Of a stretch of 64,000 bases of DNA, positions 1 through 64,000 are shown in pieces. The first letter of the stretch is position 1. Each line of letters starts with the position of its first letter. A program made the translations under genes and the position numbers. This DNA comes from an uncultured archaeon (GTDB lineage Archaea; Asgardarchaeota; Lokiarchaeia; Sigyniarchaeales; SOKP01), in assembly GCA_964388035.1 (NCBI GenBank), contig CAYLZE010000002.1, positions 34,041-98,040 of the forward strand, written 5' to 3'. A model generated the notes under the pieces. The model made no database searches and had not been told where the DNA came from. It worked only from the letters and a program-made list of their open reading frames with translations.

Positions 1-780
1 TTCTTGATTGATGAGATCAATTTTATGAAGAAAAATAATTAATTTTGCTTTATTTTCCATAGCATGGATTAGTGATTTTATATGATTTACTTCTTGGATT
101 ATATCCTCTTTTTTTGACATCCAAGTTGATATATCAATTAAATATATCACGATCTCCGTATTTTCAAATGCTAAATTTTGCTCTTCTTTATCAGTTAATA
201 AAAAATTCAATTCTTGACCAGCAGAATCAAATATTCCCAATTGAAGATCAAACCAAGAATACACGGTAGGAGTTATGCCTCGCGTGGGTTCCAAAGGATT
301 GAATAATAATTCCTTAGGAGACAATCCTTCAAATACGATTTTTTTGATGGTAGTTTTTCCTGTTTCCGCCCTTCCCAAGAGCAGTAACTTCTTAGCAGTA
401 GACTTTGGCACGAATTTATCTGCATTTTGTAAAAAAAATACTTTTCGAGATTCTCTATCATGTTGAAAAAGATTTTTTGCAAAATTTAATAATACTCTTT
501 TAAGGGTAAATAGATTGGGTTTTTCCTTTTCATGTAACATGAGAATTAAAATCTCATATCCAAATTTAGGAACTCGTGCCTTATCGCAGTAGGAGAGAAT
601 TATTTTATCTTCATAATTAATTTCGATTAATTCTTCAGAATCTTTTTTTTCTCCATAAGAATGAGTCATATATATTTTATTCAAAAGTGTAATACCAATA
701 TTAAATGTATTGGGATATTGTACCTCTAAAATAGCGCCAATTTTATAATCCCAATTAAAAAGTGCTAATCCAATGCTCAT
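1..780 (-). CDS. uDENN/longin-like domain fused to Rag/Gtr-like small GTPase (3'-truncated by window edge)
   Basis: Not in ORF track. Hand translation from ATG at 780 is open to base 1: MSIGLALFNWDYKIGAILEVQYP...KKLLLLGRAETGKTTIKKIVFEG...EPTRGI...IFDSAGQEL...IIFLHKIDLINQE. This gives G1, G2, G3 and Rag-type HKxD G4; paralog of 1417..2385 and 6580..7512. Confidence 0.9.
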   Translation of the reverse strand, partial: MSIGLALFNWDYKIGAILEVQYPNTFNIGITLLNKIYMTHSYGEKKDSEELIEINYEDKIILSYCDKARVPKFGYEILILMLHEKEKPNLFTLKRVLLNFAKNLFQHDRESRKVFFLQNADKFVPKSTAKKLLLLGRAETGKTTIKKIVFEGLSPKELLFNPLEPTRGITPTVYSWFDLQLGIFDSAGQELNFLLTDKEEQNLAFENTEIVIYLIDISTWMSKKEDIIQEVNHIKSLIHAMENKAKLIIFLHKIDLINQE

Positions 781-942
781 GAGCTCATATAAATATTTTT
801 TTGATTTAGAATTTATTATCAATATAAAAATTATTAAATATATTCTTTTATATTTAGATTAACTAAAATAAAAATAAAAAAAGTATAATTTTCATTTAAA
901 AAAAAATTAAAAATTATAATTTTATTTGTGGTAAGTAAAATT

Positions 943-1308
943 ATGGTAAAAAAAGTATATGTTATAGAAGATAATGATAAAAATTTAAAATTATTCAAAG
1001 CGATATTAAATAAAATACCTGGTATTGAATTATACACCGAGACAAGGGGAGATACAGGCTTAGAACTAGTTAAATCAGGAGATCCTGATTTGATTATTTT
1101 AGATATTCAACTTCCCGAAATAAGTGGTATTGATATATGCAAAGAATTGAGAACTCTGGAAAAGTTTAAAGAGATACCTATCTTGGCAGTGACCTCATTT
1201 GCAATGAAGGGTGATAAAGAAAGGATAATGTCAGCGGGCTTTACAAAATACATTTCCAAACCAATTAAAGTTCAAGAGTTTAGAGAAGTTATTCTTGAGT
1301 TTATCTAG
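943..1308 (+). CDS. Single-domain response regulator receiver (CheY/DivK-like)
   Basis: IEDN acidic pocket, PDLIILDIQLP phospho-Asp, AVTSFAM, YISKPI; ATG 943 preferred over GTG 928. Confidence 0.93.
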   Translation: MVKKVYVIEDNDKNLKLFKAILNKIPGIELYTETRGDTGLELVKSGDPDLIILDIQLPEISGIDICKELRTLEKFKEIPILAVTSFAMKGDKERIMSAGFTKYISKPIKVQEFREVILEFI

Positions 1309-1416
1309 TATATAAATATGCTTTAAATTTTATTGTGCTATGGTTTATTTATATACTATAATAATCGATTTTGAACCCTATAATTAATTAAAATTTTAAA
1401 ATAGTAGGTTTGTAGG

Positions 1417-2385
1417 ATGGATTCTAACGAAAATTTTGATGGAAAAAAACTTGTTTCAGATACTTCTAAGAAGCATAATATTAAAAAGAAAGTTTTGTTA
1501 TTGGGTAAACCGGAAACAGGAAAATCAAGTATTAAAAAAGTTATTTTTGAAGGAGTAGATCCAATGGAAATAATCGTTAATCCCTTAACTCCCACGAGAG
1601 GAATCGATCCTTCAGTTCATTCCTGGTTTGATTTAACAATAGGTCTATTTGATACTTCTGGCCAGGAATTGAGGAGTTTATTTTCAGATTCTGCAGAACA
1701 AGAATTAGCATTTCAAAATTGTGATATTATTATTTATTTGTTCGATTATTATCAATGGATTATCGATAAAAAAGAAATATTGGAAGATATAAAGATAATT
1801 TCATTAATTAAAGAAAAGTTAAAGATAAATGCAAGGGTAATAACTTTTTTTCATAAAATAGACTTAATCGAAGTAAAAACGAGAGAAAGCCAAATAAAAG
1901 ACATTAAAAAAATCTTTGACATTCCTATTTATTTTACTAGTGTTAAATATGAATTGTTATACCGTTTATATGAAGCATTTTATGATATTTTAAGTAATTT
2001 TTCTGAAGAAACCTCACGAATTAAGAACATATTGGATGAGAAATTAACCGTATTTCCAAAATCCATGTTTTTTATTACGAATGCAAACAACAATATTGTT
2101 GTCCAAACATCTTCTAAAGATTTTAATTTGTCACACATTAATTATATTCATTATTTAATTGCGATGTTAAATCTTACCTTAGAAAAAATGAGAGCCAACG
2201 ATAAAATTGACCATTTAATCCTTCAAACCCAAAATAATTATAATATTATCATGAAACATTTAGAACTTTTAGATTACAATTTAAAAAGTATTATATGTAT
2301 TTCAGAAACCTTGTCATCTAATAAATTAATCTGGTTAGTAGGAGAAATAGCCTTACAGTTAAATAGTTTTTACCATCTAGAATAA
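1417..2385 (+). CDS. Rag/Gtr-like small GTPase with C-terminal roadblock-like domain
   Basis: GKPETGKS, PTRG, DTSGQ, FHKID, FTSV; about 120 aa alpha/beta C-terminal extension as in Rag GTPases. Confidence 0.88.
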   Translation: MDSNENFDGKKLVSDTSKKHNIKKKVLLLGKPETGKSSIKKVIFEGVDPMEIIVNPLTPTRGIDPSVHSWFDLTIGLFDTSGQELRSLFSDSAEQELAFQNCDIIIYLFDYYQWIIDKKEILEDIKIISLIKEKLKINARVITFFHKIDLIEVKTRESQIKDIKKIFDIPIYFTSVKYELLYRLYEAFYDILSNFSEETSRIKNILDEKLTVFPKSMFFITNANNNIVVQTSSKDFNLSHINYIHYLIAMLNLTLEKMRANDKIDHLILQTQNNYNIIMKHLELLDYNLKSIICISETLSSNKLIWLVGEIALQLNSFYHLE

Positions 2386-2437
2386 TATTAAGCTTGTAAA
2401 AGACCCGTTATTATAAAAGGTTTGAGATTATCTCCAG

Positions 2438-3730
2438 TCATCTTTTCCTTTTTAATTCTCGAAATTCTTGGATTTTGGAACGTATTAAGGCTTTTTTTTG
2501 TATGAGTGTTAAATCCATGGAATTTATCAATTCCTCTAATTTTTCCCGATATTGTTCAACATTTAAATTTAAATCAAAAATTTCATCTAGAGGATTCTGT
2601 TTTTGGCTTTCGCCATCTTTTAAGTTATCTTTTCCAATAACAGGATTCTTATATACTTCAAATCTAATTTTGTTGTCTTTAACTTGGATGTTTTTAGGAT
2701 CCAAGAGCCTATCAATAAATTTCATGAGAAAGTTCTTTAATATGGGTTTAAGATCATTTATCCAAGCAATACCATCTAATTTTTTATATTTTTCTAAATC
2801 TTCCCTTTCTCTTAATTCACTAGAGATTAACATTTTTAAATAGCTTTCTTGATATAAGGGTTTAAAATTATCTGTTAATCCCGTGAGAATATCTTCAGTT
2901 AGACTTTGAACTAAAACATCGATTATTTCAGGATACTCATAGAATTGACCGAATTTAAAATAAGAATTAAGGAATTGCTCAATGGATTTCTCCAACTCTT
3001 TTGGTTCCAAGGTTCCTTTTTTGATTAGAAAGGTTTTTATTATTCTCTCGAGTAGAGTACCCCTAAATTTTCCGTCATATTCAGTTGTATCAACATTAAT
3101 TGCTGGGAGCGAGTTCTTTTTCCTTATATTATCCTTTCTTGAATAAAGAATATTAACATAATCTTTAACGATCACATTTGAAAGCCCCATTCTTAATGTT
3201 ATAATATTAATATGCAATGGCTCATCTGACGAAGATTGGGGATAATTTTTTTCATATTTATTCAATATATCTTCAATCTTTAAAACTTCCGCAACATAAT
3301 CATTGAAAAAAATTTCATAAAGTGCAGCAATTTCATATTCCTTGATTTCTTTTTCTAATAATTTTCTTAAAAAACGATCATAATTTAAGAAAAAACAAGA
3401 GATACAATCATCAATAGCGAGTGCTAAATCATCATTCGGATAATTAGTTTGTACTAGATATTTCTTATATTCAAGTCGAATTTTTTGAGCGCGAATCCAT
3501 TCTAAAGTAAAATCGAATATTTCCCTATTAAAAGTTAATTTATTCTCAAAATGTCTAAGAATTTCAAGAACTTCATGAGATGTCGTGCCAATAGATTGAC
3601 TGCTTAAAAATTTAGCTGCTAATTGAAGATTGCTGAGGTTTTGAAATTTTTGTTTCATCCTATGATAATAGGATGCTAATCTTTCCTCATCTATGGTAAA
3701 TAAATTGTCTACTTCTTCTTGTTCTGGCAT
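2438..3730 (-). CDS. Hypothetical, predominantly alpha-helical protein
   Basis: 430 aa ORF, last of a co-oriented run starting at the Rab-like gene; no motif recognised. Confidence 0.8.
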   Translation of the reverse strand: MPEQEEVDNLFTIDEERLASYYHRMKQKFQNLSNLQLAAKFLSSQSIGTTSHEVLEILRHFENKLTFNREIFDFTLEWIRAQKIRLEYKKYLVQTNYPNDDLALAIDDCISCFFLNYDRFLRKLLEKEIKEYEIAALYEIFFNDYVAEVLKIEDILNKYEKNYPQSSSDEPLHINIITLRMGLSNVIVKDYVNILYSRKDNIRKKNSLPAINVDTTEYDGKFRGTLLERIIKTFLIKKGTLEPKELEKSIEQFLNSYFKFGQFYEYPEIIDVLVQSLTEDILTGLTDNFKPLYQESYLKMLISSELREREDLEKYKKLDGIAWINDLKPILKNFLMKFIDRLLDPKNIQVKDNKIRFEVYKNPVIGKDNLKDGESQKQNPLDEIFDLNLNVEQYREKLEELINSMDLTLIQKKALIRSKIQEFRELKRKR

Positions 3731-3768
3731 GATTTTTTACAATATGCGCCCATTAAAGTTTACCATTT

Positions 3769-4809
3769 CTAATTTTTATTGTCTAACAACATGTTAATCT
3801 GATTAAGATCGGCATCTGATATTAGGTTCCATCCAAAATCTGAGAAGTTAGTGTTGAATACTTTTAAATTATGCTTCATTTGTTCATCATTATCTAATAT
3901 GGTCCTTACCTTTTTTTGATAAAAGATTATATCGGTAATTTCTTCAAAATCGACATTCTTCAGGGGAATTAAAATACATCCTATACTTCGTTTTATACCT
4001 TCCTTTACGCAGAAATCTTCAATATATAATACTTCTTTTTCTTTTAAGGTTAGATCAATTTGGCGAAGGTTAGGAAAAATACCTTTTTTATCAAATATGA
4101 TTAAGGTATCATTTAGCAAATTTTCATAATAATCGGGTAATATTGCCATCACGTAAAAGGAAGGAATGAGATCTAAAATTTGTCTTCTTATTGAATCCTC
4201 TGTCTTAAAAGTGTATAATTTCGAACTTTTTATATTTTCACCAATTTTCCTTTCAATTAATCCGATACAATAATAAGTCCTCTTTTCTTTCCAATAAATC
4301 TTTCTCGAAGAACCGAGATAATATTCCATTAAATGTAATCCTCTGATTAATTCTTCCTTAATCAATTTTTCCCGACTATAATTACCCTCTGAAAGCTTAA
4401 AGTTGAAATATATTTCTTGAATTATGCTAGGATGGACATATTCTCTTAACTTTTGAAATAATATTTTTAAATCTTCAGTATAAGAAGAGCCGACTAATGC
4501 AAATAAATTTGTTAGTTCTCCTTTCTTAGATTCAATTGTCGAATTCAAAGCGAAAAAAGTTTGTAATACATCAGCATTAATTGTACCTTTTTGTTTTAAT
4601 GAAATTGAATATTCGATAAAATCTATTTTCCAAGAACCCTCCTTTCCATTAGCGGCAGTCATAAAAATTGGTCCTAAATATTGAAATGGAAGCATTTTCA
4701 ATTTACTCTTTTGTTCAATTGTTAATTCTTCTTCATATTTAATCTCCTCAAAAACGAGGTTAGATTCATCCGAAAAGAATAAGGCTAATATCGTATTCGA
4801 TTCATTCAT
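3769..4809 (-). CDS. Hypothetical protein, possibly two tandem longin/uDENN-like domains
   Basis: 346 aa ORF; beta-beta-alpha-beta-beta-beta-alpha pattern appears twice by eye (fold is inference). Confidence 0.6.
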   Translation of the reverse strand: MNESNTILALFFSDESNLVFEEIKYEEELTIEQKSKLKMLPFQYLGPIFMTAANGKEGSWKIDFIEYSISLKQKGTINADVLQTFFALNSTIESKKGELTNLFALVGSSYTEDLKILFQKLREYVHPSIIQEIYFNFKLSEGNYSREKLIKEELIRGLHLMEYYLGSSRKIYWKEKRTYYCIGLIERKIGENIKSSKLYTFKTEDSIRRQILDLIPSFYVMAILPDYYENLLNDTLIIFDKKGIFPNLRQIDLTLKEKEVLYIEDFCVKEGIKRSIGCILIPLKNVDFEEITDIIFYQKKVRTILDNDEQMKHNLKVFNTNFSDFGWNLISDADLNQINMLLDNKN

Positions 4810-4916
4810 TTTCTTATGAAATAATACATGATGTTTTTTTTAAGAGTTTTTAATCAAATAATAAACTCAAAATTATTTAATTTAAATTTTAGGGATATTA
4901 TTTTCGTTTATATATA

Positions 4917-5762
4917 TTAAATTAATATAAATTGTTTTATTAGAAATGGTTCAAGATTTAAATGTCGGATTAATATCCAGTTATTGAATATGTAATGGAA
5001 CACCTTGCTCATACGAAAATATTTTATAGTTAAATCCTCACCTAATTGATTTTTCATTATATTAATAATCTCAGTAAGTAAATTAACCAGAAAAACTTTC
5101 ACTAGCAGGGGATCACATTTAGTTGGATTAATTTTAAAAATATTAATACCTTTCTCTCTTTCAAAATATAATTTTTGTAGTTCTGGATCGTCTTTTACCT
5201 CAGATTCATTTTTAAATGTATTAAAGAATTCCTCAACTTTTTGATAAATTTCTTCTTTTTGCCTCTCTGAGATATAGGATATCAAAATCTTTTGAATTAA
5301 ATTAAATAATTGTTGAAAAATTCCGAGAAGATCATAAAAATCAGCTAAAACATTCATAATTTCTGCGTCTTCCCATTGAAAATAAATTTTTTCAATTATT
5401 TGATTAAATTTATCATAAATTCTAAGATTTCCATCCCATTGTTTTCCTTTTGTTTTCCATATCTCTTCGAATTCCTTAATAAAGCTATCTTTAATTGTAC
5501 TTAACCTTGCTCTCAAAATGTATGCGGTTATGTCTTTCGTATCCGCAGCAATATATAATAAATCATGTTCCGCATCTAAGATATATATCCAACGTAATCC
5601 CGCCATTTCAATAGATTCTATTGGTTGTTGAAATTCAACCATCGTAAACTGATTAAATGCCGATAATAATCCGCTTAGGAGTTCATTATTAACTGTAATT
5701 TTCATAAATGATTTATATAGTAACTTTAAACCCGAAGAACTTTCAATAATCCATACATTCAT
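4917..5762 (-). CDS. Longin-domain protein with helical C-terminal domain
   Basis: N-term VWIIESSSGLKLLY...LLSGLLSAFNQF...IESIEM...LLYIAAD...IKDSFIKEF...WDGN, typical of Asgard longin domains. Confidence 0.8.
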   Translation of the reverse strand: MNVWIIESSSGLKLLYKSFMKITVNNELLSGLLSAFNQFTMVEFQQPIESIEMAGLRWIYILDAEHDLLYIAADTKDITAYILRARLSTIKDSFIKEFEEIWKTKGKQWDGNLRIYDKFNQIIEKIYFQWEDAEIMNVLADFYDLLGIFQQLFNLIQKILISYISERQKEEIYQKVEEFFNTFKNESEVKDDPELQKLYFEREKGINIFKINPTKCDPLLVKVFLVNLLTEIINIMKNQLGEDLTIKYFRMSKVFHYIFNNWILIRHLNLEPFLIKQFILI

Positions 5763-5785
5763 TTTTTATCTTCTCTATCGACTTA

Positions 5786-6301
5786 TCATTGATAAATTTC
5801 TTTCTCACGGTTAAGAATTTTTTTAGTGAGAGATTCGAAAGCTTCTGAGACATTTATGCCATTTTTAGAAGATACCTTCTTATATTCAAATAGATTATGT
5901 TTCTCCATTAGTGAATTCGGAACCTGATCCTCAACCGAAATTTTTTCTTGAAGGTCTAATTTTGAACCAATAAAAATAATCGGGAGTTTCTTATCATACA
6001 TCCTGCAAATTTCGACCCACTCACCTATATTTTCTAATGTGTCCCTACGGGTCAAATCAAATACAATTAGAGCCCCTTTCGCACCCAATGCATATCTTTT
6101 AAGTAAATGGCGAAAATGTTCTTGTCCTCCAAAATCCCATAACTGGAGCATGATATGTAATTCATTAATATCTAATTCTTTAATAATAAATTCTACTCCG
6201 AGAGTAGTCTGTGTATGAGAGAGAAAGATGCCTTTCACATATCTATTTAATAAGGTAGTTTTCCCGACACCCTCATCTCCAGCTGTAATTATTTTTAACA
6301 C
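5786..6301 (-). CDS. Rab-like small GTPase
   Basis: GDEGVGKT, TLGVEF, LWDFGGQE, GSKLD, VSSK; no C-terminal Cys prenylation motif. Confidence 0.93.
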   Translation of the reverse strand: MLKIITAGDEGVGKTTLLNRYVKGIFLSHTQTTLGVEFIIKELDINELHIMLQLWDFGGQEHFRHLLKRYALGAKGALIVFDLTRRDTLENIGEWVEICRMYDKKLPIIFIGSKLDLQEKISVEDQVPNSLMEKHNLFEYKKVSSKNGINVSEAFESLTKKILNREKEIYQ

Positions 6302-6579
6302 AATGGACGTGTTTAATTCCTCTCTTTATTTTTTTACATTTTTATTAAAACAAATAGAATTATTTTGGTGAAGCTCATTTTTTAAAAATCTTGTGATTTG
6401 ACTCTACTTTTAATGATATAAGGGATTTTCCTATTATTTGCGTAAATGAAAATGTATATATACATTTTTTTTTATTATATTTTTGTAGTTTTTATGACAA
6501 TTATATATATAAAAAAGGAGTATTAATTATTTTTCTACTTTTAATCGATAATTGATTTAAAAAAAAATATTTAAAAATT

Positions 6580-7512
6580 ATGCGCAGAAAAATATGTTTG
6601 ATAGGGAGAGCGGGAACAGGAAAAACAAGTATTAAAAAGGTGTTATTTGAAGGAATAGAGCCTAAAAACATCATGCTTCATTCACCTGAACCCACCCGAG
6701 GTATTGAAATAAATATTTATGATTGGTTAGATCTTGAGGTAGGACTTATTGATACATCGGGGCAAGAGTTATCTTTTTTCTTAGAAAACAAGGAAGAAAA
6801 AAATCAAATTTTTGAAAATTCAAATATAGTATTATATCTCTTGGATTACCCCACATGGACATTTAAATCAACTGAAATTATAAAAGAGATTAAAAAGGTA
6901 TATAATATTCTTAAGGAAGAATATCCAAATGCCCAATTAATTATAATCTTTCATAAAATTGACTTAATAAATCAGAAAATTGACGGAAATTACCAAAACT
7001 ATCGAGATTCATTGTCTTCACAATTAGAAATTCCTGAAAAAATTAAAATATTTTTTACAAGTATTCATCCAGAATTAATATTTAGCTTATTTAATGCAAT
7101 TTCAGAAATATTAGCCACATTATCCCAAGAGACAAAAGTAATGAAGGATATATTAGATAAATTTTTATTAAATGTAGCGCAAACGATATGTATCATTATA
7201 AATACTGATAATAGCATTTTAGTCCAATCCTTTACACCAGATTTTGATACTAAAATAGTTTATTCCATTCAACGAAAATTACATTCTTTCATTCAAAGTC
7301 TTGAAATATCGCTAGAAAAAGAATATGTCATATGTTTTATAGATTGCGGAAGAAAAGTTTTAAGAATAATTTTAGGAGATATTCACAGTTTAGATCCATG
7401 CTTGGGTAAATTAATTTGTTTATCTGAAGATTTTGATAGAGAAAAGATAATTATGTTATTTCAAAAAATTAGAAACAATTTGAGAACAATTAAAATAGCT
7501 AATAATAAATAA
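6580..7512 (+). CDS. Rag/Gtr-like small GTPase with C-terminal roadblock-like domain
   Basis: GRAGTGKTSIKKVLF, PTRG, DTSGQ, FHKID, FTSI. Confidence 0.88.
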   Translation: MRRKICLIGRAGTGKTSIKKVLFEGIEPKNIMLHSPEPTRGIEINIYDWLDLEVGLIDTSGQELSFFLENKEEKNQIFENSNIVLYLLDYPTWTFKSTEIIKEIKKVYNILKEEYPNAQLIIIFHKIDLINQKIDGNYQNYRDSLSSQLEIPEKIKIFFTSIHPELIFSLFNAISEILATLSQETKVMKDILDKFLLNVAQTICIIINTDNSILVQSFTPDFDTKIVYSIQRKLHSFIQSLEISLEKEYVICFIDCGRKVLRIILGDIHSLDPCLGKLICLSEDFDREKIIMLFQKIRNNLRTIKIANNK

Positions 7513-7521
7513 TAAAGGGAC

Positions 7522-8571
7522 GTGAAAGTGCTAAGACAAGTATACATCATAAAAAATGAATCGGTTTTAATAAAAAGAATCTATGGAAAAGGGTTAAATG
7601 ATAATGAACTTGAGACTGCTTTGGGTGATTTGAAAAAGGAAAGAATTTCAAAAGTACGTAATGAAATGGGATTTTTCACATTTTTTAAATATAAATTATC
7701 TTTTCTCATTGCAAAAGAGCATGAGTTAATTTTTATATTAATTACGGGATTAGGTGATAGCATAGATAGAATTAAGACAGAAATATTGAAACTGAAAAAT
7801 AACTTTTTAAATTATTTTTCCGAGATTATAGATAATTCTATTGATCAAAAAACGTTAGAAGTTTTTATTCCATTTTTAGATTCCATTCATAGAAATTTAA
7901 AGCCCAAGATTTCTCTCGTAGGATTTTCGGGAGTTGGGAAAACGACAATAACGAACTTAATTAAAGCTAAGGAAATTCCTATTGAACACATTCCTACTAT
8001 TACGGGTGATGTTGCTACCATTAAAATTGGAAAATTAGAATACTTATTATGGGATTTCGCAGGGCAAGAGCAATTTAGTTTCTTATGGAATAAGTTTATT
8101 CAAGGAAGTGATGCAATCTTAATAATTACAGATTCTACTCTTATGAATGTAGAAAAAAGTAAGTTCTTCTTGGAATTAATTAATGAAGAAGCCCCTTATT
8201 CCCATGTCGCTGTAATAGCAAATAAACAAGATTTACCTGATGCTTTGAAAACAGAAAATATTGAACAAATCATGGGATTGAAAACGTACTCTATTGTGGC
8301 TATTGATCCTAATAATAGACAAAGAATATTCAACATAATAGCTGATGTTTTAGAAATGAGCGCACAAATTTCTCCTCTTCTAAGTCCTTTGTTACAGAGA
8401 GATGAGTTGCTCGCTAAAGCTGAAAAAGCTTTAGAAGAAGATAGATTGAAAGAAACCATAGAAATATTTCAAAAGATATCTGATCTTTGCATTGAACTAG
8501 GGGATGATACGTTAGCCACTGAATTTTACCAAAAATCAATGATTTTTAAAAGTCATCTTGAATCGTTTTGA
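7522..8571 (+). CDS. Longin-Arf-like GTPase fusion with C-terminal helical hairpin
   Basis: About 125 aa N-terminal longin-like domain, then GFSGVGKT, IPTI, WDFAGQ, ANKQDLPDA (Arf-type), then helical tail. Confidence 0.88.
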   Translation: MKVLRQVYIIKNESVLIKRIYGKGLNDNELETALGDLKKERISKVRNEMGFFTFFKYKLSFLIAKEHELIFILITGLGDSIDRIKTEILKLKNNFLNYFSEIIDNSIDQKTLEVFIPFLDSIHRNLKPKISLVGFSGVGKTTITNLIKAKEIPIEHIPTITGDVATIKIGKLEYLLWDFAGQEQFSFLWNKFIQGSDAILIITDSTLMNVEKSKFFLELINEEAPYSHVAVIANKQDLPDALKTENIEQIMGLKTYSIVAIDPNNRQRIFNIIADVLEMSAQISPLLSPLLQRDELLAKAEKALEEDRLKETIEIFQKISDLCIELGDDTLATEFYQKSMIFKSHLESF

Positions 8572-8590
8572 ATAAAATTAAATGGAATTC

Positions 8591-9145
8591 TTAATTTAAC
8601 TGACCCGACAATTGCATCATTTTATGAGCAATTGATGCAAATAAAGTTTCCACATTTTCTCCTGTTTTAGAAGAACATTCGATAAAATCATATAGATTAT
8701 GTTCTTTCCCAAATTTTCCGGCATATTCTCTTTCAATAGATCTTTTTCCTTCATTTTCCAAATCCAGCTTTCCTCCTACTAATAAAATTGGAAAAGATTG
8801 TTCTTGGAACTCTTGGTTTTTATTAATGACCTTTAGCCAACTTTCTAAATTCTTTAAACTTGAGAACCTAGTAATATCAAACATGAAAACACCTCCAGAA
8901 GCACCAATCACGTAATTAGGTAAGAGTGATTTAAATTGTTGCTCTCCGGCAAAATCCCATATTTGAAGTTGGGCTTTTTTTCCTTCAATTTCAACGATCT
9001 TGGTATAAAACTCGACACCAATAGTCATTTGAAAATTATCTCGGTATTTCCCTGTGACGTACCGATTTACTAATGTTGTCTTTCCTACTCCACCATCTCC
9101 GAAAATACACGTCTTATAGCGGAGAAAGTCCTTTTGATCGTTCAA
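8591..9145 (-). CDS. Rab-like small GTPase
   Basis: GDGGVGKT, TIGVEF, LQIWDFAGE, GGKLD, ECSSKTG; TTG start; no prenylation motif. Confidence 0.93.
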   Translation of the reverse strand: MNDQKDFLRYKTCIFGDGGVGKTTLVNRYVTGKYRDNFQMTIGVEFYTKIVEIEGKKAQLQIWDFAGEQQFKSLLPNYVIGASGGVFMFDITRFSSLKNLESWLKVINKNQEFQEQSFPILLVGGKLDLENEGKRSIEREYAGKFGKEHNLYDFIECSSKTGENVETLFASIAHKMMQLSGQLN

Positions 9146-9210
9146 TTTTTAGACCTTTTTTTTTTAAATTATAATTATATTGTTTGTATTAAAACAGAAA
9201 CAATCATTAT

Positions 9211-9546
9211 TTATTTTTTTACTAGCTTATTAATTTTTTCTTGTAAAAGAATGTTCTCATCCCTTAATCTTTCAATTTCTAACATTAAAGTATTAGTTAT
9301 CAATAATACTTGTTCTTTAGAAAAAATATCATCATCTGCCAGCTTTTTAGTTTCCACGCCCCTTATTTCTAAATTTTTATCAAGATACAAGGTGGTTAAT
9401 ATATCTTTTAATTCTCCGTGTAAATAAACATAGGGAAATGGAAATTCGGATTGATTCTTAATTATGGATTTCTGAAGCATTATTTCGTGAATAGCATTAC
9501 AATAGGGACATTTGTAATTTCTTGAAATACAGCTTTTTTGATCCAT
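9211..9546 (-). CDS. Small CxxC protein with C-terminal coiled coil
   Basis: CPYC...H, FPFPYVYLHG...TTLYLDKNLEIRGVE, heptad-like tail; co-oriented with the Rab-like gene. Confidence 0.75.
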   Translation of the reverse strand: MDQKSCISRNYKCPYCNAIHEIMLQKSIIKNQSEFPFPYVYLHGELKDILTTLYLDKNLEIRGVETKKLADDDIFSKEQVLLITNTLMLEIERLRDENILLQEKINKLVKK

Positions 9547-9862
9547 TTTTGAAAATTAAATATCTTTTGTTGTAATATGAATATGACTTGATATAAGCAT
9601 GTAGAAATTTTAGAACTATAGAAATAATATACCACAAATATAAAAATTTAAAGAAATGCAAAAGGATATTTATTTAAACAAGGATCTTTATTTTGACTAA
9701 TCCTTTAATCAATTATATTAGATGGGCACCAATTTAATTCTACTTAAAACTTATAATCGAGTTTCATTAATAAGGGGCCTTAAGAGGGCAGATTCCTTTT
9801 AATGGGGATTTTGGAGTATATCCCCGGGAGGATAATGAAATTATTGAAATATTTTAGCGAGA

Positions 9863-10099
9863 ATGTTAGTAACAGATCGTTATAAATATATCTGGAATGA
9901 TGGAGATTTGGACGAGTTGCATGAATTAAAAGAGGACCCATTTGAGATGAATAATATCATCAATGTTCAAGCATATGAAGTTATATTGAAAGAAATGAGA
10001 AAACGCTTGGAAATATGGCGAAAAAAGACGGGGGTTGATATCACCTCCGAAATGATTAAGGGAAGGAAATTAAAGAGAAAAATACCAAATCATTATTAG
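9863..10099 (+). pseudogene. C-terminal remnant of a sulfatase-like hydrolase
   Basis: RMLVTDRYKYIWN...DELHELKEDPFEMNNI resembles the sulfatase C-terminal ELYDLxxDPxE motif; no catalytic N-terminal part upstream. Confidence 0.7.
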
Positions 10100-10185
10100 A
10101 ATGGCATTAATATTAAGAATTTTTGTGTTTTCAATCCTTTTTGAATCACATGAGTTCGTTTAAAAACTATGATATTTTACTTATA

Positions 10186-10350
10186 GGTATTCTTTCTTCT
10201 TTTCAAATTCTCGATTTAAGCTTAAGATATGCCACGAATCTGCTTTAATTCATTAAAAGAATTATTTCATTGAATCTCTAAATCTTTCAAAGCATCGATC
10301 TCTTGAGAGAATAAAATAGCGATTATATGCACTTTCAAATCCGAAAGAAG
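10186..10350 (-). pseudogene. Decayed helix-hairpin-helix protein fragment
   Basis: Single frame reads LLSDLKVHIIAILFSQEIDALKDLEIQ*NNSFNELKQIRGIS*A*IENLKRR, an HhH-like ELxxIxGI motif with 3 stops. Confidence 0.35.
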
Positions 10351-10530
10351 GGAAGATCAACCTTTAAATAGAATTATTTAGGTATTATATTAATGGCATT
10401 GTTAAATCTAAATACTCATGAATATAACATCTTATTTCTTCTTAAGATTATTTTATTAGGTATTAAGCTAACTATTTCTATATTTTGAAAAAAGAAAAGA
10501 AAAAAAAATCATAAAATGAGGTCATAATCT

Positions 10531-11937
10531 TCACATTTTTAACTCCTTTAGTTTAATGACATTTTCGTCCATTTCTTCGGGTGTAATTTTATAGAGCAAG
10601 GAAAAAACTATAACTCCAATTCCCAAAATAATTATTGGAAAAATGCCCACTTGAATCCGTAATCCTATTAACTGTTCGGGTGTATTGTTACCTTGAGGAT
10701 TGTAATTGAAAAATGTTTGAACAATCCAAAAAATACCCGACTGAATTGCTATCGATATGCGAGAAAAGAAAATCCATGTTCCTCGATAAAGTCCTTCGCG
10801 CCGAGATCCCGAATTAATGGTGGCTTTATCTACCACGGATGAAAAGAGCGGCCACGTCATGGTAATAATGGCTCCATCCGCGGTTCCCGCAGCAAGAAAT
10901 CCGATAATTACGATGGGAATTCCGGATACACCTACAGGAATAAACAGAAATAACAACATGATGCTTCCTAAAATGATTCCTCCAATCATGACGGTTCTTT
11001 TTATCCCAAGTTTAAAAGAAGCTTTGTACCAAAACGGAGTTGCTACGATCACCGCAAGAATATAGAAAAGCACGAATAGTTCTCCAATTTTGGAAAGTTG
11101 GAGGAAATCTCTTACCACAAAGGGTAAAGAGGCCATAACAAGGCCCATGCAGCTCGAATAACATACAAAAAAGAACATATGCCCCAAGAAGTTTCTGTCT
11201 GTCAATGCCGTCTTCATGTTACCAAAAAAAGGTTCAGGTTTTTTATCTTTCTCCATTTGTAATCTCCGATCTATCATTTCTTTATCCTCTCTCACCCCTG
11301 GAATCATTCCTATCATGGCTCCAACTGCAATGATTGCAATTATTATCGACATGTAAGTGTATCCAATTTCTGTCCCATATGTTTCTATTATTAACACAGG
11401 CACTAGCACGCCCGTGAGGATTCCGAATGTCTCAAGGTATGTTTCTAAGGTACCCGCAATTCTCCTATCTTTATTATGACGGAATTTGTCGGGAAAAAGC
11501 GCATATCGATTAATATCATAGAGCGAGAAGAATGTGTCCATCAAGCATTGGGAGAGAAGAAACCATAGAAATACGGTCGATTGTCCTGCTTGAGCAGCTT
11601 TAGGAGCAGTATAGATAATAATTACCATGAAACAATACGGAATGGCGCCCGTGATGATAAACGGAAATCTTTTACCCCATTTTTTGACAAATCGAGTTGA
11701 TCTATCGCAAAAATAGCCCATGATTGGGTCATTAAACATGTTGAAAAGCATGTAGATTACTTGTGCAATAAAGTAGAACGTGATGGCAATCCCTATTTCG
11801 CTCTGATAATAAAAAGCTAATTGCTGTGAATACATCTGACTCATCATCAAGTTTACAAAATTCCCCAGCTGAAAGCTGGCAAGGATCTTTTTTGAATACC
11901 GTTTAATATCCGCTTTCCCTAATTCTTCTTTTTCCAT
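10531..11937 (-). CDS. GPH/MelB-family MFS transporter
   Basis: About 12 TM; NDPIMGYFCDR...WGKRFPF and RREGLYRG motifs. Confidence 0.92.
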   Translation of the reverse strand: MEKEELGKADIKRYSKKILASFQLGNFVNLMMSQMYSQQLAFYYQSEIGIAITFYFIAQVIYMLFNMFNDPIMGYFCDRSTRFVKKWGKRFPFIITGAIPYCFMVIIIYTAPKAAQAGQSTVFLWFLLSQCLMDTFFSLYDINRYALFPDKFRHNKDRRIAGTLETYLETFGILTGVLVPVLIIETYGTEIGYTYMSIIIAIIAVGAMIGMIPGVREDKEMIDRRLQMEKDKKPEPFFGNMKTALTDRNFLGHMFFFVCYSSCMGLVMASLPFVVRDFLQLSKIGELFVLFYILAVIVATPFWYKASFKLGIKRTVMIGGIILGSIMLLFLFIPVGVSGIPIVIIGFLAAGTADGAIITMTWPLFSSVVDKATINSGSRREGLYRGTWIFFSRISIAIQSGIFWIVQTFFNYNPQGNNTPEQLIGLRIQVGIFPIIILGIGVIVFSLLYKITPEEMDENVIKLKELKM

Positions 11938-12213
11938 ATTTACTACGTTTTTTATTTTTAATTTTTAATTGAATATGTTGTTTTTAGCTTGGAAAGTATT
12001 AAAAACTTTGCCTTGGATTTTTCTTGTTTAAAGTAAAATCAAGTGAGATCGCAATTTAAAAAAGAATTTTTTTACTTTCTCATATTAAAGGGATTCAAAT
12101 AACATAATAATATTTTTGTATATTAGAATGCTATTGTGATAAGATTAATAAACTAGTAATATCAATTTAAATAACAATAACTAATCTATAATAAAAAATG
12201 GGAATTAAATAAT

Positions 12214-12948
12214 ATGGGAATTGAAGCTTTAACGGATATAGAGATATTACAAGGCAGTTTTACCTTGGTGTTTGTGATAATCTCAATTTTACTGGGCTTG
12301 ATCATTCTTTCTAAATATTTTTCGTTAAAAAAGCAGGAATTCATCTATGTGGGTTTAGCTTGGGTTTTTCTTAGTTCCGGATGGTGGGGAAGCTCGTTTT
12401 CCTTTCTCTCGATTCTTCTCATTGGTGTTGCATTTTCTTCATCTTTATTTATTCTAATTGCTAATGTCTTCATTCCGATCGCAATAATTTGTTGGATGAA
12501 TGCTATTGGAATACTCATGTTTAAAGAACAAAAGAAGAAGATCAATATAATTACCTTGTTAATCTGTATCCCTTATGATGTCGTTATTATAATACTACTT
12601 TTCATCGATCCTCTTTTGTTAGGAGAAATTAAGCAATCATTTTATTATCAACCCGCTCTGCTTCCATTGATCTTTCAGATTTGTGCACTTTTAGTTACTA
12701 TTTCTACGGGAATATTATTTTCAGTGCGATCCATGAAAACTAGTGATCTCTTGGTGAAATGGAAAGCAAAATTTTTATTAATAGGATTCATATCATTCAC
12801 AATCGGTGCGTTTATTGATGCAACCATCGCCATGGGTGCGTTATTACTTGTCTTAGTGAGACTCATCCTAATTTTTAGTGCGTTGATGTATTTCTTAGGA
12901 TTCTTGCTTCCCGATAAGATTGCTAAACTTTTAATCGCTGAAAAATAA
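12214..12948 (+). CDS. 7-TM membrane protein (stand-alone sensor-like domain)
   Basis: Seven hydrophobic segments, no soluble domain; T-rich tract follows stop. Confidence 0.8.
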   Translation: MGIEALTDIEILQGSFTLVFVIISILLGLIILSKYFSLKKQEFIYVGLAWVFLSSGWWGSSFSFLSILLIGVAFSSSLFILIANVFIPIAIICWMNAIGILMFKEQKKKINIITLLICIPYDVVIIILLFIDPLLLGEIKQSFYYQPALLPLIFQICALLVTISTGILFSVRSMKTSDLLVKWKAKFLLIGFISFTIGAFIDATIAMGALLLVLVRLILIFSALMYFLGFLLPDKIAKLLIAEK

Positions 12949-13156
12949 TAATTTTATTTTTTTCTTTCTTTTTTATTTACATAAATTGCGGTTTCCTAAA
13001 TTTATCACTTTTTATTGCAAGAATTATTTCAAATAAAAGGTTCTAAAATGGAGTGTTTCTAAGTTGGAATTTATTACAATATTTGAAAGTTATAGAAATT
13101 AAATAATTAAACTTGCTTTCATTTTGTCAATATTAATAATAGAAAAATTAAGAGAA

Positions 13157-14089
13157 ATGTCAGAATATAATTTAAAGACCAAAATGAATGATTGGGGACC
13201 GTGGGGTGAAAAAGAATCTCGTTGCCTCATTTTTTCCGTTGGTAATCCAAATGAAGGACACGGATATGCTATTCCACGGAATATTGACGATTTACACGCT
13301 AAAAAAGCATCCTATGATCTTGAATTTCACACGGGGCAACGTTACATAGCACATATTCCTTATACTACGGATAGATGTGGTTCCGTAGCAAAAGATTGGT
13401 CTCCCTCTTACATACCATTTGAGGAATTCTTGCAGAAATCCATTGATTTTATGAAGTATCATATTAATTTCATTAGAGAGCGTGGAGAGGACATCTCGTT
13501 AATAATGTTAATCACGGGTCATGGTGGAAATGCTCAGATTTTGGAGAGAAAAAATCAAAAACTCATTCAACAAGAATTAGGAGTAAAAAAATTTATTTCA
13601 AATACCGCGTTAGTTGATAGGAGAGATGCGGGAAGAGTTCTAGAAAAAGTAAAAAAGCTGGCAATAAGCGTGATAGATACTCAAGGTTCTCGATTTGGCA
13701 TCAATTCGGCTGAGAATTTGGCAGATCTTTACACTAAGATTCTTCTTTCGGCAGGTCATGCAAGTCATGCGGAGCATAGCCTTGCTGCTGCATTAAACGT
13801 GTTAGATTTGAAAAAGGTGGAAGTAATGAATGAATTATTAGAAAAGAATTTTGAAGCCGCACTTCGAAAGTGGCCCCCTATTGGCGGACTTGGTGGGTAC
13901 TTATTACTCGGAGGGAAGTATACCGAAGCGTTGGGAACTGAGGATAATGATAAATTCGGTTTATGGAATTGTCTTAAGGGCTTAAGAAATTTAAATAGAG
14001 GAAAGTTAATCATCGCTCCCGAACTCGGCCATCTCATCCATCAATTAAGTGTGGAAATTAAAACAGAGATCATAAATAAGTACATTTAA
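13157..14089 (+). CDS. Creatininase/ArfB-family amidohydrolase
   Basis: EGHG...IDD, GHGGN, GHASHAEH metal ligands; ATG 13157 matches paralog N-terminus. Confidence 0.8.
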   Translation: MSEYNLKTKMNDWGPWGEKESRCLIFSVGNPNEGHGYAIPRNIDDLHAKKASYDLEFHTGQRYIAHIPYTTDRCGSVAKDWSPSYIPFEEFLQKSIDFMKYHINFIRERGEDISLIMLITGHGGNAQILERKNQKLIQQELGVKKFISNTALVDRRDAGRVLEKVKKLAISVIDTQGSRFGINSAENLADLYTKILLSAGHASHAEHSLAAALNVLDLKKVEVMNELLEKNFEAALRKWPPIGGLGGYLLLGGKYTEALGTEDNDKFGLWNCLKGLRNLNRGKLIIAPELGHLIHQLSVEIKTEIINKYI

Positions 14090-14137
14090 TCATAACATTA
14101 GAAGGGTTTATCACAAAATAAAAAAAAGCGTGAGAAG

Positions 14138-15070
14138 ATGGAATATTTAAATCTAAAGGGAAAAATGATGAATTGGGGCCCTTTCGAGGAGAATGAATCG
14201 AAATGGTTAATCTTTTCCGTGGGTAATCCCAATGAAGGGCATGGACCCGCAATTCCAAGAGCCACGGACGATTTTCTAGCTAAAAAAGCGGCATATGATC
14301 TTGAATTTCATACTGGGCAACGCTATGTAGCTCATATTCCTTTTACCACGGATAGTGTAGGGGTTGTTGCTAAAGATTGGTCTCCTGCTTACATTCCTTG
14401 GGAAGATTTTTTTACAAAAACGATTGAATATTTGAAATATCACATTAATTTGATTAAGGAAAGAAATGAAGATGTTTCGCGAGTATTATTAATAAATGGA
14501 CACGGAGGGAATCGACAACTCTTCGAAAGAAAAAATCAAAAGGCAATCCAAAAAGAATTAGGTGTGAGTACCTTTCTCGCTGTTACAGCCTTAGTCGATA
14601 GAAAAGATGCTGCGCCCGTCTTAGAAGAAGTTAAGATAGTTGCCAATAAAATGATCGAAACTAAAGGGAATAGATTTGGATGTTCAACTTCAGAAGATCT
14701 TAATGATTTTTACACCAAACTCTTATTATCAGCAGGACATGCATCCCATGTGGAACATTCTCTGATGGCAGCATTAGGCATGTGCGACATGCAAAAAATC
14801 GAAGTAATGAACAAAGTATTGGCGAGTGATTTTGATCAAGCTTTCAAACTCTGGCCTCCGATAGGAGGGTTAGGAGGGTACCTTTTAGCGGGAGGAAAAT
14901 ATCTGGAAGCATTAAAAACCATCGCTCCGAATGAAGCAGCCCTATGGAATTGTTTTAATGGATTAAAGACCTTGAATCAGGGTAAATTGATTATTGCACC
15001 AGAATTAGGAGAGCTCATTTTCAAAATTAGTTTGGAGAAAAAAACCGCTTTAATCAAAAAATATTTATAA
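14138..15070 (+). CDS. Creatininase/ArfB-family amidohydrolase, tandem paralog
   Basis: EGHG...TDD, NGHGGN, GHASHVEH; colinear with upstream gene. Confidence 0.8.
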   Translation: MEYLNLKGKMMNWGPFEENESKWLIFSVGNPNEGHGPAIPRATDDFLAKKAAYDLEFHTGQRYVAHIPFTTDSVGVVAKDWSPAYIPWEDFFTKTIEYLKYHINLIKERNEDVSRVLLINGHGGNRQLFERKNQKAIQKELGVSTFLAVTALVDRKDAAPVLEEVKIVANKMIETKGNRFGCSTSEDLNDFYTKLLLSAGHASHVEHSLMAALGMCDMQKIEVMNKVLASDFDQAFKLWPPIGGLGGYLLAGGKYLEALKTIAPNEAALWNCFNGLKTLNQGKLIIAPELGELIFKISLEKKTALIKKYL

Positions 15071-15129
15071 TTATTAAGGAAAAAAGGAAAAGAAGGGATT
15101 AAATTAAAAAAAAGAAAGATTGTTTCTTT

Positions 15130-16173
15130 TTATTCTACTGATTCTGGTGTTGGTTTTAAAGCGTTCGCCTTTTCATTTTTATGCAATTTCATGTAGTAAT
15201 TCATCCCATAAAACGCTAAAAATATCATTAGTGGGACGAAAAGGATAAAAACGGCTATATTCTTGAAAAGGCTTGCTTCCATATTTGGAAGTGCTTCAGC
15301 AAATCGGAACGATGCCGTGCTAAACATCAACCATAGAAGAATTGTATCCCATTTGAATATTCTGAGCTTGCTTGCCAGTAGCTCTGATTGTTCTCCGAGA
15401 AGGTTACCAAAACTATTTAATATTAGTATGAGGTTCCCGATGAAAATGACCACCGTTATAGCCATAGCGTAACCACTTCCATCATCAGGTTGTAATGCCG
15501 ATGTTATGCTATACATTTGATAGCCAGCATATACGGCAACCCCCAAGAAGAAGACTCCTATCCAAGAATTGAACGCACCACGCAAATTGAGAATTCCAGT
15601 GACAACCGCTAGAATGATAATAGAGATGATTAATATCCATGCAATGCCATACGGATTAAAGGTAGTTTCATCAATCGTATATCCCAATAAATTATGCAGG
15701 ACAAAAGCCGTTCCATAAATTATTGCTATTGAAATAACGGTTCCTCCTAAAAAAATACTCCATTGCGAGAATTCTTTAACTCCTCTTGGTAATTTATTCG
15801 TTCCATCATAAATTTTCACACCGGTCTTGTAACACGTGTACATGGTAAAAAATGCCGTAAGAAAAATGTAGGAAATAAAGGATACGTAAAAGAGATAAAT
15901 GCCTATGTAAAAGAGAATAATGATAAATGGGAGCGTAATAATTACATGTAGAAATATTCGCTTATTGCTAAATTGATCGACAGTTTTTCTAGTAAATAAA
16001 GAGGCGAAGAAGAAAATGAGACAAATTGCCATTAAAGGAAGGAATATTATTACGCTAACGAGGGGAGGCAAGAATTCATTTACGGTAAATCCAATCAATG
16101 TCCATATGACCAATATCAGATAGATGTTGTTTTTTCCTTGTGTTAACTTTTTTAAGTTTGAAAAACTACTCAT
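15130..16173 (-). CDS. Multi-pass membrane protein of unknown function
   Basis: 347 aa, roughly 10 hydrophobic segments. Confidence 0.8.
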   Translation of the reverse strand: MSSFSNLKKLTQGKNNIYLILVIWTLIGFTVNEFLPPLVSVIIFLPLMAICLIFFFASLFTRKTVDQFSNKRIFLHVIITLPFIIILFYIGIYLFYVSFISYIFLTAFFTMYTCYKTGVKIYDGTNKLPRGVKEFSQWSIFLGGTVISIAIIYGTAFVLHNLLGYTIDETTFNPYGIAWILIISIIILAVVTGILNLRGAFNSWIGVFFLGVAVYAGYQMYSITSALQPDDGSGYAMAITVVIFIGNLILILNSFGNLLGEQSELLASKLRIFKWDTILLWLMFSTASFRFAEALPNMEASLFKNIAVFILFVPLMIFLAFYGMNYYMKLHKNEKANALKPTPESVE

Positions 16174-16483
16174 GAAACTATAATAAAATTATCTTTATTT
16201 AAAGATTCACCAAAATTACCCTCGACCATGCTAATAAAGAAAAAAAAATTTGTAGGAATTTTGACAATGTATTTAGAAAAATAGAAATTTCACCTCACGC
16301 TACGAGATTTTTATTATCATGAGTTTCATTTTAATCATTTTTTTGATTTTCTCTATAATGCCATTGAATGATTGATTAAGAAAAAAACTATATTGTATCT
16401 CCTTGTCTAAATTTTTTGACTTGTATTGTAAAATATTCTTGTTAAAAAGTTATTTAAAACCGTGATGACAAACAAAATTTGAG

Positions 16484-17044
16484 GTGATTATTATGGCAAT
16501 CATGTCAGAAGAAGTTATTTTTCATGGTTTAAATCATCAAATTAGACGTGAAATCTTATATATCTTAAATAATAGTCCTAAAACATTCTCCGAATTACTA
16601 AATTATTTTGATATCTCTTCGGGGAAATTAGATTATCATTTAAAGCAGATCAAGGGATTTATAAAGAAAAATGATAAAAACACTTATGAATTAACCATCT
16701 TAGGAAATAAAGCCCTCGAAATCTTATCATCAATTCGGAAAGAACTTACGTATAATGAGCGTGGTTTATTGAAAGAGGCGTATATCTCTCAAATAGAGAG
16801 CTCGCGCCCCATAATCCTCCAAGGGATCAATCTGGGGATAGGTGGTATTGCGTTTATTATGGGAATCACAATATTTTTGATAATCGTATTCATACTGGTT
16901 CAAGATTCTCCAATATTCGTATGGCCTATCCTCATAACTATGTTAGCGGGTGAAACTATAGGCTTAATCTGGACGTTTCGCTTGAGAAAGGCAGCACCTG
17001 TTTTCATGGACCGAATTAGTAAACATTTAATGAATGGAGATTAA
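16484..17044 (+). CDS. ArsR-like wHTH regulator with two C-terminal TM helices
   Basis: LNHQIRREIL...TFSELL...SSGKLDYHLKQI...YELTILG, then two hydrophobic helices; start may be a downstream ATG. Confidence 0.85.
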   Translation: MIIMAIMSEEVIFHGLNHQIRREILYILNNSPKTFSELLNYFDISSGKLDYHLKQIKGFIKKNDKNTYELTILGNKALEILSSIRKELTYNERGLLKEAYISQIESSRPIILQGINLGIGGIAFIMGITIFLIIVFILVQDSPIFVWPILITMLAGETIGLIWTFRLRKAAPVFMDRISKHLMNGD

Positions 17045-17319
17045 AAATATCTTAAAATACTTAATTTTATAAAATTACTTTTTTTTCCTTAATATTCTCG
17101 ATAGAAAAAGATCTAAACAAAACTTATCTCCATGTTATTTTATAATGATCCAAGCGGAAATTTGAGGGAAAGTTTTAGTATAAAAAGGTAAAGGTAAAAA
17201 GAAAAAAATAAGACCGAGGGGTTCAAAAAATTAAAAAAGTTACTAAGTTATAAATACATCAATAGATAATTCCTTTTTAAGTGTGAATTATAATTATATT
17301 TTTTATAAAATCAGAAAGT

Positions 17320-18117
17320 ATGAATATTAAAGAACTTCTGATTCCAAGGAGTATTGGTGGTACTCTTAGTGCCATTCAATACTTTTCTTCTAAATCTCCT
17401 CCAAGTTCTATCAAGGGGAAAGCTCCCTTGTTAATATCATGTCATGGGTTTACGGGCGATAAATATGAAGTGGAACGGTTTCCTAAAGTATCTAAGGCCT
17501 TCAATCAAGAGGGCTTTGATACGCTCATTTTTGACTTTTCTGGCTCGGGAGAAAATCCTAGAGAAGTTGTGACTCTTTCCAAGCAAGTTAGAGATTTGAA
17601 AGATGTACATGATTGGGCTGAAAAGCAAGAATATACGTGGATTGCATTATTAGGGTTGTCTTTTGGAGGTTTAACTTCAGTTGCTGCAAATTTATCTGAT
17701 ATTAAGGCCATGATCTTATGGGCTCCCGTATTAGATTATCATGAAACCTTTGAAAATGAAAATTTAAATCTCTTTAAAGCTTTAGATAATCTTTGGAAAC
17801 GACCTTTAAAATTACCTACTTCTGGAAAAGGGGGAAAAATATTAGTAGATAAAAGTTTTTCTGAGGATCTCTTAAAGCATGATGTGAAATCCTTATTAAA
17901 AAAACAAAACATACCAACTTTGATAATTCAAGGAACAAATGATTCCGTTGTTAAACTTGAGACTACAAGAAGTGCTTTCAAGTTGTTTCCTCGAGATGAT
18001 TTACACGTTTTAGTGGAAGTAGAAGGAGCAACCCATGATTTTAATAATAAGCATTTAGACCAATTCATTGCAATTTCGATTAATTGGATGACCAAAATCA
18101 TGAATATTGCTACATGA
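17320..18117 (+). CDS. Alpha/beta-fold hydrolase
   Basis: HGFTG, FDFSGSGE, GLSFGG nucleophile elbow, QGTND, ATH. Confidence 0.92.
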   Translation: MNIKELLIPRSIGGTLSAIQYFSSKSPPSSIKGKAPLLISCHGFTGDKYEVERFPKVSKAFNQEGFDTLIFDFSGSGENPREVVTLSKQVRDLKDVHDWAEKQEYTWIALLGLSFGGLTSVAANLSDIKAMILWAPVLDYHETFENENLNLFKALDNLWKRPLKLPTSGKGGKILVDKSFSEDLLKHDVKSLLKKQNIPTLIIQGTNDSVVKLETTRSAFKLFPRDDLHVLVEVEGATHDFNNKHLDQFIAISINWMTKIMNIAT

Positions 18118-18161
18118 TTGGTTGCTTAATTTGATAAAAAAAAGGGATTAAGAGTAATATT

Positions 18162-19391
18162 TTAGTGCTCTTCCGTTAGATAATGCAAGGCCGTGAGTGC
18201 AAATAATTTGGTAGTATTCATTAAGTCCTCAACATGTACAAACTCATCCTGCGCGTGAACATTATTATCCCCTCGGGATGATCCAATCAAAATAGTTTCA
18301 ATTCCTCGTTCTTGAAACCAATGAGCATCCGTGGATGGTAAGAAGAGCTTGAATTCTCTCTCTTCTTTAAATGCCGCTTTTGTAGCATTTTTAACCGCTC
18401 GTGCAAAAGGGGATTTCTCATCAATTACTTGAGGCTCGAACACTACGGGCATCTGAACTGTAATGTCTAAATAGGGATCTTCCTTTTTTAATTTTTCAAC
18501 ATGCTCCAGTATTCTTGACTGTATGCTCGCCACATCTTGTTCTGGAATGGTATTAATACTGCAATGCATGAAACACTTATCTGGCACGGTGGTAATCTTG
18601 TTCCCACCATGGATTTCTGCGATATTAATACTGCTAACGGCAGCATTCCACCCAGGAGGTAACGAATATTTTGTTTCCTTCTTTAAAAATTCTTGCTTGA
18701 GTTCTAATAAGAAATTCTGTATTTTCACCATTTTTTCAATTGCATTTATACCTGAATGTTCATTACGATAAGGAGAGGGTAAATCAGGAAATCCCAATCC
18801 ATGAGCTTGTTTTCCTTTGATAGTAAAGGTAATATACATGGTGCCACCGCAATAGCCAAAGGGATAATCACAAGGAGCATCTCCCAGTAGACAAGCATCC
18901 CCATTAATGAATTGTTTATCCAGGAGATAATCCACCCCTCTATAACCTCCCGTTTCTTCATCGACCGCAGCCGTAAGAATCAATTTTCCCTTTAATTTAG
19001 TAGTTTGTTCCAATAATGCTTTAGTCGCAAAGATTTCTGCAGTCACGCTGGATTTATCATCTGAAGAACCACGACCATAAATTTTCCCATCCACTAACTC
19101 TCCTCCAAAGGGATCTTTACTCCAACCTCCAAATGCTTCTACCGTATCTAAATGTCCATAAAGTATGAGGGTGGGACCTTTATCCCCTTTAATTTCTCCA
19201 ATAACATTATCCCTTTTCACGCTTGAATCTAAACCTAATTCTTTAAAAATTGTCAAAATATAATTTGAAAGCTCTTTATATTTTCGAGGAGGATTTTCAG
19301 AAGGGATTTGTATTATTTTTTGATGAAAAGCAATAATTTCCTCCTGCATTTCATCTATACGCTTCAATATCTTTTGCTCTAACTCATTCAT
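18162..19391 (-). CDS. M20 (ArgE/DapE-family) metallopeptidase/deacylase
   Basis: GHLDTV, GRGSSDDK, DEETGG, TDA, HAQDE. Confidence 0.93.
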   Translation of the reverse strand: MNELEQKILKRIDEMQEEIIAFHQKIIQIPSENPPRKYKELSNYILTIFKELGLDSSVKRDNVIGEIKGDKGPTLILYGHLDTVEAFGGWSKDPFGGELVDGKIYGRGSSDDKSSVTAEIFATKALLEQTTKLKGKLILTAAVDEETGGYRGVDYLLDKQFINGDACLLGDAPCDYPFGYCGGTMYITFTIKGKQAHGLGFPDLPSPYRNEHSGINAIEKMVKIQNFLLELKQEFLKKETKYSLPPGWNAAVSSINIAEIHGGNKITTVPDKCFMHCSINTIPEQDVASIQSRILEHVEKLKKEDPYLDITVQMPVVFEPQVIDEKSPFARAVKNATKAAFKEEREFKLFLPSTDAHWFQERGIETILIGSSRGDNNVHAQDEFVHVEDLMNTTKLFALTALHYLTEEH

Positions 19392-19660
19392 AATACTGAT
19401 AATAATTTCAATTAATTTTTTGTATTAATTAAAATAAATCAACGAATAATTATATATTCTTTAGACGAGTTTGTTCTAAAACGATATCGATTGCGAATCA
19501 ATTAGTTAGAATTAATGTTCTTTAGAAAAATAATTAATTTTCTCAGTAGGGAAAATTCTCCCCATAATTAAAAGAAACTTAATTGATTTGGGGAAAATGG
19601 TAAATTGGCTGTTTGAAATTATCATTTAATCTTATAATAATAATAAAAAAATTGTTTTTT

Positions 19661-19894
19661 ATCTTCTGCATAGGGATTATTATCCCTTCACGATGCTCCA
19701 ATTAAAATGGTTTCAATTTCTCGTTCTTGAAACCATTAAGCATCTGTAAAAGGTAAAAAGAGCTTAAATTCTCTCTCTTTATTAAATACTGCTTTCGTCG
19801 CATTTTTAACCGCTTGAGCAAACGGAAAATTCTCATCAATTACTTGAGACTCGAACACCACGAGCGTTTGAACTTTAAGATCTAAATATAGGGA
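19661..19894 (-). pseudogene. Decayed 3' fragment of a duplicate of the adjacent M20 gene
   Basis: Colinear nucleotide similarity to about 18245-18478; His codon of TDAHWF is TAA at 19736-19738. Confidence 0.85.
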
Positions 19895-20113
19895 CCACCA
19901 GGCTGCCGTATTCTTAAGCTCAATTAGAAGAATTTCGAAAATACTTAAAAAATAAATATAAAAAAGATCCGACGTGGAACCTTTACTTTTCTAAGAAATA
20001 AATTGCTTTTCCTTCCATTGAATAAAATAAGGACCATAGGTTTACTAAAATTTTTATTTTATATTATAGCTAAAATTTTTTTGATTTAGATTATTAATTT
20101 AGTTAAATTACTC

Positions 20114-21007
20114 ATGCCCCGAATAATGAAAGTCATAAAAGGTCCCTTGAGCTCAGCGAGGTTTGTTACGTTTTTTCGTGCCTGTTCTTATAAGGAGAAG
20201 AATGAATTTTTACATAGTGCAGATAATTATGCTCAACAATTCATAAGTACTTTAGGACGATTAGCTTTATGGTTTTCTCCAATTATTATTCCGATCATTA
20301 AAAAGTCGGCTCTTGGCTCATATGATTGGATAGTTGCACGTACTTTATATTTGGATCATATTATGGGAAAAGCTCAAGAATTGAATTTTGAGCAGATAGT
20401 CATTTTAGGGGCAGGATTTGATAGTCGATCTTTAAGATTTGGGAAAAATTTGAACACTTTCCCGTTTTTTGAAGTGGATTTATGTCAAACTCAACTTGAG
20501 AAAATAAAAGCGTTAAAAAATAAAAAAATATTAATTCCTCTTAATTTACATTTTGTTTCCGTCGATTTTAACTCTCAAAAACTTGATGTAGAACTATTTA
20601 AAAGTGGATTTAAGAAAGATGCTAAAAACCTATTTATATGGGAAGGTGTAACCAGATATTTAACTCAAGAAGGCATAGACGCTACTCTTAAATCTATCCA
20701 TTCAATATCAGCGACTGGTAGTGAAGTTGCTTTAACATATCATATACGATATCAAAGTAAGAAAGAAAATAAAAAATTAAGAAAAAGTGAAAAATATATA
20801 AAAAAATGGATTAGAAGAAGGGGAACATCGTTTGATTTTAGTTTGGAGGAAAATGAAATAAAAAATTTCCTTCGTGATCGTGGTTTTAGACTTCTTGAAA
20901 ATAAGATGGCTCAAGATTTGGATGAGTTATACTTTAAAAAGGCAAATGGAAAGTTTGCGGGGCATGTTACACTTCACAGCGCTATAGCTCTTGTAGAAGT
21001 TTTATAA
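20114..21007 (+). CDS. LCM/TIGR00027-family SAM-dependent methyltransferase
   Basis: ARTLYLD, QIVILGAGFDSR, FEVD, VDF, WEGVTRYL. Confidence 0.9.
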   Translation: MPRIMKVIKGPLSSARFVTFFRACSYKEKNEFLHSADNYAQQFISTLGRLALWFSPIIIPIIKKSALGSYDWIVARTLYLDHIMGKAQELNFEQIVILGAGFDSRSLRFGKNLNTFPFFEVDLCQTQLEKIKALKNKKILIPLNLHFVSVDFNSQKLDVELFKSGFKKDAKNLFIWEGVTRYLTQEGIDATLKSIHSISATGSEVALTYHIRYQSKKENKKLRKSEKYIKKWIRRRGTSFDFSLEENEIKNFLRDRGFRLLENKMAQDLDELYFKKANGKFAGHVTLHSAIALVEVL

Positions 21008-21076
21008 TTCATTTTGCAATTAAATAATCATCTAATACTAGAGTTAATTAACTAAAAATTAATTTGAAATTTCTTT

Positions 21077-21190
21077 CTATTTTCGAGGAGGATTTTCGGA
21101 AGAGATTTGTATTATTTTTTGATGAAATGAAACAATTTCCTTCGGCATTTCATTCATTATTTTTATTATTTTTTGCTCTAACTCCTTCAA
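21077..21190 (-). pseudogene. Decayed 5' fragment of a duplicate of the M20 gene
   Basis: MKELEQKIIKIMNEMPKEIVSFHQKIIQISSENPPRK* versus intact MNELEQKILKRIDEMQEEIIAFHQKIIQIPSENPPRKY; upstream DNA also resembles 19392-19500. Confidence 0.88.
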
Positions 21191-21530
21191 AGTATTAACA
21201 ATATTTTCAGATTTTTTATATTAATAAACGATAAATCAATGAGAATTATATAATTCGTTGGATGGGTTTTTTCTAAAGAGATCTCGTCCGTGATTATATC
21301 TTTGAATCTCATATTTTTTCAAAGAATATCAATTATTTACCTATGACTGTAACTCTCTCTTTAGTAACTAACAAAATGAAATTCAGGTGTTTTGGGAAGA
21401 TGATATATCATATGATTGTGGAATTTTATCTATAATTTATTCTGCTTTATATTGCTCAAAATATATAAAAAAAGAACGAGAGAATGTAATAAAAAAAGTA
21501 AAAATAGTATTTACAAATTTAAAGCATTAT

Positions 21531-23111
21531 TTACCATACAATATTCGCTATTACGTCTTTAGCCTTGTCCGCCTCTTTCTGCTTTAAGATCTTTTTGATC
21601 CGGAGATCATTTATCGCATCTTCAAGTAACGTGTCAAGATTTTTCATTTCTATTAAATTAGCTTCTTGACTTTGATTTTCAACCAGATCAACCATTGGAG
21701 GGAATTTATTCATGAGATCCCGGATTTTATCTCGAAACCCATCCGTGATTTTATTGTGAAGCACTCTGTCTTTTTCGATCATCACGGGAAATACTGGGGC
21801 TCTTTCTACGCTTTTTTTAGTATCGGGATTAACGAACAAGAAAATGAAAATCGGGATGCCTACTACGATATTCTTAGTTTTTATTTCTAGAGTATAATTT
21901 TGCAAGAATTGTTGCATGCTACTTAAATCGGCGTCCTTAATCGTTTCAATATTGTTTAAACACGACTGCTTTTCTTCACGGATTTTCACGACAATATCTT
22001 CCGTGGTAGCCACTTCACTACTCAAATTACTGTGCTTTTCCTCAATTTGTTTTTGAACATCATATATTTTCGATTCTAAATTCGATATTTTCTGCTTGTG
22101 AACCTTCTCTGCCTGATATAGTTCATTATCCAGATTTTTCTTTAATTGATTAATTTCTGTCTTATAACGATCAATAGAGCTACCTAAATTCCTATATTGA
22201 AGATCCACATTACTCATAGCTTCATCAAAAAGGAATAGATTTTGCTTACTAACTGCATTCTTTAGCTTATCTATAGCTGCCTTCAACGTATTAAGATCAT
22301 TTAATAAATCTCCTGTCTTATCATTTATTTTATATTTTCCTGTAGCAAGTAATTCATTTCGATCTTTTTCGATCTTTTTTTCCTTTTCTGCTTGAAGTTC
22401 CTTGTTCAGTACTGCTAATTGCTTTTCCTCTTCACGCGTATCTACTTTAGAAGCCCTTAACTCTCCTGATCTTTGCGACATTTTGGATATCCATTGGTCA
22501 CATAGTGAAGAAATTTGATCTTTATAATTATCAAGCATTTTGATATCTTTTAAGTCTACAAAATCTTGGATCTCTTGAACAATTTTAATTTGATCAACAC
22601 TTTTTGCGATAGGTTCTCCTTCAAGAATGAAATATTTTTCACCAAGTGCGTTTAAATTATACATGTTAAAGAAAAAATTCTTAAAATAATCAACCTCGTT
22701 TGCATTAAAGAGCGCTTCTTGTACTACCGTATTTCTCTTATAATTTTTACTTTTCGCTAAGTAATTAGAGTTATAGGATCTTAGGGCATCCAAAAAGGAA
22801 TTCGCATCTGCCGCTTTTATGACGTTTTCTGGAGGAGGAGGGGAAACGGAAAAAGTTCCTACATTCAACTTTTCTACTTTATTTAATAAATAGCTACACA
22901 CGCATGCACGAGTATCCGTCAATGGGATAAGTCGTACAGGCCAAAAACTCATTGCTATTCTATTGATTTTTCCCATTTTTTTTATTTTCTTCCCATAAAT
23001 GCCAAGACACTCAATTAATGCCATCCCAATTTCATTGAGCAGCGTTCCTTTACTGCGTGCAGGGCTGGGCTCGCCAATGTTGATTAAGAAGGGAACAATT
23101 TGATCAACCAT
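21531..23111 (-). CDS. Coiled-coil protein of unknown function
   Basis: 526 aa; globular ends (FWPVRLIP; VGIPIFIF) around about 200 aa of heptad repeats; GGTGA SD-like motif. Confidence 0.82.
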   Translation of the reverse strand: MVDQIVPFLINIGEPSPARSKGTLLNEIGMALIECLGIYGKKIKKMGKINRIAMSFWPVRLIPLTDTRACVCSYLLNKVEKLNVGTFSVSPPPPENVIKAADANSFLDALRSYNSNYLAKSKNYKRNTVVQEALFNANEVDYFKNFFFNMYNLNALGEKYFILEGEPIAKSVDQIKIVQEIQDFVDLKDIKMLDNYKDQISSLCDQWISKMSQRSGELRASKVDTREEEKQLAVLNKELQAEKEKKIEKDRNELLATGKYKINDKTGDLLNDLNTLKAAIDKLKNAVSKQNLFLFDEAMSNVDLQYRNLGSSIDRYKTEINQLKKNLDNELYQAEKVHKQKISNLESKIYDVQKQIEEKHSNLSSEVATTEDIVVKIREEKQSCLNNIETIKDADLSSMQQFLQNYTLEIKTKNIVVGIPIFIFLFVNPDTKKSVERAPVFPVMIEKDRVLHNKITDGFRDKIRDLMNKFPPMVDLVENQSQEANLIEMKNLDTLLEDAINDLRIKKILKQKEADKAKDVIANIVW

Positions 23112-23520
23112 GTAGAATCACCTTAAATTATTAAAATAGCTAATATAATTAAGTTTTGCTATGGGTAAAATTTTTAGATGTCGTCGATTTCTTTTTTAAT
23201 TTATCTTTAAAGATAAATTTATTCATCTTTTCCGTCCTCTTTTTAATTATTTTGAACATGGAATAAGAATCAAATATGGTTAAAATAGAGAAAAGGAGTG
23301 AGAATCTTCTAATTTCAACAAAATCTTTCTATAGACTTGCTAGAATTAAAAAAAGATATTATTCTAAATTTGATTTTTAATCATATTTGAAAGAAACTTT
23401 TATAAATTTGAAATTAATCAAGATACTCGTATAAGTGCTGCATTACATCTATAGATTAATCTTTATAGGTTTAGAGGTCTAGAGAAATAACAATTTTCTC
23501 CTCACTATCCAAAAAATTCC

Positions 23521-23828
23521 GTTTCAATTATATTGGCGGGGATTTCCGTGATCTTTCCCATAATTTTAATGATTGTTGTTGTTTTTAATGGGATAGTTCA
23601 TTTGGTTTCTATTTTAAGAACCGAAAATATAATCCCGGATTAGTTGTTAACGTAATAGGAAATCTTCCATTAGGGTTATATGTATTGATTGGATTATGCT
23701 TAACTGGTATGGCTTCCAGCATCGAATTAATTATTGGTGTACTAATCAGTTCCGTTCTTAATCTGCTTTTACTTGTTCTTCTTTTTTCTAGAAGAAGAAA
23801 AGGAGCTATAAATAGAAATAAATCCTAA
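23521..23828 (+). pseudogene. Frameshifted C-terminal remnant of HXXEE-family membrane protein
   Basis: ...VFNGIVHLVSILRT / KYNPGLVVNVIGNLPLGLY...; the N..H and YNPGL motifs are split by a frameshift near 23625; no start. Confidence 0.65.
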
Positions 23829-23949
23829 ACTGAGAAAAAAAAAATAATGGAGGGGAGGTTGGAATAACCATCCATAAATTCAAAATTAATTTTTATTAAT
23901 TATTGCTATCTTTTAATTCCACATTAAATCATCAATTTTGACGATTAAA

Positions 23950-24459
23950 TTACTTAACGAATTCAAATCTAAATGTTCTATAACATTTGCCTTCAGAGAC
24001 CATCATGCACCCATTTACTTGGGGATCTACCTTATAATTTAATCTTAATTCTTCGAACCATCCCTTTAATCTTTCAAATATTCCACATTCATATTGTTCT
24101 ATCACCCCTATCCTCTTTACTCCGTCATATGCAAAGCAGTTATTCATCGTAAATTTTAAGATATTAAATTCAGGAAATTCATATTCAAAGTCCATAAACT
24201 TAGCTTTAACCACTTTAAACAGGGTATTTGCAAATTCTTTAAATTCTGAAAAGGATTGAATTTTTTCGACACTCAAAGCAGCCATTATTCTCCTAAGTTC
24301 AACTTTTGCCATGGAACGTACTGCTGCTTTATTTATTTTATTTGCTTTTTCAATACCACATTCCTGCAGGCAATGCAAAAACCACATCCCATCATGCGTC
24401 ATCCAATTTTTAAATAAGAGTTCTCTTAATTCATCTTCCTCTAAAACTCTTAGGCTCAT
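23950..24459 (-). CDS. DUF6125 / ATC-hydrolase (V4R-like) family protein
   Basis: KNWMTHDGMWF, C...C...C...C pattern; ATG 24459 overlaps upstream TGA (ATGA). Confidence 0.8.
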   Translation of the reverse strand: MSLRVLEEDELRELLFKNWMTHDGMWFLHCLQECGIEKANKINKAAVRSMAKVELRRIMAALSVEKIQSFSEFKEFANTLFKVVKAKFMDFEYEFPEFNILKFTMNNCFAYDGVKRIGVIEQYECGIFERLKGWFEELRLNYKVDPQVNGCMMVSEGKCYRTFRFEFVK

Positions 24460-24980
24460 TCCTTCCATCTTTTCACATTCACCAGAATGTTGCATTCTTT
24501 ATCTCCCTCCTTGAGGCAGGTTAAACATTCTTCTTTCACGCGTAGCCCTAAAGCTTTATACCATCCTTGTCGCATTGCAAAACATCCACATTCATAAAAT
24601 TCAGTCACTCCAATGCTTTTTATTTGATCAATAACAGCACATTTTTTTATAACTGCTAAGAGTTGCATATCCGTGTTTTTTTTAAATTCATATAACATTA
24701 TAGGAGAGGGATAATAGAAGTCTACTGCCGCGGAACAAATATCCATGAATTCCTCAGGGCTCCTTATATCTTCTATACTAAGTGCATTTTTCAAGCGAAA
24801 CATCATTGTTTTTCCCATTTCCGTGATAATCTGCTTATTTAATTTATTTGCTTCTTCCCAACCAAATCGTTGCACGATAGTCATTTGATATTTCGCATCA
24901 TGGGACATCCAATTTTTTCTCAATATTTCGATTTTCTTTTTATCACTTAATTGGTCGGATAATTTTATAGGAACATTCAT
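24456..24980 (-). CDS. DUF6125 / ATC-hydrolase (V4R-like) family protein, tandem paralog
   Basis: KNWMSHDA, same Cys pattern (KC...EC...CL..GD..C). Confidence 0.8.
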   Translation of the reverse strand: MNVPIKLSDQLSDKKKIEILRKNWMSHDAKYQMTIVQRFGWEEANKLNKQIITEMGKTMMFRLKNALSIEDIRSPEEFMDICSAAVDFYYPSPIMLYEFKKNTDMQLLAVIKKCAVIDQIKSIGVTEFYECGCFAMRQGWYKALGLRVKEECLTCLKEGDKECNILVNVKRWKE

Positions 24981-25076
24981 GATCTAGATCATTATTTTTG
25001 CTTTTAAATTGATTTCCGATCCAATTCAACCTTTTTTTAGTGTTAAATTTTAAAATTAGAGAAGGAGCCATTTCCC

Positions 25077-25262
25077 TTACGATCGTTCGATTTCTTTCAT
25101 CTGCTCTACGATCTCCGGGATAATGTTCAAGGTAGCAGTCCTGCAGAGCATAAATTCCTCATCTCCTATAAAGAGTTGTGACCGATCTAGAATCAGCTTT
25201 ATCGTTAGTACTTCACGTCCATTCTGGTCCCGAACGGAAAACTGCCGCTTTATTTCGCTCAT
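25077..25262 (-). CDS. Small hypothetical protein (61 aa)
   Basis: ATG preceded by AGGA; protein-like composition; fills the gap in a co-oriented run. Confidence 0.55.
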   Translation of the reverse strand: MSEIKRQFSVRDQNGREVLTIKLILDRSQLFIGDEEFMLCRTATLNIIPEIVEQMKEIERS

Positions 25263-25475
25263 TTTTTATCCTAAAAAAAAATTTGTATTGTAAAAACAAT
25301 ATTCCATTGGCATTTTAAATTTTAGGGTGTTCCGAGTTTTTTGGTTTTTGAACTTATTTATCATGTTAAGAAGTACATATAAACAAATACAAGAAGAGGT
25401 TCTTGAAAGATTCAAGAGATCTTGACTTCTACGGAAACCATTTTTCCATGTACTAAAAAAAATAATATAGCCATC

Positions 25476-26366
25476 TCAAATGTCCATATACTCGAATGTC
25501 CATATATTTAAGTATTTATCACGAAGGTTTTTTGCTAGCAATGGATCATTTAAACTAATGCAAGATAAGATTCTTGAGGGATTTAAGGGATCTTGAACTT
25601 TAAGTAATACTCTTTTTCCATCAAGAATGTCAAATAACGTGGTCATTCGGGCTGAATAAAATTTCATTTTAATTAAGGAAGAATCTTTGGATAAATTCAT
25701 TAACTCATAAAATTTATTAACGATCTTAAAATAAAGTGCTTTATCATGGTCCAATTCTTCTGCTTTTAATGGTCTCTCATCATGTTGAGTAGTCCATAAA
25801 ATTTTAACGTTAATACCACGCTCAGCAACCTCCAGAATTCCTTTAAATAAATTTATTCCTCGTGTCATTATTTTGGGAGTGTTTTTATCAATGAAATAAT
25901 AAAGTAACAATTCTTCTTTTAAATCAAAAAAGTATCGTAAATACATAGAAAAAATAGACTGATAACCATATACTGTTGTCCAAAAAGGTTCAATTTCTCC
26001 GATATTTTTTTTTATCTCACTCAAATGGTGTAATCTAGCTTCCAACACATCGGCTTCATTTTTTAAAATTTCTGTTTTTTTATTATGGATATTATCTAAA
26101 TAGGAAATTAAATTGCTTATGGCGGTAGTAAATTTAAAAGCTTTATAGAACTTAGGATGAGAAGGAATGATTTGAATCATGGTTTTATCACTTAATTGAG
26201 TTAATACCTCGTAAATTCTGCCGATTGGAATATTGGATTGTTGACTTAAATCTCTTGCAGATAATTCATTAAACCGTAATAAAGTTAAATAGGCTTTTAT
26301 CTCATAAGAAGATAATTTAATCGATTTTAACAATCGTTTAATTTCGGAAAGTGTTTCTTTTGACAT
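25476..26366 (-). CDS. TrmB-family transcriptional regulator
   Basis: LSSYEIKAYLTLL...SARDLSQQSNIPIGRIYEVLTQL N-terminal HTH plus PLD-like effector domain. Confidence 0.9.
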   Translation of the reverse strand: MSKETLSEIKRLLKSIKLSSYEIKAYLTLLRFNELSARDLSQQSNIPIGRIYEVLTQLSDKTMIQIIPSHPKFYKAFKFTTAISNLISYLDNIHNKKTEILKNEADVLEARLHHLSEIKKNIGEIEPFWTTVYGYQSIFSMYLRYFFDLKEELLLYYFIDKNTPKIMTRGINLFKGILEVAERGINVKILWTTQHDERPLKAEELDHDKALYFKIVNKFYELMNLSKDSSLIKMKFYSARMTTLFDILDGKRVLLKVQDPLNPSRILSCISLNDPLLAKNLRDKYLNIWTFEYMDI

Positions 26367-26705
26367 GCAAGATCTTAAAAAATATATTAAAAAAAAGGTT
26401 TATATATTTTAATTCTATTATGAGAAAAAGAAGAATTCTAGATATCTGGAGATTTCAACCTTTTTTTTGGTTTAACCTTCCTCGAAAACATTAGAAAAAT
26501 TAATTGCCCTTGTTTTTCCTTCGGTATCAATTCTTATTTTTTGATTCCTCATATTAGGATATTTAAAGCTAACAGAGAAAAAATAGACATTATTAATAAT
26601 TTCAAGCAAAATTTATTTTATCCAAAAAACAAGATTTAAATGTTATTAATATGGAAATTCAAGTAATAGTTAACCAAATAAAAGAATAAAAAAAGGTGAT
26701 TTTAA

Positions 26706-27527
26706 GTGGTTGAAAAATTTTTAGAAGGTAAAGGAGCCGTGATCACGGGCGGTGCTTCAGGCTTCGGTAGAGGCGTGGGATATGCTTTTGCAGAACGAGG
26801 TGCTGACGTGATATTAGTAGATATTAATAAAGAGTTATTAGAAGAGACAGCTAAAAACATCGCAGCTAAACATGGAAGAAAAGTAATTCCGATTGTATGT
26901 GATGTTTCTCAATCGGATCAAGTAGATGCCATGGTAAAACAAGCGTCAAAAGAATTAGACAACATCTTCTTTTTATTTAACAATGCTGGTATAGGGCTTT
27001 CTTATGGGAAAAATATCGTTCGCATAAAGGAGGATGATTGGGATAAAATAATGGGAGTTAATTTGAAGGGGCAATGGTTAGTGGCTAAAGCGTTTTGGAG
27101 AAAACTCAAATCGAATAATTTTGAGCCAATTGCCGGAAAAATAGTATGTACTGCTTCTATAGCGGGTATGGTAGTAGATCCCAAGCTTCCGGATTATAGT
27201 ATTACCAAAGCAGGGGTGATCGCTTTAACTCAGCTTCTTGCAAAAACTTTGGCTCCTAAAGTAACGGCAAACGCAATTGCCCCGGGATTTCATGTCACGG
27301 GCATTTATTTAAATCGAAGAGAAGATATGAAATTGACTTATCTCGATGGAAATGTCAAGACACCTTTAAGTAGATTTGGCACGGTAGAAGATGTAGTGAA
27401 TGTAGTTGTTTTCTTGGCATCTCCCAGTTCTGATTTCATTACGGGACATATCTTTCCCGTAGATGGTGGAATAGCAGAAGTCGGGGTTCCCCCCAATGAT
27501 ATTTCCGATTCCATATATGATGAATAA
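26706..27527 (+). CDS. SDR-family oxidoreductase
   Basis: TGGASGFG, NNAG, YSITK, NAIAPG. Confidence 0.93.
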   Translation: MVEKFLEGKGAVITGGASGFGRGVGYAFAERGADVILVDINKELLEETAKNIAAKHGRKVIPIVCDVSQSDQVDAMVKQASKELDNIFFLFNNAGIGLSYGKNIVRIKEDDWDKIMGVNLKGQWLVAKAFWRKLKSNNFEPIAGKIVCTASIAGMVVDPKLPDYSITKAGVIALTQLLAKTLAPKVTANAIAPGFHVTGIYLNRREDMKLTYLDGNVKTPLSRFGTVEDVVNVVVFLASPSSDFITGHIFPVDGGIAEVGVPPNDISDSIYDE

Positions 27528-27663
27528 TTTTTTTGATGTAATTAGAATATAGTTATTTTTTTTATTTTTTTTATAATAGTATTACTATAAAAATTCAAAA
27601 TAATAAATAATCGAACAAATTAAAATCATAATTGAATAATTATAAGACATATTGAATCAAAAT

Positions 27664-28221
27664 TCATAGGAATTGTGATAAATTGCTCCTTGTACTAATT
27701 ACTTCCTCAAAACCGAGCCCTTTCATGAAAGTATAAGCAATCTTATTTTCTGAAAATACCTTGCATTTTAATTTCTTAGTATTATTGCTCTTAAAGAAAT
27801 CCCAAGCAGCGATTCCTAATGCAGTTCCAATCCCATCGTGCCGATTTTCGGATAAAACACCGATGCCCACGATATTTCCCGTTTTTAGATAATTCTCTTC
27901 TATTTTTAATATGATGAATCCTATATCTATTGCGTTTTTACTGGCGATCAGGAAAGATATATTGGGATTTTTTAGGGAATTGGATAAGGTGGATGATTTT
28001 ATAGGAGTAAACGGCATTGTAGCAACGGACCAAGAAGTATTGTAAAGATATTGTAATGTATCAATATCCTCTTTAGAAGCGACCCGAATTTTTAGTTCCA
28101 TGAGAGATCTTGCATATTTTTTCCGTATAGAATCCTCAAACTTGGGTGTGATTTTATTGGCAGAAAGTTCCATTTCAATGAAATGCTTACCACTTTTTGC
28201 ATCGATTAGAGAATTTTCCAT
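27664..28221 (-). CDS. GNAT-family N-acetyltransferase
   Basis: GIGVLSENRHDGIGTAL, NKIAYTFMKGLGF. Confidence 0.85.
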   Translation of the reverse strand: MENSLIDAKSGKHFIEMELSANKITPKFEDSIRKKYARSLMELKIRVASKEDIDTLQYLYNTSWSVATMPFTPIKSSTLSNSLKNPNISFLIASKNAIDIGFIILKIEENYLKTGNIVGIGVLSENRHDGIGTALGIAAWDFFKSNNTKKLKCKVFSENKIAYTFMKGLGFEEVISTRSNLSQFL

Positions 28222-28517
28222 TGCATCAAAATGGCGAGTAAAAGAATCCTTTTTTTGCTTAAACCAATTCTTAAATTTTTATAACATTACAATTTATAGG
28301 TTTAAAGAGAGTTTCTTTATATTAAAGAAAATAATAAGTTCTTTATATTAAAATAAGCGGAAATGCATAATAATCAGAATAAAATTATTAAAGGAAATTT
28401 CGGTTGTTTCCTTATAATTTTGTAATATATTATTATTTAGTAGGGAATAGAAATTTTTAAATTTCCTTAAAGCGTAAATAAGATTATTAACCAATAATAA
28501 AAAAGAGTGAAAAAAAG

Positions 28518-28919
28518 TTGTTTGAAATAGTAATAGCTATATTACAGATTTTAATCGGAATAGGTTTTATAGGTTTTTGGCTGATGTTTTATTTTACCGA
28601 ATATAATCCTGAAAAGCGAAAGATGGACGAGGTTTCATATAAACATGAATTATCTTTTCCTCTTCCAGATTTGGGATGGGTTACTCCATGTTTATTTATT
28701 GCAGCCATTGCCCTTCTTTTGGGACAACGGATTGGTTATTTCTTTAGCGCTTTAGCGGGTGCAGGGATGATATTTTTGGGGCTAATTGATTTTGCATTCG
28801 ATTTGCAGAATAAGGTGTTTAAAAAGCGGGACATGGACATGTACATGGCGGTTTTCATTATTGCACTCGTTTTAATTTTCGGTCCGATCTTTATCGTATA
28901 TGCGTGGGTGAATTTATAA
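28518..28919 (+). CDS. 4-TM membrane protein
   Basis: Four hydrophobic helices, HELSFPLPD motif; co-oriented with SDR. Confidence 0.75.
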   Translation: MFEIVIAILQILIGIGFIGFWLMFYFTEYNPEKRKMDEVSYKHELSFPLPDLGWVTPCLFIAAIALLLGQRIGYFFSALAGAGMIFLGLIDFAFDLQNKVFKKRDMDMYMAVFIIALVLIFGPIFIVYAWVNL

Positions 28920-28970
28920 GCTCTCTGTCTTAATAAATAGCAAGGAATTATAAGTAAGAGTGATGAAAAT

Positions 28971-29822
28971 ATGGTAAAGGAAAAATTAATCGCAACCCAA
29001 CCGTTTAAAAACAAGACTGCAATAGTATGTGGTGGTTCTACAGGCATGGGGAAAGCCGTGGCAAAACAAATCGCACAATTAGGAGGAAACGTGTGTATAA
29101 TCGCCAGAAGGATGGATGTGTTGAAGGAAGCCGCAAGTGAAATTGAAAGTGTAAAAAGTGCTGCTTCCACTTTTGTAGAGATAATCTCTTGTGATACTAC
29201 TGATATGGATAAATTAAAGCCCCTATTAGAGGATTTTATAACCAAGCATGGTATTCCAGATTATTTGTTCAATGCCGTGGGATTTGCCATCTCAAAGTAC
29301 GTTCAAGATTATACCCTTGATGATTTTAAAAATAACATGAATGTCAACTACTATGGGCAACTTATACCTACAATAATCTTGTTACCTCATTTCATGAAAG
29401 AGAAGAGAGGGCATATTATCTTTTTTTCTAGCATGATGGGATATTTTGGAATAATGGGATACGCAGCTTATACTCCTACGAAGCATGCCTTGGTGGGATT
29501 ATCTGAATCTCTACGGAATGAATTAATACCTTATAACATCAAAATCTCGGTGGTTTATCCTCCCGATACTAATACTCCTGGATTGAAAACAGAAAATGAG
29601 ATAAAACCAGAAGAATGCAAAATGATGTCTGAAGGTGCCAAGATGTTGGAGCCGGATGAGGTAGCAAACGTTGTAATATCAGGCGTCTTAAAAGAAAAGT
29701 TTAACATCTTACCGGGAGAAGCAAAATTAATCTGGAGGCTTTTCCGTCATTTTCCAAAAATCGTGAGATCCGTCATCGATAGTGATTATAAAAAAGCGCG
29801 AAAGAAATTAGGCAAGGAATAA
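28971..29822 (+). CDS. SDR oxidoreductase, 3-ketodihydrosphingosine reductase (KDSR/Tsc10)-like
   Basis: GGSTGMG, GYAAYTPTKHAL, YPPDTNTPG..ENEIKP resembles the KDSR PPDTDTPG..EN..KP signature. Confidence 0.78.
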   Translation: MVKEKLIATQPFKNKTAIVCGGSTGMGKAVAKQIAQLGGNVCIIARRMDVLKEAASEIESVKSAASTFVEIISCDTTDMDKLKPLLEDFITKHGIPDYLFNAVGFAISKYVQDYTLDDFKNNMNVNYYGQLIPTIILLPHFMKEKRGHIIFFSSMMGYFGIMGYAAYTPTKHALVGLSESLRNELIPYNIKISVVYPPDTNTPGLKTENEIKPEECKMMSEGAKMLEPDEVANVVISGVLKEKFNILPGEAKLIWRLFRHFPKIVRSVIDSDYKKARKKLGKE

Positions 29823-29877
29823 AAGAATTATTTTTTTTATCTATTTTTTACACCATAGGAAGTTATAATACAGGAAG

Positions 29878-31293
29878 ATGGAAAATTCTGAATTTAATGT
29901 TTGGAAAAGAAAATCTCATAAAGAGATATCCGAGCTTTCTATTGAAGTAAGTCACGTTTTGAAAGAAGATCCTATTAGATCTCCTTTATATGCTTTAATG
30001 TTTGCTATTGATAAGGGAAATACTGATCTGGAATCAATCTACAGTTATTTCAAGTATTTTTACGTGAACGAGTTTAGTTTTTTAACTTTAGAGCCGAGAA
30101 TCATAGACAGACTCATCAAGAAAGGGATTAATGCAGAATTAATCGAAACAAAGGAAAATAATTATTACTTGACAGAAAAAGGCAGTAGAATATTAGAAAA
30201 GGCGAGAAAAGTCATCACGACCACAAATGAAGCCATGTATTTTTTTTTCAGTGAAAAAGTGGTGTTAATATTTTCCTTTTTCTGTCTACTTTTCTTGAGT
30301 GTTTTGAAGATTATCATGGGATTGTTGGATGGAAGCGATGCCCTCCTTAATGATGGGATTGAAAATCTCACGGATATTATTAAAATTGTTGTTATTTTGC
30401 TTAGTCTTAAATTTAATAAAGATAAAGTGGGGGCATTACTCATCATCTCTTTAATGTTAATTACAGGAGTTAATCTAATGATTCTATCAATAATCTCTTT
30501 ATTTGAAGCACATGTCATTACTCCCAGTTATTTTGCTTTTGTATTAATGATTGTATCGATGTTAATTAATTACATTTTACGCTTCTTGAAACATTTGGTC
30601 GGAAAAATAAACGGCAATCTTTCCTTGCTTTCCGATGCTAAGGACAATGCAAATAATGTGAAAATATCCTTCGGTGTCATGATTGGATTGATTTTCGCGC
30701 TATTTGAAATTTATTTTGTAGATGCCCTTGTAGGAATTTTAATCGCTTTTCTGATAATTTATGATGGGGTGGAGACTTTAATCGCTTTAATAAAATCGGG
30801 AGAAGACATAAATATAGATAGTTTCAAATTAAGACTTGATGAAGCTTTTGAATTTAGACTTGCGGATTGGATTTTAAAAATAATAAATCAAGAATCAGTT
30901 TCTGAAGAACAGATAAATGAAAGATTCAAAATTGCAATTAACAAGGGAAATGAAATTTTTGGAGTTTGGGCGACTTTTGGGTTGTATGATTATGAAAAAC
31001 TGAGCATCCATTCAATTATAAAACTAATGAAAAAAAGAGGGATAATAGATGAAAAAAGTAACACTTTAAGGCTTATTGGTATGAGAGGCATGCGCCAATA
31101 TAATAGATCTATTCTAAGAGAAAGAAAAATGATTGCAATAGAAAGAGAAAAATTTAATAATTGGAAGCCGCCCTCAAGAAAAACTAAATTGGTATGGACA
31201 TTTTTTGGAATCCTCTTCTTAATTGGACTTATCTTAATCACAATCTTTATTGGACCACTTATTTATAATTGGATTGTAGATTTTATTACCTAA
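29878..31293 (+). CDS. Cation diffusion facilitator TM domain flanked by two wHTH-like domains
   Basis: GSDALLNDGIENLTD and SLLSDAKDNANN CDF motifs, VDALVGILIA; YYLTEKG wing N-terminally, second wHTH-like region plus TM C-terminally. Confidence 0.78.
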   Translation: MENSEFNVWKRKSHKEISELSIEVSHVLKEDPIRSPLYALMFAIDKGNTDLESIYSYFKYFYVNEFSFLTLEPRIIDRLIKKGINAELIETKENNYYLTEKGSRILEKARKVITTTNEAMYFFFSEKVVLIFSFFCLLFLSVLKIIMGLLDGSDALLNDGIENLTDIIKIVVILLSLKFNKDKVGALLIISLMLITGVNLMILSIISLFEAHVITPSYFAFVLMIVSMLINYILRFLKHLVGKINGNLSLLSDAKDNANNVKISFGVMIGLIFALFEIYFVDALVGILIAFLIIYDGVETLIALIKSGEDINIDSFKLRLDEAFEFRLADWILKIINQESVSEEQINERFKIAINKGNEIFGVWATFGLYDYEKLSIHSIIKLMKKRGIIDEKSNTLRLIGMRGMRQYNRSILRERKMIAIEREKFNNWKPPSRKTKLVWTFFGILFLIGLILITIFIGPLIYNWIVDFIT

Positions 31294-31364
31294 TTAAGGG
31301 GTAGCAGGTGTTAGATAATGTAAAATGAGATTCCATTGCTAATATGATGTTTTAACGATATATA

Positions 31365-32012
31365 TTACAGAGATTCTTTTCGAGCATAAATATATCTCAA
31401 TACATGTACGTGGGGTCCCACTTTTCCATGATTTTCCTCTTCTTTTATAATTCCCGTATCAATAATATTAAAATCTAAAAAATGCTCAACTAAATCTTTT
31501 TCAGTAAAATAATGTACAGGTCTTCCTGGTTTGGATTCAAAGGTATTTATCTCTTCTACGATTTTACCTTTTCCGTAACTTTCATCATTTTCGGAAAAGA
31601 CAGTGAAATAAATAAGCCCGTTCTCTTTAAGAACATCCTTACAAATTTTTATAAATTTCAAGCGCTCTTTCCTCATGAACAGATGAAGAGTATTAAAGCA
31701 AAAAACAGCATTAAAAGAATTTTCTTCAAGCACCTTATCAAGAATTGACCCATTTATGAATCGAGTTTTACTATCGAATTCTTTAGCAATTTCATAAGCA
31801 ATGCTTGAAATCTCAATTCCAACCACATAAAATCCATTATCAGAAAATAATTTTGAATTTCGTCCATACCCAGAACCAGGAATTAAAATTCTCTTAATAC
31901 TTTCTTGTTGGAATAATTTCAAAGCATTCATAGCACTCCTACTTGGGCTTTCACCCCAAATTTTCCCTTCCAATTCAAATCTTTCATCCCAATAATTTTT
32001 CATGATCTTCAT
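31365..32012 (-). CDS. Class I SAM-dependent methyltransferase
   Basis: ILIPGSGYGRNS, GIEIS, LKENG. Confidence 0.9.
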   Translation of the reverse strand: MKIMKNYWDERFELEGKIWGESPSRSAMNALKLFQQESIKRILIPGSGYGRNSKLFSDNGFYVVGIEISSIAYEIAKEFDSKTRFINGSILDKVLEENSFNAVFCFNTLHLFMRKERLKFIKICKDVLKENGLIYFTVFSENDESYGKGKIVEEINTFESKPGRPVHYFTEKDLVEHFLDFNIIDTGIIKEEENHGKVGPHVHVLRYIYARKESL

Positions 32013-32109
32013 ATTCGAGATAAATTTCTAATATTTAATATTCTCGGGATTATTAATGAATGAAAAAACTACAAAAACTGTTTTTAAACTAATTCTAAAG
32101 AAAATACCA

Positions 32110-32490
32110 TTACTCTCCCTTTTTCACGATACCTTTAAAAGAGTCGAATTGTTTAAAGATACTTGGATCTCCTTCGATCTTGGCAAAGATATTTACGGGT
32201 GTCGCAGCTACAGGTTTCTCACCACTACTTGCGGGGGTTGGACCAAAAAATATGCAAAATCCCTTGCCACTCATCCAATATCCAACATCTCCAACTTCAC
32301 ATTCCTTTTGTGCATTTTCAGTATCAATTTTTACGGGTATGGCCCCGTACAATTCCTCCCCCCATCGTGAAAGGCTCAATTCTAAGGGCAATTTATCCCA
32401 TATTGCTTGACAAGTCTTAGGATTTTTGTCCTCGAGTAGTTTGGCTTTTATCTGTCCTATCTTTTCATTCTCAATTATTATATATTTCAT
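32110..32490 (-). CDS. Cyclophilin-like fold protein (DUF369)
   Basis: PKTCQAIWDKLP, RWGEELY, GDVGYW, FCIFFGPTP. Confidence 0.88.
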   Translation of the reverse strand: MKYIIIENEKIGQIKAKLLEDKNPKTCQAIWDKLPLELSLSRWGEELYGAIPVKIDTENAQKECEVGDVGYWMSGKGFCIFFGPTPASSGEKPVAATPVNIFAKIEGDPSIFKQFDSFKGIVKKGE

Positions 32491-32883
32491 GTTATCACCC
32501 TATCAGTTCTTCTTTATTCCATTTTTTAATAGTAAAGTAATTTATCATTTTAATTTGCTGGGAAATATAAAAATAAGAAGAGCTCTATTAAAATTATTTT
32601 TTTCCCTTTAAATTAATACCGGATATTATTAATTATTAATAATAATTCCTGCTTATTGTTGCTTGGAATAAAAATTAATCTTGTTGGTTATTTCATAGTA
32701 ATTATTACGAATTACAAGTTTGATTTGTTAACATTAAAGTAGAAAACAAGTTGAAAAAAACCAAAGTTTAAATTAGATAACTAACTTCTTTCTAAGTAAT
32801 CGATAGACCTTATTACTTAAATATAGGGGATTTTTCGGCCATTCTAAATTTAACTTAAAATTATAATCATAATTTGAATTGAA

Positions 32884-33999
32884 ATGGAGCTTCAATTTTC
32901 ATTTCGAGAAATACTTATCCCATTTTTAACAATTTGTATATTTGTGGGATATCAGATTTCTTTAGGGTTAATAATGCAATATATCAAGTATCGAAAAAAT
33001 CAATCGGATCCGGATAAATTAATATTATCTCACGGGATTTTTCTAGGGATAATAATTACATCGCTTGTAATATTCTTGGTAGATTTTTTCTATGTTGTTA
33101 GAATGCCATTGAATGAAATTCTTAATCGTTCCAGCGGCATTGTTTTTTGCATGGCATTTCCTATCTATTTCCACTTTTTATCAAATATCAAGCACCAAGC
33201 AATAAAACCCATAATGATAAAACAAGTAGAAAGAATAACTTTCATACCTCCATTCTTAATTCTATTTTTTGGATTGCATTCACCCTTATCTATAATAAGT
33301 TTTGTAATTTTATGTATTGGTATTTTTTTTATTTTAAAATTCAGATTTGATATGATAAGAATCTCAACAGGAAAAATGAAGATACGGTTAACGTTTCTTT
33401 TTATCGGCCATCTTATAATAGGATCATCCTTATTGCTCAACATCTTTCAATTAATCACTTCAGAATTAATGGTTTTCATATTGGAGTCCTTGTTATTTAT
33501 TGGCTTGCTGATGATCTTATTTTCCATTTTTAAAAGCCCGCTTTTTTTAGAATATCGGTGGAAAGCTGATCTAGTAGACCTATATATCTTGAATACGGAG
33601 CAGCTAATGGATCTCTATCATTATGAGTTTAAATCCCACTCATCATCACAAGATTCACAGGAATCGGGAAGAAAAAAGAAAATTGAGCTAAATACCTCCC
33701 GAATATTAATTGGAATTCAAAAAATAGCGACAGATGGATTATCTCGAAAGTTAAAAGTAAATAAAATAATGGATGAAGGATTTTTTTTATATTTTGAATA
33801 TGGAGAAGCTCCACAGAATATATTATATGTATTGACCGCTACATCTGATATGCAGAGCCATGAATATCTTTTGAAATTAATTAAAAAAAAATTTCAAAAA
33901 ACTTATAAAAATCTTTTAGTAGATGTAAGTATAATTAAAAACTTGAAAGAAAACATCTTTTCTAATTTTTCCAGTATAATAGAAGATATAGTAAAGTAA
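32884..33999 (+). CDS. 7-TM membrane protein with C-terminal longin-like domain
   Basis: Seven hydrophobic segments, EYRW linker, then LYIL...LYHYEF...ILIGIQKI...LYFEYG...LYVLTA...IKKKFQKTY. Confidence 0.78.
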   Translation: MELQFSFREILIPFLTICIFVGYQISLGLIMQYIKYRKNQSDPDKLILSHGIFLGIIITSLVIFLVDFFYVVRMPLNEILNRSSGIVFCMAFPIYFHFLSNIKHQAIKPIMIKQVERITFIPPFLILFFGLHSPLSIISFVILCIGIFFILKFRFDMIRISTGKMKIRLTFLFIGHLIIGSSLLLNIFQLITSELMVFILESLLFIGLLMILFSIFKSPLFLEYRWKADLVDLYILNTEQLMDLYHYEFKSHSSSQDSQESGRKKKIELNTSRILIGIQKIATDGLSRKLKVNKIMDEGFFLYFEYGEAPQNILYVLTATSDMQSHEYLLKLIKKKFQKTYKNLLVDVSIIKNLKENIFSNFSSIIEDIVK

Positions 34000-34010
34000 A
34001 AATCAAAAAT

Positions 34011-35102
34011 ATGGATCCAACAACGCAAAAATTTCCTATAGAAATCGCGACTCGAGAAGTGGAACTAACTCTTGAGTGTTTGTTATTTTTCTATTTTATA
34101 GAAAGTGCAATCATGTTTTATATTCAATTTAAGAAAGGTAAAGATAAATTCAGTATTTCAGACGATAAAGCATATATTTTCTTATATTTTGGGCTTTCTT
34201 TTACATCTCTTTTCCGAATCGTAGGTGGTTTTTATTTTACGAATCAAGCGCTCATAATTCTCTTCCTTAATACTTCAAACATAATACGAATAATAAGTTT
34301 AAATACATGCGCGTTTATTATTGAAAAAGATAAGATATTATATCGGAAATTTTTCTTTTCAAAAGTCTTTCTCTTTTTTACCTTCACATATGCTATTTTA
34401 ATACCTTTTTATGAGAGCTTATATTTATATGCTTTTCCTGTTTTCATAGTATTTATAATTTTTTTAGGAGCTTATCTTAGAGACCTTTCAAAAAAAACAA
34501 AAATTCTGAGATCTGACAAACATCAGGAAAGGCTCTATTCCAGCGGGATGTTTGGATTTACATTAGTAATCATCGGAACGGTCATTAGTCATGAATCTTT
34601 CATTTATTTGTTTGGATCTTATGCGAGAATAATTGGAATCATTATTTTACTGTTTGGGATAGGATCATGTAATCATTTTTTTAAATCAATTTCAAGTTTA
34701 TCTGAATATGATTGGAGCGAACATGTTAAAAAGGTAATAATTTCAAAACGATCCGGATTGTGCCTTTATGAAAGATCATGCGACGAAAACGAAAAAATTC
34801 AAGAAGATATTCTTTTATCTGGAGCTCTCGTGCTTATTAAAATTCAACTAGAATATTTGTCAACGCATAGTGGATTAACCGTAATTGAGAAAGAAGGGGA
34901 TTATTACTTGATCTATCCGGGTAAGCACGTGCTCTGTATTTTAATTACGGATGTGTACTTAAATTCTTTAAAGTTATTATTAAGAAGTTTTGTAGAGAAA
35001 ATTGAGTTCATATATTCGGACTTATTAGAAAATTGGGAGGGGGGTTTAAAGATTTTCGAGCCCATTAATGATATGGTCAATGAATTCTTTTTTTTGAAAT
35101 AA
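34011..35102 (+). CDS. 7-TM membrane protein with C-terminal longin-like domain
   Basis: Seven hydrophobic segments, EYDW linker, then VIISKRSGLCLY...LLSGAL...FVEKIEFIY...WEG...FEP; 11 bp after paralog. Confidence 0.8.
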   Translation: MDPTTQKFPIEIATREVELTLECLLFFYFIESAIMFYIQFKKGKDKFSISDDKAYIFLYFGLSFTSLFRIVGGFYFTNQALIILFLNTSNIIRIISLNTCAFIIEKDKILYRKFFFSKVFLFFTFTYAILIPFYESLYLYAFPVFIVFIIFLGAYLRDLSKKTKILRSDKHQERLYSSGMFGFTLVIIGTVISHESFIYLFGSYARIIGIIILLFGIGSCNHFFKSISSLSEYDWSEHVKKVIISKRSGLCLYERSCDENEKIQEDILLSGALVLIKIQLEYLSTHSGLTVIEKEGDYYLIYPGKHVLCILITDVYLNSLKLLLRSFVEKIEFIYSDLLENWEGGLKIFEPINDMVNEFFFLK

Positions 35103-35169
35103 ATTTTTTGAAGAATGAAATTATTAACTCCTAATTTGTATTTTCATATTAAATTAGTTGTTGAATTAT

Positions 35170-37413
35170 TCACTTGCATAGCAAAAATCTCTGTACACGT
35201 TTGGTAACTTCCATATCATTTAAGGAAATGAAAGATTTAATATTTTCAAGTTCCATTCTAGCAAGCAAATAGGTCACAATTGATTCTGCACCTTGATTTA
35301 AATTAATTCCTTCCTTACTTATCCCATCATAGCATCCACCCGATGTATTATCATAAACAATTTGTTTTAATGTATTTCTACCAAGGAACCATTCAAAAGC
35401 TTTTATAGCATTTTTTAAATAGAGTTCTTTCTTAGTTAATTTATAAGCTAAAACTAATGTCTGAACGATAGATGCTGTATTAACGGGTTGCTGATCATAG
35501 AGAGCTCTCTTTGAATTTTGGTGAAACCATCCATTTTCTCCAATTGGTACATAAATATTATCAATAAAAGTGTGTTTCATTAAGAACTCTAATGATTTTT
35601 CTGCAATTTCTAAATAGTTTTCATTTTTAGTAAGATCATAATAAGAAAATAATGCTTCTGAGAGTTTGCTATTTGAATAAGTAAGAGATTTCTCAAACCA
35701 TTCCCAGTTATTCTTAGAACATCTATTATAGTAAGAAACCAATAAATTTGCAAGTTTAGTAATTTTTTCTAATTTTTTTCCCGTAGATTTAAAACAATAA
35801 TACAGACCTATTATTGAAAATGCAATTGAGCGAGGGGACCTAAATTCTTCGATTATTTCTATTCCTTTATTGAACAATGTATAAGCTTTAGAGGAAATAA
35901 CATTGGGTAAGTTCTTAGATGATAGGAGGGCTCCTAATGCCCATAACGCCCTACCGTGAGCATCCTCACTCCATCTATCAAAATTGATTTTTTTATTATA
36001 ATCGACAAAATTATAAAATTTAGATTCATGGAACACATGTAATATAAAATTCAAGTAGGTGTTAATCGATTCTATCATGGTTTCTTCTTTGAACAGATCA
36101 TAATATTGAACACAAGCAATCAATGCTCTCGCATTATCATCTAAAGTATAACCGCTTTTAATATCTGGAATATTAAATTTTGAGAACTGTATCATCCCAA
36201 AGTCATCCGTTAACTTGTTAACATGTTTAAAATCAATTTTGGGGACTGAATATCGGCATTTCTTTAATTCAGGAACCAATTCCTTATATAATGTAAAGTA
36301 ACTTATAGCCACATTAGGCCAAATTGCATTCCGAGTATATTGGTAAATATTATATCTTAGATACTTTCTTAGTTCGGGATCGGTAAGTAATTTTAATAAA
36401 GCTTGTTTAATTGAATCGGAATCTTTAAATTTTACAAGGATTCCCCGGTTCGGAGATAATAAATCTTTAGCGTGAAGATATGGTGTGGATATTATAGGGA
36501 GCCCACATGATGCTCCATAAGCTAACGTTCCACTTACTATTTGTCGATAATCTTGATTAGTGGAAATAAATATGTCACTAGCTTGTAAATATCTTGTTAT
36601 TTCATTTAAAGTAATATATTTATTAATAAATCGAACGTGTTTAGTTAATTTTAAGCTCTTTACTTTATTTTCTAAGAAATTTCTATAATTTTCTCCAATT
36701 TTTTTTTTAATTTCAGGATGAGTTTCCCCTATTATTAAATATAAAAGGGTCGGGAATTTTTTAACAACCTCAGGTAGTGCATCAATTGTATATTCAAATC
36801 CTTTATTGGGATTAATCATTCCAAATGACATTAGAATGGTTTTACTTTCAAATCCCAATTCCTTCTTCATCTTAAATTTTTCTTTGAAAGGTATATTAGG
36901 AGTTCCATGTGGAATTATTTCAATATTTTTTTTAATATCATAATTATCTTTAAGAATATTTAACCCCAATCGATTCATTATTACTATTTTTGACGAATAA
37001 TGTGCAATTTTTTTCATAATTCTTTTAATGTGATTATCCGGATTAGGTAAAATAGTATGTAATGTTGTAACAATAGGTTTTTCAAAATTTTCAAGAAGGC
37101 TAAGTAAATAGTCTCCATTTTTACCACCATATATCCCAAATTCGTGTTGAATATTGACTAATCTTATTTTATCTATAGCGTTAACTTTTTTTGCCACTTT
37201 TTCGTAAGTAGAGACATCTTCTTCTATAATATTAGAAATAACATTATTGGAATAAGAATAATTACAGTCTCCCTTATTTATTGAAATTATTTTTGCTTGT
37301 AAGGAGGGGCTAAACTTATGATCTAAAGCAGAAGTTAAATCTTTTGTAAAAGTTGCTATACCACATTCTCTTGGAGGATATGTAGCAATATGAGCTATCC
37401 AAAATTTATTCAT
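35170..37413 (-). CDS. GT4 glycosyltransferase fused to (alpha/alpha)6 glycosidase-like domain
   Basis: TYPPRECGIATFT, IQHEFGIYGG, SGTLAYG; C-terminal GYTLDDNARAL, DQQP, NQGAES. Confidence 0.9.
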   Translation of the reverse strand: MNKFWIAHIATYPPRECGIATFTKDLTSALDHKFSPSLQAKIISINKGDCNYSYSNNVISNIIEEDVSTYEKVAKKVNAIDKIRLVNIQHEFGIYGGKNGDYLLSLLENFEKPIVTTLHTILPNPDNHIKRIMKKIAHYSSKIVIMNRLGLNILKDNYDIKKNIEIIPHGTPNIPFKEKFKMKKELGFESKTILMSFGMINPNKGFEYTIDALPEVVKKFPTLLYLIIGETHPEIKKKIGENYRNFLENKVKSLKLTKHVRFINKYITLNEITRYLQASDIFISTNQDYRQIVSGTLAYGASCGLPIISTPYLHAKDLLSPNRGILVKFKDSDSIKQALLKLLTDPELRKYLRYNIYQYTRNAIWPNVAISYFTLYKELVPELKKCRYSVPKIDFKHVNKLTDDFGMIQFSKFNIPDIKSGYTLDDNARALIACVQYYDLFKEETMIESINTYLNFILHVFHESKFYNFVDYNKKINFDRWSEDAHGRALWALGALLSSKNLPNVISSKAYTLFNKGIEIIEEFRSPRSIAFSIIGLYYCFKSTGKKLEKITKLANLLVSYYNRCSKNNWEWFEKSLTYSNSKLSEALFSYYDLTKNENYLEIAEKSLEFLMKHTFIDNIYVPIGENGWFHQNSKRALYDQQPVNTASIVQTLVLAYKLTKKELYLKNAIKAFEWFLGRNTLKQIVYDNTSGGCYDGISKEGINLNQGAESIVTYLLARMELENIKSFISLNDMEVTKRVQRFLLCK

Positions 37414-37597
37414 ATTAATTACCAGATTTAATAAATGTTGTTTTTTTGAGATTAATAAATGTAATGTTTAAGAGATATAACACTTAAGATAATGTAAGGA
37501 ATAATAAGAAAGTTGGGGCAGAATTCAAGTTGAAATTAATCAAAATAAATTTAGATGTGTTTTCTATTAATCGAAAAATAAAAACTATAGAATTTAC

Positions 37598-38818
37598 TTA
37601 TTCCGTGGTCCAGAGCATTATTGTACCATCCTTGTTTCCAAAAATTAACTTGTTTTCTCTTGCTAACCAACCAAGTGCCATCATGAGTAGATCTTCTTTA
37701 TCTTTATATTCACTTTTTAATTTTTCTAGACTAATTTCCTTATCATATGCTCTTTTAAAAATTTCTCCTGCCAAAAATCCAATATCAATTTTTAATCTTG
37801 ATTGACTTTTAATCAGTGCTTTAATTAACCTTTTCAATTTCACTGAAACAACGGCAATACGTTTATCAGCAGCCCCATAATAAATATAAAGGATTTCATT
37901 AAATAGAGCCGTTCCTGTTGGGAACACCACATTTCCCACATCACCGAATATTTCATAATCTTCAGTTGGAGAAAAAAGAGGTTTTTTCAACCTTCCAATA
38001 ACTTTAAAAGGATGAGTTTTTTCCAGTAAAGCTGCGCCAGAGTGATAAATTTGTCCCGCGTTAGTATCTTCTACAGCATGATAGATTGAAAGCCATCCAT
38101 AATCTGTCTCTATTAATGGTGCTCCCGAACCAATATGATTTTCGAAAGCGAATTTAGGTTCCATTATTACATATTGGCTCAAATTCTTAAGGTATTCTTT
38201 CCAATAATCTTGATCTTCTAATTGGGCAAAATTATCAAAAAAAATAACTTGAATATCGGGTAAGATTCTATGTATTAATGCGTATCTATTTCCAATTTTT
38301 TTAGGAAGAAGTATGCAGTCTTTTTCCCATAATAGCACATCTGGGGCAGTTATATCTTTTAAGTAAGAAATAAATTGATAATATTTATTTTTTAATTTCG
38401 ATTGAACCAAGTAAGTTTTAACTTCATCATATTTAATTGAAGGTGTAATCAATCCATGCTTATCCCATTTTTTTAAATCCTTGCTTGAAGCATAAGCAAC
38501 TCTCGCATTCTTTCCATCATAAGCGGTATAAATGAGATAATAAAGACCATCTAAAAATACAATTCTAGGATCTTCTACACCATGCTTTTCATATTCATAT
38601 TCGGGATATAATACAGGTTCTTCTCTTCTCTCAACAACATTCATGGGCCCTTTTAATTTACAATACCCTAAGGTGGAATAATTTCCTTCTCTTACGGCAC
38701 GGTAAAACATGTGAAGAATTTCTCCCTCTTGAACAATAGAAGGATTTAATACGGCTTGATTTTCGAATTCTAATTCTGTAGCTTCAAGCAAAATCCCTTC
38801 TCTTTTTACTTCCACCAT
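37598..38818 (-). CDS. GH130-family glycosidase/phosphorylase with C-terminal DUF2582-like wHTH
   Basis: VLNPS, YRAV, GVEDPRI, YTAYDG, NVVFPTG, YYGAAD; tail IGFLAGEIF...MALGWLARENKL. Confidence 0.88.
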   Translation of the reverse strand: MVEVKREGILLEATELEFENQAVLNPSIVQEGEILHMFYRAVREGNYSTLGYCKLKGPMNVVERREEPVLYPEYEYEKHGVEDPRIVFLDGLYYLIYTAYDGKNARVAYASSKDLKKWDKHGLITPSIKYDEVKTYLVQSKLKNKYYQFISYLKDITAPDVLLWEKDCILLPKKIGNRYALIHRILPDIQVIFFDNFAQLEDQDYWKEYLKNLSQYVIMEPKFAFENHIGSGAPLIETDYGWLSIYHAVEDTNAGQIYHSGAALLEKTHPFKVIGRLKKPLFSPTEDYEIFGDVGNVVFPTGTALFNEILYIYYGAADKRIAVVSVKLKRLIKALIKSQSRLKIDIGFLAGEIFKRAYDKEISLEKLKSEYKDKEDLLMMALGWLARENKLIFGNKDGTIMLWTTE

Positions 38819-38900
38819 ATTTTTTTAAGTAATTTATAACCATTAAATTTTCTTCAATTATGTAAAAAAGGGTTAAAAATCAAAAAACTAAGCTGACATA

Positions 38901-39911
38901 TCAAATGATTTCATTATAAACGTGAATATACTTCTCTACCATTATTTCCTTGCTAAATAACTGTTCCACTCTTTTTCGGCATTTGAATCTAGAAATTTGA
39001 TTTAATCGTTTCACGGCGTTAACCGCCTCATCGACATTTTGAACAACAAACCCCGTTTTTTGATGACTTATCACTTCACTTACAGACCCTAAATCAAATC
39101 CTATAACAGGCGTGCCGCAAGCCATCGCTTCCGGCATTACGAGACCAAATCTTTCGGGTTTTCTTACGGGATGCACTAAAGCTAAGGCATTCATTAATAA
39201 TTCATTTCTTTCTTCATTGGTTATGTGCCCCATAAAGATAATTTGATCATTGTCTATGTGTGGTTTCACAAATTTTTCAAAATATTGAGGTTCTTGAATG
39301 ATTCCCGCAATTTTCAATTTTTTATGCGATTTTTTTGCAATTTGAATTGCTTCGTAAGCACCTTTTTCAAAACAAATTCGCCCTAAATAAGCAAGGTATT
39401 CTTCACTTTGAGAAGAAAAAGTAAAATTACTCACATCTATACCGTTATACACCGTAGAAATATAATCTAACCTCGGATGTCGGTCAGAATTACTTATGGA
39501 TACGTAATAGCAATGTTTATTGTATTTTTCATATACTCGTATAATTTCCGGCGATGAAAAACCATGAATCGTTGTTAAAACGGGGGTATTTACCAATTTT
39601 GAATAAGTCAAGGCAGGAAAATCAAAATGATTATGAATGATATCAAATTCTTCCGCTCTTTCAAATACTTCAGAAATATGTAATAACTTCCAAACGTCGG
39701 GATTAATTGTTTTATCCTCTTCATATCCTCTAGGACATGTGGCAACATGCTTAGCTTGAGTAATGCTATCTCGTGTAGCAAATAATGTTACATCATACCC
39801 TTTCTTGACTAACTCTTCAGTTAAATTACTTGTTACTAATTCCCAAGGTCCATATTTCCTAGGGGGTGTTCTCCAAGCTATTGGAGCAAGAATTGCTATT
39901 TTAAGGGTCAT
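38901..39911 (-). CDS. GT4 glycosyltransferase
   Basis: PPRKYGPWE, GRICFEKG, ERFGLVMPEAMACGTPVI. Confidence 0.93.
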   Translation of the reverse strand: MTLKIAILAPIAWRTPPRKYGPWELVTSNLTEELVKKGYDVTLFATRDSITQAKHVATCPRGYEEDKTINPDVWKLLHISEVFERAEEFDIIHNHFDFPALTYSKLVNTPVLTTIHGFSSPEIIRVYEKYNKHCYYVSISNSDRHPRLDYISTVYNGIDVSNFTFSSQSEEYLAYLGRICFEKGAYEAIQIAKKSHKKLKIAGIIQEPQYFEKFVKPHIDNDQIIFMGHITNEERNELLMNALALVHPVRKPERFGLVMPEAMACGTPVIGFDLGSVSEVISHQKTGFVVQNVDEAVNAVKRLNQISRFKCRKRVEQLFSKEIMVEKYIHVYNEII

Positions 39912-40049
39912 TATTTCTTTGTTTATTAATTTCTAAATCCTTTCTTACCCCTAAAGAAGATTATCTTTTTAAATTTTAGGGATTATTTTGGTGAAATTTA
40001 TAATCCTTTTCTTAACATTAACCTACTTTCTTCAAAATCATATTCATTT

Positions 40050-40068
40050 ACTCCTAATTCTTAGGAGT
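40050..40068. promoter_or_regulatory. Perfect 8-bp inverted repeat, candidate operator
   Basis: ACTCCTAA-TTC-TTAGGAGT about 140 bp upstream of the GT operon start. Confidence 0.3.
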
Positions 40069-40369
40069 TTTAATCTTTAAATCATGAGAAATAATGAAAT
40101 TTGAAGTAAAATTTTACAATTAAAAATCATAACCCATATATTTAAAAAGATAGACAATTTTAAGAAAAATGAAATTAAAAGGAATAAAAAATGAACATTA
40201 TTCCTTCTTTATTAACGTTGATTTAATTAAAGAACTTAATTAAATTCATCCCTGTTAATTTCTGAATTAACATGCGCTCCTTTTAATTTCAATTTATTTC
40301 TTTACCGATTTTATTTTTTTTGGATAAATTTAGTTAGATATTTATCAAATCAAAATTCGAAAAGATATA

Positions 40370-40600
40370 GTGGAATTAAAAAATATTGATCAACTCTTCA
40401 TCCCACCTAACATCAAATTATCTCACAAATCAGGAATTCCAGTTATATGTGCTAATCTTCAGAATAATGCAAGTGCGTGGTCTAATAAAGTAAGAGAATG
40501 TGGTGGTATTATCCTTAAATTTTGGGACCATCCCATAAATTGCTTGGCAAAATTATGTGAATATTCTAAATATCTTCGTAATTTAACAAACCAAGGATGA
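40370..40600 (+). pseudogene. Possible internally deleted remnant of an NDP-forming acyl-CoA synthetase alpha subunit
   Basis: N-term KNIDQLFIP resembles the LDxLFxP start; C-term HPINCLAKLCEYSKYL resembles the family C-terminus; middle missing. Confidence 0.4.
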
Positions 40601-40726
40601 ATATTTCCATCCTATTTTAACTTAGGGCAATAAATTCAGAATTTTGCATAAAAAACTTTCTAAACTATTTTTCAAAAATATAAATAATTACAAATAAAAA
40701 ATAGATTAAATTGGAGAGGTCAAGTT

Positions 40727-42859
40727 ATGGCTAAAAATTTCTATATTTTATCTAATAAATATTGGAAATTAGAGGTTGAACAAGATGGAAATAATAATTT
40801 TGTATATCGCTTGTATGATCAAAAAAATAATGTAAATTATTCTGATCTTGATTATCATTATAGCATTATTACTTCTAAAAAGAGAGGATCCCGGTTTGAG
40901 TATTTGGATCATATAGGAATTGAAAGGAATGCCAAGCATCTTGAATCGAGATCTATTTATAAAGAGAATGATAATACTTTGGTCATTGAAGGTATTTTTC
41001 AAAATACCAACATTAAAATCAAACATATATTTGAATTACAAGAAGGTAATAAGTGGTTAATAGAAAACCTCACTATAAGTAATCAAGATAAGAAAAAGGT
41101 GCGATTTGGACACCTTAATTTTGGATTTGAAAAAATGTTCTTCAAACAATATCAAGGATGGCAGGATCATTTGGATGAATATTTTTTAACACCTATTCCT
41201 TCTCGAAGGTTCCATGCATATGCGGTAGATAGAAGAATTTCATCCTTCAGTGCAAATGATTTATTATATAACTCATGGGTAAATAAAGAGACGGAAATGC
41301 CCGGCTTTTACACAGAAGGATGGCTATGGGGGAATGATGCAGGAGGTCTACTTACATGTAAATATAATCCATCAGAAATAGAATTTTCCCGATTTGAGAA
41401 ATCCAGGTACTTATTACCCGGAAGAGGAATGGAAGATACTTCCATCATTTTTGGTGGTTTTTCTATCTTAGGGGGTGATCCTGAACGTGCTACAGAATTA
41501 AGTTCAAATAAATCATATTCCTTTGGAGCTTCAAACTATGCTCTTTATGAAGGGGATTATAAAGAAGGTTATTATCTTTATAGGAATTATCTCGAACAAA
41601 AGGGACATCACTTTAAAAGTGACTATAATCCTCCCGTGCATTGGAATGAACTCTATAATTTAGGATGGGCGTCAGAAAAAACTGGTTTTTTCGTGAAAGA
41701 TATAGAATTTGAGCGATATACCTTAGAACAGTTGTATGAGGAAGCGGAACTCGCAAGAAATGTAGGAGCAGAAGCACTATATGTGGATCCTGGTTGGGAT
41801 ACTTTTCTAGGCTCAGAAATTTGGGATGAGAAGAGATTTGGACCATTAAAGGACTTTTCTCGTGTTATTCATGAAAAATATGGATTAAAATTAGCCCTGC
41901 ATTTAATGATGAATTTTGAAGGAGAAGCGGAAGAGGATTATTTCTATTTAATCTCTCAAAAAGGAGTGAAAGTCGTTGCAGATCCCTATATAAATCTTTA
42001 TTGCGTATGCGCTAATGAGAAATGGGTAGCAGAAAAGAGTCGTAGGATATTAGAATTGGCTAAAAATAACATCGACTTTTTCATGTTTGATTTCACGGAT
42101 TTCTCCATGTTCATGGTGGATAATATCGGCTGTTGTAATAAAGAGCACGGTCATGAGGTGCCCATGATGCGACAATCACACGTAGAAGGTATTTTTAAGG
42201 TAATTCAGAATGTTAAAAAAAAATATCCTAATATCCTAATAGAAGCGCATCATCGGGGAGTAGAGCATCCGGATTACTTTCAACATGCCCTTCCGTATAG
42301 CTTCGATGAGAATTGGGGCTTTGAATGCATGTGGAATTCATTAGAAGACTTGCTTTCCCATAAAGCTTTTCAATTATACGAATATAACTTAGCATATTCG
42401 ATTCCATTATATTTGCACATCAATGAAAACAGCGATAACGAAAACATGGTGCAATTCTGGTGGTATACTTCAGTTGCTCGACATTTAGGAATCGGGGGAT
42501 TGAAAGACAAGGCAAGCAAGAAGTATAATGCCCTTAAAAAGGCCATCCAGCTCTATAAAAGAATTAAACCTGTTCTATCACGGGGAAGCTTTTATGGTAT
42601 TGATCCAACATCTCATTTTCATCTTTCTGAAAGTAAAGATATAGGGGTCATAATTACCGTTAATTTAACCAGTCGTACGGTTTCTAAAAAACTTTTATTA
42701 AATCTATCTCGTTTCGATGTAAAATTTCAATCAGTTGAGATTCATGATGGTATTAATGAACTCATAGATCGGAGCACGCTCTCTCAGAAAAATGAAGATC
42801 AATTAAATCTTGTAGTAGAAATACCCCCTTTATCACCAAGAGTATTGATCCTTAAATGA
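40727..42859 (+). CDS. GH36/clan GH-D-like glycoside hydrolase (alpha-galactosidase-like)
   Basis: Beta-rich N-domain, VHWNE, YVDPGWD, FFMFDF, KKKYPNILIE; GGAGAGGT SD. Confidence 0.7.
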   Translation: MAKNFYILSNKYWKLEVEQDGNNNFVYRLYDQKNNVNYSDLDYHYSIITSKKRGSRFEYLDHIGIERNAKHLESRSIYKENDNTLVIEGIFQNTNIKIKHIFELQEGNKWLIENLTISNQDKKKVRFGHLNFGFEKMFFKQYQGWQDHLDEYFLTPIPSRRFHAYAVDRRISSFSANDLLYNSWVNKETEMPGFYTEGWLWGNDAGGLLTCKYNPSEIEFSRFEKSRYLLPGRGMEDTSIIFGGFSILGGDPERATELSSNKSYSFGASNYALYEGDYKEGYYLYRNYLEQKGHHFKSDYNPPVHWNELYNLGWASEKTGFFVKDIEFERYTLEQLYEEAELARNVGAEALYVDPGWDTFLGSEIWDEKRFGPLKDFSRVIHEKYGLKLALHLMMNFEGEAEEDYFYLISQKGVKVVADPYINLYCVCANEKWVAEKSRRILELAKNNIDFFMFDFTDFSMFMVDNIGCCNKEHGHEVPMMRQSHVEGIFKVIQNVKKKYPNILIEAHHRGVEHPDYFQHALPYSFDENWGFECMWNSLEDLLSHKAFQLYEYNLAYSIPLYLHINENSDNENMVQFWWYTSVARHLGIGGLKDKASKKYNALKKAIQLYKRIKPVLSRGSFYGIDPTSHFHLSESKDIGVIITVNLTSRTVSKKLLLNLSRFDVKFQSVEIHDGINELIDRSTLSQKNEDQLNLVVEIPPLSPRVLILK

Positions 42860-43110
42860 TTTTCTGAGTTTTGACATTCACATGAAGGCTTGTATTCGTA
42901 TTCAATTAAAAATAATAGTCATTATTGCTTGGAAATGCAAATAAGGCACCCTAAATATTTTTATTAAATCTTAAAAAAACATGATTAAGAGTTATATTTA
43001 AAATCTTGACTCTATTTTTATTATTCTGTATAAACCATTTAATTATATATATAAGTAATTATAAATATACGTCGTAAATTTAATTAACAACTTAAACAAT
43101 ACTTGAAATT

Positions 43111-45564
43111 ATGGTTGTCAAAGATTTTAAAATGACTCCTCTTCAAGGGATACCTTCAGAGAGAGTCGGAAAGATTAGAGATAGAATGCTTTCCTTGCCT
43201 AGAGAACTAGATATTGAGCGAGCTCGGTGTTACACAAGAATATATAAGCAAATGGAAAATGCTCCGCCCTGCATGAAGAATGTCAAAGCATTAGAGGAAT
43301 TTTTACGCAGTCTTCCAATAAAGATTTATGAGGACGAACTTCTTGTAGGGGTAAAGTCCAGTAAAATTAGAGCAGATCCCATGGAGATAGAACGTGGAAT
43401 GCGTGCTAGTCTTTTTGGATTTATCTTTGATGAGTCCATAGATAAAAAAATAAGGGATTATTTTAAAGCGAATTTTTCTTTTTATAATCGATATGCTCCC
43501 TTACCAGAAGAAGAAATCGAAGAATTAAAAAATGATATTATCCCCTTCTGGAAAGATAGAACGGTAGAATCTTTAAAGATAGAATATTGGAAAAAAGCAG
43601 GTTTATTTGTGGAATCAAAAAATTCTAAAGCTATTCCAAATCCTTTTGGTGGTTCCATGACGGGAACCGATGTGTTTGCATTTGCAACGGGTCAAGGACA
43701 TGTCATTCCGGGGTATAGACGCGTTCTTAAAATAGGTTTTGAAGGGATTGAGAAAATGGCGGCAGAAGGAATTGCGAACCTCAAGGAAACTGATGAAGAC
43801 TATGATCAGCGCAAGGATTTCTATGAATCAGTTCAAGTTGCAGCAAGAGCTGTCCGTGAATATTCCAATCGTTATGCCACCCTTGCTATAGAAATGGCAG
43901 AAAATGCATCAGAAACAAGAAAGGCAGAATTACTGGAAATTGCTGAGCGCGCAAGGCGAGTACCAGCACTCCCCCCTAGGACTTTCATGGAAGCACTTCA
44001 ATCCATATGGATGACAAATGTGGTCATGGAAATGAGTTATGGTGAGGGTAATATCTTTTCTCAAGGACGAGTGGATCAATATCTTTATCCATATTATGCC
44101 GCGGATTTAGCCGAAGGGCGCATTACCTATAAAGAGGCTTTAGAAGCAATTGAAGAATATTTAGTAAAATTATCTTCAGTAGTTATTGCCGGACAGAATA
44201 ATATCACTATTGGGGGCTTAGATAAAAGTGGATACGATGCTACTAATGAGATTTCGTACTTGTTTCTTGAGGCTATTGCTAATGTAAAAAGTCTATTGAA
44301 CACTTTATCGATACGGATTTCCTCCAAGACACCGCGTAGTTTTCTGAAAAGGGTTTGTGAAACTTTTCGTTATACTGCAGGAATGGGAATTCACAATGAT
44401 GAAATTCTCGTACCCCAACTTCAAGATACGGGATATTCATTAGAAGATGCCCGCGATTATTCAATTGTAGGTTGCGTGGAACCGACAGGAACGGGTAATG
44501 ATTTTTCTTATACTGCAGGGAATGGAATTTGGTTTTCAATCGTTTTTAACATGGCATTAAATGAAGGACGCACGCTTCTTTCAGGAACTCAAACTGTCGG
44601 AGCAAAAACTCCCCCGCCGAGTTCTTTTACATCTTTTGAAGATGTGAAGAAGGCTTTTGTAGACCAACTTTCTAATGCAATAGACCTTGCCGTGGAAAAA
44701 GCTGAGCTAAAGGATAAAGCTTATGCTGATTACATGCCATCCCCATTGTTATCATCTACAATTGAAGGATGTCTAGAGAGTGGAATGGATGCAACTCGAA
44801 ATGGAGCACGCTATAATAATCGTCCTATGGGAGCACAAGGTTTAGCTACGGTCACAAATTCCTTAGCTGCAATCCGCTGGGCTGTATTCGAAGAAAAAAT
44901 AGTTACAATGGAAGAATTAGTCAAGCACATGAATAAAAATTTCAAGGGGGCAGAAGTACTTCGAGAAAAATTACGAAATAAAGCTCCCAAATATGGTAAT
45001 GGCGACGAAAAAACAGATGAACTAGCAAAATGGGTGGCAACCACCTTATGCGATATTACCAGAAAACATAAATCAAAAAGTAGCGGTGGTATATATCATC
45101 CATGCCTTGTATCTGCTGCGGGAACGCAAGTCACCGAAGGTAAAATGTTAGGAGCAACTGCCGATGGAAGATTATATGGTGAACCCGTAGCGAATGGTAT
45201 TTCTCCGGCTAATGGTACTGAAAAAAATGGGGTGACCATGGCCCTCCGATCAGTAGCTTACGCTACGGCTGAACCTCATTTAACTAATGGCGTAGCAATG
45301 AATATAAGACTCAATCCCAGTTTATTACAAACAGACGAGGGTCTTGATCATTTAACTTCTATAGTAAAAGCTTATTTAGAATCAGGAGGACGAGAGCTCC
45401 AAATAAATCCTATAAGTTCCGAGGTACTTAAAGATGCACAAGTTCATCCTGAAAATTATCCTGATTTATCAGTCAAGGTCACAGGCTACTCTGCTCGATT
45501 CGTAGAGATCACTAAAGAGCTTCAAGATGATATCATCGCTCGTACAGTATTCGGTGAGTTATGA
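43111..45564 (+). CDS. Glycyl radical enzyme (PFL2/dehydratase-eliminase class), substrate unknown
   Basis: GRVDQYLYPYY, Cys loop VGCVEP, DGRLYGEPVANGISP, Gly loop VKVTGYSARF, QDDIIART. Confidence 0.95.
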   Translation: MVVKDFKMTPLQGIPSERVGKIRDRMLSLPRELDIERARCYTRIYKQMENAPPCMKNVKALEEFLRSLPIKIYEDELLVGVKSSKIRADPMEIERGMRASLFGFIFDESIDKKIRDYFKANFSFYNRYAPLPEEEIEELKNDIIPFWKDRTVESLKIEYWKKAGLFVESKNSKAIPNPFGGSMTGTDVFAFATGQGHVIPGYRRVLKIGFEGIEKMAAEGIANLKETDEDYDQRKDFYESVQVAARAVREYSNRYATLAIEMAENASETRKAELLEIAERARRVPALPPRTFMEALQSIWMTNVVMEMSYGEGNIFSQGRVDQYLYPYYAADLAEGRITYKEALEAIEEYLVKLSSVVIAGQNNITIGGLDKSGYDATNEISYLFLEAIANVKSLLNTLSIRISSKTPRSFLKRVCETFRYTAGMGIHNDEILVPQLQDTGYSLEDARDYSIVGCVEPTGTGNDFSYTAGNGIWFSIVFNMALNEGRTLLSGTQTVGAKTPPPSSFTSFEDVKKAFVDQLSNAIDLAVEKAELKDKAYADYMPSPLLSSTIEGCLESGMDATRNGARYNNRPMGAQGLATVTNSLAAIRWAVFEEKIVTMEELVKHMNKNFKGAEVLREKLRNKAPKYGNGDEKTDELAKWVATTLCDITRKHKSKSSGGIYHPCLVSAAGTQVTEGKMLGATADGRLYGEPVANGISPANGTEKNGVTMALRSVAYATAEPHLTNGVAMNIRLNPSLLQTDEGLDHLTSIVKAYLESGGRELQINPISSEVLKDAQVHPENYPDLSVKVTGYSARFVEITKELQDDIIARTVFGEL

Positions 45565-45681
45565 CTTATCTTTAAAATTTAAAGTTTATAGTATTTTTTT
45601 AGTTTTCTAATTAATATATTTTTTATTTTGTCTTTAAAGTTCGAAATTCAAAATGAAATAACCATTTTTATTTTTATTCCC

Positions 45682-46626
45682 TTAACGAGTTAAACCAGAC
45701 CACTTGACGTTTTTAACTCCAGTACTTTTTGCGATTTTGAGAAGATTTTCCATCTCCTCTCTTGTCATTAAGGGTTCATCTTTTAAAGGCCATACCATGC
45801 CTAATTTTGAATATTTTATTTCACAGAGTTTATTAAAACTCAAAAGATCCCATTGATCAGGGAAATTACTTAATTCTTTTACAATGAATTCTCCAATTCC
45901 TTTAACATTCTCCACCGTAGCCGTATAATTTGGTATTATTGGAGTCCTTATCCACATTATTTTTCCACTTTTTTTAATGTAGCGTGAAATCCATTTAGCA
46001 TTTTCTAAGATTTTTTTATTTGAAACACCCGTGTATGCTTCATGTTTATCAGGATCAATAACTTTAATATCTAAAAGCACGATATCAACGTAGGGTAATA
46101 TATCTTGATATACTTTTTTATTCGAATATCCGCTTGTATCTAAAGCCGTATTAATATCATTCTCCTTGCATAATTTTAAAAACTTTAAGAGAAAACCAGG
46201 TTGTAATGAAGGTTCACCACCAGATACGGTTATACCTCCTTTTGTCCTATTAAAATAGATTTTTTCTTTTTCTATTTCGTGAAAAAGTGCATCCAGGTCC
46301 CACCATTTGCCAAGCATCGTTAACGCCGTACTAGGGCAAGCCTCTACACATTGTCCACAATTATTACATATTTGTCTCTTAATATGTAACCCCTCTTCAT
46401 TAAAATACAAAACACCCTCTTTGCAAGCATCTATACAACTATTGCAGCCAATACATTTACGATCTATCCATTGAAGTTGAGGTGTTTTTGGAATTGATTC
46501 GGGATTATGACACCAAATGCAATTTAAAAAGCAGTGATTAAAAAAAATAGTCGTGCGAACGCCAGGACCATCGTCAATAGCCATTCTTTCTATTTTAAAG
46601 ATTAATCCCTTAGATATTGACGCTAT
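45682..46626 (-). CDS. Glycyl-radical enzyme activating protein (radical SAM with ferredoxin insert)
   Basis: DDGPGVRT, CFLNCIWCHNPE, two CxxCxxCxxxC, SGGEP. Conserved KGLIFKIER lies upstream of ATG 46584, so the start is placed at ATA 46626. Confidence 0.9.
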   Translation of the reverse strand: MASISKGLIFKIERMAIDDGPGVRTTIFFNHCFLNCIWCHNPESIPKTPQLQWIDRKCIGCNSCIDACKEGVLYFNEEGLHIKRQICNNCGQCVEACPSTALTMLGKWWDLDALFHEIEKEKIYFNRTKGGITVSGGEPSLQPGFLLKFLKLCKENDINTALDTSGYSNKKVYQDILPYVDIVLLDIKVIDPDKHEAYTGVSNKKILENAKWISRYIKKSGKIMWIRTPIIPNYTATVENVKGIGEFIVKELSNFPDQWDLLSFNKLCEIKYSKLGMVWPLKDEPLMTREEMENLLKIAKSTGVKNVKWSGLTR

Positions 46627-46996
46627 ATTATACCACTTTTTTCCTTTTTAAATACTTTTTAAAATTAGGAGTCAATTACACTTATTCTCATATAATTAAA
46701 AGTCTAACTTTTTTAAAAAGATTTTTAATAGCTATCGTCTATTTATTAATCATATGTTTTTTTGCCCGCCAATAAATAGGATTATCAACATATAATGATG
46801 AAATGCATGTGAAATTTAGTGCTCTATAATTTTTACGATATTGGATTTATCTTCTGCTTTACGATTTCCTATTTATAATTAATAATTTTAAAATATTATA
46901 ATGATGGTTCATTTAATATCAAGGTTAGAAGAATATATAATTTAAAATGCAAGAAGAGAGAAACTCTTTACTAAATTCTTAGAATTTGTGAAAATA

Positions 46997-47692
46997 ATGG
47001 TGAAACAAGAGAAACCTAAAACTAAAAAAACTAGAAGCCGCTCACCCGAAAAAAAAGCTCAACAATTTGATGAAATTTTGGATATGGGCAAGCAAATATT
47101 TAAAGAGTATGGACGAGATGGTTTTACCTTAGGACAATTAGCAAAAAAGTTAGGCATGAATAAAAATAACCTATATAATTATATAGAGAGTAAAAGAGAA
47201 TTATGGATCGCAATACGAACGAAATGTTATGAGCAATATCGGAATGTGAACCGTAAGATCATTAAAGAATCAAAAGCGCCCATCATTGATACTTTATTAA
47301 AATTAATTTCGCACTTTTGTGAGTTCGCAGAAAATGATTATGCCGCATTTCGAATAATGCACGTTATACCCTCTCCATCATCAAATAAAGTTGGTCCGTT
47401 TGAACGAGAATATAAAGAATTTGATTTATTAGATGGAAATACTCGTTTAATTCAAAAAGCAATTGATGAGGGAGAGATCAAAGAAAAAAATGCAGGTTTA
47501 CTTTCCTTCTTCATGTACAGCCTATTACTAGGCGCCACCATGGTGGAAGGGGCAATGCGGAACATTGAAGAGACAAATAACAAAGAAAAAAGGAAAGTAG
47601 ACGAGTACTTACAATTGGGAACCCAAAATTTCACGAGTAAAGAATTCCGAAAATTTATTTTGCAAAAAATTGAAAAAGAACTTCACGAATAA
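46997..47692 (+). CDS. TetR/AcrR-family regulator
   Basis: IFKEYGRDGFTLGQLAKKLGMNKNNLYNYIESKREL; divergent from activase. Confidence 0.9.
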   Translation: MVKQEKPKTKKTRSRSPEKKAQQFDEILDMGKQIFKEYGRDGFTLGQLAKKLGMNKNNLYNYIESKRELWIAIRTKCYEQYRNVNRKIIKESKAPIIDTLLKLISHFCEFAENDYAAFRIMHVIPSPSSNKVGPFEREYKEFDLLDGNTRLIQKAIDEGEIKEKNAGLLSFFMYSLLLGATMVEGAMRNIEETNNKEKRKVDEYLQLGTQNFTSKEFRKFILQKIEKELHE

Positions 47693-47840
47693 TCATATTT
47701 AAATAAACAAGGAAAAAAAGGGTATTTTTCAACATTAAATTTAATATTGTACCTCTTTCTCTTTAGCTCCTATTTTTTAATAGTTGAAAAGGATGGAATC
47801 GATACAATACTTTTTTATGTATTTCATTTCTTTTTTTTAT

Positions 47841-49397
47841 ATGGATTTAATTCCAAAAGAGCCGACCATTGCTTTTAATTATTGGTGTACTTGGGCTGTT
47901 CAAAATTACACCTTTGGTCAAAATGAAGACAATTTTGATATTAATGCTCTAGAAGGAGATGTTGGAGCTCAAAATGCTCGAAATAACATTAATGAAGGGC
48001 TTTTATTAGGCGATAATGGTTGGGCAAGACTAATCTATCCCAAAATCAGGAAAGATCTCTTTATCTTAATTGACGATGGATGGGATGTACCTCCTAATAC
48101 TGAAAATTCTTCTATAAATGATTTTTCCTCGTTTCACCTTAATGCCAAAAAATTTCCTTCTTATAAAGGAACCCCTCAAGAAAAACTCACTAAACTGAAC
48201 GAGAAGGTAAAGGGTTTGGGATGGAGAGGGATTGGATTATGGGTGGCTGCTCAAGAAGCTCTAAATTTTTTACCGGAGACCCAAGAAAGCCAAGAAAAAT
48301 TAATTAACCAATTTTGGTCCGACCGAATGCAATGGTCTAAAGAGGCGGGAATATTGTATTGGAAGATAGATTGGGGACATAAAGAAAGACGCATTAAATT
48401 TCGCAAGTTTTTATCTGAACTTGCTCATGAATGTTATCCTGAACTCGTGTTGGATCATTCCGTTCCAACCATTCCTTTCAATTCTCATGACGGAAACGGG
48501 AGAGCTGAAAGTAGTTTTATTAAAAAATGCGTGAAGTATCTTGAATTTTCAGATGTATTAAGAATTTACGATGTCAGCCCCCAGCTTTCTATCCCGACCA
48601 CTCTTGACAGATTGGCAAATATCATGAAAGAGGCAAATTATGATGACTCAAAAATGCATTTAATCTCGTGTGATGATGAAGTATATATTGCCGCTGGTTT
48701 AGGATGCAGTATGGGAATAATGCGCCATCCTTTCCGAGGATTAAGGCCAGGGAAAGATATCGATCTGTCATTTGAAGGACCGAGACAATTTAAAAGAAGG
48801 ATCGATGAAGTAATCCGTGCGGTGCGCTGGCAAAGAATTGCTCCTCCCTATAATGCGGGTTCACAAAAAATAATCTTAAGTAAAGAAATACTTTTTGATA
48901 ATTGGCAATTTAACAAGGGGGACACTTGGTTTTCTTTAGTAATAGGTAGGGACATTTCTCAAGGAGCTCCGGCTATTGTTGCTAGAGGTCTAGAATTGCC
49001 TGTTGTTGAACCCGATGATGAAGCACCTTATGTAATAGCCAGCTATAATCCCAACGGAGCAATATCGATAGCAACACTCGGCCGGACTTCACCTAATAAA
49101 GGGTATTATATTCCGAAGGCTAAGATCACGGTCAGCGTTCCCAAAAAAGTCAGTTATCTTGGCATTTTTGGGCAATATGAAAAATTAACGTTCATTTTTG
49201 AAGATAATAATATTTCTAGCAATGACATTTATGCTCAAGATTTAGCGGGGGACAATGCCATCAGAGTGAATGAAAGGATCACTCGAAATGGTCATGAATT
49301 AAGTCTTAAAGAAAAATTCGTTGAAGATTACGGTCTCGAAGCTGCTACGAATGAAGATTTATCCGAACCGGGGCTCTTAATTTATTTAAAAGAATAA
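47841..49397 (+). CDS. Putative clan GH-D-like glycoside hydrolase
   Basis: NYWCTW, LIDDGWD, GIGLWV, YWKIDWG, LRIYD; ATG 47841 preferred. Confidence 0.65.
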   Translation: MDLIPKEPTIAFNYWCTWAVQNYTFGQNEDNFDINALEGDVGAQNARNNINEGLLLGDNGWARLIYPKIRKDLFILIDDGWDVPPNTENSSINDFSSFHLNAKKFPSYKGTPQEKLTKLNEKVKGLGWRGIGLWVAAQEALNFLPETQESQEKLINQFWSDRMQWSKEAGILYWKIDWGHKERRIKFRKFLSELAHECYPELVLDHSVPTIPFNSHDGNGRAESSFIKKCVKYLEFSDVLRIYDVSPQLSIPTTLDRLANIMKEANYDDSKMHLISCDDEVYIAAGLGCSMGIMRHPFRGLRPGKDIDLSFEGPRQFKRRIDEVIRAVRWQRIAPPYNAGSQKIILSKEILFDNWQFNKGDTWFSLVIGRDISQGAPAIVARGLELPVVEPDDEAPYVIASYNPNGAISIATLGRTSPNKGYYIPKAKITVSVPKKVSYLGIFGQYEKLTFIFEDNNISSNDIYAQDLAGDNAIRVNERITRNGHELSLKEKFVEDYGLEAATNEDLSEPGLLIYLKE

Positions 49398-49667
49398 ATT
49401 CATTAGGTATTTCAATATGAGTGTAGAACCTTGATTTATTTCAAAATAAAATAGAGAGCGTTCAGAAATTTATACATGCTCTTACCCTTACAAATAATAC
49501 CTCCTTCTATTTAATACCCCGTGTCATAAAGGAACCGTTAGCAGAACATCCGATCAAGGACATTGAGGGACATTTAGTTCTGATCCTCAGGTTAATCGAC
49601 GGAAAGCTATTAAAAAAAGAGAAACTCAGGAAAGTACCGTGGTTAAATTTTTAAAAAAAATATTAAA

Positions 49668-51125
49668 TTAAAATCCCAATTCTTCTAAAATTTGCTTGTT
49701 TTTCTTTACTACATCAGGTGTTAATGGAAAAAATCGCCAGAAGATCAAGGTTCCTATAAACAAGATTACCCCGGGAATTAACCCCATAAGCGCTCTTATC
49801 CCCATGAGAGCTAACGCTAAATCCCCTCCTGTAGCAGAAAGTGCAGAGACTAATGCATTGTAATTATCCACGCCGGCAGGAAATCCCGTGATAGTTTGAA
49901 CTCCCGCGATTATCCCTTCATCGATAGTTGCGACAAGTCGCCCTAACAAGACAGAAATTCCAAGGAGAATTCCCTTTTGATTTTTTTTTGTTTTGGCTAC
50001 AAAATCATCAACGACGGAAGCTTGAATAATCGTATACATGAAAGCCCACATGGAACCCATGCTTAAGCCAAGTATAAATAAGATCACGTAAAAATCATAA
50101 ATTGTTTGATAAAAACTCAGTGATATGAAGCATATGCTTAGCAATATTCCTCCAAGAGTTAGTACTTTCTTATTATTTTGTATCTTCTTGAGATATCTAA
50201 GCCAAAAGGGCAAGGATATCATGGCACCAAGGATAAAAATCGCGTATATGAGTATTTCATCTCCGGGTGCGCCCTGAAATAAAAAGTTATTAATAAAGGG
50301 ACCCATCGACATGATGATACTCGTGGCCATTGAGAATATGTTCAAGATAATGAAATATACTATGAAACTTTTTAACTTCAGCACGTCCCACACGCCTTCG
50401 AAAAATTTCGGTTTCTCATAATTTCCCGTAAAATATCTATCGATCACGATTTTATCTTCCCGAGCTCCAGGCAAGAATAAAATGGCACCAACTAGAGCAA
50501 TAGCGGCAATTGCACCCCCCATTAAAGCAAAGCTTTCCCGGTTATTTCCTCCAAAGAGAAAAAGAGGGGGAATTAGCATTCCAAGGGCTTGCGCAATCAT
50601 ATCGAAGGGAGTCCAGAAGGCTGTTAGCTTCTGGCGTTCTGATTCTTCCCGAAACAAGTCAGGACGGAGGGCCATTACATTGATTCCGACCATGGAGCCA
50701 AATGTATCAAACACGAATAAAGATATGAGCAACCAGAAAAAGACTGGCCAGGGATTTGCAGCATCCAATACAGGAGCAGAGAAAATAAGATATAGGGAGA
50801 GGCATTGCGGGATGATTCCAATGACGATCCAGGGAAATCGACGGCCCCATTTTCTAGTCCACTTGAAATTTCTATCAATTAAAAACCCAATTATGGGATC
50901 ATTCACGCCATCATAGACGGTGAAAATCGATAAAGCGAGAAAGATGAGCCATTGATTCAGTCCAATCACGGAATAATAATAAAAATACAAGTATATTCCT
51001 TGAGTTGCTGCCATTATAGTACAGACGATTTGGTAAGTAGCATTACTCGCGTACTTCCACGTGGAATGTCTTGTTTGAAAAGGCTGACTGCTTTCGATTA
51101 TATTATCTGACACGTTATTAGACAT
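49668..51125 (-). CDS. GPH/MelB-family MFS transporter
   Basis: NDPIIGFLIDR...WGRRFPW; about 12 TM. Confidence 0.92.
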   Translation of the reverse strand: MSNNVSDNIIESSQPFQTRHSTWKYASNATYQIVCTIMAATQGIYLYFYYYSVIGLNQWLIFLALSIFTVYDGVNDPIIGFLIDRNFKWTRKWGRRFPWIVIGIIPQCLSLYLIFSAPVLDAANPWPVFFWLLISLFVFDTFGSMVGINVMALRPDLFREESERQKLTAFWTPFDMIAQALGMLIPPLFLFGGNNRESFALMGGAIAAIALVGAILFLPGAREDKIVIDRYFTGNYEKPKFFEGVWDVLKLKSFIVYFIILNIFSMATSIIMSMGPFINNFLFQGAPGDEILIYAIFILGAMISLPFWLRYLKKIQNNKKVLTLGGILLSICFISLSFYQTIYDFYVILFILGLSMGSMWAFMYTIIQASVVDDFVAKTKKNQKGILLGISVLLGRLVATIDEGIIAGVQTITGFPAGVDNYNALVSALSATGGDLALALMGIRALMGLIPGVILFIGTLIFWRFFPLTPDVVKKNKQILEELGF

Positions 51126-51284
51126 TTTTTAATACCCTAATTAAAAACTGTAATTTTAGTTATCAATCATGTTTTAAAGAAATTATTAATAAGTGGTATC
51201 ATCTAAATATATAAATATTTTTTTATAAACCAATAAAAGAAAATAAAGGAGGAATTTCAAAAGCTTTCTTTCTCAAGTTAAATT

Positions 51285-52658
51285 TCAATTGATTTTATGA
51301 AAGTAATATCTATCTGCGCGAATATGAACCTTACCTGTTTTTTCATCAATTTTCCCTTGAATCGACATTCCCATGTCAGGAAGGGCAAAAGGGATAGAAA
51401 ATTTTAGCTGGTCCAAGTCATCAATAATTAAGGGCAAGATATAAGGAGGTTCTTCTTTTGAAAAAAATACTTTTGCTTGAAGAATTCCCATTCCCTCTAA
51501 GGTTATTTCCATTTCTGCAAGACCATAAGCCTTATATTTTCCAATAAGCTTATCCAACTTATTATATGTTTCTAATACCGGTATAGCTACTTCCATTTCT
51601 TTTCCTAAAAGGACCGCTAAAATTCCTTTTACCAGAGCGTCGGGAAGGAGAGAAGGATTGGGAATTTGTCCCACAATAGCTCCAATTTTCTTCTCTGGCA
51701 CCATGGCAAAATATCCTCCAGAAGTGGGTACATTTCCTCCATGTCCTACCAATTTAACTCCAAAGAAATCAGAATTAACTTCCAGGCCATAACCGTATCC
51801 CTTTCCATAAATCTTGGGGGGCGTGATATAAGATGTCCACATTTTATTTAGTGATTCTTGTTGAATGAAATGATTTCCATTAAAAGATCCTCCGTTCATT
51901 AATCCTATCATGTAATGCATCATTTCATTAATGGAACTATAAATACCTCCGCAGGCATATTCAAGCGGATCGTTTCTTATCTCTCGCTTTTTTATTGACC
52001 CTCCCTCTTCAGAACGGATATATCCCGTTATGACATTATCATCTTTTAAAAACTTTTCCTTATAATATGTGGACCTCTTCATGTCTAAGGGGTTTAAGAT
52101 ATGTTCTTTCACGTAATCCGCAAATTTTTGCTTCGTTATTTTCTCTATTATAAATCCCAAGATTGTATACATGTCATTATTATACATGAAAACTTTTCCG
52201 GGATCTTCTGGAAGCTCATCTTCGGCTTGATTCAGGTATAAAAGATAATCCTTTTCGCTACTCATGGGAATAAAACCAGATTTATCACTTGAAGCATTCG
52301 TAGCATCGAGTTCTGGAACTCCTGAAGAATGGGAAAGTAAATGATGGATAGTGATGGGATTCTCTTTTTTACCTAATTTAAAATTTATATGCTTACTAAC
52401 GGGATCGTTTAAATCCAATTTTCCTTGCTCGTAAAGCTGCATAATGGCAAGAGCACAAAAAGATTTTGACATGGATGCTATACCAAAAAGTGTATCGGAG
52501 GTCATGGGTAAATTATTCTCAATATTCCTTGCACCAAATCCTTGAGAATAAATGGGCTTGCCCCCCATTATTACACCTACAGCTAAGCCAGGTATTTTCA
52601 TTTGGCGCATTAGCTTTCCAATTAAAGTTTCAATTTTTTCTATGGGATTGATACTCAT
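51285..52658 (-). CDS. SxxK serine hydrolase (beta-lactamase fold, Pab87/CubicO-like peptidase)
   Basis: FGIASMSK, LLSHSSG, YNN, HGG; C-terminal beta domain; no signal peptide. Confidence 0.9.
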   Translation of the reverse strand: MSINPIEKIETLIGKLMRQMKIPGLAVGVIMGGKPIYSQGFGARNIENNLPMTSDTLFGIASMSKSFCALAIMQLYEQGKLDLNDPVSKHINFKLGKKENPITIHHLLSHSSGVPELDATNASSDKSGFIPMSSEKDYLLYLNQAEDELPEDPGKVFMYNNDMYTILGFIIEKITKQKFADYVKEHILNPLDMKRSTYYKEKFLKDDNVITGYIRSEEGGSIKKREIRNDPLEYACGGIYSSINEMMHYMIGLMNGGSFNGNHFIQQESLNKMWTSYITPPKIYGKGYGYGLEVNSDFFGVKLVGHGGNVPTSGGYFAMVPEKKIGAIVGQIPNPSLLPDALVKGILAVLLGKEMEVAIPVLETYNKLDKLIGKYKAYGLAEMEITLEGMGILQAKVFFSKEEPPYILPLIIDDLDQLKFSIPFALPDMGMSIQGKIDEKTGKVHIRADRYYFHKIN

Positions 52659-53181
52659 GTGTTTTCACATTTCAATTTTATTTATTGTAATTTAAGAATA
52701 ATATTAAAGAATATTCATTTCATAAATTTTGAAGCTATATTGTAGTCAAACATATTTCAATTTATTAACAGATTTTACATGCCTGTTTTCTTTATATGGA
52801 TGTTTTTTTCAATACTATAACGCAAGGTTCAATGAAAAGAGCAAATAAAATTAGAAAATTTAGAATAAGTAGCGAATTTTTCAAAAAAAAAACTCCTTAT
52901 AAATCATATAGCAGAAACTAAAAACGAATAATGGTTTAACCACTTGGGAATGAAATAGCAAACTAGGGCTCATTCGATATTAGAAATTCTAAAAAGAAAA
53001 AAAATATAAAATTCATTTACGTTTGTAGAATTTAAGATATTAGCAGAATTTAATGGAACATTTCCTTCCTCATCCATAATCTTCAGAAATATTTTTCAAT
53101 CATGATCTATAGAAGCGCTTTCAATATAGCAAGAAAAATATGAAGATGATTCTCCTTCTTTTTGATGTGGGATCCTTAAAA

Positions 53182-54006
53182 TCATGAAAGCAAATATCCG
53201 CCATCAACTACGATCGTAGTACCCGTCATGTAACCTGATAGATCGCTAGCTAAAAAAAGGGCCACTTTTGCAATATCATCAGGTTCTCCCATGCGACCAA
53301 TTGGGGTTCGGGCAACGAATGCTTTCATGATATCTTCTTCTTTCATACCCGCTGCTAACATCTGCTTTTTAGCCGATTCTGATACAGCATCTGAGCTGGG
53401 GGTACTTATTCCACCAGGTGCTATGCCATTAACCATGATTTTATATGGAGCTAATTCTAAAGCCATGGACTTTGTCATCATTCGGACACCACCCTTTGAA
53501 GCATCATAATGAACAAGGTTTCCGGTAGGATGAAACGCGTCAATGGATGCAAGATTGATAATTTTTCCTCCTTTACCTCGTTTGACCATTTGTTTTGCCA
53601 CAGTCTGACTAAAAAAGAATGTCCCTTTTAAATTCAATGTAATCACCTTATCCCATAATTCTTCAGTCATATCTAGCATCGGCATCATCGGATAGATACC
53701 CGCGTTATTTATCAAAATATCAATAGAGCCATATTCTTTAATGATTTCTTCTACAGCCCTCTTAATGTCTTTAACACTACTTACATCGGCTTTAATCGGT
53801 CTTGCTTTTCCTCCTTCATCACTAATCTTTTTTGCAACTTCGTCCGCCCCATTGAAATTAATATCTGCAATTATGACTCTTGCTCCAGCTTGCGCAAATC
53901 TTAAGCTTATTCCTTGACCTATTCCATAGGCACCTCCTGTAATTATGACGACTTTTTCAGTTAGGTCTAATAATTTTGGAAGTTTTTGCTTTAATAAACT
54001 TTCCAT
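53182..54006 (-). CDS. SDR-family oxidoreductase (FabG/glucose dehydrogenase-like)
   Basis: TGGAYGIG, NNAG, YDASK, NGIAPG, VDGG. Confidence 0.93.
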   Translation of the reverse strand: MESLLKQKLPKLLDLTEKVVIITGGAYGIGQGISLRFAQAGARVIIADINFNGADEVAKKISDEGGKARPIKADVSSVKDIKRAVEEIIKEYGSIDILINNAGIYPMMPMLDMTEELWDKVITLNLKGTFFFSQTVAKQMVKRGKGGKIINLASIDAFHPTGNLVHYDASKGGVRMMTKSMALELAPYKIMVNGIAPGGISTPSSDAVSESAKKQMLAAGMKEEDIMKAFVARTPIGRMGEPDDIAKVALFLASDLSGYMTGTTIVVDGGYLLS

Positions 54007-54602
54007 ATTATTTCACCTCTTTTTAATTATTTAATTTCACTTTTTCAAAAAAAAAATGTAATTTCATTGCTTAATTAAGTTACTCTTCTTATTAAGGCTA
54101 ATGTTCTCCGCCATTTATTCAAGTTTTACTATCGGAATTCTACAGAATCAACCAAATTGATCACCATTCTATGCCTTTTTAGTCATTAAATTTTATAATT
54201 CTCCAATATGAGGTATAGATAAATGAAAAACAAGTAATACAGTTCTTTAAGTTGTAAAAGGAATGATTCCGTTATTCCCGAAGTTGAGGTTTATTAGACC
54301 TGGAAGAACGTGGTGTAGATAATATCCCATAACATTTGATGGAAACATTTTTCTCAGAAATAGAAATAACCTTAAAGGATATATCAATATCGATATGTTT
54401 GTCATATGTGAGCAAGGATTCATTTTGGTTCGTGGAGTACGAGAATTTCTTGCAAAAATGCTTGTTAAGTTACTCCATTTGAAGAGCGAGAAATGTTGCA
54501 AGAACTTTCTCTTGGTCTAAATTTTGATTCGGAAGAAATCTTAAAATAGAAAATAACTTTAAAAGAATTATCTATATTCTTTTTTAAATTGGGAAGATGT
54601 AA

Positions 54603-54833
54603 AAATATGAATTTGCGGAATTCAATTCAATTAATAACTTAAAATGGGCTCCCTTCGATCTCATTAGCTCATTATCTGCAATTGAATTTAGAAAAAGTTA
54701 TGATCTCTCATTTTTTGATTTGTTATATGTTAGAATTGCTATTAATCTGGATAAACAAATAATATCTCAAGATAAAAAATATGATTTAATCGCAGGATTG
54801 AAAAGAATTCCAGTTAGCTATTTCAAGTTGTAA
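54603..54833 (+). pseudogene. C-terminal remnant of a PIN-domain (VapC-like) toxin
   Basis: Open frame without start: ...NNLKWAPFDLISSLSAIEFRKSYDLSFFDLLYVRIAINLDKQIISQDKKYDLIAGLKRIP*, matching the PIN LSFFD...IISxDxxYD pattern. Confidence 0.7.
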
Positions 54834-54967
54834 TCCTGGAGATACGTAATAACCTACGTCATCTAATTATCAGAAAAATTATTAACTATTGAAATTGATT
54901 TTTTAATCTCTTATATAGAATATAAAAGCAAAAACATATACTTTATTAATTCTTTAAATGATCTTAA

Positions 54968-57052
54968 ATGAAATTTCAAATAACCTCTCATCCCATCTTA
55001 GAAATTCCACAAAAAAGGAAAGTATGGTTCACGCATGATGGCACTTCTTTTCAGGGATATAAGGGCATGATGATAGCATCCGCCCTCATCATGAATGGTA
55101 TCACCATTTTTGGACATCATCCTAATGATGGTAGTCCTCAAGGAATATTTTGTGCTAATGGTCAATGTGCACAATGTACAGTTATAGTAAATGATAAACC
55201 CGTCAAATCTTGCATGACACCTCTCGAAGAAGGCATGATTATTAAGAGTTGCAATGGATTACCATCCTTGCCGGAGTTTAATAATCCCCTTCCAGTTGGA
55301 AACCCCTCTATTAAAGAGACGGACATTTTAATCATTGGAGGAGGTCCTGCCGGACTCTCAGCTTCTAAAGTGTTACTAGAAGAAGGGATTAAGGTTATTT
55401 TAATTGATGACAAAGAACGATTGGGAGGAAAATTAATACTACAAACCCATAAATTTTTTGGCTCTCAACATGACGTATATGCGGGAAAAAGAGGAATAGA
55501 AATTGCACGAATTCTTGAAGACTCAATCGAGGATTATTCAAAAGTAGAGATATGGCGTAAGAGTACGGCATTGGCAATTTTTAGTGATGGTTTGGTTGGC
55601 GTTTTAAAAGAAGGAAAAGAATACGTGTTAATAAGACCAAGACATTTATTAATTGCAACTGGGGCCAGGGAGAAAATGTTGATTTTTCCCGGCGATACCC
55701 TTCCAGGAGTTTACGGAGCAGGAGCTTTTCAGACATTGGTTAACAGGGATTTAGTTAAGCCTGCTGAAAAGCTGTTTATCGTAGGGGGCGGAAATGTGGG
55801 ATTAATTGCAGGATACCATGCAATTCAGGCAGGGATACACGTCGTGGGATTGATTGAAGCCATGCCGTATTGCGGGGGATATCAGGTTCACGTGGATAAA
55901 CTTAGAAGATTAGGAGTGCCAATATATACAAAACATACTATTTTAGCTGCAAATGGTACCGAACGGGTGGAATCTATTGTAATAGCCGAATTAGATGAAT
56001 CGTGGAACCCTATAGAGGGAACAGAAAAAACATTTCCATGTGATACCATTCTACTGGCGGTAGGGTTGAATCCCATAAATGAATTTTATGAAAAAGCGTT
56101 GGAGTTTAATCTTGATACTTGGATTGCAGGGGATGCTCAAGAGATAGCAGAAGCATCAGCAGCCATTTTTTCGGGAAAAATTGAAGCTTATAAAATCTTA
56201 GAACATGATGGTTATAAAATTGCAGTTAATATCCATGAGTTAGAAGATAAATTAAATCAGTTAAAAAGCAAACCATTAGAATCAGATCAACCTCCTTTTC
56301 CTCTTCCAAATAAAGATTTATATCCCTTGTTCCATTGTACTCAAAAAATCCCTTGTAATCCTTGTACTACAGTATGTCCTCAAGAACAAATTGCAACTAT
56401 TGATGACATGTTGACTCAATTGCCCTATTTTAAAGGAGAAAAGGAGTGCATTGGATGTGGTCGATGTGTAGCCGTTTGCCCGGGTTTGGCAGTCACGTTA
56501 ATAGATTATCGAAAAGACAAGCTATTCCCCCTGGTGACTTTTCCCTTTGAACTTAGTGCATCAAAACTGATTCAAGGGCAAAAAGTAACAGTGATGAGTA
56601 ATACAGGTAATCTTGGTGAATATACAATTTCAAGAGTAAGAACACTAAAAGAATATTCTCATACTCAATTAGTTTCTATTAAATTGCCTAAAGAAATTGC
56701 CGTTCAGGCGGTTGGAATAACCACGATACAAGAAATCTCCGTGGAACCTTTAAAAATATATCATAAACCGCCTTTACCGGATAGCGCCATCGTGTGCCGT
56801 TGTGAAAGGATTACAGCGGGGGAAATAAGAAAGTGGATACGTAAAGGAGTCACGGATATTAATGAATTAAAAGCTTTAACCCGGGTAACTTCAGGAGCTT
56901 GTGGGGGTAAAACATGTACCCTTTTAATTCGAAAGTTGGTTTTGGATGAGGGATTTCCATCCGAGGAAATAGTTCCTGGAACCCTTCGTCCCCTATTCAT
57001 GGAAACATCCCTCGGTTTTTTTGCTGGCTTGAAGGACCAAGATTTAAAATGA
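54968..57052 (+). CDS. Proline dehydrogenase/sarcosine oxidase alpha-like flavoprotein with 2Fe-2S, 4Fe-4S and BFD-like domains
   Basis: FCANGQCAQC, GGGPAG, ATGARE, CNPCTTVCP/CIGCGRCVAVCP, VCRCE...GACGGKTC. Confidence 0.9.
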   Translation: MKFQITSHPILEIPQKRKVWFTHDGTSFQGYKGMMIASALIMNGITIFGHHPNDGSPQGIFCANGQCAQCTVIVNDKPVKSCMTPLEEGMIIKSCNGLPSLPEFNNPLPVGNPSIKETDILIIGGGPAGLSASKVLLEEGIKVILIDDKERLGGKLILQTHKFFGSQHDVYAGKRGIEIARILEDSIEDYSKVEIWRKSTALAIFSDGLVGVLKEGKEYVLIRPRHLLIATGAREKMLIFPGDTLPGVYGAGAFQTLVNRDLVKPAEKLFIVGGGNVGLIAGYHAIQAGIHVVGLIEAMPYCGGYQVHVDKLRRLGVPIYTKHTILAANGTERVESIVIAELDESWNPIEGTEKTFPCDTILLAVGLNPINEFYEKALEFNLDTWIAGDAQEIAEASAAIFSGKIEAYKILEHDGYKIAVNIHELEDKLNQLKSKPLESDQPPFPLPNKDLYPLFHCTQKIPCNPCTTVCPQEQIATIDDMLTQLPYFKGEKECIGCGRCVAVCPGLAVTLIDYRKDKLFPLVTFPFELSASKLIQGQKVTVMSNTGNLGEYTISRVRTLKEYSHTQLVSIKLPKEIAVQAVGITTIQEISVEPLKIYHKPPLPDSAIVCRCERITAGEIRKWIRKGVTDINELKALTRVTSGACGGKTCTLLIRKLVLDEGFPSEEIVPGTLRPLFMETSLGFFAGLKDQDLK

Positions 57053-57064
57053 GGAATGATTAGA

Positions 57065-58231
57065 ATGGTAGAATATGATGTCATAATTGTTGGGGCTGGT
57101 AGTGTTGGAGTTCCAACGGCCCTTGCAACTTCTCAAATGGGTTTGAAAACTTTAGTTCTGGAGGAATTACCTTCCGTTTCTCAAGGAGATAACAAACATG
57201 CAATTGGTGGGATTAGGGCAACCCATTCACAAAACTCTAAAATCAAATTATGCCAACGATCCATAGAAATATTTTCTACATGGCAAGAAAGATATGGGGA
57301 TGATATTTCTTGGGAACAAGGTGGATACACGTTTATAGCAACTAACCAATTGCAAATGGAACAACTTAAAGAAACCGTGAGAGAGCAAAAAAAATATGGA
57401 TTAAATATTAATCTAATAGGTAAAGATAAAGTAGCTGGCCTGATTCCAGGAATAAATAGTGAAATAATTTTAGGTGGTACTTATAGCCCGAATGACGGGC
57501 ACGCTTCTCCCTTAATGGCTTTAAATTCTTTTTATTATCATGCCGTGAATGCGGGAGCGAAGTTCAATTTTAAAGAAAAAGTGATTAAAATACTAAATAT
57601 TAATGGAAAGATTACGGGAATCAAAACTTCTAAACAAGTATATAAAGGATTAAATGTAATTAATGCAGCAGGTGCCTTTGCTTCATCTATCGGAGAGATG
57701 GTTGATCTTACATTACCTGTACAACCTGAATCACACGAGGCGGGAATAACCGAGCCTGTTCAACATTTATTTTCAACCATGGTGGTAGACATCACTAGTG
57801 CTCAAGATTTACAATTTGGCAATTCAAATAATTATTATTTTTATCAGACAAAAGAAGGACAAATTATTTTTTGCATTAGCCCCGATCCTCCCATATTAGG
57901 GACTGATAAGCGGGAAACAAGCAATTTTTTGCCTCAAGTAGCAAAAAGAATGATTCAACTTTTGCCAAAGTTGAAATTTATTAAAGTCAGAAGGACTTGG
58001 CGAGGATTGTATCCCATGACACCCGATGGAAACCCAATTATTGGTAAAATGAATAATCTTGAGGGATATTTGAACGCTGTAGGGATGTGCGGGCAAGGAT
58101 TCATGTTGGGTCCGGGAGTAGGAGAACTTTTAGCAAAATTTATTGTAAATAAATTAAATCCAATAGAGTCAGAAATCCTAAAAGATTTATCGCTCTATAG
58201 AGATTTTGGTAAGAAGGAAAAACTGAAATAG
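57065..58231 (+). CDS. FAD-dependent oxidoreductase, DadA/SoxB (proline dehydrogenase beta-like)
   Basis: YDVIIVGAGSVG, VINAAG, WRGLYPMTPDGNPIIG, GMCGQGFMLGPG. Confidence 0.9.
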   Translation: MVEYDVIIVGAGSVGVPTALATSQMGLKTLVLEELPSVSQGDNKHAIGGIRATHSQNSKIKLCQRSIEIFSTWQERYGDDISWEQGGYTFIATNQLQMEQLKETVREQKKYGLNINLIGKDKVAGLIPGINSEIILGGTYSPNDGHASPLMALNSFYYHAVNAGAKFNFKEKVIKILNINGKITGIKTSKQVYKGLNVINAAGAFASSIGEMVDLTLPVQPESHEAGITEPVQHLFSTMVVDITSAQDLQFGNSNNYYFYQTKEGQIIFCISPDPPILGTDKRETSNFLPQVAKRMIQLLPKLKFIKVRRTWRGLYPMTPDGNPIIGKMNNLEGYLNAVGMCGQGFMLGPGVGELLAKFIVNKLNPIESEILKDLSLYRDFGKKEKLK

Positions 58232-58291
58232 ATCTAATTTTTACTTTTTTAAATTAAATTATTATTAAAAATAAAACTTTAAAGAATATAG

Positions 58292-59707
58292 ATGTGTAAA
58301 ACAATGGGAAAATCACTAAATGAACAAGTTGAGGATTTAGAAGCTTTAATAGTTCCGTTATTAGAAGAGAGTGGAATTCCGGGAGCAAGTTTAGCTATTG
58401 TCATGGGAGATAAAATGATTTTTAGCAAAGGTTTTGGAGCCAGAGATTTAGAGAGAAATCTTCCAGCAAGCTCAGAGACACTTTTTGGTATCGCTTCCTG
58501 TTCTAAATCGTTTACTGCAATGGCAATAATGCAGTTAGTAGAATCTGGAAAGATAGATTTACAGGATCCCGTGAACAAGTATATCCCTCTTAAATTGGGA
58601 TCAGAAAACAAACCCATCACCATCCATCATCTCCTTACGATGTCTTCGGGTTTACCAGATACGGGACTTACAAGAGTTCTTTTAAGCCGCTATTGCAAAA
58701 ATGATAAAAGTGTATTTCAAGCAAGTAGTTTGGAGCAAATCATGCTACACATTAATAGATCAACCGCTTGGATGGTGGAGCCGGAAAAACGATTTTTTTA
58801 CTCGAATGAAAGCTATGCACTTTTAAGCATGATCGTGCAAAAAGTAACCAACACGCCCTTTCCAGAATACATGAGAGAAAATATTTTTAAACCGTTAAAT
58901 ATGAAAAGAACCACCTATAATAAAGAAGATTTTGAAAAAGAAGAAGATAAAATGGTACCTTACATGGAAAATACAATAATAACAAATCATCCTTTTGACT
59001 TATTTATTAATGGATGTGGAGGTATTCTCAGCTCAGTCAATGATCTTGCCAATTTCCTGATAGCCATGATGAATGAAGGCGTATATAAGGAGAATTCAGT
59101 ATTAGAGAAAGAATCCATTGAGAAAATATTAACATTACACTTTGAATGTAATATGGCTAGTTCATATCTTGGAAATGTAGGTGAAGGCGAAGGCTATGGC
59201 TATGGGTGGATTGTAATGGAAAACTTTCTGGGAAATAAATGGATTGGTCATTTAGGGCAAATTGATGGATCTTCTGCGGGGATTATATTCGTACCGAAAA
59301 GAAAGATGGGCGTCGTGATTGCCTGTAACACGGGGATGGGACAAGGACTCATGGCAGCAATTCCAATCATAGTAATAGCCAGTCTATTAGGATTAAATCC
59401 CATGGAATTGCCCTTTATCGCAACGGAGCAGAAAATGAACATCCTTACAGGAATTTACAAATCTTATAAAGGGATAAATGAAGTATCAATATCCAAAAAA
59501 GGGTCCCTCCTATACATCAAAGCAAAAAACATTTTAGGGGATGATGCAGTTCCTCTCATCCCAGAAAAGATCGATTCTGGAGACTGTAAATTTTATATCA
59601 TTTCTGGACCAGGGGCAAGAGAATCCGTAGAATTTACTGTGACTTCTAATCAAGAAGTAGACTTATTTTATGAAAGATACCATTTTCGGAAAGCAAGAGA
59701 TATATAA
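58292..59707 (+). CDS. SxxK serine hydrolase (Pab87/CubicO-like peptidase)
   Basis: FGIASCSK, YSN, HLG; paralog of 51285..52658. Confidence 0.9.
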   Translation: MCKTMGKSLNEQVEDLEALIVPLLEESGIPGASLAIVMGDKMIFSKGFGARDLERNLPASSETLFGIASCSKSFTAMAIMQLVESGKIDLQDPVNKYIPLKLGSENKPITIHHLLTMSSGLPDTGLTRVLLSRYCKNDKSVFQASSLEQIMLHINRSTAWMVEPEKRFFYSNESYALLSMIVQKVTNTPFPEYMRENIFKPLNMKRTTYNKEDFEKEEDKMVPYMENTIITNHPFDLFINGCGGILSSVNDLANFLIAMMNEGVYKENSVLEKESIEKILTLHFECNMASSYLGNVGEGEGYGYGWIVMENFLGNKWIGHLGQIDGSSAGIIFVPKRKMGVVIACNTGMGQGLMAAIPIIVIASLLGLNPMELPFIATEQKMNILTGIYKSYKGINEVSISKKGSLLYIKAKNILGDDAVPLIPEKIDSGDCKFYIISGPGARESVEFTVTSNQEVDLFYERYHFRKARDI

Positions 59708-59943
59708 GATTAGGTAAAAAACCTCGAGAAATAAAAAAGTGATGATAGCTGATTCGGAAGGATTTCATTACTTTTACTTAGTATCATACTTGATGATTTG
59801 ATTTTATTCTATTTAAAATTTCATTCAAGTTTTAAAAAATTGCGGGAAGTCATTCCCTCATATTATCATTAGGGACGAAAAATTTATATTAATTACATGA
59901 TTAATCCAATCATTTAAAATTTATATTACAAAGGAGATATTTT

Positions 59944-61344
59944 ATGACCGAAAATTTTGAAAATAACATGTATCAAAAGTATTCCTGGATCACCTTGTTT
60001 CAAATACAACTGGGATATTTATTAACAAATATGTGTTCGATTATCATGGGATACATCTATTTCTTTTATATTACAGTTGTTCTGCTTCCCATCCCATTAT
60101 ATATATTGTCGAATTCACTTTTTACAGTATATAATGCGGTTAATAATCCAATAATAGGGCATTACTGTGATAAATCTACTCGCTTTGTTAAAAGATGGGG
60201 AAAGAGATTTCCTTGGATTGTCATTGGAATCATTGGGACAGCTATTTCAATCATTTTCCTTTTTTTCATTCCTTTTAGCAATTACAAAGGAATGCCAATC
60301 GCAGTAAGCATTTATTTATTTTTTATCTTGGTCTTGTATGACACTTTTTTCGCGTTGTTAATGGTAAATTTACAAAGTTTTTTTCAGTATAAAGTAAGAG
60401 ATGATGACGATCGAAGAGTAGCCGGGGGATTTTTAATCATAGCAGGTTCAATAGGCATGATCCTGCCTTCTATTTTTTTACCTTACATTGTAGACGCATT
60501 AGGAATTTCGCAGATTTCTAGTTGGACAATAACAGCTGTAATTTTTGCAGGAGTATTTATCATAGTTTTATTCCTTATGCTTTCTGCAATACGCGAAACT
60601 CCCGAGATGAAGGCTCATTGGGCAGTGATTAAGGAGAAAGTAAGTCTATCTTTTATTAAAGCTTTTATAACGGGGCTAAGATTGCGTAGCTTTAATGCAT
60701 ATAACATTTCATCCCTCTTGTATGCTGTGACCACTTCCATTACTCTAGCAATGCTACCTTTCTTTATTACATTTGTCTTAAATTTACCCTTGACGGGAGT
60801 AACTTTACCCATGATCTTATTTTTACTGGCAGTTCCTGCTTCAAGCCCATTATGGGTAAAACTTGGAAATAAATGGGGGACAAGAAAAGTATATATTCTT
60901 GGATTTTTCATAATGATTCCATTCTATTTGCCCTTTCTTTGGATTCAGAACTACAATCTCCTCCTCTTATTGTTTGTGATTATTGGAGTGGCGTTTGGAG
61001 CCCAAGCCGTAATGCAAACTCCTGTTGACGCTAATGTGATTGAAGAGGCATGCCTGGCAGCAAAATCTCGACATGAAGGCATTTTTAACGGAGTGCAAAG
61101 TTTCATTGTAACTTTTTCATGGGCGGTTCAAGTGATACTTATGGGAGTCATTCAATTAGCCACTGGCTTTGATCAAAATGCAACGGTGCAGCCAAGCTCT
61201 GCATTGTTCGGTATTCGATTATTACTTTCTATTATACCGATTATCGTTCTAGTAATCGGAGGAATTGCTTTTTGGACGCTATACAATATTACTCCTGCGA
61301 GAGTTAAAGAGATCGAAACAGGGTTAAAAGAATTAGGGCTTTAA
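59944..61344 (+). CDS. GPH/MelB-family MFS transporter
   Basis: NNPIIGHYCDK...WGKRFPW, RHEGIFNG. Confidence 0.92.
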   Translation: MTENFENNMYQKYSWITLFQIQLGYLLTNMCSIIMGYIYFFYITVVLLPIPLYILSNSLFTVYNAVNNPIIGHYCDKSTRFVKRWGKRFPWIVIGIIGTAISIIFLFFIPFSNYKGMPIAVSIYLFFILVLYDTFFALLMVNLQSFFQYKVRDDDDRRVAGGFLIIAGSIGMILPSIFLPYIVDALGISQISSWTITAVIFAGVFIIVLFLMLSAIRETPEMKAHWAVIKEKVSLSFIKAFITGLRLRSFNAYNISSLLYAVTTSITLAMLPFFITFVLNLPLTGVTLPMILFLLAVPASSPLWVKLGNKWGTRKVYILGFFIMIPFYLPFLWIQNYNLLLLLFVIIGVAFGAQAVMQTPVDANVIEEACLAAKSRHEGIFNGVQSFIVTFSWAVQVILMGVIQLATGFDQNATVQPSSALFGIRLLLSIIPIIVLVIGGIAFWTLYNITPARVKEIETGLKELGL

Positions 61345-61439
61345 TTTGTTTTTAATTTATTTTTTTTTAATTTTAATTGTAACTTTATTATAATATACAC
61401 TAAATTAAAATAACCAAATAGTAAATATTGTGATTTAAG

Positions 61440-62900
61440 ATGAGTTTACCAAAAGAATCCTTTAAACAATTAGAAGAGCAATTCAAAGGAATTACTCAAA
61501 AATTCGCCGTTCCTGGAATGGCCTTTTCGGTAGTTCTTGGAACGGATGTGGTATATTCTTCAGCATGGGGATTTAGAAATAAAGAAAAAGGGCTTCCATG
61601 TACCCCAGATACTACTTTTGCGATTGGATCCAGTTCCAAGTCAGTGGCGGCATTCGCAATCATGCAATTAGTTGAAAAAGGGCTGATTAAGTTAGAAGAC
61701 CCGATAGATAAATTTTTGCCAATAAAATGGGCACGGAAATATGGACAGGATAATCCCATAACCATCCACCATCTACTCTCTCAGACGAGCGGCATATCGG
61801 ATTTAGGATTAGCACGAGCTCTTTTAGCAAAACCGGTACATGGTGAAACGCAATTTGAAAAATATGACCTGTCCACTTATGATGCTTACCTTAAACATGC
61901 CAATGGAGCTTACGAATATATAAATCCTCCCGGGCGATATAGCTATTGCAATTCAAATTTTACCTTGGCTCACATGATCGTAGAAAAAGTCTCGGGAAAA
62001 TCATATGATGATTATATTCAAGAGCATCTCTTCATGCCTTGTGACATGCAAAAATCCACTCTCAAAAATGATGTTTATAAAGTGTTTGATGATCGCATGA
62101 TAGGATATTTAATTCAAAAAAAAGAAGGGAAATTTATTCCCAAACCCATTGATTATTTCAATTTTCTAACTATAATGGGTTGTGGAGGAGTTTATGCCTC
62201 TGCAAATGATTTAAGTAAATATCTCATCATGTTATTGAACGACGGAACCTATAAAGGAAAACAGTTAATTACTAAAGACTCCCTTCAAAAACTTTTTACT
62301 GTTCATACACCCTGCCAAGAGCTAATTGACTTTGGGATTAAAGGAATTGGAAGTCAAAAGGGAGATGGAGGATATGGATATGGTTGGTTCGTCGTGAACG
62401 ACTTTTTTGGACATAAGATCATACTTCACCCTGGTAGTGTGGCGGTCGCTAGTTCCATTCTCGTAATGATGCCCGAAATGAAGATCGGAATGGCTTTAAC
62501 ATGGAATGGCATGGAAGAACTATTTTCAGACTTTCTGATGATTATCTTCGGAGCTTTTGCCATGATCCTTGGAAAAGATCCCATGAAAGAGTTTTCTCTT
62601 ATTAACGAAGATATGAGATTAAATAAGCTCTGCGGTACTTATTCCGATTATATTCGGGGGAATCCCTTGGAAATTACTCGGAACGGATCAGACCTATTCA
62701 TTGAATGGGTAGGAGGAGAAACGACCCATCGACCCAAGCAACCCTTACATCCCATTGATAAAGAAGGTGGTTGCATGCAATATTACACGAAAAATTCTCC
62801 AACGGGTTATAATTTAGCAGAATTTATATTCGAAAAGGATGGAAAGGTCAGGCTTTTAATTGAAAAACATACCATGTTTAAAGAAGAGAAGCAACAATAA
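61440..62900 (+). CDS. SxxK serine hydrolase (Pab87/CubicO-like peptidase)
   Basis: FAIGSSSK, YCN, HPG. Confidence 0.9.
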   Translation: MSLPKESFKQLEEQFKGITQKFAVPGMAFSVVLGTDVVYSSAWGFRNKEKGLPCTPDTTFAIGSSSKSVAAFAIMQLVEKGLIKLEDPIDKFLPIKWARKYGQDNPITIHHLLSQTSGISDLGLARALLAKPVHGETQFEKYDLSTYDAYLKHANGAYEYINPPGRYSYCNSNFTLAHMIVEKVSGKSYDDYIQEHLFMPCDMQKSTLKNDVYKVFDDRMIGYLIQKKEGKFIPKPIDYFNFLTIMGCGGVYASANDLSKYLIMLLNDGTYKGKQLITKDSLQKLFTVHTPCQELIDFGIKGIGSQKGDGGYGYGWFVVNDFFGHKIILHPGSVAVASSILVMMPEMKIGMALTWNGMEELFSDFLMIIFGAFAMILGKDPMKEFSLINEDMRLNKLCGTYSDYIRGNPLEITRNGSDLFIEWVGGETTHRPKQPLHPIDKEGGCMQYYTKNSPTGYNLAEFIFEKDGKVRLLIEKHTMFKEEKQQ

Positions 62901-62968
62901 AAAAATGTTTCATAATTGAATTATTATCATTTTTTTTATATTACTTTTAAAATATCTTAATGAAGAGT

Positions 62969-63886
62969 TCATTCAAAAAGTCCTTCAACACTTAAATATC
63001 TCTGTCCTGTATCAGCAAGGATGCAAATGATTTTTGTATCTGTGTTTAAATTATCTCGCTCGATGAGGGATTCAGCACAAGAACATGTAGCTCCCGAAGA
63101 TATACCTACTAAAAGCCCCTCAGATTTTGCTATCCTTCGACACATTTCAAAAGCATCATCTTGTTTTACTAAAAAGATTTCATCGATTATCTCTCTATCT
63201 AAAGTCTCGGGAATAAAGCCAGGAGCAGTTCCCATCATTTTATGGGGTCTAAATATTCCCTGGGAAATGAAGGGAGATTCAAACGGTTCCACAGCTATCA
63301 ATTTCACATCGGGCTTCTTTTCTTTTAAATATTTCCCTGCCCCACAGATTGTCCCACCCGTTCCTAGACCCGCAATTAAAATATTTACTTGCCCGTCCGT
63401 TTGTTCCCATATTTCCGGGCCAGTAGAGAGATAATGAGCTTTAGGATTTGATTGATTAACGTGTTGCCCTACATAAAAATAATCGGGATGCCTTTCAAGG
63501 ATTCTTTTGAGTTCTTCACGAGCACCTGCTGTGCCCAAGTAAGCGGGTGTTAGTATGAGTTCCGCCCCCAATGCCCTTAACACGGTACGTCTTTCTAAAG
63601 ATTGAATTTCTGACATTACAAGAATCGCATGATATCCTCTAATAGCAGATATAAATGCAACGGCTATGCCCGTATTTCCGCTGGTGACTTCAATGACGGT
63701 ATTTCCTTTTTTTAAGATTCCCTTCTTTTCGGCATCCAAAAAGATTTGTAAGATTGGTCTATCTTTTAGACTATAAGGATTAAAAAATTCGCATTTCCCA
63801 AGTACATTATTATCTGGAAAGAGTCGTTTAAGCCGTAGTAAGGGTGTTGTCCCTATTAGCTCCAATAAATTTTCAGCTATTTTCAT
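62969..63886 (-). CDS. cysK: Cysteine synthase (PLP-dependent)
   Basis: IGTTPL, NPYSLKDR (PLP Lys), TSGNTG, GLGTGGT, GISSG, DTGQRYLS. Confidence 0.9.
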   Translation of the reverse strand: MKIAENLLELIGTTPLLRLKRLFPDNNVLGKCEFFNPYSLKDRPILQIFLDAEKKGILKKGNTVIEVTSGNTGIAVAFISAIRGYHAILVMSEIQSLERRTVLRALGAELILTPAYLGTAGAREELKRILERHPDYFYVGQHVNQSNPKAHYLSTGPEIWEQTDGQVNILIAGLGTGGTICGAGKYLKEKKPDVKLIAVEPFESPFISQGIFRPHKMMGTAPGFIPETLDREIIDEIFLVKQDDAFEMCRRIAKSEGLLVGISSGATCSCAESLIERDNLNTDTKIICILADTGQRYLSVEGLFE

Positions 63887-64000
63887 TTTTTTTACACCAA
63901 ATATTTCATATATCTTAGTTTTTTTTAAAAAAATTGAGCGATTAGTGCTCTAATTCTCATAATGACGACCGTTAGGACTATATTTAAGCAATTAATTTAA

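What the first reader, a model, noticed from the sequence alone, without database searches (positions are those of the whole stretch)
1..9546. Six-GTPase signalling island: Rag-, Rab- and Arf-like GTPases clustered with longin/DENN-like partners (candidate proto Rag-regulator module)
Seen: within 9.5 kb there are three Rag-like GTPases (HKID G4, PTRG, DxxGQEL), two Rab-like and one Arf-like. They lie in tight co-oriented units (Rab-longin-ORF-ORF; Rag-longinArf 9 bp apart; CxxC-Rab) with no metabolic gene in between. Known: eukaryotic Rags heterodimerise via roadblock domains and are regulated by longin/DENN proteins (Ragulator, FLCN-FNIP, NPRL2/3), and Asgard archaea encode these domain classes. 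Inference: this is a physically linked GTPase circuit with its own GEF/GAP/scaffold candidates, which gives testable partner assignments.
Basis: partly seen in the sequence, partly recalled or inferred. Interest (0 to 1): 0.88.

Follow-up and report, generated by a model that had tools for sequence, protein, structure and literature searches.

The report
Asgard GTPase cluster beside sensor kinases
A Loki-type Asgard archaeon packs six eukaryote-like small GTPases into 9.5 kb; the part kept across its relatives is a Rag-like GTPase pair tied to bacterial-style sensor kinases and a receiver protein, while the other GTPases are dispensable add-ons, so this looks like a kinase-to-GTPase signalling module rather than an ancestral version of the eukaryotic Rag regulators.

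Summary
In detail: three Rag-like, two Ras/Rab-like and one longin-Arf-like GTPase lie among 11 genes. The cluster runs past the window edge: 8 GTPases in 13 genes (shuffles: at most 4), next to seven histidine kinases.

The six-GTPase unit is not conserved as a whole. In 42 relative loci the kept core is Rag1 plus a second Rag-like gene (adjacent in 36), the receiver (32) and kinases (34); 40 of 42 have a two-component gene, against a 9% background. Cultured MK-D1 has the core too.

Rag2 and Rag3 are lineage-specific duplicates of Rag1. The right-hand units are two-gene cassettes that only sometimes sit here, and a congener has lost most of them. No in-window longin has the FLCN/NPRL2 GAP signature; the candidate that does lies 14 kb upstream, fused to a histidine-less kinase hairpin. 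Rag3-longinArf binding got weak prediction support only.

Best reading: a GTPase arm of a two-component system with accreted paralogues. The general idea is in print (Liu 2020), and this scan has already found the core on other genomes. Nothing is bench-tested.

The parts
1..780 (-). Rag1, 5' part: longin-like domain + Rag-type GTPase + roadblock (440 aa; continues to G000:C2:33498). Core gene of the conserved module.
   Evidence: PF04670 E 8e-25; best PDB sequence hits Gtr1/RagA; AF2 pLDDT 80, longin topology at residues 1-122; VIA Z 21.9 to LokiRagO 8yl2 over residues 129-429; G1-G5 invariant or nearly so in 40 orthologues
928..1308 (+). Stand-alone CheY-like receiver (RR126), divergent from Rag1. 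Core gene.
   Evidence: Response_reg E 9e-24; phospho-Asp59, Thr89 and Lys111 invariant in 34 of 34; present in 32 of 42 Rag1 loci, directly upstream in 23
1417..2385 (+). Rag2: GTPase + roadblock without longin; duplicate of Rag1 (48% identical)
   Evidence: PF04670 E 2e-18; nested in the Rag1 clade, sister to the congener's copy; at this locus only in the same genus
2438..3730 (-). ORF430, unknown protein, always paired with ORF346
   Evidence: No Pfam, PDB or Atlas hit; adjacent to ORF346 in all 29 other loci examined
3769..4809 (-). ORF346: N-terminal longin-like domain plus a second alpha/beta domain of similar strand-helix order
   Evidence: AF2 pLDDT 84; the top 14 VIA rows are all longins, best Z 7.4 (Mon1-Ccz1 complex, rmsd 3.7, 141 aligned); NPR2 leads in the Atlas; found only in this family among 81 genomes
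4917..5762 (-). ORF281: N-terminal longin-like domain + unknown C-terminal part
   Evidence: Weak Fuz_longin_1 hits in 4 of 21 homologues, best E 0.0075; profile match to the longinArf N-domain, E 1e-4 over 88 columns; follows a Rab-like gene in one other locus of 29
5786..6301 (-). Ras-like (RasL, 'Rab-like') GTPase, 171 aa, no C-terminal cysteine
   Evidence: Ras E 5e-41; motifs
6580..7512 (+). Rag3: GTPase + roadblock without longin; derivative of Rag1 (40% identical), operonic with longinArf
   Evidence: PF04670 E 1e-24; tree; short Rag with longinArf in 24 of 27 loci
7522..8571 (+). Longin-like domain + Arf-like GTPase + helical tail (349 aa)
   Evidence: Arf E 7e-21; best PDB hits 8oun and Arf proteins; weak predicted complex with Rag3
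8591..9145 (-). Second Ras-like GTPase, 184 aa; G3 reads DFAGE (catalytic Gln replaced); no C-terminal cysteine; 39% identical to the first
   Evidence: Ras E 3e-45
9211..9546 (-). CxxC...H..H small domain + coiled coil (111 aa), no known family; operonic with the second Ras-like GTPase
   Evidence: C13, C16, H20, H43 invariant in 19 homologues; paired with this GTPase in 8 of 29 loci; the pair lies within 10 kb of Rag1 in 4 of 42 loci; only coiled-coil hits in Pfam and PDB

Best explanation
The island is the right-hand end of a roughly 36-kb signalling neighbourhood of a Promethearchaeota (Loki) archaeon. Its conserved core couples soluble PAS/GAF histidine kinases and a single-domain receiver to Rag-family GTPases. 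SHOWN: gene content, conservation of the neighbourhood in many different gene orders, intact catalytic motifs, Rag fold. INFERRED, step by step: (1) the kinases phosphorylate RR126 on Asp59; (2) the 214-aa protein upstream (folliculin-like longin with GP motif and invariant DxARG, fused to a kinase dimerisation hairpin without its histidine) docks on a kinase or the receiver and acts as GAP for one of the Rag-like G domains; (3) Rag1 and its operon partner RagU2 associate through their roadblock/longin domains, and their nucleotide state is the output, possibly through the winged-helix-like segment of RagU1/RagU2. The rest of the window (Rag2, Rag3-longinArf, CxxC-RasL, RasL-ORF281, ORF346-ORF430) is a set of accessory cassettes. 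They arose partly by local duplication of Rag1, come and go, and probably extend or tune the core rather than forming a fixed six-GTPase machine.
For: Of 42 Rag1 loci, 40 have a two-component gene within 10 kb, 36 have RagU2 directly downstream and 18 have the longin-pseudoHisKA gene. Background is 9.3% of genes in this genome and 2 of 27 short-Rag loci. 20 different core gene orders occur among 22 long loci, so proximity survives rearrangement. The same set lies in 21 kb of the closed MK-D1 genome, from another family, with 3 of its 4 best-scoring HisKA genes. The adaptor's D78, A81, R82, G83 are invariant in 19 of 19; its MK-D1 copy just passes the Pfam Folliculin cut-off. Rag2 and Rag3 nest in the family's Rag1 clade (SH-aLRT 98). 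The congener lacks Rag3 and the CxxC gene, has a 5'-truncated ORF281 and a frameshifted RagU1. Published precedents for kinase/receiver-GTPase coupling: PMC4316618; bioRxiv 2020.10.19.343400.
Against: No interaction, phosphotransfer or GAP activity is measured. The genomes are kin, so the counts are not independent. The module is patchy: the adaptor was found in 37 of 101 genomes and in 15 of 39 high-quality ones. Loki-B35 and FW102 keep RagU2 and a Rag1-like gene together without kinases within 10 kb, so kinases are not obligatory partners. The island has unusually low GC (27.6%, lowest 1% of the genome), which also fits a variable region that collects genes. The winged-helix call rests on the sequence pattern and one weak hit (E 0.08).
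Confidence: 0.58

Rival explanations
1. No functional coupling: a variable low-GC region where signalling genes pile up by tandem duplication and inherited linkage; kinases and GTPases work independently.
For: All five Rag-like genes of the island are each other's best hits in the genome; decay and deletion in the congener; low GC; patchy presence; most cassettes sit elsewhere in most relatives.
Against: Linkage persists through many rearrangements and across families to MK-D1, where Rag1 is only 27% identical. A single-copy longin-pseudoHisKA fusion joins the two domain worlds in one polypeptide and travels with the cluster.
Confidence: 0.2
2. One reading: the 11 genes form one Rag/Rab/Arf circuit whose longin neighbours (ORF281, ORF346, the longins of Rag1 and longinArf) are its GEF/GAP/scaffold, a forerunner of Ragulator, FLCN and GATOR1.
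For: Longin-like folds in ORF346, ORF281 and longinArf. Cassettes recur near the core: CxxC-RasL in 4 of 42 loci, short Rag-longinArf next to Rag1 or kinases in 4 of Rag3's 5 nearest relatives, a CxxC homologue directly upstream of RagU2 in Loki-B35 (E 6e-7). ORF346-ORF430 has a Rab-like gene close by in 8 of 29 other loci. Rag3-longinArf complex score 0.32 against best control 0.01; runs agree in at least 60% of contacts, partner pLDDT at least 67; the mark was reached by 58 of 80 solved and 2 of 110 mismatched pairs, but at 0.60 or under by only 7 of the 80 and by both mismatches, so it is weak. A roadblock/LAMTOR3-like gene lies near Rag1 in 12 of 42 relatives.
Against: The full set occurs in no other locus examined; ORF430/346/281 are beside Rag1 only in the congener. 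No GP motif plus invariant arginine in the in-window longins (Rag1 loop: R in 26, K in 12 of 40). No stand-alone roadblock in the island. Rag2 and Rag3 post-date the family's origin, so they cannot mirror an ancestral RagA/RagC split.
Confidence: 0.13
3. Conservon-like wiring: the kinases control the GTPases by direct contact, as in actinobacterial CvnA-D, and the receiver is a side branch or phosphate sink.
For: Kinases converge on or precede the Rag1-RagU2 operon in 34 of 42 loci; roadblock and winged-helix-like domains are fused into the GTPases; conservons lack a receiver and are thought to use the GTPase as output (PMC4316618).
Against: The receiver is strongly conserved (64-76% identity, invariant phospho-site) and is present in four copies in the MK-D1 cluster.
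Confidence: 0.09

Closest known systems
Eukaryotic Rag/Gtr GTPases (RagA/B-RagC/D, Gtr1-Gtr2) with Ragulator, FLCN-FNIP and GATOR1
   Same: G domain with HKxD G4 and TSI G5 followed by a roadblock domain; best PDB sequence and fold hits; a folliculin-like longin with arginine finger in the wider cluster.
   Different: Rag1 has an extra N-terminal longin; the paralogues are lineage-specific duplicates; no Ragulator subunits in the island; partners are histidine kinases and a receiver.
Asgard Rag-like GTPases: LokiRagO (PDB 8YL2, homotetramer), LokiRagM (8ZLA, monomer), and the MK-D1 Rag-like architectures of Tran et al. 2024 (PMC10933270)
   Same: Same fold (Z 21.9 to 8yl2); longin-GTPase-roadblock, GTPase-roadblock and longin-GTPase architectures and one operonic Rag pair are already described.
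   Different: Tran et al. state that MK-D1 GTPase genes generally do not lie in operons with longin/roadblock genes and that partners are hard to assign from genome layout; this neighbourhood is an exception that names partners. Solved Asgard Rags are homo-oligomeric or monomeric, so heterodimers cannot be assumed.
Asgard NPRL2-like longin fusions to two-component domains, and the LAMTOR1-Rab-DENN operon (Liu et al., bioRxiv 2020.10.19.343400)
   Same: Proposes growth control centred on two-component systems with eukaryote-like regulators; the longin-pseudoHisKA protein is of this kind.
   Different: The passages read describe domain fusions and a different operon; a conserved kinase-receiver-Rag gene neighbourhood was not found in them or in the paper searches.
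Actinobacterial conservons (CvnA-D, AGPS), Myxococcus MglA-MglB-RomR, and Group 1 Rup systems (PMC4316618, PMC13343842)
   Same: Small Ras-superfamily GTPase plus roadblock coupled genetically or physically to a histidine kinase or response regulator.
   Different: The GTPases here are Rag/Arf/RasL types with fused regulatory domains, not MglA or Rup; kinases are mostly soluble PAS/GAF proteins; gene order is fluid; the putative GAP is an FLCN-type longin.

Membership tests
Rag/Gtr GTPase family | Rag-type G domain (PF04670 above cut-off; HKxD, TSI) | tested here: met
Rag/Gtr GTPase family | C-terminal roadblock domain | tested here: met
   Rag1 model aligns over residues 129-429 to 8yl2, RagC and Gtr1; Rag3 and Rag2 C-domains are homologous to Rag1's
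Rag/Gtr GTPase family | Obligate RagA-type/RagC-type heterodimer | tested here: inconclusive
   In-window Rags are family-level duplicates (no eukaryotic rows in the tree); the Rag1-RagU2 complex was not modelled
Ragulator/EGO scaffold | Stand-alone roadblock subunits encoded with the Rags | tested here: not met
   None among the 11 genes; a Robl_LC7/MAPKK1_Int gene is nearby in 12 of 42 relatives but on another contig here
Ragulator/EGO scaffold | LAMTOR1-like lipid-anchored wrapping subunit | not tested
   No search made
FLCN/NPRL2/SMCR8 GAP longins | GP motif in the first loop plus invariant arginine finger, in-window proteins | tested here: not met
   Rag1 loop Arg only 26 of 40; no such motif pair in the ORF281, ORF346 or longinArf alignments; signature as defined in PMC12290439
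FLCN/NPRL2/SMCR8 GAP longins | Same signature in the upstream 214-aa protein (G000:C2:19847-20491) | tested here: met
   GP invariant in 5 of 5; DxxARG invariant in 19 of 19; Folliculin Pfam E 0.002 here and 6e-5 in MK-D1
FLCN/NPRL2/SMCR8 GAP longins | GAP activity on a Rag or Arf | not testable with these tools
   Needs an assay
DENN proteins | Longin followed by core DENN and dDENN regions | tested here: inconclusive
   No DENN Pfam hit; ORF346's second domain was barely tested by the fold search; ORF281 and ORF430 were not folded
Rab GTPases (eukaryotic) | C-terminal cysteine prenylation motif | tested here: not met
   No Cys in the last 10 residues of either protein; Asgard RasL are not sister to Rab (bioRxiv 2024.02.28.582541)
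Arf family / Asgard ArfR | Arf-type G domain | tested here: met
   PF00025 E 7e-21; best PDB hits 8oun and Arf proteins; placement in ArfR versus ArfL not tested by a tree
Arf family / Asgard ArfR | Short N-terminal amphipathic helix with myristoylated Gly2 | tested here: not met
   Replaced by a 125-aa longin-like domain
Conservon / actinobacterial G protein system | Fixed operon of kinase, roadblock, CvnC and MglA-type GTPase, without a receiver | tested here: not met
   Rag-type GTPases, conserved receiver, variable order
Asgard LAMTOR1-Rab-DENN operon (Liu et al.) | Stand-alone roadblock + Rab-like GTPase + DENN protein in one operon | tested here: not met
   No stand-alone roadblock in the island and no DENN hit

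The most novel reading that the evidence does not exclude
Loki archaea run a nutrient-sensing pathway in which histidine kinases (in MK-D1 one carries a family-3 solute-binding domain, a type that often binds amino acids) switch Rag-family GTPases through an FLCN-type arginine-finger GAP tethered by a dead kinase hairpin. This genome has extended it into a Rag-Arf-RasL cascade, including a Rag-Arf heterodimer in which the Arf's longin replaces the one Rag3 lost. That would be a working prokaryotic precursor of Rag/FLCN signalling with a phosphorelay in place of TOR.
Probability: 0.2. Interest if true: 0.88.

Novelty: new variant of a known kind. Interest (0 to 1): 0.55.

Why it matters
Asgard genomes hold dozens of orphan small GTPases (82 here) whose regulators cannot usually be assigned from gene order. 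This neighbourhood names a short list of partners for Rag-family GTPases, and the core exists in the cultured strain MK-D1. That makes a published but untested idea directly testable: that Rag/FLCN-type signalling first served two-component systems before TOR existed. The window itself adds a natural experiment in how the module grows by duplication and sheds parts, and three untested cassettes (short Rag + longinArf, CxxC + RasL, ORF346 + ORF430).

Tried and rejected
- Whole-island synteny: no other locus holds the six-GTPase set.
- An early reading that the kinase link is confined to one family (0 of 11 distant Rag1-like loci) was rejected: the pattern scan had missed the true MK-D1 locus.
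- Contig C29 has several Rag-like genes but is not a duplicate island.
- ORF430: no Pfam, PDB or Atlas hit.
- ORF346: Foldseek gave nothing at E 0.001 or better; an internal repeat was not detectable by hhalign.
- Profile comparisons among most longin-like domains were not significant, except ORF281-N with longinArf-N; Pfam did not recognise the N-domains of Rag1 or longinArf.
- CxxC protein: only coiled-coil hits; one search was circular and was redone.
- Promoter and terminator scans were at chance level.
- Sequencing runs: no RNA holder listed.
- Paper searches for an Asgard Rag/two-component gene cluster or for LokiRag found nothing; subscription papers are not covered.
Full report
OBSERVATION. 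Window 1-9546 holds 11 genes. Pfam assigns three to Gtr1/RagA, two to Ras and one to Arf, and finds a stand-alone receiver at 928-1308; four genes have no family. The window is G000:C2:34041-98040, and relatives are Promethearchaeota (Lokiarchaeia). The first Rag is cut by the window edge; orthologues put its start at ATG 780, giving 440 aa. Upstream lie two more Rag-like genes, RagU1 (302 aa) and RagU2 (510 aa, overlapping Rag1's end), and then about 27 kb with seven histidine kinases, several receivers, another Rag/Arf-like gene and a 214-aa longin-HisKA-like protein. The genome has 82 small GTPases among 4828 ORFs. Eight in 13 consecutive genes exceeds all 1000 shuffles (maximum 4), although duplication inflates this: the five Rag-like genes are each other's best hits.

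WHAT THE PROTEINS ARE. The Rag1 profile's best PDB hits are Gtr1 and RagA (E 6e-20). Its model (pLDDT 80) aligns over G domain plus roadblock to the Asgard LokiRagO structure (Z 21.9, rmsd 4.6, 279 aligned) and to RagC and Gtr1; residues 1-122 have longin topology. Rag2 and Rag3 lack this N-domain. The Arf-like G domain matches 8oun and Arf proteins. Its N-domain and that of ORF281 are homologous (E 1e-4) and belong to a family of about 30 small domains in this genome, with weak Fuz longin hits. ORF346 folds confidently (pLDDT 84), and its first domain gives only longins in the top 14 rows, though at modest Z (7.4). ORF430 and the CxxC protein remain unassigned. Neither Ras-like protein has a prenylation cysteine, so 'RasL' is safer than 'Rab'. 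None of the in-window longins has the GP motif plus invariant arginine that marks GAP longins (PMC12290439); Rag1's loop arginine is kept in only 26 of 40. The upstream 214-aa protein has both marks, and its kinase-like hairpin lacks the histidine.

Among 42 loci with a close Rag1 homologue, RagU2 follows directly in 36, the receiver is present in 32, a kinase in 34 (28 of 30 loci longer than 11 kb), some two-component gene in 40, and the longin-pseudoHisKA gene in 18. The background is 9.3%; short-Rag loci give 2 of 27. Core gene order differs widely (20 orders among 22 long loci). These genomes are kin, so no p-value is claimed. Prompted by an earlier scan note, I checked the closed genome of cultured MK-D1: positions 2,076,179-2,096,754 hold three kinases, four receivers of this type, RagU2 (38%), a Rag1-like gene (27%, motifs intact), a further Rag/Arf-like gene and the adaptor (53%). 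Loki-B35 and FW102 keep RagU2 and a Rag1-like gene with a RasL but no kinase within 10 kb. The adaptor is single-copy and patchy: 37 of 101 genomes in three families.

THE RIGHT HALF behaves as separate cassettes. Short Rag with longinArf occurs in 24 of 27 loci, mostly elsewhere, but four of Rag3's five nearest relatives sit next to Rag1 or kinases (group support only 81). CxxC with RasL184 occurs in 8 of 29 loci and near Rag1 in 4 of 42; a CxxC homologue abuts RagU2 in Loki-B35. ORF346 and ORF430 are always adjacent and have a Rab-like gene close by in 8 of 29 other loci, but lie beside Rag1 only in the congener. ORF281 follows a Rab-like gene in one other locus. In the G-domain tree, Rag2 and Rag3 nest inside the family's Rag1 clade (SH-aLRT 98; quick tree, no mixture model, no eukaryotic rows), consistent with duplicates that lost the longin. 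The congener has a frameshifted RagU1, a 5'-truncated ORF281 and none of RasL171, Rag3, longinArf, RasL184 or CxxC at this locus; Rag3 and CxxC were not found anywhere in its 96%-complete genome. The island's GC (27.6%) is in the lowest 1% of the genome.

INTERACTION. The mark was reached by 58 of 80 solved and 2 of 110 mismatched pairs, but at 0.60 or under by only 7 of the 80 and by both mismatches. This is weak support.

MECHANISM (inferred). Kinases phosphorylate the receiver (Asp59 invariant in 34 of 34). The longin-pseudoHisKA adaptor links kinase or receiver state to GTP hydrolysis by a Rag-like protein through Arg82. Rag1 and RagU2 probably associate, and their nucleotide state is the output. 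The other cassettes are optional extensions.

COMPARISON AND NOVELTY. The protein architectures are published (PMC10933270; PDB 8YL2, 8ZLA), as are longin fusions to two-component domains and the idea of two-component-centred growth control in Asgards (bioRxiv 2020.10.19.343400). Kinase- or receiver-coupled small GTPases are known in bacteria (PMC4316618). I found no paper describing this kinase-receiver-Rag neighbourhood, but the library is incomplete. This scan has reported the core on several other genomes; those notes are not independent support. The system works like a conservon or MglA-RomR circuit built from Rag-type parts; it is not a member of those families, nor a Ragulator/FLCN/GATOR complex. 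Verdict: real, partly reinterpreted, a new variant of a known kind, interest 0.55.

Noticed in passing
L001:6988-9465 (G000:C2:31028-33505, just upstream of the window): Two more Rag-like GTPases, RagU1 (302 aa) and RagU2 (510 aa), both with a winged-helix-like segment after the G domain; RagU2 is Rag1's conserved operon partner.
   Followed up: yes
L002:15807-16451 (G000:C2:19847-20491): Single-copy folliculin-like longin with GP motif and invariant DxxARG, fused to a histidine-less kinase hairpin; the best GAP/adaptor candidate of the cluster.
   Followed up: yes
L187:12179-14233 (MK-D1 chromosome 2,076,179-2,078,233): The kinase at the edge of the MK-D1 cluster carries a family-3 extracellular solute-binding domain (SBP_bac_3, E 7e-11), a possible amino-acid input.
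   Followed up: partly
window 1-780, Rag1 switch I: The arginine after the G2 threonine (PTRG) is invariant in 40 of 40 family orthologues but replaced in distant ones and in many short Rags; it may be a built-in catalytic or regulatory residue.
   Followed up: partly
L022:8199-8654; L023:11797-12855; G000:C66:3522-4859 and 9168-9422: In relatives a roadblock/LAMTOR3-like gene (12 of 42 loci) and a coiled-coil protein with a possible N-terminal longin (19 of 42) flank the receiver; in this genome both are on another contig.
   Followed up: partly
window 6301-6325 (- strand): The 171-aa RasL may start at an ACG codon three codons upstream of the GTG (GAGG 8 nt before it), which would match the N-termini of its paralogues.
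   Followed up: no
window 9863-10099: 78-codon remnant matching only the C-terminal end of several ~500-aa proteins of this genome (sulfatase-like by eye, not confirmed by a family hit); marks the island's right edge.
   Followed up: partly
G000:C1:135922-139438 and C12:24234-26311: Two paralogous ORF346-ORF430 pairs; the C1 copy has a truncated ORF430 and lies near a RasL, an arrangement kept in several relatives.
   Followed up: partly
G000:C103:3534-4028: A 164-aa roadblock-looking gene directly precedes the closest longinArf paralogue, in the position that the short Rag takes here.
   Followed up: no
L002:10683-11827 (G000:C2:14723-16106): Short fragments resembling neighbouring kinase, receiver and GTPase genes: decayed duplicates inside the two-component cluster.
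   Followed up: no
window 10531-21007: Ordinary genes follow the island: a GPH-family symporter, an alpha/beta hydrolase-like protein, an ArgE/DapE-like peptidase and a SAM methyltransferase; order is shared with the congener.
   Followed up: partly
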